Below, in pieces: positions 1 to 64,000 of a stretch of DNA of 64,000 nt; position 1 is the first letter of the stretch, and each line of letters begins with the position of its first letter. A program made the translations under genes and the position numbers. The notes beneath the pieces are model-generated. The model had not been told where the DNA came from. It saw only the letters and a list, made by a program, of their open reading frames with translations, and searched no databases. The DNA lies in NCBI RefSeq assembly GCF_963921235.1, contig NC_086097.1:70806001-70870000 (forward strand). Reading direction: 5' to 3'. This DNA is from Mobula hypostoma (lineage: Eukaryota).

Positions 1-1184
1 AAATTGGAGGCAAAGTTAATAAAGTCAACGAGCTCTGCATGCGAGCAGGAAGCAGCGTCAATGCAGTCATCGATGTAGCGAAGGAAAAGTGGGGGACAGA
101 TACCAGAATAGGCACGGAACATAGATTGTTCCACAAAGCCAACAAAAAGGCAGGCATAGCTAGGTCCCATACGGGTGCCCATAGCTACACCTTTAGTTTG
201 GAGGAGGTGGGAGGAGCCAAAGGAGAAATTATTAAGAGTAAGGACTAATTCCGCTAGACGGAGCAGAGTGGTGGTAGAGGGGAACTGATTAGGTCTGGAA
301 TCCAAAAAGAAGCGTAGAGCTTTGAGACCTTCCTGATGGGGGATGGAAGTATATAGGGACTGGACATCCATGGTGAAAATAAAGCGGTGGGGGCCAGGGA
401 ACTTAAAATCATCGAAAAGTTTAAGAGCGTGAGAAGTGTCACGAACATAGGTAGGAAGGGATTGAACAAGGGGGGATAAAACCGTGTCGAGGTATGCAGA
501 AACGAGTTCGGTGGGGCAGGAGCAAGCTGAGACAATAGGTCGGCCAGGACAGGCAGGTTTGTGGATCTTGGGTAGGAGGTAGAAACGGGAAGTGCGAGGT
601 GTGGGAACTATAAAGTTGGTAGCAGTGGATGGGAGATCCCCTGAGCGGATAAAGTCGGTGATGGTGTGGGAGACAATGGCCTGGTGCTCCTTAGTGGGGT
701 CACGATCGAGGGGTAAATAAGAGGTGGTATCCGCGAGTTGTCACTGTGCCTCGGCAAGGTAGAGGTCAGTACGCTGGACTACAACAGCACCCCCCTTATC
801 GGCGGGTTTAATAATAAGGTTAGGATTAGTGCGGAGGGAGTGGAGAGCAGAGCGTTCCGAAGGAGTGAGGTTGGAATGGGGACAAGGTGCGGTGAAGTCG
901 AGACGGTTGTTGTCCCGTCGGCAGTTAGCAATAAAGAGATCCAGAGCAGGCAGAAGACCAGAGCAGGGTGTCCATGAAGAAGAGGAGGGTTGAAGACGGG
1001 AGAAGGGGTCATTGGTGGGGGTGGAAGAGTCCTTGTCGAAGAAGTAGGCTCGGAGACGGAGATGGCGGAAGAAAAGTTCCGCATCGTGGCGAACATGGAA
1101 CTCGCTGAGGTGTGGGCGAAGGGGGACAAAGGTGAGGCCCTTGCTGAGAACTGAGCGTTCTGCCTCCGACAGTTGAAGGTCGGT
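1..1184 (-). mobile_element. Penelope-like retroelement, reverse transcriptase region (runs off the window start)
   Basis: The minus strand reads LSEAERSVLSKGLTFVP...IKPADKGGAVVV...FYLLPKIHK..GRPIVS...MDVQSLYTSIP...GVAMG...RYIDD, which are PLE RT motifs. There is one in-frame TGA near 741-743. Confidence 0.92.
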
Positions 1185-2019
1185 AAAGTACTAAGGTTGC
1201 TGGGTGATCGGAATTTTTCTGTACTGCATTCAAGCTCCTTGGTCGACTGTTCTCTTAAGAGCCTTATATGCTCCCTTCCAAACTGTGGGAACCTTGCCCT
1301 ATGTCTGCATGTTGAAGTGAGAAGCATAACAGTTTCGAGGTCTATCCAGATTGGGAGCTGAAATTTACTCAGCAATGGCAAATTGAGCTGATGTTTATTG
1401 AAAATTACAACACTCCAGCTTATGCAGTAAATGAGCTCACTTACCACTGCATAACTGTCTATTTAATAACATACTCAGTTCAGTATGTTACTCCAGTGAT
1501 TTATTTCAGACTTTTAAGTGTTAATGATCAAAACTAATAGGAGCTATTAAAAAGCCTTCAGCACAACATAAATTTTCTGGGGCAGTAAATTTTGCTGTTG
1601 TCACACTTTGTGTCTTTCCTTCATATCTATACTAATGGCAAATAGAGCTGGTTTTTCTGGTTCTCCTTAAATTTCATTTGGTCATGATGACAAAACCTCC
1701 CCTCTCTTGTCATGAATGAAGTCTCTCAGATCAGATTTCAGTGGAGAACTGTAAATTACTTTGAGAACTAGAAATTTATTCCAAAAATGTATACATCTAC
1801 TTTAGTTTCACTGCAGCAGTGAAGGTTTTTTGTCAGTTCTGGATTTTTTTTTTGTTCTTGGTTAAATGGGAAAGCCTATCTTTCCCATTTACTGCATATG
1901 GAAGGAATGAGGGAAGGAGGCGCCACCGAACAATATGACCAAGGGTGACATCCTTCAGACAGTTCATGAAAGTACTTCTTTAACTTCTTTTTCTTTCAAA
2001 TGTGGTCCTGCTACTGCTG

Positions 2020-2800
2020 GAGCCTGTGATCTACATTTTGGTGACGTGTTTTCAGGCTGATTGAGCAACCTAACTCTTTGCTGGTTGCAAGGGAGTTCCG
2101 TGAGGTTTCTAGCGAAGTGTGTGGCCTGGTGGCCAGGAAGCTTGGAGGTGGGGTACGAGCACATGATTGACTCCACTTCTTGCCGACCTTGCCAATTAAA
2201 GTATCAAGGAAGATTGAAATCATCGAGGCGAGAGCGGAAGGTGAGCTCGCGTTCAGTGTGTCCATCAGCTGCTTGTTCGCTGTTGCTGGAGGAAGATGTC
2301 TACGCGTGACAGTTTTCTCTCCCTCTCACTTGCTGCTCCTGGAGGAAGATACCTACGTTCGAAAGGTCTCTCTCTCCCTCTCGCTCGATGCTGCCAGAAG
2401 ATGGTGCCAGAGTCCTGGGTCTTGGGCAAGGTTTAATCGACGCGGTTTGTGGATTGGATTCTGTGGTTCACGTTATGATGTGTTTCTGGTTACTGGTCAC
2501 TCCCTTTTTGCTGTTATTTAGATAGGGGAGGCCTGAAATTAGCGAACACCACAGTGCTAGATTGAACAGAACTGAGCTGAACTGAACGTGCCTGGACTGT
2601 TCGATGATTTGTGGTTTGGTGTTTTATATTCTGTGTCTTTTGTTCGTTTTTTTTTGCCATTTGCGCGATTTTTTCTTTTTTTGCATGTTGGGGGATTGAT
2701 GTTTTCCTTTGAATGGGTTCAATGGTTTTCTTTCTGTGTTTTGTGGCTGTCTGTGGGAAGACGAATCTCAGGATTATGTACTGCATAAATACTTTGGTAA
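2020..2800 (+). mobile_element. Non-autonomous element with a Rex1/Babar-like 3' tail
   Basis: Ends ...gaatctcaggattatgtactgcataaatactttggtaat, similar to the tails at 27915-27980, 47740-47803 and 52440-52507. The 5' boundary is approximate. Confidence 0.5.
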
Positions 2801-2960
2801 TGAGACCATAAGACCATGAGACATCGGAGCAGAATTAGACCATCTGGCCAATCGAGTCTGCTCCGCCTTCAATCATGGCTGATCCTTTTTCTCTATCTCC
2901 TCCTCAACCCCAGTTCCTGGCCTTTTCCCCGTATCCTTTGATGCCATGTCAGTTCAGGAA

Positions 2961-3269
2961 GTTCAGTTTTCATTTATTGTCATTTAGAAATGCATGCATT
3001 AAAAAATGATACAATGTTCCTCCAGAATGATACCACAAGAAAACACAGGACAAACCAAGACTAGAACTGACAAAACCACATAATTATAACATATAGTTAC
3101 AACAGTGTAAAGCAATACTATAATTTGATAAAGAGCAGACCATGGGCATGGTAAACTCATCATCCCACGCAGGCGACAGAAAGGAGGAACTCTCCCCGTC
3201 ATGAACCTCCAAGCACCGCCAACTCGCCGATGCAGCACCATTGGAAGCACCCGACCGCAGCGGACTCTG
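2961..3269 (-). mobile_element. 5'-truncated copy of the ~640 bp non-coding retroelement family
   Basis: Shares tttattgtcattt..atgcatgcattaa..aatgat..accacataattataacatat with 18465-19092 and 46110-46762. Confidence 0.8.
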
Positions 3270-3390
3270 ATAGGAGTTATTAAAAAGCCTTCAGCACAAC
3301 ATAAATTTTCTGGGGCAGTAAATTTTGCTGTTGTCACACTTTGTGCCATTCCTTCATATCTATACTAACGGCAAATAGAGCTGGTTTTTC
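3270..3390 (+). repeat. 121 bp direct copy of 1537-1657
   Basis: Direct alignment by eye gives 4 mismatches in 121 bp. Confidence 0.95.
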
Positions 3391-6300
3391 AAGAACCTAT
3401 CAATCTCTGACTTAAATACACCCAACGACTTGGCCTTCACAGCTGCATGTGGCAACTAACTCAACAAAGTCACCACTCTTTGGCTAAAGAAATTTCTGCG
3501 CACCTCTGCTTTGAAAGGGCGCCCCTCTATCCTGAGGCTGTGCCCTCTGTCCTAGACTCTCTCACCATAGGAAACATCCTTTTTCACATCAACTCTGTCT
3601 AGTTTCAACATTCGAAATGTTTCCATGAGATCCCCTCTCGTCCTCCTGAATTCCAGCAAGTACAGACCCAGAACCATCAAACGTTCCTCGTATGATAACC
3701 CTTTCATTCCTGGAATCTCCTTGTGAACCTCCTCTAGACCATGTTTACCAAGATGAGGAGCCCAAAACTGTTCACAATACTCAAGGTGAGACCTTACCAG
3801 TGCCTTATAAAGCCTCAGCATCACATCCTTGCTCTTGTATTCTAGACCTCTTGAAATGAATGCTAACATGGCATATGCCTTCCTCACCACTAACTCAACC
3901 TGCAAGCTAACCTTCAGGGTGTTCTGCGCAAGGACTCTCAAGTCCCTTTGTATCTCAGATTCTTAGATTTTTTTCCCCGTTTAGAAAATAGTCTGCACAT
4001 TTATTTCTAATACCAAAGTGCATGACCATGCATTTTCCAACGTTGTATTTCATTTGCCACTTTCTTTCCCATTTTCCTAATCTGTCTAAGTCCTTCTGCA
4101 TCCCACCTGTTTCCTCAACACTACCTGCCCCTCCACCAATCTTCATATCATCTGCAAACGTGGTAACAAAGCCATCTATTCCATCATCTAAATCATTGAT
4201 ATACAGCATAAAAAGAAGTGGTTCCAACACTGGCCCCTGCAGAACAGCACTAGTCACTGGCAGCCAACCAGAAAAAGATCGTTTAATTCCCACTTGCTGC
4301 CTCCTACCAATCAGCCAATGCTCTAACTATGTTCATAACTTTCCTGTAATACCATGGGCTCTTAACTTGTTAAGCAGCCTCATGTGTGGCACCTAGTTAA
4401 AGGCCTTCTGAAAGTCCAAATATACAACATCCACTGCATCCCCTTTATCGTACTTGTAATCTCCTCAAAGAATTCCAACACATTTGCCAGGCAGGATTTT
4501 CCCTGAAGGAAACCATGCTGACTTTGTATTATCTTGTCCTGTGTCACCAAGTATTCCATCACCTCATCCTTAACAATTTACTCCAACACCTTCCCAACCA
4601 CTGAGGTCAGGCTAACTGGTCTATAATTTCCTTTATGCTGCCTTCCTCCTTTCTTAAAGAGTTGAGTAACATTTGCAATGTTCCAGTCTTCTGGCACCAT
4701 GCCAGAGTCCAATGATTTTTTGAAAGATCATTTCTAATGCCACCACAATCTTTAACGCTACCTCTTTCAGAACCTTAGGGTGCAGTTCATCTGGTCTGGG
4801 TGACTTATGTACCTTTAGGTCTTTCAGCTTTTTGAGCACCTTCTCTCTTGTGATAGTAACTGCACGCACTTCTCTTCCTCCACACACTACAACATCTGGC
4901 ACACTGCTAGTGTCTTCCACAGTGAAGACTGATGCAAAATACACATTTAGTTCATCAGGCATCTCCTTGTCCCCTGTTATTATTTCTCCTGCCTCATTTT
5001 CTAGTGGTCATATTTCCACTTTCATTTCTCTTTTATTTTTAACATACTTGAAAAACTTTTACTATCCACCTTGATAATATTTTCTAGCTTGCTTTCATAT
5101 TTCATTTTTTCCCTTCTAATGATTTTTTTCATTGCTCTCTGTAGGTTTTTAAAATCTTCCCAATCCTCTATCTTCCCACTAATTTTTGCTTTGTTGTATG
5201 CCCTTTCTTTTGCTTTTACAGTAGCTTTGACTTCCCTTGTTAGCCACGGTTGTACTATTTTACCATTTGTGTATTTCTTCATTTTTGGAATACACATGTC
5301 CTGCACCTTCCTCATTTTTCCCAGAAACGCACATCATTGCTGCTCTACTGACATCCCTGCCAGTAGCTCCTTCCAATTTACCTTGGCCAACTTCTCTCTC
5401 ATATAACTGTAATTTCCCTTACTCCACTGAAATACTGCTACATCAGACTTTACTTTTCCCTATCAAATTTCAAGTTGAACACAATCATATTGTGATCACT
5501 GGTTCCTAAGGGTTCTTTTACCTTAAGCTCTCTAATCGCCTTCCAATTCATTACATAACACCCAATCCAGTATAGTTGATCCCCTAGTAGGCTCATGACA
5601 AACTGCTCTAAAAAGCCATCTCTTAGACATTCAACAAACTCACTCTCTTGAGATCCATTACCAACCTGATTTTCCCAATCGACCTGCATGTTAAAATCTC
5701 CCATGACTACCATAACATTGCCCTTTTGACTTGCCTTTTCTATTTCCTGTTGTAAACTGTGGTCCACCTCCCAGCCACTGTTGGGAGGCCTGTATATAAC
5801 TGCCATCAACGTCCTTTTACCCTTACCTGGGAATCTTAATATTTCAATAAGTCATCCACCTTATTTCTTATACTATGCGCATTTAGATACAACATGTTGA
5901 GTACCATATTTGCTATCCTCTCTGACTCTGCATCCCTAATGATTTGATACTCAAGCCTGTTTGCTGCAACTAAGTCCCATCGCCCGCCTACCCTTCCTGA
6001 CAATCTACTGCACGTTATCTTTATTTTTTTACCATCTGTCCTGTCCTGAGTCCCTTCACTCCTGTTGTCCCCCTCTCCACTGCCAAGTTAGTTTAAACCC
6101 TCTCCAACAGCTCTAACAAATCTGCCTACGAGAATATTGGTCCCCATCAGGTTCAGATGCAGCCTGTCACTTTTGAACAGGTCATACTTCCCCCAGAAGA
6201 GATCCCAATTATCGAAGAACCTGAAGTCCTGCCCCCTGTACTAGCTTCTCTGCCACACATTTATCTGCCAAATCATCCTGTGTCTACCCTCGCTGGCGCA

Positions 6301-7344
6301 TGGCACAGGCAGCAGTCCAGAAATTACTACCCGGGAGCTCTTGCTTCTCAGCTTTCTACCTAGCTCTCTAAATTCTTTGTTCAGGACCTCACTGCTTTTC
6401 CTTCCTATGTCATTAGTACCAATATGTACCAAAACATCTGGCTGCTCCTCCTCCCTCTTCAAAATGTTGTGAACGCGATCTGAGACATCCCTGACCCTGG
6501 CACCTTGGAGGCAACATACCATCCAGCTGCCCCGTTCACGTCCGCAGAATCTTCTGTCTGATCCCCTCACTATCGAATCCCCTATCATTACCTCTCTCTT
6601 CTCTCTCTCTCTTTCCCTTCTGCACCATGGACCCATGCTCAGTGCCTGTAACCCAGTCGGTGTGGCGTTCTCCCGGGAGGTCATCCCCCACAAAAGTATT
6701 CAAAGCGGTATACTTGTTTTTGAGGGGAGTGGCCACAGGGGTGCTCTGCTCTAACTGTCTACTTTGAATAAGTGTACTTTGAATCTCTGAATCTTGAAGC
6801 TGATGCACTTGGCTGAATTGATCCCTGGTACCTTCCCCACTTTGAAAAAGTTGCTCAAATTGAATATGCATTGTGGCAGGGAATAAGGTGATCCTTTATA
6901 TATTTATGTAGTTGCTAATAAAGACACACAGATTCTGTGTATTATCCTGCCAAGTAGGAAAAACATTATTCAATTGGGAAAGAGCTCTGGGTATTGCTGT
7001 CATGACAACTGCACTGTAACACTGATTTGCTGTCATGGTGACCTTGATGCTCTCTTCATTATTCTGACATGCAGGTGACTTGACCTGACTGGTAGTGTGA
7101 AGCGAGACTTATGATAAGTTTCATGACATATAAGGAAATAGCAGTAATCTGTCATAGGTTTATTTAAAAAAATAGGTGGCAAATTATAAATTGAATCTGC
7201 TGTTTGCTATTTTGTTAGTACAGTGCAATAATACATAGATCACTGACTGATAAGCATCTGCAGCACATGAAGATCTTTAAGCTGGAGAATGCTATTGAAT
7301 TCTATTCAAAATAGAAAAAAATGCTTGCACTGAATTGACTTTCA

Positions 7345-8032
7345 AATTTCAAAATTTGAAAGTTCAAAGAAAATTTATTATCAAAGAACATACAGTATAC
7401 ATCACCATATATACCCTGAGATTCATCTACTTGCAGGCAAACACAATGCAAGAAACACTATGGAATCAGTGAAGGACTGCTCCCAGCAGGAAGGACAAAC
7501 AATCAATGTGCAACAGACAACAAATTTGCACAAATTGTGCAAATACAAAAAGAAAATAAAATGATAATAATCTATAAATTAGCAATAAATATCAAAAACA
7601 TGAGATGAAGAGTCATTGAAGAGAGTTGAAAGGCTGTGGGAACAGTTCAGTGATGGGGTGAGTGAAGTTAACCCCTCTGGTTCAGGAACTTGATGGTTGA
7701 AGGGAATAACTATTCCTGAACCTGGTGATATGGGTCCTGAGGCTCCTGCCCCTTCTTCTTGATGACAGCACCAAGAAGAGAGCATGGTCTGGAGTAAGAA
7801 TCCTTGATGATGGGCCTGCGACAGCTTTCCATGTAGATGTGCTCAATGGTGGGGATGGCTTTACTTGTGATGGACTGGGCTGTATCCAGTAATTTTTGTT
7901 GGTATTTCCATTCAAGGACATTGGTGTTTCTATACCGGGCCATGATGCAACCAGCCAATATACTCTCCACCACATGCCTATGGAAGTTTGTCAAAGTTTT
8001 AGATGATATGCTGAATCTTTGCAAGCTCTTAA
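7345..8032 (-). mobile_element. Rex1/Babar-type LINE 3' fragment (DUF1891-like region plus 3' UTR)
   Basis: SKTLTNFHRHVVESILAGCI..Y.N motif and a tttgataataaattt..ttgaactt tail. Confidence 0.8.
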
Positions 8033-8169
8033 TAGAAGTCGTTAAGCTACTATGTAATACAATTTCCCTCACTTTTTTCAGCAATTTATTGTTGATGTTT
8101 TTGACGTCACTTTTTAGCTATATGTAGGCTAGGCATACTCATTTTATTTCTCTTATCTTTAATAGTGTA

Positions 8170-8450
8170 AAGAAGGCTATTCAGCCATTTGAATCCATGT
8201 CAGCTTCCAGAACAATCCCACTAGTCCTGTTCCCTATTTTCACATGCCCATTAACTCTTGACACTCACCTAACATTAGGGGCAACTAACAGTGGCCTTTT
8301 AATCTACCAGAATGCCTTTGGGGTAAGGGAAGAAAAAAGGCCTTCAGAGGGAGACTTGTATGGTAACAGGGAGAGACTGCAAACTCCACATAGACAGCAT
8401 TGAACCTGGCTGCTGAAGCTAAGTAGCAGCCCTGGCTGCAGTATCACTAC
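8170..8450 (-). mobile_element. Degenerate HE1/V-SINE-like SINE
   Basis: Resembles 15995-16280 (gggaga..tgcaaactccacatagacagca..tgaacc). Confidence 0.5.
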
Positions 8451-10486
8451 ACCACCTTTTCCAAAGAGGAAGACAGAATTACAAAAGAAATGCCAGAAAT
8501 TTCAGTCAGGTGACCTCGTCCTCTTTGCCCTGTATTACTGAAGAAGAACATCATTTTACGTGCTATATTTTACCAAAAACTTTGCCAAATTTATGGACTG
8601 TGATGTTGTTCAAGTGCCCATGTTTAAGCATGCATGTATAGAGAGAGCAAAATTTGAGAAATTGTAAAAAAAAATTAACAAACCCTACTAGAGAATGTGA
8701 ATTCCAGGCCTAGTTTTAGAGAATGAAGTCAGGTACGTGGAATGGCATCATGGGGACTGTTTTGGTGGTAGAGATCACAGTTTAAATCGATAGAGCAAAG
8801 TATGTAAAAGACTGAGATCAGCAGCCCACTGTTGGGGTAAGATATGAATAAGCAAAGGTGGACTGGAGGCATTTCATTGAAAATAAATTGACGCCATGGC
8901 ATTGTCAGCTGTAGCTTTTGAATTTGGTCATGAATTTCAAAACTGAGGTTGGATTGCTGAAATGGCAATATTTGCTTTCGCGATCACTGAAGATAGCGAG
9001 CAGCTTGCCATCAATTTCCATAACTATGGTCTTGGATCTGCTGTGAGTTGCTAGATTTTAACTTGTAGCAATAGATTGAACAATGTTGAGACACATTTTT
9101 ACAAACATAATTAGTTGCTAATTAGTGATTAATTTGGGCATTGGGAACCTGCCGAACTGTGTGCATTGAAGTGCTGTCAGTGAACCACATTGTCTGCTCT
9201 TGCTCTGAACTTATGTGGAGGGACAAATACATCTGACTTAGCTGGCTATCAGTCCTCAACAAAGCTTTACATACACTTTCTCTGCTATGGCTTGTTTGCC
9301 TCAGCAAAACCATAAAAGAGGCATTGGAATAATGGAGAATATTCAAAAGGGTGATAACAAGGATTCAGATCAAATATCTTCCTACTCAGAAAAAGGGCAG
9401 GGCAACCTAATATAGATATACCTACATCTTACTTCACCTTATGGACATTAAGAAGCACATAGAGCAGGATAATATAAAAAAAAGGAAGCTGTGTTAGATA
9501 CATTACTGCATATGCATAGAACTGGAGAGGTTTACAAAATGCAGGTGTAAGATTGAAGGGGAGATTAGTAAATTAAGTGCATAGAAATGATCAGAAGTAA
9601 AGTCAATGAAAATCCAAAGGTGTTGATGGATATACAGGAAGAGGATAAAAAAATAAAAATATGAGTGCCTGTTAATGACTGGGAGTAACTGGTGTTCAGG
9701 GGCAGTCATTGCACCTGTTTCTAAATGAATACGTTGGATATAGCTTCAAAAAGTAAGTAAATTGTTAGGTCACTAAGTTGTATCCTAAGCTGTCAGTTGA
9801 AGTAGGGAAAAAAAGCAGTAGAGACTCCAGCTAACTTATTTCAATCCTCTATAGTTTCAGGCAGAGGTCTGGAAGACTGCCAATGTGGCACCATTGTTTT
9901 GAGAAGATGGATTCAACAACTGCAGGTGGTTGAGTAGAACATTGACAGTCATCATATTACTGGGAAAGTGTTTTGTGGACAGTGTAAATTGGCATTAAGA
10001 AAGGCACAGATTAACAAGGATAATTGGTTGTGAGTTAATGGAAGATTGTGTCTGAGAAACAACTGAATTTTAGAGGAGATAATGAGAAGAATCTATAAGG
10101 TTAACCTGAATTTCAAAGTTTTCCATGTGGATTTTAGCAATACATTTGACAAAATTGCAAATGACAGGGTGATTGGAAGAGTAAAATCCCTGTATAACTG
10201 GTGCATTAGGGGTCAGAAATCGAAACAAAGGAATACCAGTTTAATGAAGCCTGAGTTGTTTGGTGAAACAAAGGGGATGCATATTTTAGGATTGCTGTAA
10301 GTAATAGGAAGGAACTAAGAGTGGTAAAAAGCACATAAAAGATATATTCCATTATTAATGAAGTGTTGAGATTAAGAGTTGTGTAAGGACTCTAGATAAC
10401 ATTATAACACACTGGTCTATATAATACTAAAGGAGGTTACTGGGTTACAGAAGACCTGACACATGAAAATCTGACTTCATGCAAAG

Positions 10487-10665
10487 TTTCCCAGACTCTG
10501 CCTTCAGGTATGGTTCTCTAATTCTCCCAGACTCTGCTCTCAGGTATGGTTCTCTAATTCTCCTAGACTCTGCCTTCAGGTATGGTTCTCTAATTCTCCC
10601 AGACTCTGCCCTCAGATATGGTTCTCTAATTCTCCCAGACTCTGCTCTCAGCTGTGGTTCTCTAA
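10487..10665. repeat. Minisatellite, 36 bp unit, 5 copies
   Basis: Unit ttctcccagactctgc(ct/tc)tcaggtatggttctctaa. It explains the 12-aa periodic ORFs on both strands. Confidence 0.95.
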
Positions 10666-12386
10666 ACCAGGATATAAAGCAGGGATCACCCAGATATAAT
10701 AAAATGCCCTTTCCAAACTCTTCTTCAGGTAATATCAAATGTTACATACCCTAAATCACTTTTTGATAGCGCACACTTTGTTATTAAACGGCCGATAGTT
10801 TTCATGCTGATGAACAGACAGCTCCTCTTCATTTCTACCATCCCCAACCCCTTGCCTTCACTCCACACCTGGGCTGCATTCAGATAAGCATTTGTCAGTT
10901 CATGTGATGGTAACATTTCCTGTTATGATGATGCCAAAACATGGAACATGCCTTTGTTGCTTTAGTCAGCAACTCAGTTAGTAACATTTAGTTAGGTATC
11001 CATCACAGCTATATTCGCACTTGCTGAACATTGATAACAAAGGTAGTTCAAAATCCAGTGCTGACCTTCTACTGTTCGTAAATTAATCCTTACCAGCTGT
11101 TGAGGCTAAAGATTTTATTATTTTTCATTTCCAACTTAGAGAAAATTCAATTAATCTCAGGAATGGAACTTGCAGCAGGTACAGAGGCTACACGGGGGGG
11201 GGGGGGGGTTCTGCAGGACTTCAATGATTTCTGCCTCAGACTTGAGGTAGAAATCTTGATCAAAAACTTTCAGGTCATCTAAAAACTGTAGAAGAAAACT
11301 ACATGGCTGGAGGATAAGATCTTGAAAACATCTGACTAAAAACTTAAATTGGGACTGATTTATTCTTATCACCTTGATCTAAATAACCTCCCATCAACCA
11401 ATTACTTGAAACTATGCTTTGGTTTTGACAGCCTTTTTTTCTCAAGTGAGGACATACCTGTGATGAATACTTAGAGAGACTAAATGTTAAATTGAGTTGC
11501 TGAATAAAGCAGCAAAGCTGTGTTTCATGTTTTGGTATCATTATTTCTTCCCCACTTGCATCAATCTCCATTCGTCAACACTTTTCTGCTGTCAGCAATT
11601 TCTCTTGAGGCTGGTGAGAAAATCTCCATGTATGACATTGAATTACTGTATGCAGCTCAATTTTACCACTCAATAGCAGCCTGACTGCCGTGCACATTTC
11701 AAGACTGCTTCTGCTCAATGCAATTGAGTACACTCCCAACACTACATGGCTTGACTGCAGCATAATTGAGGCGTAAGGAAAGCATATTATCGGTAATAGG
11801 TCAATGTTAGTTTTTATTCCCCTGGCATGAGACTAAAATGTTTCAGCAGGTCATGGCTGTAGGCAAGTAAGTGTCAGATACTGGGTGAAAATAAATCCAT
11901 GTTTCAAGCCGTATGACTTAGTTTAGTGCAGTGCTGCACATTGATTATAAATGGATGAATGAATACTTAATATTATCTGTTTATGTCAAGCCTCAGAGCT
12001 ACAATTTCACACCAGCTCTGAGAAGTAGATTTTGTACAATGGCTCTAATCTTAAGAACAGTGTGAAACCCCATTTTTAAGAAACCACTCTTGACAGCAAC
12101 AAATGGCACCACATGGTCTGGTTTTACACTGCAGCTGCCATACTTCTTGCGATGTTTATTTCAAACTGGACAGCAAAAAAATCAGATATTACCAGAAAAC
12201 AAAATTATAGTGTTTTGCATGCAGTACACAAATGGTTGTGATAAATTCACGGCATTTGATATATTCTGATGCCACCCCATTCAAACTTAAGTGGCCGTTA
12301 AACTTACTGAATCACAATGGTTTACGAAGGAGTTTCTGGGAGTGGTGCTTTGTGCTCTTTTGAATTCTTCTCAAATTGGTAAAATA

Positions 12387-12876
12387 CACCTTATATTCCG
12401 TCTGAGTAGCCTCCAACCTGGTGGCGTGAACATTGACTTCTCTAACTTCGGTTAATGCCCCTCCACCCCTTCGTACCCCATCCCTGATTTATTTATTTAT
12501 TCATTCATTCATTCCCCCCCCCATTTCTTCGCCCTCTTTTTTTTCTCCCTCTGTCCCTCTCACTATAACTCTTTGCCCGCTCTCCGGGCTCCCCTCCCCG
12601 CTTCTTTCTCCATAGGCTTCCCGTCCCATGATCCTCTCCCTCCTCCAGCCTTGTATCCCTTTTGCCAATCAACTTTCCAGCTCTTAGCTCCATCCCTCCC
12701 CCTCCTGTCTTTTCCTACCATTTCAGATCTCCCCCTCCTCCTCCCACTTTCAAAACTCTTACTATCTCTTCTTTCAGTTAGTCCTGACGAAGGGTTTCGG
12801 CCTGAAACGTCGACTGTATCTCTTCCTATAGATGCTGCCTGGCCTGCTGCGTTCACCAGCATTTTTGTGTGTGTTG
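12387..12876 (+). mobile_element. Penelope-like element 3' end (end of GIY-YIG ORF, pyrimidine-rich UTR, hammerhead motif)
   Basis: HLIFRLSSLQPGGVNIDFSNFG* is followed by a C/T-rich tract and gtcCTGACGA..GAAAcgtcgac. Confidence 0.88.
12779..12816 (+). ncRNA. Minimal type I hammerhead ribozyme motif (PLE-associated)
   Basis: agtc-CTGACGA(12784-12790)-agggtttcggcct-GAAA(12804-12807)-CG-TC-gact. Stem I is agtc/gact, there is a stem II hairpin, and the GUC cleavage triplet ends at 12811. Confidence 0.75.
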
Positions 12877-13029
12877 TCAGAATACATATCACAGCTTGAC
12901 CCTACTCAGCAGCTAGGTCACAAATTAGGGTTGGTTCATAGAACTTTCAGCCAAACATCAAATTCTTAGTGAAGAGTCTCAGAAATTCTTACCATATCTC
13001 AAATAGAACATATAATATATCCCTAAAGC

Positions 13030-13149
13030 AATGTACACAAAATGCTGGAGGAACTCAGCTGGTCAGGCAGCATTCTGACCTGCCGAATTCCTCCAACATT
13101 TTGAATATGTTGTTTTGGATTTCCAGCATCTGCAGAATTTCTCTTGTTT
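13030..13149. mobile_element. Miniature fold-back Penelope-terminus derivative with 15 bp TSD
   Basis: aaaatgctggaggaactcagctggtcag is followed by its inverse ctgacctgccgaattcctccaacatttt. It is flanked by atatatccctaaagc at 13015-13029 and 13150-13164. Confidence 0.8.
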
Positions 13150-13829
13150 ATATATCCCTAAAGCTGCACAGAACTGGTGTGAAGTTATTTCATGGGAAAA
13201 AACCCTGGCATTTTTGAAGTGTAGTATGTAGAGAATGTGGCTAGTTTTGCTGCTATTTGAAGCCAGGCAGTGTATGATCTAGCTGGTGTTCATCCAAGCT
13301 GCTAGTTTTTGGCTTTGTTACTTAGGGATTCCTGGGGACTCAACCATTTGGGCAATAGCCAGCAGGTTTTCTGATCTGTAGAAGGTGCAATCAAGGGGAG
13401 TTATATAAGTTAGGTAGGAGGAGGCCCTTTCACCATATTGTTGTACTTTGTGACCTGGAAGTTAAGGACATTCAAAACTTTTCACCATTTGAGGTGATTT
13501 TTGTGAAGCAGCCAGAAGACTCTGGAAACAAGCATGAGACATGCATTTTAGGATCAGTCAGGTGACTGGCCTGATCAAATCAAAGTATTCTGGGGCTGGA
13601 GGATAGATGCATTGTGAGGGTAGAGTTTTGCTGGTGCTGGAGATTGTTGAGTAAGATTGACTCCAGTATGCCATAGCTGATTTTGACAGATGCTTAACAA
13701 TAAATATATTTTAAAATATAGTTGAATGATAGTGTTGCCAAATTGTTATAAAATACTATATTACAGAAAAGCTGTATTTGTAGTTTTTGTTTGGAAGTTT
13801 GAAGTGTTACCTGTTTTGTGCCAATTTAA

Positions 13830-14018
<189 letters not shown>

Positions 14019-14534
14019 TAACGTCAATTTATTTTTTTCGTTGCTCGTAATCTGATTAAGCATTACAAAATGATTTCATGCTGATGAATCTGATACTGAT
14101 TCATGATCTTGATTCATAACTTTTATTCTGTTGTGTTGGTGGAAGTAACTTTTTAAAAAGTGCCATGGAAATACTCTACAGTAGCTATTACATGGTATTA
14201 TTGTATACATTGATTTTGAGGACAAGCAATCAAAACCTATCCAGCAATTTCACAAGATCATGTGCTGATTATAGTTAAGCCAGCTTTTTCTTGCTTTAAT
14301 TATCAAGATAGATCCTAGCATTTCTATTCAGTACAATCCAAGTATTTTATAAAGGCTTTGCCCTATGAGATTTTTTCATATCTCCTCATGGTTACGCATT
14401 TTATGACTATTCAGTCAATCATGTAACCAGTCCTGGATATTTTATCAAATCCCTGTAATTCAGAATTAGAAGATTACTTTTTTGATTATAAACACAGGGT
14501 TTTCCACAAGCCACGTGATTATCATTTCTTCAAA

Positions 14535-14860
14535 CAAAGTTCAAAGTAAATTTTATCATCAAAGTACATATATGTCACCATGTACAACCCTGAGATTCAT
14601 TTTCCTGTGGGCATACTGAGCAAATCTGTAGACTAATAACTATAATAGGATCAATGAAAGATCAACCGTAGGGCCAAAGACAGCAAACTGTGCAAATGCA
14701 AATATAAATAAATAGCAATAAATAAGGAGAACATGAGAACATGAACATGGAGAACATGAACAAGATTAAGAGTCCTTAAAGTCAGATCATTGGTTGTGAG
14801 ACTATTTCAATGGATGGGCAAGTGAGTGTAGTTATCTCCTTTTTGTTCAAGAGCCTGATG
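14535..14860 (-). mobile_element. Rex1/Babar-type 3' UTR fragment
   Basis: aaagttcaaagtaaattttatcatcaaagtacatatatgtcacc..cctgagattc, same tail family as 7345-8032. Confidence 0.75.
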
Positions 14861-15994
14861 TCAGGGAGGGATTGTTTAGGCAGAACCTTTCCTTTCTGAA
14901 TTCATGCTGACTTCTCTTTGCTGGATTGTTATTATGCTATTTGTGGAAAATTGAGATTTCCACATGGAATGCTCTCATTTCTCACCTCTTAGCTCTTTTC
15001 CTCACTGACATTCATTTCTGTTCCCAACTTGCTGCAATTTCTCCTTTCCTTTCTTCTTCCTTGCCATCTATTCCCTATTTTTGCCATCTGGTCCTCCATC
15101 ATTCTGGTTCTAGCCAAATCAGGTTGTTAATGCATCGAAACAACCCCATGAATTCTTCCCACACAAATTATCTTAATGGCTCGAATTACAGCTGCCTTAT
15201 AATCAAAGTAAGGACTCTCTTGTGGCCGATTTTAGGATCCAATTGTATTTTTCTGTCTCGTGGGACTAACTGATTCATGCTGAACTTTGATTTGCATAGA
15301 ACACTTCTTCACTTTACATGTTAGGGAGTTTACTAGGCGGTGGCAGTTATTGTTTTTACATCAAACTGAAAATTCATTGGTGATATATTTCCCTAATAGT
15401 GAGATAGATTTACAGTAGAGTGCACAGGTTGATTGAAGAGATAATGCACGATGTCAAAAGGAGCAACAAACTCTTATGATACTTTTGAGTATTGTCATAT
15501 CATTGAAATAGCTGCCAAGCCCAGTTCTGCAGCAGACATACTCACTGGGCAAGAGACTGTCTTGACTTCATATACCTGAATTTGTTTAATGAGTCGACTG
15601 GAAATAAAATGGAAATTACTTTTCTTTCCTTTAAATTGTAGATTTGAAAACCAGGACTGAATTTTTTGGTGTAAGTTCAGAAATACTCCTGTCAATAATA
15701 CTAAACTTTGCAGATTTAGATATATCCAACGTTTAACCTACTCTGATTTGAGCAAAACTGATGCAGTGATTAGTTTTTGTATTAAATGTTGAATGTTCTA
15801 TTATATATCAGTATTGATACAAAATGCTGTTTAATATCACAGTGCTTTTTCTTTAGGTATGTATTGGATTGAATGATGATCATTGATATTGAAATGACCC
15901 AGCATACATTTAGAAAACAAATTTTCAGCTGATACACAACTGATGATAACAGTCATCCTGTTAATAAACTGAAGGTTGACATTTTACCAGAGTT

Positions 15995-16280
15995 CATTTA
16001 TTTAATTGATTGAGTGATGCAGCACGGAGCAGGCCCATCAGACCTTCAAGCCACGCCACCCCAGCGTCCCCTGACAACCCCGATTTAACCCTAACCTAAT
16101 CACAGGACGACTTACAACGACCAACTAACCTACTAACCGGTACGTCTTTGGACTGTGGGAGGAAACCGGAGAACCTGGGGAACTGCACGAATTCACGAGG
16201 AGGACGTACAGACACTACTTACAGAGGATGCTGGAATTGAAATCTGAACTTCCCGCCTTGAGCTATAATACCATCATGCT
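15995..16280 (-). mobile_element. HE1/V-SINE-like SINE
   Basis: Contains the reverse complement of the V-domain core (tacgtctttggactgtgggaggaaaccggag). Paralogous to 35160-35455. Confidence 0.75.
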
Positions 16281-16474
16281 AACCACTGTACTGCCACAGC
16301 ACCTAGTGCATGGTAAAATTTTAAAGAAGAACAGTGTCCTCTGCAATTCTTTGAGTGAGCGGTTTACATTGGGCAGGGAGGATGACACAGACAGACACAT
16401 AACCTTCCCAATTTTGCATTCACTCTAATGGAATTCAGCATTCAATTGGATGTCAGTGCACATATCACAAGAAA

Positions 16475-16805
16475 CATAGGTAAGGTGGATGATAACAGTC
16501 TTTTCCCCAGGGTGGGGGTCCAAAACTAGGGGCCATTGGTATGGGGTAACAGAGGAGAGATTTAAAAGAGACCTGAGGAGCAGCCTTTTCACACAGATGG
16601 TGGTGAGTGTATGGAATGAGCTGTCAGATGAAGTGGTTGAGACAGGTACAGTATTGTAATTTAAGGAGCACTTGAATAGGTACATGGAGGGGCAGAGTTT
16701 GGAGAGATATGGCTCAAACATGGGAAATTGGGACTAGCTGGATAGGCAGTGCATGGCATGAACTGGTTGGGCTGTTATGCCTGTGTCCATGCTCAATGGC
16801 TCCAT
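16475..16805 (+). mobile_element. CR1 3' fragment
   Basis: ttttcacacagatggtggtgagtgtatggaatgagctg, a CR1 C-terminal FF.QRVV..WN.L signature. Confidence 0.7.
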
Positions 16806-17939
16806 CACTTCATCCATCCATTAAGTTATTGGGCCACATGTGAAAAGAATATAGGCAAATCTTCCGTTTGTGTTTGCTTTTGTACTCTCAATACCAACAA
16901 AGCTTGAATTAGCATTGAAATAGGTTTATTATTGCCACATGTATACATTGAAAACCTTGACTAGCATACTGTGCATACAGATCAGATCATTACACAGCCC
17001 ACTGACGTAGAACAAGGTAAAAGAATAACAATACAGAATAAAATGTAACAGTTACAGCAAAATCATTTTTTGTTTGGCAGATTTAGAACTGCAGACCACC
17101 CACCCAGGGAGTGAGGGCAGCTGCTGGAGACTCCGGGAAAGTCTCCATCCATAAGGAAGGGTGGTAGCTGAGGATGGTGCAGGCAAAACTGAAGCGCAGG
17201 ACACACAGGGCCACCTACTGCCCACCGTGTTCCTGGCTAATGTACAGTCTCTGGAAAGTAAGATTGCAGAGGGACATCAGGAATCAAGAGAGAGGTCTGT
17301 TGATATTAAAGCTATCATGGAATAAATTACTATTTAACATTAACAATATTCTGCAGAAAGAATCACAGAACTATTGCTTTAAATATATAGTGCAGTTCCT
17401 TAAGAATACAGGTCTTTTTCATAGAATTTAATACAAATATAATTATATAGGATTTAGATATCCTGACCCACACTCCAGTTCAGACGGTGGCAATAATGCA
17501 CCTTAAAATTGCTTGCCAACTGCCTTAAAACCTTAGAAGCAGAAAAAGAGGAAGATATCAGGGATTGCTGATTATTGTGCTTCACTGAGTCATGGCTCAC
17601 CTCCAGCACTCTGAGCATAGTACTCGAGCCCGAGGACCACATGGACTGGACAGTGGCATCAAGTAAAGGCAGAAGCGAGCTTTTCCTTCATGATCAGCTC
17701 ATCGTAGTGCAGTCAGCTATCACAAGAGTGTGCACCCTGATGTCTTACAATCATTGTGGAGTACCTCAACCTGCTTAATGAATTCTCTGATATGTCTTAT
17801 GTCTTACATGGAAACGTACGGTGAAGTGTGTCGTTTGTGTTAACAACTAACACATCTAAGGATGTGCTGGTGGCAGCCCGCAAGAGTCACCAGACATTCT
17901 GTTACCAATATAGCATGCCCACAATTTCAGACATCACAA

Positions 17940-18405
17940 AAATGGTGGCTATACCTCATTTGAAGGTTGAGGAGATTTGGTATGTAATATAGACTTGTAA
18001 ATTTCTACAGATGTACAGTGGAGAGCATTCTGACTGGTTGCATCATTGACTGGCATGGAAGCTTCAGTCCACAGGATCAAAAGATGCTGCAGCCTCAGCC
18101 AACTCCATCATAGGCACAACCTCCTACCATTGAGGACATCTTCAGAAGGTGGTGCCTGAAGAAAGCGGCGTCCATCATTAAGGACCCTCACCATTGGAAA
18201 CATGCCCTCTTCTCATTACTACCATTGGGGAAGAAGTACAGAACCCTAAAGACACACGGTCAATGTTTAATTAAAGCTTCTTTCTGTCTGCCATCAGATT
18301 TCTGAATGGTGCAAGGACACTACCTCACTATTCGACTTTTGCGCTATTTATTTCCTTGTTCCTTTAACTTGTATTAATTTTTATGTTTGCACTGTAATGC
18401 TGCCA
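17940..18405 (+). mobile_element. Rex1/Babar-type LINE 3' fragment
   Basis: LRRFGM..NFYRCTVESILTGCIIDWHG (DUF1891-like) followed by SIIKDPHH..HALFSLLP. Confidence 0.8.
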
Positions 18406-18464
18406 CTGGATGTGCTGGCTTTGGAGAGGGTCCAGAGGAGTTTCACGGGAATGATTCTGGTAAT

Positions 18465-19092
18465 GATTAGATTAGATTAGATTATGAGGACACACAGTCC
18501 TCTTTTATTGTCATTTGGTTATGCATGCATTAAGAAATGATACATTATTCCTCTGGTGTGATATCACAGAAACACAGGACAGACCAAGACTGAAAAAGTG
18601 ACAAAAACCACATAATTATAACATATTGTTACAACAGTGCAAGTAATACCGTAACTTGATGAAGAACAGGCCGTGAGCACGGTAAAGAAGTTCAAAGTCT
18701 CTTGAAAGTCCCACATCTCACGCAGACGGGAGAAGGAAGAAAACTCTCCCAACCACAGTCCGATTCTGAGTCGTCCGAAAACGTCGAGCTCCGACCAGCC
18801 CTCCAACACCGAGCACCGAGTACCATCTCTGCCGAGCGCTTTGACCCCAGCCCCGGTCGCCAGCAGCAGGCAAAGCTGAGGATTTTGGGGCCTTCCCTCT
18901 GGAGATTCTCGCTCGCACAGTAGCAGCGGCAGCGAACAGGGCATTTCAGAAGTTACTCCAGATGTTCCTCTGTGCTCTCACAGCTGTCTCCATCAAATCA
19001 GAATTGTGCACGGCACCCTATTTAACAAATACGATATCATTTCACTGGAGAGGCTACGCACGCTGTGTCGCGCCGCCATCTTCTCCTCCCTC
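18465..19092 (-). mobile_element. Full-length ~630 bp non-coding retroelement with YY1-like head and (ctaat)n tail
   Basis: The minus-strand start is GAGGGAGGAGAAGATGGCGG, shared with 46110-46762. The 3' end has AATAAA followed by a short tandem repeat. Confidence 0.85.
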
Positions 19093-19230
19093 GGCAGAGT
19101 TAACGTATGAGGAGTGTTTGATGGCTCGGAGCCTGTACTCACTGGAGTTTAGAAGAATGAGGGGGTATCTCATTAAAAGCTATTGGATATTGAAAGGCCT
19201 GGATTGGGTGGATGTGGAGAGGATGTTTCC

Positions 19231-19355
19231 TAAACACAAAATAATCTGCAGATGCTGGGGTCAAAGTAACACTCACTGGCCCGAAACGTCGATTGATCTT
19301 TTCCACTGATGCTGCCCGACCTGCTGAGTTCCTCCAGTGTGTTGTGAGTGTTGTT
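19231..19355. mobile_element. Miniature inverted Penelope-terminus derivative with 14 bp TSD
   Basis: Flanked by gagaggatgtttcc at 19217-19230 and 19356-19369. It contains an antisense terminus followed by a sense ggcccgaaacgtcga..gatgctgcccgacctgctgagttcctccag. Confidence 0.85.
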
Positions 19356-19542
19356 GAGAGGATGTTTCCAGTAGCTGGGGGAGTCTAGGACCAGGGGGCT
19401 CAGCCTTGGAATAGAGGGACCCCTTTAGAAAAGAGATCAGGAGAAATTTCTTTAGCCAGAGGTTGGTGAATGTGTGGAATTCGTTGCCACAGATGGCTGT
19501 GGACGCCAGGTCATTAGGTATACTTAAAGCAGAGGTTGATAG

Positions 19543-22500
19543 TGTCACAACCACGGATTTGGCAGCGCAGCAGATACGGCAACTCTGCTCGTGAATATGC
19601 ACGTGTCAGCTGATTATTATTTCATTGTGATAGTATTCAACTCCATTCATTCCATCGTAGTGTTTGTCAAGAATTGGACACAGCACAGCAACGCTTTGCT
19701 ACCTGTTTGTATTCGGCCTCGCCTGAGAAATTGAACTGTCGAGTCAACTGACTCTGAAGACTAGCGGTATTCGTTTTATATTTAGTTGTTCTTTTCACCC
19801 GCCGTGTAGGCTTCGTTTTCCATTTGAGAGTTTTAGTTAACAGCCCTGTTTGGCCTAGCGTTTATTGTTTTCTTTTCCCTTTAATACTGTTTGCATTAAA
19901 GTCTGTGAACTATTGACCCGCTTCAGTATCTCTCAGTCCGCACTTGGGCCAAATCCGAACCATGTGAAAGCAAGTCTCGACCACACAAAGATGGACCCAG
20001 CGGAGAGAGAGCAGCTGACCTTGGCCATGAGATTCATCGGTCAGAGTGATTCGTTGAGGCAACAATATTCCATTGGAATTCCTATGTATAAACTCTTGTT
20101 TCTGGCTCCAGTGTGAAAGAAGGCTCTTGCCAAGTAATGGACACAGCGAAGTTTGAAGAGTGATGTTTTGACATTGGTGGCTTGAGGAGAGGGTGCCTTC
20201 TATCCTCAGTGCATGTCCTGACTCAAAATTCTGAGAGTCCTGAGTCTACATTCCGAGCTTCTCAAGTCTATATAGTTTCTCCAGTATCCATTCCAAGCTT
20301 TTCAAGTCACAAGTACCCAGGTTCCCAGCTTTGTGGTCCCGTGATTCAGGTCTGCATAACAAATGAGTACTTCAAGCAAGCTTTTCAATTGATTCAACGA
20401 ATCACCATTTAAATCAATAGTGTAATTTTTGGAACAGTCCTTCTCCAAAAGCTGATTCCTGCCTGGAGTGTGCAAATACACAAGTAAAGTAACCCTATTA
20501 AGAGTATTTTTAACGTCTTGATGAAAGTCATTGTACAGACTGGGAAAATTGAACTTCCATGCCACAAATTTACAGAGAACCAGCTAGCTTAGAGATGAAA
20601 GAAACCTGTCTAGGCTGTCTTGATCTGGAAAAATGAGAGTATATCTTAATTGCCTCTGGAAAAAATTATGGAAGATTAAAAACAATGAGTAAGATTTGAA
20701 AAGGTTCCTTCTCTAGGTTTCAAGTTTCATGTTTTCAAGGTTTCCCAAGGACTTTTTTCTATGTTCCCAAGGTTTTTTCTCGATTGTTTCCCAGGCTTAT
20801 TCAATGTGTTTAGGGTTTTTCAATGTCCTCCCATCTCAAGGACTCCCAAGCCTCCCTCGGCCCCACCCAAGATTTTTTGATCTCACTTGAGGTTCCCTAG
20901 TGTGTCAGTCTGTTGGGGTTTCCTGGTCTCTCAGTCTGTCTTGATCCCCAAGTCTTTCTGCCTCTCGAGTTTCCCATGCCTCCCTTTCATTCCCCATGCC
21001 TCCCTCTCAAGTTCCCCAGGTCTCTTGAGTCGTCCCTGGATCTGAAGTTTTCAGGTCTTCCTGGGCCATCAGGTGCCAGCTATTGGGAGGGGGCATCAGA
21101 GAGCTTTGGGCATCAGAGGGCATCAGAGAGCAGTGGGCTGTGAGGTTTTTCATCATCAGCATCAGGTGCCATGCCCAGTTTGAGCATTGACTGCCATGGC
21201 CCACACACTCCTGTTTCGGGTCAAGTGGATCAATTCATTGGTATTCTTTTTCAGTTCTCTAGCTGCTGTCTCCATCATTATTTGTCTTTGTCTTCCTCTT
21301 GCTTTCTTCCCTTCAATCTTTCCCATAATTACTGTGCATTCTAACTCCTCTTTCCAAATCACATGTCCAATGAAGTTACCTTGCCTTTTCATGATCTCAT
21401 ACATTATTTCTGTTTTTTTGTTTGCTCCGTTCATGACATCCTCGTTAGATATTCGTTTTGTCCATGATTTTCTTTGCAACCTCCTCAAAAACCACATCTC
21501 TGCTGCTACAATTCGTTTCCTCATGTTACTAGATATTGTCCAACATTCTGAGCCATATAACATAACTGGATGAATGTAACATTTCAGTTCTCTGAGGCGG
21601 ATTGTCATGCCTAGTTTAGTAATGGTCAGTATACTCTTCATTCTCGTAGAGGTGTCTTTTGCCATCCCTATTCTTTTTTTGATGTCCATGTTGCACCTGC
21701 CATCTGATGTCACCCAGCTTCCTAAGTAGCAAAAGTTCTGTACTTGTTTGATATCTTCCCCATTTATTCTCAGCCTGCAGATAAGATTCTCCTTTGTGGA
21801 ATTCACCATACATTCAGTCTTTTTGCAATTGATAGATAGACCCATTTTTGCACTTTCTTCAACAATTTTAGAGCACTGAATTGGATAATTGTTGCTTCAC
21901 AACAGTTATTAATGGTATAAGAGTTCCTTGTATTTTTCTCGAGCAGCTCGCTCTTTGTAACGTGGTTTCCTGGTGCATTCTGTTCAAATTTGTTAAGTTT
22001 ATTTTGATAGGCTCAGGGATTCTGTGTTAGTTTTATTGTTGAAACAGATGCCCGATTAGCTCCAATCGGAGGGTCCTCATTTTGAGAATGATTTTTCTCA
22101 ACGGTGTCACTTGGTCGAGCTACCTCTGTTTAAGCTCTTGTTTCTGTCTTTACATGGAAGTCTTTGGCTCCAATACTGGCAGTACACCCCATGGCACTTA
22201 TCTGTCAGCATCACTGAAGGACATCTTGGACAAGTCCCTCATCCAGGACTTCCAGCGGACACACATTTGTGTCGCCTCAGGGGCTGCACCTAGAGAGGGG
22301 GGCCCTGTCACATCCACAGGTTCGGGAGCACAGCAGCTATGGCAATTGCACTCGTGAATATACATGTGTTAGCTAATTATTATTTAATTGTGGTAGTATT
22401 TAACTCCATTCATTCCGTTGTAGTGTTTGTCGAAACTTGGGCACAGCGCAGCAATGCTTTGCTGTCTGTTTGCATTCGGCCTGGCCTGCGAAATTGGATT

Positions 22501-22730
22501 GTCAAGTCAACTGACTCTGAAGACTAGCGGCATTGGTTTTATGTTTAATTGTTCTTTTCAGCTGCAGTGTAGGCTTAGTTTTCCATTTGAGAGTTTTAGT
22601 TAACGGCCCTGTTTGGCCTAGCGTTTATTTTTCTTTTCTCTTTTACACTGTTTGCATTAAAGTCTGTGAACTGTCAGCCGGCTTCAGTGTCTCTCACTCT
22701 GCACTCGGGCCAAATCCGATCTGGGTGACA
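19543..22730 (+). mobile_element. Ty3/Gypsy chromovirus (sushi/Tf1-like) internally deleted LTR retrotransposon
   Basis: LTRs at 19543-19969 and 22306-22730 (TGTCAC...GTGACA), GATAG TSD (19538-19542, 22731-22735), gag-like start MDPAE at 19991, chromodomain-tail-like KDILDKSLIQDFQRTH near 22217-22265, and PPT AGAGAGGGGGG at 22292-22302. Confidence 0.9.
21151..21868 (-). mobile_element. RTE-clade LINE 3' fragment nested in the LTR element
   Basis: Open 227-aa frame GLSINCKKTECM..FCYLGS..MLYGSECWT..EMWFLRRL..GKIEGKKARGRQR with a (tga)n tail. Confidence 0.88.
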
Positions 22731-23619
22731 GATAGGTTCTTGATTAGTAAGGGTGTCAAAGGTTATGGGAGAAGGTAGGACGAAGGGCTTGAGCAGGATA
22801 ATAAATCAGCCATGATGGAATGGTGGAGTAGACCCAATGGGCTGAATGGCCTAATTGTGCTCCTACAAAACATCAAATGTCATTACATACGTCAGTAATA
22901 CAAATGCACTTAATTTAATTTTACACTTCTAAGAAATGCTGCTTTCCTATCTACAGTTTTTTGAGGAGTATGAGACTGTTCCATTCTGTTAATAATCTAA
23001 CAAATTTATAAATGAAGGGGAATTGTAAATTCCTCAAATTCATTCAGTATCCCTGCAGCCATAAAGTTATAACTGCTTGTTAATTGTGCACAAGGGAGCT
23101 TTTTTTCCCACCATGCATGTGCCTTGGAATAGCAATTTCTTGTTGGTTTAATGAGTAGCATCAGCACTTTAATCTGATACATTTTGATGTATCATTAGTG
23201 CTAGATATTTGACATTTCTGGATCAGGAGAATCTTGTAAAATGTAATCGCACATTAAGTCCCAATCAGATTGTTACTAAATTACACTTGGAATTCCAAAA
23301 CTCTCATTTCCAGTCTTGCTGTTTCTTTGCCAGAATCTTGTCTTCCCTCAATAAAGAGACTTGTTAAGCAATGAAAGCAAGAGTTATTTTCTTAACTATG
23401 CTGTACATGCCTACTTGTCTGAATTGTAGCATTCACCTGGAAGGAATTATATGAACTTTTTCCTTCTGATTTTCCCTTGGCCAACAATTTCCCACAGCTC
23501 CAACATGAATGGCAGAGTGCACAAGTGGGGGGATGTTGTGGGGGTGGGGGGAGGTGCAGAGAGGGCACACGGTCACCTAGGGAAACAGGCACTTGCATCT
23601 TTAATAGTTTGGTGAGGTT

Positions 23620-24003
23620 AAGACACAAGCAGATGCTGGGGTCAAAGCAACACACACAAAACGCTGGAGGAACTCAGCAGGTCGGGCAGCATCCATGGAA
23701 ACGGAACAGTAACGTTTCGGGCCGAGACCCTTCGTCAGGACTGAAGAGGGAGGGGGCAGGGGCCCTATAAAGGTGGTGGGGGGAGGGTGAGAAGGAGAAG
23801 GCTGGTAGGTTCCAGGTGAAAAACCAGTAAGGGGAAAGATCAAGAGGTGGGGGGGGGGAAGCAGGGAGGTGATAGGCAGGAAAGGTGAAGGAGGAATAGG
23901 GGAAAGCACAATGGGTAGTAGAAGGAGGCGGAACCATGAGGGAGGTGATAGGCAGCTGGAGGAGGGGGCAGAGTGAAACTGGGATTGGGGGAGGGAGGGG
24001 GAG
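23620..24003 (-). mobile_element. Penelope-like 3' terminus with hammerhead motif
   Basis: The minus strand has a pyrimidine tract then CAGTC-CTGACGA-AGGGTCTCGGCCC-GAAA-CGTT-ACTG (23707-23743). Confidence 0.85.
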
Positions 24004-24114
24004 ATAATTCTGTATATTCATAAATCGCCAGGTTCTGTACGCAACATGCCAATCAATTTACATTATCTGAGTGTGACATTTATGTTTCTTTATATTCATT
24101 TCTTAAACAAACTA

Positions 24115-24268
24115 CAGGTCGACCTTCACTAATCCGGCACCATTGGGACCTGAGGAGTGCTGGATTAGTGAAAATGCCGAATTACAGAAAGATCACATTA
24201 AGCATAATCAGTGCCGGATTATCGAAGGAACCGGATTACAGGTAGTTGGATTAGTGAAGGTCGACCTG
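24115..24268. mobile_element. Tc1/mariner (Tigger-like) MITE
   Basis: Perfect 21 bp TIR CAGGTCGACCTTCACTAATCC (24115-24135 / 24248-24268). The left flank is TA and the right flank is TC. Internal ccggatta repeats are present. Confidence 0.85.
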
Positions 24269-26149
24269 TCTAAGTTTTTTTTTACATAGGTTCCTGTCCT
24301 TCAGTATGCAGTGATGGGTGCTTCTGCCACGTGAGTATGATTGTTTAGAGAACCATCTAAAAGGACATAGAATCTCCTGTATTTCCCATAAAATCCTGAG
24401 GACACTCTGCAAACCACTGTCTGATTGACTGCTCTATGATATGGCAAAAGGAATGCTCTGGAGCCACAGCACCATACCCAACCATTGCAGCACTGGAGAG
24501 AGACAGAACCTCAGCAAGTAGTGAAATTTGGTGTTTGCATGCCCAGGGTCTAAGCACAGCTTAATGCTCATGTCATCCATGTACATATCAAACAACTCCA
24601 TTGCGGGGGATCATCACACCTCTTATGCCCGCATCCATCTGGGTGGACTCGACAAGGGGCTCATTACAGAATGCAAGCCAGGGAAGTAGGTAAGCCCACA
24701 ATCTGCAATACTGTGAGAAGAATTGGTAGAGCATCTGAAAACACAGACACAATGTCAAAATAAGCAAATGCAATTGGTAAAATTCACTACTTCAGAACAG
24801 GTGTCGTCGTTCACGGAAATTTAAAAACATAAATTATGAATGCAACCACAACAGACCAATGTACACATTGGGAGTGCAAGGGGTGGAACCTCTCTAAACA
24901 ACTGAGAATATTTAAACAATTGAGAATCTTTATTAACTAATTAATTAATATTTATGTACGTGTGTAAGAACTTGTTCATATAATCCTTCTTTCCTAAACT
25001 ATAACAGTGCAGACTCCTGTGTACACAGAAGATTGGTTACCACCAGAGGTCGGTATGTTCAGCGTTTCAGGTACAGCACTCACTAGGAATTAGTTAGTAT
25101 ATTAGAAATCTCATTAATAGGATGATCTTTTGTAATCGATAACTACAATTTTCTTTAAAAATTGTCTGCCAGTTGTATTTTGTATTTATTGCATTGTTAG
25201 CAGTAAATTGAAGTCTATTCTTTGAAAATGTAAAACAGCATCTAATTCCTTTGAATAAAAGGTGCTATGATAATAATACTTACGAATGTCTGCTGAAGTA
25301 ACTGATGTGCAGGTGAAGGCAAGAACCATACTGCAGTTCGCATATTAGGGAACAGCTATTTCCGAAGCATCTTGTCTGTGTTGAATGTGAATGGAATATC
25401 ATGGATCAAAGTCAACATATTTCACCTCATACCTGTTCTTAACTCCAGGAGATGGCAAACAAAAGAACAATGTCATTTTCAAAAGCATAAATGGTTAAAT
25501 CAGTTATTAGATCCACTACTTGTATCATTTTGGAGCATCTTTTTGCTGAAGAACCTAAATATATTATTTTAACTTTCATGGTTAACTGTTGAATTGACAA
25601 GCTTGTATGAGATAGGTATAGTATTTGCTATTATAAACCATAAAAAATGTTTTAAAATTTTGACTTGGTGTTAGCATAGCATGATAAACATTTGTAATAT
25701 TTTAAACTAAAGCGAATACTAAATTTCCATCAAAACAGTGACCCTATAGAAATTTATATAGAATCTACTGTAGTTTTATGGTGTGAACGACTTTAAATCA
25801 CAAACAGTTGGAAATTCAGAACTTAGAGTTCTTTCAGATGTTGATCACTCTGCTCATTTTTAAATTTTCTGTTTTTATTTCAAATTCTGCGTTAGCATCC
25901 TTCGAGCCTGGAACTTCAGAGAATTCTTAATTTGTATGTAACCAGATGGGGCATTGTAATTCCTGTTAAAATGAGATACAAATATTGTGTTTTCTCTTTT
26001 GCATTCAATGCATAAATCTGTGTACTAAAATGTTCTGTTAAGTTGGAAACTTTATTTGCAATCTAATTTTCATAATTTTTTAGATTTATTCACTTCAAAA
26101 AGTTTACTAAGGTCTGTTAATTTTGTTAATAAATGACCCTCAACAGACA

Positions 26150-27112
26150 TGTGGGTGAAACACCGCCTCATCTGGAAGAACTGTGTAGGGCCAGAATGGT
26201 GGTGAGTGAGGAGAGGTAGGGGCAGGTGTAAGAGTTATCATGGTTTCAGGGATGAGTGCCAGGAGGGAGGTTGGTGGGGACAGGCAAATGCACAAAGGAC
26301 TCATTGAGATAGCTTGTCACTGTGGGAGGGTGGGGGCTGGGGGGGAGGGAAAGATGTGCCTGATAGTGGGATCCCATATGAAATGTTGGAAGTTGCAGGA
26401 ATGAGGTGTTAGATGCAGAGGCTCTTGGGGTGGTAGTGAGGACAAGGGATGCGGCGCAAATTTGGAGACTGCTTTTGTCGAGCACTTTCGATCCATCATT
26501 TTGTCTAGATCACTTATTGCATCTGGTGCCCCTCTCCACTGGTGAGACCTGCCCAGAATGAAGTACCACTACATTGAGTACCTTTGATCTGTCCACTGCA
26601 GTAGCTTGTAGCCACCCATTTCAATTCCATTTCCCATTCCCATAGCAAAATGTCTGTCCATGGCCTCCTCTACTGCCACCCTTCTTTATTTTCTTTCATT
26701 TTGGTGGCCCTCTCACCTCGTCCCTTCCCCTGTCCTGTCTTCGTGACCTGCCCATCACCTCCCTCTGGTTCTCCCTTTATCCCATAGCCTACTGTTCCCT
26801 CTTCTCAGATTCTTCTTTTTTCAGCCCTTTACCTCTTCTGTCTGTCACCTCCTAGCTTTTCAAGTCATTCCTTTTCATATCTCCTCCCCTACCCACCTAC
26901 CTTCCCCCTCACCTATCACCTGCCAACTTGTGCTGCTCCCCTCCTCCACTTTTTTATTCTGGCTTTTGCCCCCTTTCTTTCCAGCCCTGATGAAGCTTCT
27001 CAGCTCAAAACATAATTGCAATTTACCTCCATAGCCACTGCCTAACCTGATTTCTCCAGCATTTTAATGTGTGTTGCTTGAGATATCCAATATCTGCAGA
27101 ATTTCTTGTGTT
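26150..27112. mobile_element. Degenerate Penelope-like element with inverted 5' segment
   Basis: 26150-26450 reads on minus as LVLT....NFQHFIWDPTIRHIFPSPP (post-RT linker). 26515-27112 reads on plus as a GIY-YIG remnant, a pyrimidine tract and a decayed CTGATGA motif. Confidence 0.7.
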
Positions 27113-27241
27113 TCCCATTTTCCTGTGTTTGGCCCATATCGCTCTAAACCTTTTCTATCCATTATTTATCCAAATATCTTTTAAATATCAGCAATGCCTT
27201 TTCTGTGACAATTTGTTACCCTCTTAAACCTATTATGGTTT

Positions 27242-27980
27242 AAGATGGAGCCGGTGATGCCCAGCGACTATTTATTGGCGGCAAAAAAAACAAAACAAAG
27301 GAAACTACTATATATCTTATTAATAACAATCAACGCTAACAGTCCTAACAATGGAGAGGTGAGCAAAGGCTGGTTGAGGCGAATGGAGGCGAGCAATGGC
27401 GGAGGCGCAGGCAATGCATGGTCATGGCAAGTGGAGTCGGGGTTGAAGCAGAGTCGTGGCACCCCAAGAGTAAGGAAGGTCCTGGGGTGAATTGGAAAGT
27501 TCGGGTACGGGCTGAATCGTGGCAGTGGGCTCCAGGCCCCAGAGGGGTCTGAGACTGAGGAACAACCCAAAGTTTGGACGATTTAAGTGCTGGGCCAGAT
27601 TGAAAAGGTCAGGGTGTTGCTACTGGAGGTGAGGCGAGGGCCGGTTCTGCTTGCTGGTCCATGACATTTACTCAGCTCTTTGCTGAATTGCAGTGATCTC
27701 TGGCTGCGGGTCTGTTGTCTTGCTACATTTACTTGGCTTTGCAATGAACTGTGGCTATTGCTTGCTTCAGCTGCAGTGACATCTGGCTTCGTGTCCTTCG
27801 TAAAACTTTTATAGCTTGCAATATTTGTTTTTTTGTGTGTCTGCATTGGTGTTTGATGGTCTCTTTTGAATGTGTTCTTTTGAGGTTTCTTTGTTTCATG
27901 GCTGCCTGTAAGGAGACAAATCTCAAGGTTGTATAATGTATACATACTTTGATAATAAATGTGCTTTGAACTTTGAACTC
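27242..27980 (+). mobile_element. Non-autonomous element with AAGATGG head and Rex1-like tail
   Basis: Starts aagatggagccgg and ends tttgataataaatgtgctttgaactttgaac. Confidence 0.65.
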
Positions 27981-29822
27981 TAGTTTTTTCTTTCCCTGGG
28001 CTTCCAAACTACGTACTGACTGCAGGGCAGAAATATTGGCCATCATCAAGCAGGAGACTAGATCTCATTACATTGCTCTTCAAACTACAGGCACAATGAT
28101 TTGTCATATCCTTTGCTTAATTGTGAACAAGTGCTCTGGGATATTTTGAAATCTAAGTAAGCCATTATTAGATTGCTAATTGTTCCATATTTCAAAGTGA
28201 TAATCTGCTCAGTCTATGCTGTGCAGTTTCTGGCCTCCCAGATTAACAGTGCTCTGCCATCACAGACACATGCAGCATATGCAGTGAAATATCAAAATCT
28301 TTCAATGAGACTCCTTTAGATGAAGCTTAAATGAATGGCATATCAGTGTGCATTTAGCACTAAATATTTCTTTATCTTTGGCCAAAATCACGTTATTTAA
28401 AAGAAGGATAGACGGGTCTGTGTACGAGGTTAACTATTATTCCCAACTGCCCAGCCTTAATTTAATTGCAGGAAATAGAATAAAAATTGATGCAAAATCA
28501 AGATACTGTGTGTGCTGGAAATCTGAAATAAGACTAGAACCTTCTAGAAGTTCCAGTCAGATCAATGGCATCCTGTGGAAGCTGTACTGCTGTGTTTGGG
28601 TAGGGAAACAGGAGTGTGGACAAAGTGACATCTTTACATTATGACCCCCTGGTGGTGAGAGTGAAGATTTAACCTACAGTGTAATGTTACTGTACATCTT
28701 GCAGAAATGCTTCGGTAAACTTAACAGATTCTGAATTGAAAACACGGAGGAATATGCTCGACAAAATGAGGAATCTAAAAGGAGACAGGAATTAATTCTT
28801 TGCAGAATATTATGAACACCAGTCCAATTCTCTCCATATGATCGAACCAACATGAATAAGAGGAGCAATTATTCTGGCAGGATCATTTTGAGGATGTCCC
28901 CTTCACTGCATAGGTGCTGGAATAGGCCATTCAACTCCTTGAACTGATTTTGTTGTTTCATTAGAAAATATCACTTTTTTATTATTTATTAATTTTTTGT
29001 TATCTTTGTACCACTACTGCCCTTGTTCTTGGTGGTAGAGTTCTTGGGTTTGGCCAGTAGTGTCAGAGCAACCTAGGTAGATAATTACAGACGGTACACA
29101 GTGCAGCTACTGTGCACTGTGGATGATGGGAATCAATATTTATGATGGTTGATGGAACTTTAGTCAAGTAGGATGTGTTCTCCTGGATGGTGCTGAGCTT
29201 CTTCAGTGTTGTTAAATTTGTACTCATCCAGGGAAATGGATGCTCCTGACTTGTGCTTGTAAATGTTGGAAAAGGTTGGTGTGTCAGGAGGTGAGTCATT
29301 CATTACAGACTCTGTCTGCTCTTCAAGCCACAGTATATATTTGACTGGCCCCTCGTGGGACGTGGACATTATTGACTTTAGTGGCATGTCTGTTACTTTC
29401 CATCTAGCAGCTCATGCCTGAATACTCTCTGGTTATGGACTACTTCGGGAAATCGACATTGTGGACTTATCAGTGATCAGTACTGCCCTGAAGAATTACA
29501 GTGTCGCCATTGGCTTGGAAAATTGGCAAGCAGCAAACTTTATCACTTCCTTTTGTATGAGATCTGATGGTACCGCTTAGAACATTTTTCTTATCAGTGT
29601 CCATTTACTTAAGTTTTATCAGGATTTCTTGATAAATTCAGTCAAATTCTGCCTTGATGTCACTCTTGGAATCCAGCTCTTTGCTTCATGTTTGAAGCTG
29701 AGAGGAGCCAAGTAGTTCTATCAAAATTGAACGTGGGCATGAGTGAGCAAGTTATTGATGAGAAAGTGCCACTTGGAAGGTGTGATTGGCAGTGATATCT
29801 TTATTTAACTGATAATTGAAAA

Positions 29823-30245
29823 TAAACACGAGATTCTGCAGATGCTGGAAATCCAGAGCAACACACACACACAAAACACTGGAGGAATTCAGCAGGTCAG
29901 GCAGCATCTATAGACAGGAATAAACAGTTGATATTTTGGGTCAAGATTCTTCTTCAGGACTAGAAGGGAAGGGGGAGAGGGAAAAGGCAGAATAAGAAGG
30001 TGGGGGGAGTGGAAAGAGAACAAGATGGAAGGTGATAGGTGAAACCAAGTGTGGGATAAGATAGGTGAGTGGGGAAGAGGGGATCAGTTGAGAAGCTGGA
30101 AATGATAGGTGGAAGAGGTAAAGGGCTGAGGAAGAAGAAATCAGATAGGAGAAGAGGGTGGATCATGGGAGAAAGGGAAGGTGGAGAGGCATCAGGAGAT
30201 GATAGGCAGCTGAGAAGAAGAGAAGGGGTAAGAGGGAAGTCAGAA
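29823..30245 (-). mobile_element. Penelope-like 3' terminus, decayed hammerhead
   Basis: aaacacgagattctgcagatgctggaaatcca..ctggaggaattcagcaggtcaggcagcatc followed by a purine tract, as at 23620-24003. Confidence 0.8.
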
Positions 30246-33200
30246 TTCTCCACTAATTTAAAGTAGACCTGGTAATGGTTAAAAGCCAAATGACACTTGC
30301 TATGTTTTTTGCGAACAGGGCATAGCAGGCCAACAGTCTACATTGTCAGGTGGATATCAGTGGTGTAACTTTACTGGAACAGCTTGGCTCAAGGGTCAGT
30401 TCATTTCTAGAGTATGGGGCGGTTGGTGTTCAGTATCATTGCTGGACTGTTATCTGGATGTAGTAAATCACATTGCATGAATTGTCAACACCTGTGATTG
30501 CAAGAATCTCACCATGAATTTTCCACTCAACTCTTCCGACAACAACTCTTTCCAACAACTCTTCCTTGCCTTTTACACTTATATACTGGGCTCTGGCATC
30601 ACTGAAGATGGGGATTTCTTGGATATTTAAATTGTACTCTGTTTGCCCATCTCAAACTCATTTTTTCCTCACCAAGAATGATCAAATATAGCTCTGAAAT
30701 TTTCCATTGACTGATGGACTGTGTTTTTAATCATTCACCTTATCAGCAGGGCATATAAACCCCAGATACATGGTCATAAATATTGCCTGTCTCACACATT
30801 AATGTTTGAAGGCACGGATACTAATTAGTATTTTCATATTTCAGCCACTGTTATGAACAAAATTTGTTTTGGCAATAAGAACATCACTGTCACATTAATT
30901 GAGGAGAAGAGTGGGCAGACAATCAGGAATTCATGTCTGGAACACAGCCTTGGTCCAAACATGGACATATCAGCTGAATTACAGACTTGAAAGCAACTGC
31001 TGTTCACAGCATGCAGCATTTTACAGTGTGACATCATGGTACTCTGGTAAAACTGAGGTCAGTAAATATCAAAAGGAAAACATTTGAGTGGTTGGAGTCA
31101 TCCTTTGTACAAAGGGAAATGGTGATTACTGAAGATTAAAAATTTCAGTTCCAGGGCTCCTGTAGGAGTTCCTTAGGACTGTATTCTGAACTAGCTGCTT
31201 CATTAATGACCTTCCCTTCCACATATGATCTGAAGTGTCCTTTTAGCATATCTGTAGAAATTGAGATGTTTACTGAGTGCATTTCAATATCATTTTTAAA
31301 AAAACAGATAATGACAGAATAACTGGCAAATGGCATTCTTATTACTTTTGGTCCAATTCTGTCTTCATCTTATTAGGCTGTTCTTTGGGATCAAGGGCGA
31401 GTTGCACCTACTCTGTTCATTGGTTCTGAGGTGGCTAATAAAGGACATATTGTGGGAACTTCAAAGGCTTCTACAGATGGGGCAGGAGATGGTGGGGTGG
31501 TGGATGGGCTATGGGCTGTGAGCTTGTTCACTCCTATGCTGCTTACATGGGGGCATTTCTTCAAGCCCATAATTTGAGCACATCTGTCAGTGCAATATCT
31601 CCATTCCTCTGGTAATCTCTTCCAGAGTATCTGTTTTGGGGGTCTGGAGTGGGGCATCAGAGCAACAACGTATTTAAATGACAGCAAATAGAGCCCTGGA
31701 GAGGATGCTGACATTGATTCTCTTACCCTTCTAATGAATTTGGAGGATATTGAAAAAAGAACATTGGCATTTTCTTTCCAGTGCCTTTTGGATGCATGCT
31801 ATAAATAGTGAGGTCTCAAAAGCATATACATTATCTGGTGAGATCCCACTTGGAATATTGTTTACAAGTCTCGTCTTTCTACCTAAGGACAGATACACTT
31901 GTCCACAGATTGATTCCTGGGGCAATGGTTATGAGAAGAGGTTATACAGACAGAGCCAAAAATCTCTAGAATTTAGAATAATGAGAAACAATGTCATTGA
32001 AGTAAACAGACTTATTACAGAGCTTAAAATGTAGATGTAAAGATGGTGTATTTCCTGCACATCCAGGGGCACAGTCTCAAAATAACCTCTCTTGAATGTA
32101 CACTGTGATTGAGTATCCGCAGCCCTCTTGTATACAGAATTAGATTTTCTTTTTTCCCCAGGTGAAGAAGTATCTTTCTCTAGAGAATCATTGGATATGT
32201 TGTTAATCCAGAAAAGTGGACCTATGTTAAAATAAAAATCAACCGTTACCTTATTGAATGGCAGACAAGATGCAAGGGTCAGTATGAGCTGTGAAATTGC
32301 AGATGCTGGAATCTGGGGCGATAAACAATCTGCTGGATGACCTCAGCGGGCTGTGGGAGGAAAGGAATTGACATTTTGGATTGAAACTTTGCATCAGTTC
32401 TGAAGCAGGGTTTTGACCTACAACATCCTCCTCCAGAAACTGATCAACTCAGAATCCAATTCCTCCTGCATTTATGTCTTTTTGTTTTTATCGTGTCTTA
32501 TGTAATATTAATGTTGCTGCCAAGATCAGTGCTTTGTTCCTTAACATGGCAGTAGCAAGCACTTGTCATAATCTGTTTGAAGTCAGGATAGACTACTTGT
32601 CTGAGATATTCTTCCCCTAGAGTCAGTGCAGCTGGAACACTGGGCTTGTGCTTGGAGAAGATTGCCCCATATTCACTTGAGCTTAGAAGAATGAGATTTG
32701 GATTTTTAAAAATGCATTGCACAGTACCGCTGCCACAAAACAACAAACTTCACAACGTGCATCAGTGATAATAAACCTGATCTGATTCTGAATTTATTGA
32801 GACATGCAAGGTTCTGAGACAGATTGACTAAGCTGATGTCAAGAGGCTGTTTGTGTAGGCTAGAGACTGAAGAACTCTAACCAAAGTTTGCATCAGTGTT
32901 GCAAAAAGCATGTTAGTTAAATCGGTGGTCTACTGCCATTTCTCATGGTCACTAGTTAGACGTTCAGATGCTGAAAGCATTTTTCCATTATTAATAGGGT
33001 AAGTATTTACCCAGCTCGTTGGGAAGAATTTCCAAAAAGACCACGATCCAAACTGCAGCATGAGGTAGTTGTTTACTTTAAACTGGTGATTTTAAGAGTT
33101 TACTGTCATAGATTGGGTTTTCAGTAATTTTCATGTTATTGTTTAGACAAATCTGAAATACATTAACAGTGAAAGCTCCCCGTGGACCTGCAAGATTTAG

Positions 33201-34134
33201 CAAATAGATGCCTTACAGAATGTTTTACTTCATGAAAAATAGTTCTATAGTTGTAAGTGACATTTTTTCCCAATGCAGAGGTGATTCTTAAAACAAGAAA
33301 TTAAGTTAAAGTGTTCACATAAAGGAGTTTTGCTTGTCAGCATTGTTAAAGTAATTACGAACACTGGCACGAGATGTCCTGATTAATCAACATATTGTCG
33401 ACTGTCATTTTGTGTAATTGAGGCTTTCAGGGTTTGGGAATGCAATGTTATTCTGATCAATAGTGAGTTCCTGTTTACATCAAAAAATCAGCAAGTAAAG
33501 TGGAGTAACCACAACAATATCTAAGAATAGGCTGGTTCATTCTGGGCATAACAACAAACATTTTTCTCTATTATTTTTTTGAAAAAGGAGAACAAATAGG
33601 CAATATAAATATGGAAGTTCAAAATCTATTAGGCGCTGAGAAGTCCCTGTATGCTACGTAGCCAACACAAATGGGCTGTTCAGATTCTTGAGCCTGTTCT
33701 GCCATTCAACTAGATAATGCTGATCTATGCCTCTGCTCTTATTTGTACTTGCCTTTCATACTTGATAACCTTTAATAAGTAAATATCTATCCATTTTGGT
33801 TTTGAAGAATACAACTAATTGAGAACACTGTGCACTTTGGGAAGCAAGTTCAAGATTTTTACTGCTTATTTTGTAATTTGAGATTTTAGCTCGGAATACT
33901 TCTTAGCCTTATGGAGCAGGGTATACAAGCCAAGTTTATTGTGATTTCCTGAAGTTGTAAGTAGTTGGTCTATGCCGCTGCTCATTATATCTTTAATTAG
34001 ATTTTAATGCTCAACATTTGATGCAGTCTGTCCAAAGCTCTCCTAACCAGTGCAGTATTTCTTCACAATTTTTTACCAATCAGATTACACAGAATTCATG
34101 GAAGCAAACTTAATTTGGATTCATATTAAATTGT

Positions 34135-34204
34135 CATCCATCCATCCATCGATTGATTGATTGATTGCTTGATTGATTGATCTATTTATTTATTAAATAA
34201 ATAA

Positions 34205-34220
<16 letters not shown>
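34135..34220. repeat. Compound microsatellite (catc)(gatt)(attt)(aaat)(at)n
   Basis: Directly visible in the sequence. Confidence 0.9.
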
Positions 34221-34244
<24 letters not shown>

Positions 34245-35159
34245 CAGCAATCTAAATACTATTCTGAGTTCGGAGATCCATTTATGTCTCCCAAGGGCAC
34301 CTGAGGGCTCCCATTGCATGTGGTGTATGTTATTTTTCACTATGTGTTGGACTGTCTGAGTTCCTTCTCTGCATTCACATTTTAAATGTTTTTTATCTTT
34401 CAGTTGAACATACAGTAAATTATCTGTAAGCAATAAAAATCAAATAGTCCATTGTCTGATTGTTCAGCATTTCTGAACAGTCATCTCTTAAACACATCAG
34501 AAAAATGTGTTGCTTTATTGTGTAGCATTTAAAACAAAATGAATGAAAATATGTTGGGATATTAAATAGGAGTAATTTCCAATTATCCAGAAAATCTGCT
34601 AGTTATTAGATCTGAAGATGATGTTGTCCAGAAAGCTCTTCAGAAGTCAAGAATGAAGCACAAATGTTATTATACAGCTGTTTTATTAGATGTTCATCAT
34701 TGTACAAGTCAGACAAGGTTAGCCGTACCAGCAGGCAAGGAAAAGAAGTAATACAGGAACTGTAACTGTAATAAACTGCAGTAAGCTGTAACTAACTGGC
34801 TGTCACAAAGGAGCATGAGCACATAGTTTCTTTTTAAACTGCAGATCCAGTTTAGATATGAAACTTGTTTAGCAGGTACTGACTGAATCACAGTCCAGTT
34901 CTGCAAAGAAATTTCAGAAGTATAGGACCAAATAAACTACAAATTACTCAAAGTTTACAGACAAAAGGTGAACGAAACCTAAAACTACAAAGAAAAACAG
35001 AGACCTAGCCCAACTCGTGTGTCCCTATCATTTAAGCCCTTTACTTGTGGCAACATGTAGTAGCTGGTGTCCAATGGCTACTCTAGATTAAAGGAATTCA
35101 TGTACAGGCATCATCAACTCCATAGGAACTACAGTGGAATGAAAGTAAAGCTTGTTTGT

Positions 35160-35455
35160 TTATTTAGAGATTAGTCCCTTTTGGCCCTATGAACCACGCT
35201 ACCCAGCAACTACCCCCCCCCCCCACTGTCAACCCTGATTTAACCTTAAGCCAATCACAGGACAATTTACAATGACCAATTAACCTACCCGATACATCTT
35301 TGGACTGTGGGAGGAAACTAGGGTACCCGGGGAACACCCACACATTCCAGTGGGAGGATGCACAAACTCCTTACAGAGGATGTGGGGATTGAATTCCGCA
35401 CTCTGACCCCCTGAGCTGAAACAGCATTGCACTAACCGCTACAGTACCCTGGTGT
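35160..35455 (-). mobile_element. HE1/V-SINE-like SINE
   Basis: tctttggactgtgggaggaaac core, paralogous to 15995-16280. Confidence 0.75.
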
Positions 35456-36189
35456 CCATCTTTGACTTAGCTCAACAGGAAGTGTATCTCCAAGATCTTG
35501 AGCTCTATGTGGAGGTCTTTTTTGCTTTGGTGATATAATTAGATTGCATGCTGTCTGGTTAGCAGTCTGTGGCATGTCAACTATATATAGTTTGAATCAG
35601 GCCAAGAACGACCCTAGGAGAGGAACTGAACCATCTCGCAGACTGCTTTAGCCATAGAGATACAGCACAGAAACTGGTCCTCCCATCCGCTGAGTATGCT
35701 GCATTCAACAACCACCTAGTTTTACAATAAACCTAGTGTATTCTATTTTATTCTCACATTCCCATCGAATCCTCCCTAATTCTACCACGCATCCAACACC
35801 AGGGCAATTTATAATTAATCAATCATCTTTTGTGCTTTTGGGATGTGGGAGAAAACTGGAGTACCTGGAGGAAACCCACGCTGTCAAAGGGAGTCACATG
35901 CTTCAGTGTGACTTTGGAATATGTTTAAAGACCATAAACATGACACTGATGTGGATAAAAATCCACATAATGTGGGTAGGCTCACCTGCAATCACTTTCT
36001 CACAGTTCTTGAAGCTGAAATTCGAAAGCCACCATGATCAATGGATGTAACAGGTATCTGGGCATAAAGTACCTGGTTGTTTCTGAGCAAAAAAGGACAA
36101 AGCCAGTCAATTTCTGCTATAGAAATCTCTATGTATTCCCAGCATTAGTGAGACTACACCTCTTTTTCCCTTCTATATAAACTTGTAAA

Positions 36190-36758
36190 GAATATTGAAG
36201 TTGTATAAGACGATGGTGAGGCCTAATTTGGAGTATTATGTGCCGTTCCAGTCACCTACCGACAGTATAGGAAAAACGTAAATCAGGTTGAAAGAGTACA
36301 GAGAAAATTTACAAAGATGTTGCCGGGACTGGAGGACCTGAGTTATAAGGAAAGATTGAATAGGTTAGGATTTTATTCATTGGAACGTAGAAGGTTGAGA
36401 GGAGATTTAATAGAGGTGTACAAAGTTATGACTGTTATAGATAGGGTAAACGCAAGCGGGTGTTTTTCACTGAATTGTGTGTGACCACAGCTATAGTTTA
36501 TGGGTTAAGGGTGAAAGGTGAAAGGTTTAAGGGGAACTTGACGGAAACTTCTTCAGGAAAGTGTGGAATGAGTGCCAGCAGCAAGCTCAATTTACAATAT
36601 TTAAGAGAAGTTTCAATAGGTACATGGATGGTAGGGGTATGGAGGACTATAGTCCTGATGCTGATTGATGGGAGTAGGCAGTTTGAATGGTTCGATATAG
36701 ACTAGTAGGCAGTAAGGCCTGTTTCTGTACTGTACTTTTCTATGACTCTGTGACTGTA
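36190..36758 (+). mobile_element. CR1 3' fragment
   Basis: LYKTMVRPNLEY..ERVQRKFTKMLPGLEDLSYKERL..LERRRLRGDLIEVYK with a (tatgactc) tail. Confidence 0.85.
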
Positions 36759-39700
36759 TTCCGTGACTCAAAAAATAATTTCCTGGAACAAATATTAAAC
36801 TGTGATCTATATATTAGAATGTAGTTTGGGAAATTGAATGAACATAATATGTTTTATGAGCTTACTGCCTTGTACATACCTTCCAAGATTTTGCATTTTC
36901 TGTTTAAATATACTCCACAGAACTATTAACTGGTGGTCTTTTTTGGTCAAGTATCACAGTCACCCCTCTGATCTATTACATCATTTTTCAGTACTATCCA
37001 AAATAATTAACTCCCCTACTGTAGTAGAGATTGCAGCAGATTCTCTGATATGGGTAAAGCTAAGAGGTACCCATTTGTGTTCACCTTCAAGGTGTGTCTC
37101 TATGAATCCTTTCAAGGTAGGGTCAAGGGTCTTATAAATCCTTTTGTTTAAGTGTTTTATAATGGCACTTTACGAGCAGAAAGCTTTTATCTTCTCAACA
37201 TTTCCATAAGCTTCTCTAGATTCTACTAATACATAGGGGATAATTTACAATGACTGATTAACATAATAATCTGGATGTCTTTGGGATGGTGGAAAGAGCT
37301 GGAGAACCTGGAAGACACTCATGTGGTACTAAGAGAACAGGCCAACTTCACATGGACAGCGTTGGAAGTCATCATTGAACCCAGACTCTGGTCAACTTGC
37401 AGGCCACTGCACTGCCAGAGTACCATTGTGCCACTTGAATCCCCAAAATTTGTATTTTGTGAAAAGAAAGGCATTACATACAGTAATTATTCAGCTATCA
37501 CACAGTCCTAACAAGTTGGCATGTTGGCACAACAATTAGTGCTGCTGATTCATGTTGGTTCATAGCTTGGGCATCCAGGTTCTATCCTGACCTCTAGTGT
37601 TGGCTGTATGGAGTTTACACATTCTCCCCATAATTGTGTGTCTCTCTCCTTAGTGCTTGATTTTCCTCTTGCATGCCAAAAAATGTGCCAGTTGATGAAT
37701 TGGCCCCTGTAAGTTTACGTTCTCAATTAGTAAGGATGTCAGATGTTATGGGGAGAAAACAGGAGAATGGGTTTGAGGAGGAAATTAATCAGCCATGATT
37801 GAATGGTGGAGTGACAGGAAGGGCCGAGTGGCTTAATTCTGCTTCTATGTTTTAAGGTCTTTAGTGGACATTAATGCAAAAAGAAATCAAAGAGGAATTA
37901 ATAGGCATGGGTACGAGTGAATAAGTTACAGGGATACAGGGAAGGAAGATGAGGAGGAATGGGATTTATGTGAATGCTCCTCAGGGAGGAGCATGGACAC
38001 TAAGTTCTAAGTAGACTCCTCTGTTCCATAATAGCTTGATCTTTTATGTTATTTGTCATTGGCAACCATCCTGAGAGCTCTAATAAGTTATCATGGAGCA
38101 CTCTTCACGTTATCTCACAACAACACACAAAAACAGGTGGGTGAACTGTTGACTTGGGCTCTCGGCCATCACTCAGTCAGTGTCTCGAGTAAAGGTACCG
38201 ATCACAACTGGAAGAATAAACCCAATGACACACGTACAACCTGTGAAAGAGAACAGCCTATGTCTATGCTGAGGTCACCGTTTGGATGTTCTGAACAGGA
38301 GAAAAAAATTGCGAATTTCCAGTGTTATTCATGTGTATTTTATGATTCATTTTACTGACAAAAGTGGAGACGGGCTGCTGCTAGAGCCCGAGTCCAGAAA
38401 AGAAAGTGGAAGGAAGCATTTGCACCTTTGCAACATGAGGAGAGTGTCCAAGGGGAAGCAGAACGGGGGATTGATCAGCCAGCTGTCAAAGCAAGGAACC
38501 ACACAGCAAGTAACCTTGGTTTCAAAATATAGAACTTAAAACAAAAATATAAAACTGCCTGTTTTTCCACCACACAAACTAAAAATCCCGCTCTGTATTT
38601 AAGAGTATCTCCTCGAAAAGAAAGGTGCTCGTGTTTTCCCTGCCATCATGGAACACCAAGGGAGAAACTATACGTGTAGGAATAGCTATGTGAACCAGCT
38701 GTGTTTATTATAAACAGCAGCCACAGGAAGTGCACTAAAATCCATTCTTCCTACCTGTAAACCGTTGTAAACATCCAGCAGAATGCCTGCATCGCTGTGA
38801 GCAGACACCAGTGAAATGGTGCTGTAATAAAATGTTCTCACTTACGTTTTTCTGAAGATGGTTTGTTCTCCTGAAATATAGGGAGGCGGTCTTTCCACAG
38901 AATACAGTCCCAGGGGGAAAATAGGAGAACTGGATTGCTGTTAGAAATGGCAACCTTACTTCCAGTTTTTATTTATTAGAGACATTTTGTGATGAAGTTT
39001 CCAGAGGTTCTTCCAAATTGATCTGGTGGAATGTTTATGCCAACTCTGGAGAAACTGCATTTGCTCCTTTCTGTGGATACTTGGATATGTCTTCTTCATA
39101 GAACTCCATGGAAACCATAAGGTTTTATTTTGCTGATGACTTGAAATGGGACCAGTTTCCAATTAGCTCAACTAAATAGTGGAGCATTAATTATGGTGAG
39201 TTGCCAGATTATGGATATTTGTTAAAGGGAAGATTGGAAATTAAAGCAGAAGAAGATAGGAAGTTTTTAGGCAAGGTTTTGTGATTTATTTTGTATCACT
39301 TTAGCAAGGACAGTGATAAGTGCCTTGAATTTGTGGTCTACTGATGTTTGTAATCCATGGGAATCAAGATCTGTGGGGATTGGGTAGGAAAGTGAAGTTG
39401 GCATAGGAGACCTTGAAGAAGGTAAGGAAGATCAATGCAATCAACATATCAGCCCAATTACCTTTTTTCAGAAAATATTACCAACTTGAAAAGTTGAGTC
39501 TGTTTTCCTCACTCCATGCGTGCTCCCAAACCAGTTAGGGCTTGAATTGGTTTTACTTCAGACTTCTTGCAATGGCAATATTATACCTTTCATTTGCTGT
39601 GGAGTGGAATCCAGCCATAGGTTCAGTTTTCTTTCTTGCCATTGCTCTTTAACAGATGCAAAGGTTGAAGCAGCACTGCATATAAAATTATTTGCAGTAA

Positions 39701-41388
39701 ACAGCGCACTGAAAACTTGTTATTTGTCATTAGACTCTGAAGATATTTCATATCATGCAGCAGATGAACTTTCTTTCTTGCCAAGCACTAAACAGTCTAT
39801 ACTCAAGATACGAAATGAAGCCAGAATTTAGAACAAAGAGTAGACTAAGGAAATAAGACAGTATGTACAAATTTCCCATTTATGGAAATAACACAGTAAC
39901 TAAAACATACTATGTATAAACTGGGTATGTGGCTGACTTTATATTTGTTCATTTTTAGTCATATTTGATTTTATGAGCAGAAAGTGCCAACTGTAATGGA
40001 TAGTTTCTAATGCTGATAAATATTGTTAAAAATAATGTGCATTCTAATTTCTAGGGGATTTTGTAATATAAACAAGAGTGCAAAGAATATGGAGGCCCAG
40101 GTTTTATTTTGTTCTGCATGACTTACAGTAGCTCATTTTAAGCATTTATTATGGCAAACATTGAAATGTATGTATCTCATCTCAAAGAAAAATTACCACT
40201 TTGATCTGCTTGACTGTCAAAAGGAGTAAAATTTATAACAATCAAAAGAGTGATCATTTAGAATCAGAGATTTCATATGAAAATACTCTTGGCTTCCATA
40301 CCAAACATTTGGCAAGAGGAATTAAAGCAGCTTTTAAAATAAAATCTCTTTTACAGTGAAATTTATATTTTGTAAGAAGAGATAATGTACATTTACAGCA
40401 AAGTAGATAGTTGCTTCTAAAAGAAGGACTCTTAAGGTTCATAGAAACAAACTGGATTTGGCTTTCCCTTAGGATTCAGGTTGGTTATATAAATGAATTT
40501 ATTCTTTCTTTGAACTCCCCTTCTCAATGGAAAACATTTTATTTGGTCACTAGTGTACACTACAAGAGAGAGGAGTTACATGACTAACTATTAGCCAGCT
40601 TAAGGCAAGAAACAAAGCCATTTTTGTTTCATAAAAAAAACTGTTTGAATTTCATTAGCTCTTCTGATGCTTCACAAAATTCCAGGAAACAGTCTAAATA
40701 AAGTTAATTATTTATTATAAAAAATTTCATCACATGGGTTAATTGTAGCAAGTAGCTTAAGGACATGTTCAGAAACTGCCCATGCCTTCCACCCTACCAT
40801 ATTCAATGGTATGTTCATCTGTAATTTCTACATCTGTCAACATTACACCACAACCGCACACCCCTCAACTCATTACCTTTCAGCATTTGCAAAGAGCTTT
40901 CTCTTTATCACTCCCTAGTTCACCCCTCCAATTCCACCACCAACTTCCCTTCTCAAAGTATCTTTCCATGCACTTTCGGGAGATACAACTCATGTGGTTT
41001 ACATCTTCCTTTTCCATTGCACAGGAGCCAAGCATTTCTTGCAGGTGAAGTAGTCACTCACTTGTATTTTTCAAATCTGGTATGACGCTTTCAGTGCTCA
41101 CAGTATGGTGTCCCCTTCCTGAGAGAAAGCAAACATACTGTTGCAGGGAATTAGGTTCACAGATTTTGTAAAGGGTACAGAAGACACCAAACTACAGGTA
41201 AGTTTTTAACCATTTAACATTCAAAGTACACAGACACTCCTCTAGGTGCTCATGGGACTTCTATCTGCAGCACGGTTCCAAATCTTCTTTGGCACTGGTC
41301 ACATGATCCCCAGTTCACAGTGTGTCCAGAACATGATAGCTACACATGCATTACATTTATAAACTAGCAGTACTTTGAAACCTTTTTC

Positions 41389-42035
41389 TGTTATATTGGC
41401 TCGTATATGTCTAGGAGAAATCCCACCCAGCACCTGCCTCAACGCTTCCCACGGAGTCGGTTGCCACCCGAATCAAGCCCAAACATCAATCATCAGCCAG
41501 CACACCCAGTAAATTTTAACAAGTACACTTTATAGATATTACTAATTCTAGGACATTAATATAAATTCGATACAGAAAGGGAAGTAATGGAAAAAAAAGG
41601 CGCCAAGACTTATCAAAGTCCAAGTTCTTCGCACGCAACTGTTGGAGCTCAATCGCTTCCTGACGACCACCCGGATCCTGTCAGCTCACGGCTCGGGACC
41701 ACCCAGAGTGATCGACCGGAGCCTTTCCGCACGTCCGCCGTCCTCCCCATCTCTCCTCCGACTCCCCGTCAAAAACCCCGTCTCTCCTCCGACCCCCCGT
41801 CGCTCCACCGTCCTCCCCGTCTCTCCTCTGACTCCCCGCCAAAACCCCGTCCCCAGTCATATGATACAGCATTGTATCGAAAACAAAACGATGCATGAAC
41901 ACCCATTGGTTAATAGCACCCAGCTATCTCTAATAACCCAAGCAGCTGTCTAGTTAGAGACTTTCTCAGCATTCTCCAGTATAACCTAACAAAAGAAGCC
42001 ATTTTAAATTTAACAAAAAAGAAAGACCCCGTACA
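41389..42035 (-). mobile_element. Solo LTR-like element
   Basis: TGT...ACA termini and a CpG-rich interior unlike the flanks. No TSD was found. Confidence 0.55.
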
Positions 42036-42039
42036 CACA

Positions 42040-44268
42040 GCTCAGGAGAGTGTTCAGAGATTTCTTTCTGCAACCAAAAGTGTTGATATGATTTTATAAA
42101 ACCTCAGCTTCAGCTCATTTTCTAGCAAGTTCAGTTCTTCCTCCATCCTTCCTGTTAATTCCTTATAACGTGTTCACGAATGGACTTACTGCCCAATTTG
42201 GAATTTAGATTGAGAGAAGATCCTGAAATCACTCTGACATGTTTTTATGTAGGTCGTCTTGGTGGGTACAGTAAAGTTGAAAATCATCAGCTGGTGTTCT
42301 TTCTTTCTCTTCCAACTCAGGCTGGGAAATTGGAAAAGGTTGCAACAGCCAATGTTGCCATTAAATAGGGTTAACTTGGACAGAAATGTGGAGACAACTG
42401 ATTTGACTTTGATAAGATTCACATAATTTTCTTGCAATTGATGATTGATTTCATTAAACTGCGAATAATTCTGACAAATAAGCAATGACATGCCAGCTAT
42501 TCTTGAGTTGATTATTGAATGAAACATTAGAGTCTTCAAAGAGTGTTATTACTTTTTCCAAAAACACATAAAAGCATCTCAGAATCTGTTTTGAGAGTCA
42601 TCTAATTTCTGTATGCAACAACAAGTGTTCATACTGTTCATCCTTCTCAATACAAAGCTCTTGAAAGAATCGACACAGCAAATGTGGGCTGAAGGGCCTG
42701 TACTGTGCTGTACTATTCTATGTTCTATGTTCTAAGTAGTCGAGAATTGAGAGAATGATACTTAATTTTATTTACCGCTGTGATAACAGTATTTAATGAT
42801 TTGTGCAGCCAATCAATTAAGATTTTTGTGACAAGATGTTGTTTGTGAATTACACAGTGAATGGTAAATATGTTAGCTGCAGCTTTTTTCGAGAAACTGA
42901 TAAACACAAGGTGGCATCCTATTGTTTACTGTGCCCCATCTGTTGTACAAGCAAGAATATTGGAAAGCAGTATGCCCTTCTAGTTTTAAAAAAAAATTGC
43001 TTAACAACCTGAAATATTGACTTCCCCTTTGTATCTGTTTCTAGTCCCTTTACAAATAACAAATCTTGAACCATCTTTAATGAAGTGAACATAACCAAGA
43101 AGCAAAGATTTGTTACCTGGCAAAGTTGACTCATTGAACTGTTTTTCAAAGTCAGTTGCACAATGTGTCTTCTACCTTCTCAGATATTTAATTTATTTGT
43201 CTTTGAACAGTGATGATGCTGACCAGAGTCACTTTAATTATTTGGTTTGGTAACTTGTGCAAAACCATATCAGGACCTCTGTTACTGCTGGTAGAATCAG
43301 TTCTTCTCCAATTATATCATCAGATTTAGTGATGAGCAATGAAATGAATGAAGCACACAAATCATCACTGTTTCAGTGTGAAATGCTGGCAAACATGTTT
43401 TGAAGGGTTTTCCATTTCTGAAAGTTTTCAAAAAGTGACTGAAAATAAGCCAAGTGTCGGATGGTTTCATTGCCTCATTTGAAAGAAAATATTTCACACA
43501 GCAGGCACATTTGCTGCTGTTGGTTGCTTGGTGCTGGTATAAACCCTTATTTCAGATACTCCACACTATACCATCTACACTTATTTTCCATTTGGACTGC
43601 TTCTGCATTTTCATTATGAATTAATGACCACAGTCAATCGCCTGTTGTTTAAGTGTAGCCTCAAGTTCTGTAATCGATAAAGCAGAAAGTTATGATGTCA
43701 TCATAGCTCAGACAAAACCTGAGCCTCTGCTTGAAGGTACATAACTGGGACACCAATAATTCAGTTGAGCCATGGGCCATAGAAATGTAGTGAAGACCAT
43801 TTGAAAGGACAGATTCTTCAACTTTACCCCATTGAATGCCATACCCTAATTCATAGGAATTGTGTCACTGTGTGATTAAAGTATGGGAGTCATACGAGCT
43901 AATACTGTACTACAGTAGTGAACGGCAATAAAGTGTGGGTTGGTCCCGGAAATAACACAATTGCCTCTGTCCAGATTTCTCATGATTTGCCAAATATAGA
44001 ACTGTCATATTGCTCTTAAACAAACATTTCACGCTTCGAGCAAAGCCTAAGAAAATGTGGGTTAGCTAGAGATGAGGTGATTACATAATCATTGTAATCA
44101 ACTATGAGGCACTGAGGATCAAATATTTATAATAAGTAATTCATTTCTTGTTAAATCAGTAATCCCTCAGCTGCCTTCTTGCGACCAAGCGCACCTCTTT
44201 TATCTTTATCTCCCCCTTAGAAACTCCCACCGCCCCCCAATATCACCCCCTCTGCTTTAAATCATTTC
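42040..44268 (-). mobile_element. hAT (Charlie/Buster-like) DNA transposon remnant
   Basis: Frameshifted transposase fragments LSNEAMKPS, LETDTKGKSIF, IHCVIHKQHL, ITAVNKIK and KSVVSTFLSKL. The subterminal region 43940-44250 matches 49727-50056. Confidence 0.85.
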
Positions 44269-45554
44269 AGAAAATAACTTGCTCTTAAGGATTAAACCAT
44301 TAACAAACCATTAGGCACCTGTACTGCTTTATGCAAGCATCTCACCCCACTATGGTTGCAGTCAGTTTATGGTCATCTGGTGGATCACCACCGCCGTTGT
44401 ACACATCTCTGACCAAAGCCTACTGGCAAAGGCCCTTCATCTACTGTGCTCTGGTACTTGATAACCATTCGAGAAGAGAGAGGTACCTAACTTAAACTGC
44501 CATTGTTACTCGATCCCATAAAGATTTAGTATCCCCTTGGGAAATGGGCGGCATTCTGTGTAGGGATTTGGCCCGAAATGTCGACTGTGCTTTTTTCCAT
44601 AGATACTGCTTGACCTGCTGAGGTCCTCCAGCATTTTGTGTGTATGGCATTTTCAATGTGTTATTTATCAGGTGATGGGAAAACAGCACCACCCCCCACC
44701 CCCCCACCCCAGTGTGGCCGTTTCTCTATTAGATAAAATCACTCTGGCACCTCCCCGCCTCCCATATCCTCAATTGCCACATGGATAGAGGATCCCCTGG
44801 TTTTGTCTACAATATATCTATCCCTAGTTCCACCAGTTCTTTTGCAGAAAACTCTGTAATCATTGTTGTTTCGGGTAGCATTATGCTATCCACCCCATGT
44901 TCCTCTTCCTCATCCTATCCCACGGGGGGTGGGGTTTGGAGGGGCCACAGGCCAAAGCCCCTCAAGGGTAATTTTTTAACCATTTATCAACAAAACCAAG
45001 ACAAACACTGAAACATTCGAGTTACACAGATACTCATGTAAGTGTGCTCATGGGCCCTTTATCTGCAGCACACTTTCAAATCTTTCTGTGGCACTGTTTG
45101 TTCAATCCCCAGTCTCTGGCGAGCCCAGAGCATGAGAGCTCCATTTATATGCTAGTGGTACTTTGATGCCAGAAGCATGTGCTGTGGTGCTGGAAACAAC
45201 CATGCTGCAGTGTTCTTCAAACAGGCCGATCAATAACGAACATGGCAGCAGTGGCTTTCGACTGACAGATAGAACTTACCTTTCACACTACAACAGATTG
45301 GATGACCATTTTGCAAACAAAAATTGCCTTTGTTCAGATCCCAAGGAACCTCAGAAGTCTGGTGACCAGCCCGTTTATTTCATCAGCCCACTCCCATGCT
45401 CACTATTACTTCTTGCGTTTTTCTTGAAGTCCAAAATAAGGCTCAAGGATCTTCTGACCAGACATATTGAACCCTTGGGACTAAATTGAACTATTTCAGA
45501 TAACTAGCCTTTCCAGTTTGTGCCATCAATCTGCACTGTTAATTGAATTACATA

Positions 45555-45785
45555 AACACAAGACAAACGTAACTGCAGATGCTGGATATTCAGAGTAATA
45601 CATACAAAATGCTGGAGGAACTCCGCAAGTCAGGCAGCAACATGGAGAGGAATAAGCAGATGACATTTCGAGGTGTGACTTTTCTGTGGTACTAATGAAG
45701 GACCTTGACCTGAAATGTCGACTGTTTATTCTTCCCCATAGCTGCTGCCTGATCTGCTGAGTTTCTCCAGCATTTTGAATGTTAT
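45555..45785. mobile_element. Fold-back Penelope-terminus derivative
   Basis: Antisense arm aaaatgctggaggaactccgcaagtcaggcagc..acatttcg, then sense arm tgaaatgtcgac..gctgcctgatctgctgagtttctccagcatttt. Confidence 0.8.
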
Positions 45786-46109
45786 TCATGTTAATTCATT
45801 TTTTTAAATCTCCACATTTATCTTAAGTATTTCCAGCATTTGCTGTTTAATTTCATATTTTAATACAGTATCAGTATTGTTCTATGTCTTATTGTTCCAG
45901 CAATCTTTCTTGTATTTTCTCTGTTTTCATTCATTTTCTACGTATTCTTTCTCCAGACAAAACAATTATGATGAACAAACGTTCAACGTCCTCTCCTGGC
46001 TTCCAGATCTAACCACTGAGTGTGATATTGCAGAGATTCACCATTGCGGCTCGAGGCAAGCCTGTTGTGCACCAAAACATAGTGCAATGTTTCACGTGGC
46101 TGGCCCAAT

Positions 46110-46762
46110 ATTATGATGATTATGATTATGAGGTCACGCAGTCCCCTTTTATTCTCATTTAGTAATGCATGCATTAAGAAATGATAAAGATGTATTTCCA
46201 GAATGATATCATGAAAACACATGACAAACCGACTTAAAAACTAACAAAAACCACATAATTATAATGTATAGTTACAACAGTGCAAAGCAATACCATAATT
46301 TGATAAGAACAGACCATGGCATAGTAGAAACCTCTGGGTCTCTCAAAGTCCCATCATCTCACGCAGACGGTAAACCTCCAGCGCCGCCAACTTGCCGATG
46401 CAGCATCCCAGAAGCATCCGACCACAGTCCAACCCAAGTCCATCCGAAAAACTCCGAGGCTCCGACCACCTCCCGACACCGATGCACTGAGCACCATCTC
46501 TACCGAGCGTTTTGACCCCGGCCTCAGCAACAGGCGATACGCAAAGCCAAGGATTTGGGGCCTACATCTCCGGAGATTCTCGATCGCACAGTTGCGGCGG
46601 CAGCGAAGTGGGCATTTCAGAAGTTGCTCCAGATGTTCCTCTGTGCTTTCACGGCTGTCCCCATTAAATCTGGATTGATGCACGGCACCCCTAGTTACAC
46701 ATATCGATATTCATTCGGAACGGCCGTGCGCGCTGCGCCGCGTCGCCATCTTCTCCTCCCTC
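46110..46762 (-). mobile_element. Full-length ~650 bp non-coding retroelement with YY1-like head and (cataat)n tail
   Basis: Colinear with 18465-19092 and shares the same 5' end GAGGGAGGAGAAGATGGCG. Confidence 0.85.
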
Positions 46763-46999
46763 CTTATTTGCTTTCAGGTTAATTTTCTATACAATTTAAG
46801 CTGTTACATTTTGTTGCCGGGAAAATAGCTGTGAGCCAGTCAATAGGTCTTTTGCTTTCCCTCATTTCTCTATGTTCCCTATATAGCTTTCTCTATTTTC
46901 ATCTCTTGATGTGACAGCTTCAATTATATGTCCCCCAAGTCATTTTTGAGAGTAGAAGCTATTTCGAGGTAGAAGGGCTATGCTTGAGGTCTAAGTGCA

Positions 47000-49725
47000 G
47001 AAGCTTTGACGAGCAAGGTTTTATCAGGGACACTGCACAGCGATGAGACACATTATGTCAATGTGAGGTCTTTCCTTGTTCTTTCTTTCAGCACAATACT
47101 AATTTCAGAGGCGGAGCTGTCAGTCAGTGGAGATTGGAATGCTCCACCTATGAAGTGTGGGAGATCAGGCAGAAACCAGATGTTTCTGACGACTGCATTT
47201 GCAGGAAATGTATCCAGCTGTACCCTCCCTCACACGATATGGATCGGTTGGGCTCACCGAGGAATGTACAGGAGGCACAAGGTGGCCACATCACAGGTTC
47301 AGCCGGATAGATGGGTGACCACCAGAAGGGTAGTTCCAGGGACCCTGTCTCTATACTCCTCTCAAGCAAGTGTACTGTTTTGGAGACTGTTGAAGGAAAA
47401 GTGGCCACTCAAGGATCAGTGGTATCACAACCAGCTGTGTTGTACAACAGGGAAAGTAAAGATCTAGGTGAGCAATAGTGATAGGGGACTCAATGTCAGG
47501 GGCATGGAGAGGCATTTCATCACTGAACTGGGACTGTTCCCACTGAACTGGACTCACTTTCGGAGACTCTTTATCTCATATTTTTGACATTAATTGCTTA
47601 CTTATTTATTATTACTAATATTTTTCTCTTTTTTTTATTTGTGCAGTTCTTTGCACAGTAGTTGTTCATCTGAACTGTTGGGTGTGGTCTTTATTGATTA
47701 TCATGTTTCTTGTGTTTACTGTAATTGCCTGCAAAAAAAGATGAATCTTAGTATTGTATATAGTGACATATGTACTTCGATAATAAATTTACTTTGAACT
47801 TTGATTTCTGTGATCAAGCACAAGATTCCAGGATGGTGCGTTACCCCCCTGGTTCATTCTCATGGATGTCTCTGAGTGGGAGCAGGATATTCTGAAAGGG
47901 GAGGGAGAGCAGCCACAGGTCATTGTTCAAATTGGTTCTAAAAACACAGACAAGAAGAGTGAAGAAGTCCTGCAAAGTCATACTAGCTAGGTGTACAACA
48001 TAGAACATAGAACTGTAAGCATAGTACAGACCCTTTGGCCAATGATTAGTGCTGACCTTTTAACCCTCTCCAAGGTCACTCTAATCCAAGGGTTTTCAAC
48101 CTGGAGACCAGGGACCTGTCCGTTAATGGTAGGGGTCCATGGCATAAACAAGGTTGGGAGCCCGTGTTCTAATCCTTCCCTCCTACAGAGCCCACCATCT
48201 TTCTTTCATCCACGTACCTAAGAATCTTTTAAACAATGTATCTGCCTTTACCACCATCCCTGGCCATGCACCCACACCCACAGACTAACTTCAACATGCC
48301 CCTATTCCTCTAATCACTTTAAAATGATGACCTCTTGTATTAACCATTTCTACCCCAAAGTAAAAGTCTCTGGCTGACCAGTGTACTTATGCCTTTTATC
48401 GTCCTATGTTCCTCTATCACATTACCTCTCGTCATCTTTTTCTCCAAAGAGAAAAGCCCTAGCTCGCTCAAACTATCGTCAGAACAAATGCTCTCTAATT
48501 TAAGCAATGTTCTGTAAATCTCCTCTGCACCATCTCTAAAGCTTCTGCATCCTTCATGTAATGAGGTGACCAGAACTGAACAAAATGCTCCGAGTGTAGT
48601 CTGGCCAGAGTTTTATAGAGCTGCAACCTTACCTCATTGATCCTGAACTCAGTCCCAGACTAATGAAGGCTAACACGCCATACATGTCATTAACCACCCT
48701 TTCAATGTGTGCAGCTACATTGGGGGATCTGTGGATATAGACCCCAAAATCCCTCTGTTCCTGTATATTGCTAAGAATCATGTCACTAAGTTGTACTCTT
48801 CTTTCAAGTCCAACCTTTCAAAGGGTATTACTTCACACTTTTCTGGATCGAACTCCATCTGTCGCTTCTCAACCCGGCTGTGCATCCCCTCGAATTCAGG
48901 TGTAACCCGTCCTTTTTGTACAGGTCATACTTTCCCCCAGAAGAGACCCCATAATCAGAAATCTGAAACCCTGCTCCCTGCACCAATTTCTCAGCCGCAC
49001 ATTCATTTGCCAAATCATCCTCTTCTTATCCTCACTGGCATGTGGCACAGGCAGCAATCCAGAGATTTCTACTCTTGAAGTCCTGATTTTCAGCTTCCTA
49101 TATTCTCTCGTCTGGACATCATCCGTTTTACTACCGGTGTCATTGCTACCAATCTGTATCACAATTTCAAGCTGCTCACCTTCCCCCTTCAGGATACCAT
49201 GGAGCTGATCAGAGATTTCCCTGATTCTGGCGCCTGGGAGGAACATACCATCTGAGTTACCCCATCTTAATAATACTCCATCACCACTGCTCTCCTCTTC
49301 ACTGCACCCGCCCCCCGGTTCTCGTCTGAGTCACAGAAAGAGACAGTGCCAGAGATCTGGTTACTGCAATTTTTCCCTGGTAGATCATCCCTCTGAACAC
49401 TATTCAAAGCAATATACTCGTTATTGAAGAAAGCAGCCATAGGGGTGCTCTGCACTATCTGCCTAGTTTCTTTCCCTCTCCTGACATTTACCCAGCTACC
49501 TGCCTTCTGCAACTTAGGTGTGACTATCTCCCTGTAGCACCTATCTATCACCTCCTCATTCTCCAGATGAAAGTGGGATCATATTGAATAGCATTGGATC
49601 ATATTCTAAGGAACAGTTCAATTTGCATTCGGCAAAGCAAGGACTGATTAGAGATAGTCAGCTTGGCTTTGTGTGCAGGAATTTTTTCAAAAATTTGTTT
49701 TGAGTTTTTTAAAGAGGTGACCAAG
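47000..49725. mobile_element. Cluster of CR1 fragments (plus-strand ORF1/ORF2 pieces and a minus-strand internally deleted copy at ~47997-49565)
   Basis: IVIGDS motif at ~47475 (+). LPGARIREI..IGSND..ISGLLPVP..DGLHLN on minus. SQLGFV..CFEFFKEVTK at 49655-49725 (+). Confidence 0.75.
48087..48166. mobile_element. 80 bp hAT MITE
   Basis: Imperfect TIRs CAAGGGTTTTCAACCT / AGGTTGGGAGCCCGTG and an 8 bp TSD ctctaatc (48079-48086) / ttctaatc (48167-48174). Confidence 0.8.
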
Positions 49726-49726
49726 A

Positions 49727-50056
49727 GGGCCCGGAAGTAACACAATTTCTTCAGTACAGATTTCTCATGATATGCCAGATTCGGAAGTGTCACATTTTTC
49801 AACACTTTGAGCAAAATCTAAGAGAATAGTGGGTTAGCAAGAGATGAAGTGATTACATGATCATTGTAATCAATTATGAGACAGTGAGGATCAAATGCTT
49901 ACAATATGTAATTCATTTCTTAAAGTAATACTGTAATCCTTAACCTTCTCCCCATGCTACCGAGTGTCCTCCCCACCACTGCCTTTATCTGTATCACTCT
50001 CTTAGAAAGTCCTGCTGCCCTTGAGGGGGCGATACTGCCCTTTTTGTGAACCACTG
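49727..50056 (-). mobile_element. hAT Charlie-like terminal fragment
   Basis: The minus strand begins CAGTGGTTCACAAA (Charlie-type TIR) and is homologous to 43940-44250. Confidence 0.75.
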
Positions 50057-51714
50057 TTCCAGCTTGAAGTTTCCCTTCAAAGGATTAAACACAAAATTCT
50101 AGGCAGACACTTAGTCCAAATTGGAGTGTTGCAATTAATGAAGTAGCATTTTAAAATTAAGATGTTTAAGTCATCTCTGTACTCTGGATAAAGATAAAAG
50201 AAGGGAAATAATTCCTCATCCCTTTGGCCCTATGCAGACCCCAGCTTATATTACCAAAATAGATTACCTGTTTATTATTACGGGGCTATTTATGAATGAT
50301 TTCTAATAAGTCATATTGACTCAGGTAAATTACGTTAATTTTCTATATTCTCATCTACATTCTCAGTTATAGTGTGGAAAGAGGCCACTTAACCCATAAT
50401 GTCTCTGCAGTGATAAAATTTGTTGGACTTCATTGCGCTTTCTTAAAGCTGTGTAATTGTTCTCCCATTTAAATGTTTATTGACTGCTCTTTCATTTTTG
50501 TAGGTTGCTATTGAATCTGCTTTCCCGATTCTTGTGCACAACAACCTAATGTCGTCTCTTCTCTGGGTTTTCTTGCCATTTACCTTAAATCTTTCTTTTC
50601 TGGTTGCCAAGCCTCCTGCCAGTGGAAATTGTTTCCAAGGAGCACATTGGTGGATGAGGAAAATAATTATCTATGTATGGAGGAAAACAACATAATTTCA
50701 AAGACTGCAGGTGGTGCAAAGCGTAGAAATGCTGTAAACAGTGAGGAAAATTGTTTTAGACTCAGGAGAGTAAGGACAGACTGGTGAAAAATAGCAGATG
50801 CACTTTTTGTAGAGTATTATGAAATTATGCTTCCTGAAAAGAGAAAGAAATGTGAGGAGGAGGCAATGGAAACCAAATGGTAGATCCTTAAAAGTGGTAC
50901 AAAAGTACTTTGATTGGAGGTTCTAAATGTGCAAATGCTTTGAAGCTTACAGAGCAAGTGGATAAATTAGTTAAGGAAGCATACAGGATCTTTGACTTAT
51001 AAAGATAATTGCAGAGTCCAAACAAGGATGTTATAGTCAACCATTAGAAATCATTGGTTGATCTCAGCTGGAGTACTGGGATCAATTTTTTGGCACCATA
51101 CTTTAAGATCTTGGTTTGGCTGAAATCTTATGAAATATGAGAATAGATTGGAGGTGCTATCAGCCAGCTCTTATGTTCTCAAGTCCACATCAGATAGCAA
51201 CATTAATTACTCAAATTAATTTTCCTCAGGGATGGTGCTGCCATTAATGTTTGAATGTATTGATATGAGTTTCACCAGTTCCAACTATTTTGAAAAATGA
51301 TTCGCACATTGTTGTTGATCTACCTTGGGAATTTTTGCAGATCTGAGCCATATTCTCTGTTTTGAGTTCCTGAAGCATCATAGTATTAAAAGAACTGTCA
51401 CAGTGAATGAAACTTAAACAAGAAATAAAAGTATCTGTTTAAAATATATATTGTTTTATTTAAGATTTTTAATGCCCTCCTCGCTACTTTTCTGAGGTAT
51501 TTTTCTTTGGTTAATGTTCTTCTTTAAAATGGTGGTATGTACTAATAAAGGGAGTCATAAAAATAATTTGTATGTCAATATGAATAGGAATGATGCAAGT
51601 GAAAACAAATTTAAAATTCCCCAATGCTTGTTACATTTTTAAGACATAATAAAGACATCTGATTTCTGCACAAACCCTTTTGTTATTTGAAACATATTCT
51701 GTTGGGTGAGGAAT

Positions 51715-52508
51715 TATGTAAATGCAATTATGAAGAAAGCATGACCTTGCCTCTACTTCCTTAGAAGTTTGTGTAGATTTGGCATGACATCTAAAACTTT
51801 GACAGACTTCTATGGATGTGTGGTGGAGATTATATTGACTGGCTGCATCACAGCCTGATCTGGAAACACCAATGCCTTGAATGGAAAACCCTACAAACAG
51901 TAGTGGATATGGCCCAGTCTATTACGAGTAAAGCCCTCCTCATCATTGAGCACATCTAAATGAGCGCTATCACAAAAAAACAGCATCCATCCTCAAGAGC
52001 CCTCACCGCCCAAGCCATGCTCTCTTCTCACTGCTGCCATCAGGAAGAAGGGATAGAGGTCTCAGGACCACACCAACAGTTTCAGGAACAGTTATTACCC
52101 CTCAACTATCAGGCTCTTGAACCAGAGAGGATAACTTCACTTAACTTCACTGCCCTATCACTGAATCGTTTCCACAACCGATGGACTCACTTTCAAGAAT
52201 GCTTCATCTCATTTTTGTGATATTTTTTGCTTGCTTGCTTGCTTATTTATTTATTTATTTATTTATCTATCTATCTATCTATCTATCTATTTGTTTGTTT
52301 GTCTGTCTGTCTGTCTATCTATCTATATATTCCTGTCTGGTTTGCCTTTGCACAGTTGATCTTCTGCATGTCAGTTTTTCTGGGTGTGGTCTTCCATTGA
52401 TTCTGCTGTGTTTCTCGGATTTACTGTGTATACCCTCTAGAAAAGAAATCTCGGGGTTGTATATGGTGACATATTTGTACTTTGATAATAAGTTTACTTT
52501 GAACTTCA
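51715..52508 (+). mobile_element. Rex1/Babar-type LINE 3' fragment with internal tetranucleotide microsatellites
   Basis: LYFLRSLCRFGMTSKTLTDFYGCVVEIILTGCITA, ending tttgataataagtttactttgaactt. Confidence 0.85.
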
Positions 52509-54534
52509 AATAAGCAATTTTGCTTTCAATCTATCTTTTGTTTATCATATGTATTAAAACCTACCATACTGACATCTAGTGACTGAAGTGGATTATACTG
52601 AACATCTTTGGCAATGAAAGACTCCTATGAAGTTAATGTATTGCTGCATTTAATATAAGATGTTACTTTCATATGGTAGCTGCAGTTTGCTAACAGAAGC
52701 CCTAATAATATTCTAACTTGTATATTTTTTCATTAATAAATAGTCCTCCCTTGGTCACACTAATCTGTCTGCTACCTTTGCGATTAAATCAGCATAGGAT
52801 TCCGTTATGGCTTAATTATGCATTAAGAAGTAGACGATTGGCATCATATTGTATTTATTTGCTCAGTTCCAGATGAATTAAATTTTACTTTAAAGTACTG
52901 CTTATAATAACTATAAACGTACTTATGTAGTGCCTAGCGTTTGGTTGGGAGAAGTTTGAAAACAGTTGAAATAAAATCACTTCTGCAGTTCATTGATAAA
53001 GTATGCTTAGTGATTTCATATGGAGTTTATTTGTTTGCTAACACCAACTCTTTTATTTGTAGAGTAGTAACCTAGAAATGCAAAAATGCAATTCAAATTA
53101 CAAATTTGTTTTGCTGTTTGTACATCTTGCAGAGGAAATTAGCTAATTTATTTTTTGTGCTACAATCTATTTGGGAATTAAAATCATTCATGTAAAATTA
53201 TTTAATTAATAATTCAACTTGCAAAAATTAATTAGGTAAGTGATTAGACTGTAAATTGTAGAATTGTGCAGATTCTTGGCGAAGTACTGAACCTATTATG
53301 CCTGCTGTGCATTAATCATGGTAATCCTTAATAAAAAAAAGCAGATGTCAAATGAACTGGTGTTTTTTATTATGTATATAAATCTAATGTAAGAATATAA
53401 GAGAAATAAATAACATTTTCCACTATTGGAAAAAAACATTAGAACTATTGTATAGTTCAAGTTTATATTAATATACTGTAATTTGAATATTATGTACATT
53501 AAATAACTTGCTTCCTTTATGTAACGTATAGCTCTGCAAATGAATCTGATGTTTTAGATGATCATATGATGGTCTTGTTTCAAGATAACTGCTGATGCCA
53601 TGTGGATCTGAATACATCACATTTCATGGCTGCTATTGTATTTGCTCAATCATTCAAAAAAAAACATAAAAACTCTTGTATTTTCCAGTATATCCACTTT
53701 CCATGCACATCAACACATCTGTTTTCAACAGTATTGACTGCTTTCATCAACAAAGAGCTTACTCCATTTACACTAAACATACAAGATAAAAGTCTTTATA
53801 AGTGCTGAGCATTTTCTTTGAGGTGTTATATTTTAACTGGCATACACATATAAACATTTGCTGTCTCCCCACATCATTAGGCAGATTCAAAAGAAGGGAA
53901 TATCAATCTGAAGAACAGAAAACTGTGTAAAACATATTGAGTACATTTTGTCTTTTATTTTCCATCACGCAGATAATAACGATTTTTATATGTCATGAAA
54001 CTACCAAAAATGTACATAATGGTAGGAGCACATAACAGTCAGCCCTGTCCAAATATCAAATCAAAATATCTCAATTATCAAAATCATATATAACAAATTA
54101 TATGGCTTTAGCTTACATATAACGGAGTTTTTGAATGCAAGAGCAGTTATAAGGTAAAGATATCTTCTGAGACAAATGATCTCATGCATTCATGGAACAC
54201 AGAAGGTGAATTATATTCACTATTTCAGTGTAAGAATGGGCTCCTACAGTGATGTTTCAAAGATGAAACATCTTGGCCATGAGCTGGAGGTGAGATAGGA
54301 TGAACAGATCAAAGGGGTGCATGCCAGAATTTCATTTGAGACAACAACTTGAAAGACTGATGCAGCAGGACTATCCATATGGTGGCTTTTTTTTGTTGAT
54401 ATTTAGCTTGATGATTTCATTTCACCCAGACTATAATGTGAAACATAGAAACATAAAACCACCTATGGTGAAGAGACATAATTGGGTTTCACTTGTATAC
54501 AAGTGGGAGATAACTTCATCCTTGCAGAGCTTGA

Positions 54535-54685
54535 TAGATACTTGATTGGTCAGAGTATGAAGGGATACAGGAAGAAGGTAGGAGATTGGGGCTGAGAGAT
54601 AAATTGGATCAGCCATGATGAAATGGCGGAGCAGACTCGATTGGCCAAATGGCCTAAATCTACACCTATATCTTATGGTCTTATA
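54535..54685 (+). mobile_element. CR1 3' end
   Basis: ggatcagccatgatgaaatggcggagcagactcgattggcc..tcttatggtcttat, the same terminus as 2802-2890. Confidence 0.8.
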
Positions 54686-57600
54686 TTATTGCTGAGGAAC
54701 AACATATAAATAATAAAAAAATGAGTCATAGAAGCACATAAGTAATTGAGGGGATTGTGGTATTGTAATGGCATAGGAGAATGAAACTACACAGTGCTGA
54801 TGTACTCAGTGGGGGAACATGAAGGAGAAGAGAGTGGGCAGGGGTGATTATATCAACAAAGTGACCAAGTCTTTACCACAGAATCCTCAGTGCTGTTGAA
54901 GAATGCTTAAAGAATAACAGAGGGGTCTTAATCGCTCTGCAAGTTTAAGTGTTGGAGAGAGCTTGTGGTCTGTTGTTGGGGACCAATTGGAAAGAGTGTG
55001 GTGTGAGGATGGCCGCTTTGAACATCTTGGGTAATCTTAAAAAGGAAAGTGAAACATGAATGATATCGAAAAGAATAGGGTCTAATTCAGAAGGTGCAGA
55101 TTCAGGAGCTAGGCAGGAGGCAGCTTGAAGGCCAGTGTTTCCATGTGGATAGCTGATGGCACCCACTCATTTTGTGAAGGTCACGGTTGTAGGAGAAGGA
55201 TTTGGTTTACGGTGGATACAAAGAGATTTGAGTTGTTCTTGATATCCTGGATTACATAGAGGGTTCAGCCCTTGAGAGGGCACAGTATGGTGTGACCAGT
55301 GAAAATCTGTTTGGTGAGACTCATGTGCATTCATTTCTATGATCCATGGATTTAATTCCCAAGATGACAGTTGTCAGGAAGCGCTGTGAAAGTCATGGAC
55401 TGTGGGATTTAGTGGCTATCAAATACAATGGGATACCATATCAGTAGAGTATATTGAATGGGAAGAAGCTTTGTCATCAGTATAGAACTGGAAAAGGTGG
55501 TATTAGTTGTAATGTTGTGATTTTATTCACTTTCTAGATTCAGAATCTCAGACCAGGCCAGCTGAACAATTCTCCCCATGAAGCTGCAATGCAATGAGCT
55601 GTTGAATGGTGCCTTTATATTTGATGAACTGTGCCTTCTTTTATGAAAATACACTTCATACCTACTGCCAATGCTCTTAATCCACCCATGGCTGGCATAA
55701 GTATATGACTCCATTTATGTGGAATAATAAGTTAAAGTGTGCAGAAGTGGTCTGTTTATTTTTCTTTATCTGATTATTAGAGGTGTTTAAAAATATTTCC
55801 GCTCTCCACTGACTGCGAGGTGCTGCTCTAGGGAGTGAGAACTTTAGTAGATGCTACCTGAAGTCTGTTGACAGCTTGAGCTGGCTCCATTTCATGGGAT
55901 CGCTCTTGAGGATTGAGTGTCAGCCCAACCCACCTCCTCTGTCTGAATCACACGTGTGCATGTGCTGGGTGGCAAGTCTGAGCAGCAGACCAGTTGGTTG
56001 TCAAATGAAGAACAATTAAGGAATAAATTCAAATAGAAATTACCAACTAATTACATGTGTTTCATTAATTGATTGTGAGCTTAATTGCAAAGTACTTGAA
56101 TATCAAAGTACTTTGCAGGTACCCTGTCTGTGCTACAAAGAGCTAACAGCACATTTCCAAATCTTAAGTAACTTCTAGTAACGCTGCAATACTGCAACAC
56201 TGTGACAATGGCAGTGTCCTCTTTTTCCAAGGTAAACTGCTACAATACCATTTCTTACAGTATTGGATACAGTTGGCTCTGGCTCCTGGTTGGTGTCAGC
56301 AAAAGCAGTTACAGTGAAACTGGTGTAGGAGTGTAGATGTTGAAGGAGCAACCTATTGCTGTTACAAAGCAAGCTTTTACTATATGTGATTACATTCTAA
56401 CAACAATCTTGTTGAACTTCAAATATTATTCTAAGTGGCCTATTGACTACCCTGTTTTATCAAATCACGAATAGCCTTGTTCATTTTGCACATTTGCAGA
56501 AAAGGTATTACACACTTTTGTTGGAACCATACCTTTTTTTCTGCATGTTACCGGTCAAGGCGTAATAAGTGCATGAAACATATTCTGTATAGATTTGAGG
56601 AATTCTACACTCTTTCCCTTTGCTGTGGGACAGATCACCAATGCAGCTACTGTCTTATGTTCATTCTGGCAGCCTGCATCTGTAACTTGTCAACTTGTAA
56701 TACTCATTGCAGTGACATATTCTGTATGCATTGCAACAGCAAATTGATCAATTGCTTTTTTCATCCCTGTTTGTTGTTCTTTCTAATTTATTCTTTCAAT
56801 GTGACTCTCCCACTCTTGTATTCACGTGGTGTTTTCACTTTGCTGATATCTTTTAAACTCACCTCCACAGCTCTTGTTACTCTCTGTGTGGGGAAGTTAG
56901 CCCCAACTCTGTTTAGAAGTATGTACCCCATTTAGCTTGCACTGTTCTTCTTGCTCCAGAACTGATCCCAGTACCTCAGGAATCTGAAGCCCACAGTCCT
57001 GGACCATTATTGTCTTCACTCCAGCCAGGTAACTCGACTTCCTTTCTATTTCTTTTCTCATCAGCACGTGACATTAAGTATCCACATCTTAACATCTTTT
57101 TGTTCCTGTTCTTTAATTTTTCTTTCCAGCTTCTGAAACTCTGCATGTTGATTTGCTGCTTCTCATTGGTGATAATCTGAAATATGGCTTCTGGTTGCTG
57201 CTGTTCCATGTGCTCAGTCTATTGCACCCACTCAGTCATGCTATTATGTCATAGATTTCTAACACTTGTATGTAAATGTGACCAAATTAATGTTGATCAA
57301 GATAAATATTTAAGGAAGAAAATTAGTTCAATAGAAGAAGGTTGAAATAAGATATCAAACTATATTGAACAAGTTACTGGTCATCAGTTATCCTCCAATG
57401 CTCTGCATTCCCATTCCTAGCAACCTTCATTAATTATGCCATTATTTCTATATACATTATTGCTGAAAATGAGAATTTCTGGTAGTTGTCTGTGAGTAGA
57501 GACAGCCGGCTATGAATCTGTCCACAGTGGCCATATATGTAATCCTGGTAGTTTGCTGATGTACTGGTGTTACGCAGTCTATACCTTAAAGTTGAAGTTG

Positions 57601-57860
57601 AACTTATTGTCATATGTACAAGTACATGTAGGCACAAGTGCAGTGAAAAACTTACTTGAAACAGCATCTCAGAAATGTAGCACCATAGATGTTAAAGAAA
57701 CTCCTTGAGATAATTTACTAATTGTTTCCTGGATATTGGCAACATATGACACTTTCATTCATTTCCTTTGGACTAGCCTATTATTGACCTTTGGGTGAAA
57801 ATGGCTGGCAGTATTTTCAGTTTCTGCTGGCTGTAGTCCCAAAGAGAACATAGTGTAGGA

Positions 57861-58212
57861 TTTGTTCGTTTGTTCATTATGTGCCGTGTCTATGACGTAG
57901 GCGATCATGGTCTTTCCATATCCATCATTGTTTTTGGCAAAATTTTCTACAGAATTGGTTTTCCATTGACTTCTTCTGGGCAATGTCTTTACAAGACAGA
58001 TGATCCCAGCCATTGTCAATAGTCTTCAGAGATTATCTGCCTGCACCAGCTGCTCATATGACCATCTACCACTTGCTCCCCTAGCTTCACATGACCCTGT
58101 TCAGGGGCTAAGCAGGTGCTACACCTTGTTCCGTGGTGACCTGCAGGCTAGCAGAGGGAAGGAGCGCCTTGCATGTCCTTTCGTAGAGACATATCTCCAC
58201 CCCGCCACCCAG
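57861..58212 (-). mobile_element. SINE-like retroposon with near-perfect 9 bp TSD
   Basis: Flanks are agtgtagga (57852-57860) and agtgtggga (58213-58221). A short (gaacaaac) tail lies on the minus strand. Confidence 0.55.
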
Positions 58213-60347
58213 AGTGTGGGAATACTAGCTTAACCAAGATGCAATCACACCTTTATGGTATTAAAGTGATTAATTTTAAATACATGGGGGATGGGTGAGA
58301 TACTGTAGCATGAGTGACCAGTTTTGACATTTGACCCTAACTACAATTGAACCTTACGAAGGAGGGGATGTTGTTTATGATGTAACACCAGTCATGCTCC
58401 ACTGGAGTACTAATGCTACTGTTCACACATTACTGTGCGAAGCAAATAGGGTTGCTCTGGTTAGGGATGGTAATGTGTGTCTGGGGAGGTGATACAACAC
58501 TACTTCAGCATTATATTATGATGATGTGCCAGAGCAGAGATGACCAGTATACCTAAAGCTCTGTCATGCCACACCCAGAACCTACCTTTCCCACCACTAA
58601 TTTTGAGAAGGAAAAGAATAAACACAAATGTCAGTGAACTAACAACATAACTGACTAAAACGTTGTTGTGGAATTTTTGTGTTATTATTGGCGAATCCAT
58701 TTAGAAAAAAATGAATTTTGAAAAAGTTACAGTCTTTTAATGTTACAAAGTAGAGCCCTCTGAGACAACACGTGTTTTTTTATCTAGTATCTTCCTTTCA
58801 AATGTCTGCATGCCATAATTCAAATAAAGTAGTCTACACTGAATACCTCCTTTCTTTTGCAAAATAAAGCATGTTACAAATCACTGTAAAATATTTAGAG
58901 TCATAGAAAAGTACAGCATGGATATAGGCCCTTCAGCCCTTCTAGTCTATGCCAAGCCATTTAAATTGCCTACTCCATTGATTTGCACCAGGACCATAGC
59001 CCTCTATTCCCCTACCATCCACGTACCTCGAGGAATATGATCAGAAGAACTAAATGCCAATCATCCTGCGAAATGGCTGGTCGAGGGTATTCTACACATT
59101 AGCCACTTCAACAATAAATGCACATAGCTATTGCTAAATATGTTAAATCAATTTCCTTTAATTATGAATTATATTAACCTTTACTTATCCCCGTGGCTGA
59201 AAGATGAAGATATTCTTTTGAAATCTGATCAAAGAACCTTTGACAGATAAACGTCAACATTTTGTTATGTTCACACGATTCATCATTTTTTTCCCTCAGC
59301 GGCTAAAGTATTTCACTTGGGAGATAGCATTTTAGGGGTCAAGTGTATGAGAGTATGTATGGCTCTAGAAGAAGATGCGATGTGTTGTTGGAGAATATTT
59401 TGCCTTTGCTTCTTTTTTCCTGTACAGAAAAAAGTTATCCAGCATCAATTTTAGTTGAAGCAAAAATACACCGACAGGATGGGGCAATAAGTAACCATAA
59501 ACCTGACTGTACTAACAGTTTTTATTTATGTATTCTAAATGTTAGCGGATCTTCTGTAGCATTGCACAATGATTAAGGTATGTGGATGAAATAGACTTAA
59601 TGGAATTAGACCAGGTTGTACAGACATATTAAGCCTCGATTTCAAAATTACATATCTCTTCTTGTTTCATACAATTTTGTTATTTATATTGTTATTTTAT
59701 TTGTAATAAAATGTAGCAGAATATTATCATGGAATGGTACTAAGGTTGATTAACTCAACTGATCTAATCGCAGTAATATTATGGTTTCTAGAATGAGTCA
59801 AAAGCTGGATGCTCTGTGGTGAATGGCTTACTTCCTGACCTCCCAAGTACTTTTCACCGTGTACAATCATGTGCAACCCACAAGTCAGAACTCAGGGAAA
59901 TACTCTTTAAGTGCCTGATGAATGCAGCTCTGAAAAGCTCAAGAAGTTTTTTCACCATTGAAGTCAAAGTAGCTGCTGTGTCCACCACCACTGCAAGTCA
60001 CTATCCTTTGTCCATTACCATGGAAATCACTCTGTATGCTTCACTCTGTCCTCTGTTAATCCACTTACTGTCTCTGAATAATCAGTATCAGAAGTCTTTT
60101 TCTGCCTATTTCAACAGAGGCAGTAACCCAAATGACTTATTTACTGATATCGCACATCAGTTTAACTAATTCCACTTGTGATTCAATAAAGGTGTTCGTT
60201 AAATTAGGAAAAAAACAAAATCCTATCATCCTTTGTGTTTTTGACACCAGTGGATATAGGAAATAGTTCTGAAGCCTTTGTGAAATAAACACCATCGATA
60301 AATTAATGTTTAATAAACAACTGCAGTTCTAATTGCATGATGTTTAA

Positions 60348-60662
<315 letters not shown>

Positions 60663-63600
60663 TGAATCAAACTCTTGTAGTGTGATATCAATCTTTAGCC
60701 TTTTTTCAAATAATTTGACTGGAGCTTCTACATTTTCACCCAAGGAATCAGCTTCCAACCCACCCAATCATGCCTCACCAAATGCAGGGTGAATTTATTT
60801 CTTACCAGAATCTGTGTGCAGTTTTATCTCACATCTTACAACTATTGTGAGATTTGCAAGGTGAAGATCCACCTATGGCATGATCCTTGTTTTGAAGCAT
60901 GAGCAAAAAGGTCTCCCCCAGCTTTGGCTTCCCTTTGTGAGGCTGAAAACTGGTCAGTATGCATTCCTTCTCCCATATACTATGCACTGGCCTGGTGGAA
61001 AAAAGTTCACTTGCCTGAAAGACTCTGACTCTGGTAAACTCTTATTTGAGAGGACTGTGTGAAGTGAGTAAGACCTCAGCCAGTGCATACCACACCTTTG
61101 AATGTCTGCTAAGCAGGGAACCAAGAAAATATGATTGAGATTGTATTATGTTCTTTTCCTCTGATTCATTTAACATCTTTACAGTTCCTACAGGCACAGA
61201 CATTTTGTTCCTTCAGGCAGCTTTTTATCTTTACAGAAAGAGTTCTATTGAAAATGCCACCTACAACTGACAATTCAGTCTTGGGTTTGATGTTTGAGAG
61301 CCTTTTCACATATTAGCAAATCTTCTGTGGTGGGCAAGTTGAAGAAAAAGATGAACACCATTGTCATTAAATGGCATTGAATTCTGGTACATTATTCTTT
61401 CAATACTATAAATGAGTTGCCTTGTATTTCTTCAGCTGTCTGTGTTGTATATCTGACTAAACCAGCTTCAATGCTATGAATAAGTGTGGCAAGATGGAAT
61501 GGAAGATGCCAAGTGCATGGTTACTTATTTAATATTCAGCATTAATGTCAAGAGCAGCAGGAATTAGCAACACTGAAGTTAATTTTAGGCTTTAGGCTTG
61601 TTATAGAACACAGGCCTTAATTATTGGCAGCATACATTGGGGTTCTGATACTTTTCGAAAGGGGTTAGAACAGAGGCTTTGCTTATCGGTTAATCTCTGG
61701 TATCTTGAGTGACTTAAGTGTGCTGCAGGGTGAAACAACTCTGGTTTGGCAGCTGTGGTATGTAACTTACAAAGTGTTGTCTGGCAAAAATCAAGTTATG
61801 AATGTTTGATTAGCTTTTAAGATTGACTCTTTATATCTGTATATCTCAGCTGATTCTCTTTTGTTTCCTCTGTGTATTTTTAGGGCATCAGTAAATTAAG
61901 AACCTCTATTTTGCATTTATCTAAAAAATAGAAGAACTAATTAAATAACATTTTGTCTTTCTGTTTTTATCAAAATTAAACTGATTTGTTTTCTGAAAAG
62001 ATTCCAAATAAAAAGAGGAAATAAATACACTTCAGAGTTTATTTTTCCCTCAAAGTTTAGAAAAATTGTGCGTATGAACTATGGAGTAATACAATCATGA
62101 GCTAATGTAATTGGTACATATGTTCATGTTTTGAAACTTCATATAATAAAATAGCTAAATAAATTTAAATTATAAATTACATAGTTCTGAAAATATTCTT
62201 TTGGCTTTTCTTAATTTTGAAGAACAACTAAATAGATTGTGTTACAAGATGAGGATGTAACTTCCAATAAAATATAAGTTAACATGAAAGCTACGAACTT
62301 TGTAGGAACTGATCTACAGGGCAGATACCCAGAATGCAGATCAACTTCAGAAAACTAAGCCACCTCATTTGGTAAGAATAGAAAATGTAAAGCAAATATC
62401 TTGGGAGATACTTAGGCCACCAAAGAAAATGCCGTTGAAGTTAGTACATGAGGAAAACAATTTTGCTGCTAAAATTTAATTATTGCTTTCAAATTTGTAC
62501 TTTGAAAGATAAATTTTTGAACTAAAACATTATTTTGAATGTTTCAATGTTTAGTTATTGAGAAAAATCTTTAAAAGACCATGTAAAAGCAGTAGACAAA
62601 AATAGTACCCCAAAACAAGTTACTTATTTTCTCAAAACATTATCTGGTTTGTATATTATTTATAAAATGAAGTGCTGCAGCATGTCTTGGACAATTGAGA
62701 TCATAGTTATAAAGAACACTTTCCCTTTGTTATTTGCACCCTGGAACACTGACTGACAAAACCAGAAGAACATAAGATACACAAGTAGAAATTGGCTATT
62801 CAGTCCATCATGTCTGCTCTCCTCACAGCTGATTTTATTTTCTCTTTCAAACCCGTTTCAAATCGGAATCGAGAATCAAACCAGAGAAACAGGATGCCAT
62901 AAATCTGGAATGATTGCAGTCATGGCATTTCTGATTGGCATGCACAAATAGCATTATCAGACTTTCTGACTTCTTAAGCGTATGTTATTAAGCATTTTAA
63001 ACAGTTGCAGAGTGGTGAGAATCTAGCAACACACACAGAATGCTGGAATCAAGTTTGTAGCAGCATGGTATTACTGTGAGAGCATGGAATGAGCTGATAG
63101 AGGGAAGCTGGATTGTAACTTGAGAGGAATAATCAAGTCCGCTTCTGAATATCACAAACTTAATGCAATAGTGACAGGAAGGAATAAAAACCTAGTTTCT
63201 GTAAAATGAATTTAAACTTTAATCTAATGTATAAATTTTGAGGAACAATGGTAATTTCAGATTTTAAAGATTATATTTTAGCTATAAACTAAATCAGGGT
63301 TCTCAGTTACTTTTATAAGTGCAACATTTTGAATTAGAAATTTATTTTAGACTTCTGCTAATTGCCTTAAAGTAATCTGATATTTACATGTTCTAATGAA
63401 ACTGAGATAACTGTTATGTAATATAATGTCTTGTCCACGTACAATTGCTTTACGTGTTATCCTTGCTCACCTATTTCATGCTTTTATCAAAATAATACCA
63501 GTATGTCAGCATGTAGCATAGAACATCCAATGTAAATATTTATAAAACTAAAAGCCTTCATCAACATTTTATCACATTATTAATGAATCATTGATTTGCT

Positions 63601-64000
63601 CAGTAATTTTTGCAAACTTTTCTGCCATCTTTCCTCAATAATTGGTGTGTAATGTACAAAAATGTTAAGCAGAATAACACTATCAACAATGACATAATTC
63701 ACAATGCAGTGATTACATTTATCCATTGAAGTGTCATCCATGTCTTTGAACACTTTTGTTAAAAAAAATTACACAAAGGCCTCAGCCTTTTCCAAAAGCA
63801 TAGGGTTAGACTTCAATTTTTGTCATGCTGTGACTATTGATTAAAATTATATTCTGCTGTTTAAGCATGAACAGTATGTACAATTTTCTGGGATAACATC
63901 TAATTAGCTCCAATGGGTACAATGCCACCATTCAGTCTCTACTAATCATATGTGATGGGTTTTCAAAATTATTTTTTGAAAATAGATGACAGGTTTTAAA

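What the first reader, a model, noticed from the sequence alone, without database searches (positions are those of the whole stretch)
12779..12816. Intact minimal hammerhead ribozyme in the sense strand of the PRKD1 pre-mRNA, ~1 kb upstream of a coding exon
Seen: a complete core CUGACGA / GAAA / GUC with stem I (agtc:gact), a stem II hairpin and only ACGU for stem III. Established: Penelope-like elements carry such minimal type I hammerheads, which are thought to cleave as dimers via the palindromic stem III. Inference: this copy is transcribed within the host intron and could self-cleave, perhaps by pairing with another sense copy (partial ones near 19277, 44570 and 45700).
Basis: partly seen in the sequence, partly recalled or inferred. 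Interest (0 to 1): 0.7.

Follow-up and report, generated by a model that had tools for sequence, protein, structure and literature searches.

The report
Penelope retroelement hammerhead inside PRKD1 intron
The small self-cutting RNA motif is real, but it is part of a recently inserted scrap of a very common jumping gene that happens to lie in a PRKD1 intron of a cartilaginous fish, and nothing suggests it cuts or controls that gene's RNA.

Summary
The motif is real. It is the only full minimal-hammerhead match in the window (2 of 500 shuffles give one) and the top hit (E 1e-5) of a model built from unrelated Penelope elements. It lies sense in the PRKD1 intron before the exon at 13875-14013. 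It is not a gene-specific device: it sits near the 3' end of a 490-bp, 5'-truncated Penelope-like (RT + GIY-YIG) insertion of a very high-copy family. The insertion is missing at the same site in two related organisms (flanks about 94-95% identical), so youth explains the intact core. This copy has G-U where 29 of 30 relatives have G10.1-C11.1, and its predicted fold locks the core in a competing helix (P 0.97). The three partial copies proposed as partners lack a working enzyme half, so they cannot cut it, and they lie in the next intron. Published minimal hammerheads of this class are inactive as monomers and weak as dimers; one cleaves only with the element's protein. No cleavage was measured here. 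The scan noted the same family many times elsewhere in this genome and in others. Verdict: ordinary new copy of a known kind.

The parts
12386..12877 (+). 5'-truncated Penelope-like retroelement insertion (end of ORF, pyrimidine-rich 3' region, hammerhead, tail)
   Evidence: Contigs of two other organisms join the two flanks with only 20 and 5 letters between, where the window has 506 and 490. Hundreds of family contigs per DNA run continue upstream of 12386 as loose ends.
12386..12455 (+). last ~22 codons of the Penelope RT/GIY-YIG ORF, ending in TAA 12453-12455
   Evidence: Best of 127,882 six-frame positions for a profile of the C-termini of 25 full-length relatives (score 20.7, next 11.6). 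Single-sequence tblastn was weak (E 0.32) and a longer HMM did not detect it.
12456..12777 (+). pyrimidine-rich tract ending in CAG just before stem I; possibly the element's own intron and 3' splice site (inference)
   Evidence: Sequence. In D. virilis Penelope the intron end maps to the 5' end of helix I (PMC4209133).
12779..12783 (+). stem I, 5' strand
12784..12791 (+). catalytic core C3-A9 plus the extra nucleotide typical of Penelope minimal hammerheads
   Evidence: extra nucleotide in 26 of 30 hits in related loci
12792..12803 (+). stem-loop II, closed at the core by G-U instead of G10.1-C11.1
   Evidence: G-C in 29 of 30 related hits
12804..12811 (+). G12-A13-A14-A15.1, palindromic ACGU (stem III possible only between two copies), C17; predicted cut after 12811
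12812..12816 (+). stem I, 3' strand
12817..12877 (+). element tail shared by the other family copies in the window
13875..14013 (+). PRKD1 coding exon downstream of the insertion (host gene context)
   Evidence: a 987-nt contig of a probable RNA run lies on 13873-14013 only, as an internal piece

Best explanation
The motif is the minimal hammerhead carried in the terminal repeat (pLTR) of a Penelope-like retrotransposon. Reverse transcription starting near the element's 3' end and stopping early left a 490-bp truncated copy in a PRKD1 intron (shown: element identity, truncation, empty site in relatives; inferred from the literature: the reverse-transcription route). The copy is young, so most of its core has not yet decayed; one CpG of the motif probably already has (C11.1 to U, inferred). 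It is transcribed passively with the intron (inferred from orientation). As a lone copy it cannot form stem III, its core folds into a competing helix, and no competent partner lies near it. It therefore cleaves rarely or never before the intron is removed, and has no role in PRKD1 expression (inferred; not measured).
For: Empty site in two organisms and probable presence in a closer one. ORF C-terminus directly upstream. Same architecture at the ends of relatives: 30 descriptor hits in 80 Penelope loci, 29 of them sense to the ORF. Summed depth 1.9-5.3 million over the motif against about 5-25 in most flank bins of three DNA runs, with 75,540-91,925 records laid (not a copy number). Eleven family fragments with E below 1e-5 in this window alone, the other hammerhead-spanning ones damaged, several at CpG positions. 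CpG observed/expected 0.60 in the insertion against 0.29 in the window. Predicted open-core fraction 0.001 or lower in all four contexts folded. Active-dimer penalty +10.5 kcal/mol, the worst of 9 natural motifs compared. Literature: monomer inactive and dimers low (PMC4209133); anole Poseidon hammerhead cleaves only with protein, with no RNA-seq ends at the site (PMC11167929); natural hammerheads N79/N107/N117 in a zebrafish intron reduce mRNA less than 3-fold (PMC11856399).
Against: All catalytic core bases are present, and the C-to-U change also allows an alternative A-U/G-C/G-C register (predicted P 0.02). Nearest-neighbour folding ignores the tertiary contacts of the core, and all 8 comparison motifs also score positive (+1.1 to +9.9), so the energies rank but do not exclude activity. 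Whether U11.1 is decay or a subfamily trait was not resolved: the per-base table for the repeat was cut. The part of this intron upstream of the window is unseen and may hold intact sense copies. Family RNA appears abundant, so trans partners may exist. No cleavage assay or read-end data were available.
Confidence: 0.86

Rival explanations
1. The copy is cut at a low but real rate in vivo, as a trans dimer with another intact family RNA or a second nascent PRKD1 transcript, or when the element's own protein refolds it, but with no selected effect on the host gene.
For: Core complete. The anole Poseidon hammerhead is protein-assisted in vitro (PMC11167929). Dimers of minimal hammerheads show low activity (PMC4209133). 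The family is heavily represented in a probable RNA run.
Against: G-U at 10.1-11.1; core-sequestering helix; stems of only 4-5 bp to hold a trans complex; no RNA-seq ends at the site in anole.
Confidence: 0.09
2. The hammerhead has been domesticated as a regulator that cuts the PRKD1 intron co-transcriptionally and tunes mRNA output, as proposed for the conserved amniote intronic hammerheads or shown for the CPEB3 ribozyme.
For: Sense orientation, about 1 kb before an exon. Precedents in PMC6155905 (passages) and PMC10274809 (abstract).
Against: Absent from the orthologous site in two organisms whose flanks differ by only about 5-6%. No stem III and no Rfam hammerhead match. The flanking element sequence is as well preserved as the core, which youth explains.
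Confidence: 0.02
3. The insertion affects PRKD1, if at all, through its strong-looking 3' splice site (pyrimidine tract ending in CAG 12775-12777), not through cleavage.
For: The tract is at least as pyrimidine-rich as those of the two true acceptors in the window (about 18, 16 and 15 of 20, windows offset by one base for two of them).
Against: The nearest GTRAG donors are at 13614 and 13651, more than 830 nt away. No such joint appears among the 15 joints displayed (605 more were not shown).
Confidence: 0.02
4. The motif is a chance match with no ribozyme ancestry.
For: No Rfam hit; the 38-mer does not fold unusually well (z -1.59).
Against: 2 of 500 shuffles; model hit E 1e-5; same position and strand bias in related elements.
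Confidence: 0.01

Closest known systems
Minimal hammerheads (min-HHR) in the pLTRs of metazoan Penelope-like elements (Cervera and De la Pena 2014, PMC4209133; parts 1-2 of 4 read, supplements not seen)
   Same: Type I topology, 4-5 bp stem I, extra nucleotide between 9 and 10.1, palindromic 15.2-16.2 with no loop 3, position after an RT/GIY-YIG ORF end, mostly single dispersed copies from truncated elements.
   Different: This copy has G-U at 10.1-11.1 and a short 4-bp stem II with two wobbles. The vertebrates named in the parts read are bony fishes, coelacanth, Xenopus, turtle and snakes, not sharks or rays.
Poseidon element of Anolis carolinensis, PAc (Frangieh et al. 2024, PMC11167929; parts 1-2 of 4 read)
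   Same: RT + C-terminal GIY-YIG element with a hammerhead in the pLTR and a short tail past it at the ends of genomic copies.
   Different: PAc activity was measured (protein-assisted only); here nothing was measured. Clade assignment to Poseidon was not tested by a tree.
Non-LTR retrozymes (bioRxiv 10.64898/2026.07.22.740005; part 1 of 5 and passages read)
   Same: Type I hammerhead derived from Penelope pLTRs; reported in one chondrichthyan; many copies lie in introns (42-44% in two Xenopus species).
   Different: Retrozymes are defined by two or more tandem units with complete hammerheads; this is a single unit that still carries the ORF end.
Domesticated intronic ribozymes: RECK/CTCL/DTNB hammerheads (PMC6155905, passages) and CPEB3 (PMC10274809, abstract)
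   Same: Ribozyme motif sense in an intron of a vertebrate gene.
   Different: Those are conserved across many species; this one is lineage-specific, lacks stem III and matches no Rfam hammerhead family.

Membership tests
Penelope minimal hammerhead motif (min-HHR) | Core CUGANGA, GAAA and UH at the cut site | tested here: met
Penelope minimal hammerhead motif (min-HHR) | Stem I of 4-5 bp and a stem II hairpin, type I topology | tested here: met
   Complementarity present; predicted P 0.87 and 0.86 in the 38-mer but 0.001-0.37 in the three longer contexts
Penelope minimal hammerhead motif (min-HHR) | [quoted passage not shown] | tested here: met
   A at 12791; 26 of 30 related hits have one
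Penelope minimal hammerhead motif (min-HHR) | Palindromic 15.2-16.2 with no real stem III | tested here: met
   ACGU 12807-12810; palindromic in 28 of 30 related hits (palindromes were preferred in tie-breaks, so this count leans high)
Penelope minimal hammerhead motif (min-HHR) | Highly conserved (not invariant) G10.1-C11.1 pair | tested here: not met
   G-U here; G-C in 29 of 30 related hits, G-U in 1, and G-C in 15 of 15 aligned. Hence filed as a copy by descent with one damaged position, not as a proven active ribozyme.
Penelope minimal hammerhead motif (min-HHR) | Located in the terminal repeat after an RT/GIY-YIG ORF, on the ORF strand | tested here: met
   329 nt after the ORF stop; 16 of 30 related hits lie 105-873 nt after the ORF match
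Penelope minimal hammerhead motif (min-HHR) | Self-cleavage as a dimer or with protein | not testable with these tools
   needs a bench assay; only contigs, no raw reads, were available
Canonical type I hammerhead (Rfam families) | Match to a curated model; formed stem III | tested here: not met
Domesticated intronic ribozyme | Conserved at the orthologous position across species | tested here: not met
   empty site in 2 of 3 other organisms laid
Non-LTR retrozyme | Two or more tandem units each with a complete hammerhead | tested here: not met
   single complete motif in the window

The most novel reading that the evidence does not exclude
When the Penelope protein is expressed (for example in the germ line or under stress), it switches on cleavage of intact sense copies such as this one. 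A recently inserted retroelement scrap would then conditionally cut PRKD1 pre-mRNA, as one node of a genome-wide, protein-inducible set of intronic cut sites in cartilaginous fishes.
Probability: 0.04. Interest if true: 0.7.

Novelty: new member of a known kind. Interest (0 to 1): 0.1.

Why it matters
As found, it matters little: one more copy of a described retroelement motif. Its only extra value is as a dated insertion with known empty sites and unique sequence 66 nt past the cut site, which makes it a clean locus for asking whether Penelope minimal hammerheads ever cut in vivo, a question the papers read leave open. If such copies did cut host introns, very many insertions in shark and ray genomes would become potential regulators of host transcripts.

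Tried and rejected
No whole genome is held for this window, so no genome-wide count or sense/antisense test could be made. An exact 35-nt family pattern found nothing in metagenome contigs. Pfam did not recognise the short ORF pieces of the window, and an HMM of the last 120 residues of relatives missed the 22-codon ORF end; a 20-column profile found it. No RNA holder was listed for the stretch. The probable RNA run showed no cover of the unique flanks next to the insertion, which says nothing either way. Contigs cannot show RNA ends; 12812 is not among the 24 loose-end places displayed of 2,201, which is too partial to count. No target-site duplication was found for this insertion. A model hit at 29484-29528 (E 0.014) lacks the family sequence (not) and was set aside as chance. 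Two papers were checked for the effect of G-U at 10.1-11.1 and gave no data (PMC2837043, PMC544870; passages). Lunse et al. on dimer cleavage is not held; it is known here only through the review PMC6765202 (passages), and it and the supplements of PMC4209133 may hold rates that bear on activity. Searches for PRKD1 + hammerhead, hammerhead + cartilaginous fish + Penelope and Penelope + stingray returned 0 papers; Penelope + elasmobranch returned 4, none about this by title. Most subscription papers are not searched.

Full report
Observation. Stem I is 12780-12783 with 12812-12815 (plus a U-G pair), the core CUGACGA is 12784-12790, an extra A follows at 12791, and stem II is 12792-12795 with 12800-12803. 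GAAA is at 12804-12807, the palindrome ACGU at 12807-12810 and C17 at 12811. A descriptor demanding all these parts finds only this site on both strands of the window, and 2 of 500 dinucleotide shuffles give any hit. Rfam has no match at either threshold. The exon at 13875-14013 is PRKD1: Pfam Ubiquitin_PRKD1_N and 100% identity over 46 residues to PRKD1 of several sharks, skates and rays. The next exon starts at 60367. A contig of a probable RNA run of the same organism label lies on 13873-14013 only, as expected of a spliced mRNA. The motif is therefore sense, intronic and 1,064 nt before the exon.

What it belongs to. The motif is near the 3' end of an insertion spanning about 12386-12877. 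Its first 70 bases are the last codons of a Penelope ORF. A profile of the C-termini of 25 full-length relatives (26 of the 54 proteins were taken as 700 aa or longer after leaving out P0032 and P0054; one truncated row was then dropped) ranks position 12384 first of 127,882 six-frame positions (20.7 against 11.6 for the next). A single tblastn hit was weak (E 0.32) and a longer HMM missed it. The relatives were reached through the Penelope reading frame at the start of the window, whose closest matches are Hemitrygon, Hypanus and Mobula proteins (81-90% identity); a full-length relative carries RVT_1 and GIY-YIG domains. In 80 metagenome loci encoding relatives, a looser descriptor gave 30 hits, 29 on the ORF strand in 26 loci; some loci are near duplicates. 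Of the 30, 26 have the extra nucleotide, 29 have G10.1-C11.1 and 28 a palindromic stem III. A covariance model from 15 of these 30 (those with a four-base palindrome, near duplicates left out) finds the window motif first (E 1.1e-5) and the antisense family copy at 23707-23743 second. Stems I and II covary in that set, but they were part of the selection, so this is not independent. These are the features Cervera and De la Pena list for Penelope minimal hammerheads (PMC4209133, parts 1-2 of 4 read).

Age and abundance. Four runs were laid on 12200-14100. In X10 one contig covers 12200-12371 and then 12878-13134 with 20 letters between; in X13 one covers 12202-12387 and 12878-13064 with 5 letters between. 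Both are empty sites, in organisms whose flanks differ from the window by about 5-6%. In X5 (about 2% different) a contig runs from the left flank to 12415, 28-30 letters into the element. That suggests a shared insertion but falls just short of the tool's bridging rule. The insertion is thus lineage-specific and young, in line with its retained CpGs (observed/expected 0.60 against 0.29 for the window). Summed depth over the motif is 1.9-5.3 million against about 5-25 in most flank bins; this is no copy number but shows a very high-copy family. The window itself holds 11 family fragments with E below 1e-5 (model built from seven of them). Earlier notes of this scan report tens of thousands of intact copies in this genome; I could not count them, as no genome is held.

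Could it cut? The core is complete, but four points weigh against it. (a) The pair closing stem II at the core is G-U, seen in 1 of 30 relatives. The position is CpG in three other window copies, so deamination is a likely cause, though a subfamily trait is not excluded. (b) The predicted fold pairs G5-G8 with C15.2-C17 (P 0.965 in the 38-mer). The open-core form has P 0.001 there and less in 61-, 141- and 401-nt contexts. (c) The active dimer lies 10.5 kcal/mol above two monomers, the worst of 9 natural motifs compared; the other 8 range from +1.1 to +9.9. These energies omit tertiary contacts and only rank. (d) The proposed partners cannot act as enzyme. The copies at 19278 and 44562 lack CUGANGA, the one at 45690 has G5 changed to A, and a fourth sense copy at 26985 has lost G12. 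Three of them could be substrate strands for this copy, not the reverse, and all lie in the next intron. The unseen upstream part of this intron, a second nascent transcript or other family RNAs could still supply a partner.

Literature on activity. A Schistosoma minimal hammerhead showed no cleavage as a monomer and low cleavage as dimer or trimer (PMC4209133); a review says the same (PMC6765202, passages). The anole Poseidon hammerhead cleaves only when the element's protein is added, is dispensable for insertion in vitro, and left no read ends at the site in RNA-seq (PMC11167929, parts 1-2 of 4). In a zebrafish intron only the engineered T3H48 gave strong knock-down; N79, N107 and N117 gave less than 3-fold (PMC11856399, passages). 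Penelope clades without hammerheads proliferate well (PMC8557442, passages). The paper by Lunse et al. on dimer cleavage and the supplements of PMC4209133 were not seen and may refine the rates.

Verdict. The best reading (0.86) is a passenger: the terminal-repeat hammerhead of a young truncated Penelope copy, transcribed with the intron and cleaving rarely or never. Low-level trans or protein-assisted cleavage without host effect is possible (0.09). A domesticated regulator (0.02) fails the conservation test that marks the RECK-type intronic hammerheads (PMC6155905, passages) and lacks the measured kinetics of CPEB3 (PMC10274809, abstract). No paper on this locus or on these motifs in cartilaginous fishes came up, but a 2026 preprint reports Penelope-derived hammerhead repeats in one chondrichthyan (passages). 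It is a new copy of a known kind; interest is low.

Noticed in passing
window 13030-13149: Short inverted-repeat insertion made of two opposite tails of the same Penelope family, flanked by a 15-bp target-site duplication (13015-13029 and 13150-13164). Contigs of X10 and X13 run into it, so it seems older than the hammerhead-bearing copy. The same inversion joints recur in dozens of contigs of each DNA run.
   Followed up: partly
window 19230-19354: Family copy with an inverted 5' piece and a 14-bp target-site duplication; the forward part begins inside stem II.
   Followed up: partly
window 1-1190, minus strand: Penelope reverse-transcriptase reading frame with an in-frame stop, running off the window start; 90% identical to a Mobula protein over 314 aa.
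   Followed up: partly
window 26338-27110: Older Penelope remnant: inverted ORF fragment, GIY-YIG fragment, pyrimidine tract and a dead hammerhead lacking G12.
   Followed up: partly
window 23646-23751 and 29864-29973, minus strand: Antisense family copies; the first keeps the core and G10.1-C11.1 but has U at 17 and a broken stem I, the second has lost G12.
   Followed up: yes
window 45573-45784 and 32325-32427: Further inverted arrangements of family tails.
   Followed up: no
window 12784-12812: The motif holds four CpGs (12788, 12798, 12808, 12811), three at core or cut-site positions, so methyl-C decay should disable copies quickly; several damaged copies show such changes.
   Followed up: partly
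window 10484-10665: 36-bp tandem repeat of about five units.
   Followed up: no
window 3552-6900, 21162-21896 and 48896-49330, minus strand: Fragments that look like other non-LTR retroelement reading frames; family names would be from recall and were not tested.
   Followed up: no
L043:641-700, L047:5295-5340: Hammerheads beside Penelope ORFs that have a real stem III and no extra nucleotide, i.e. canonical monomer-type motifs among otherwise minimal ones.
   Followed up: no
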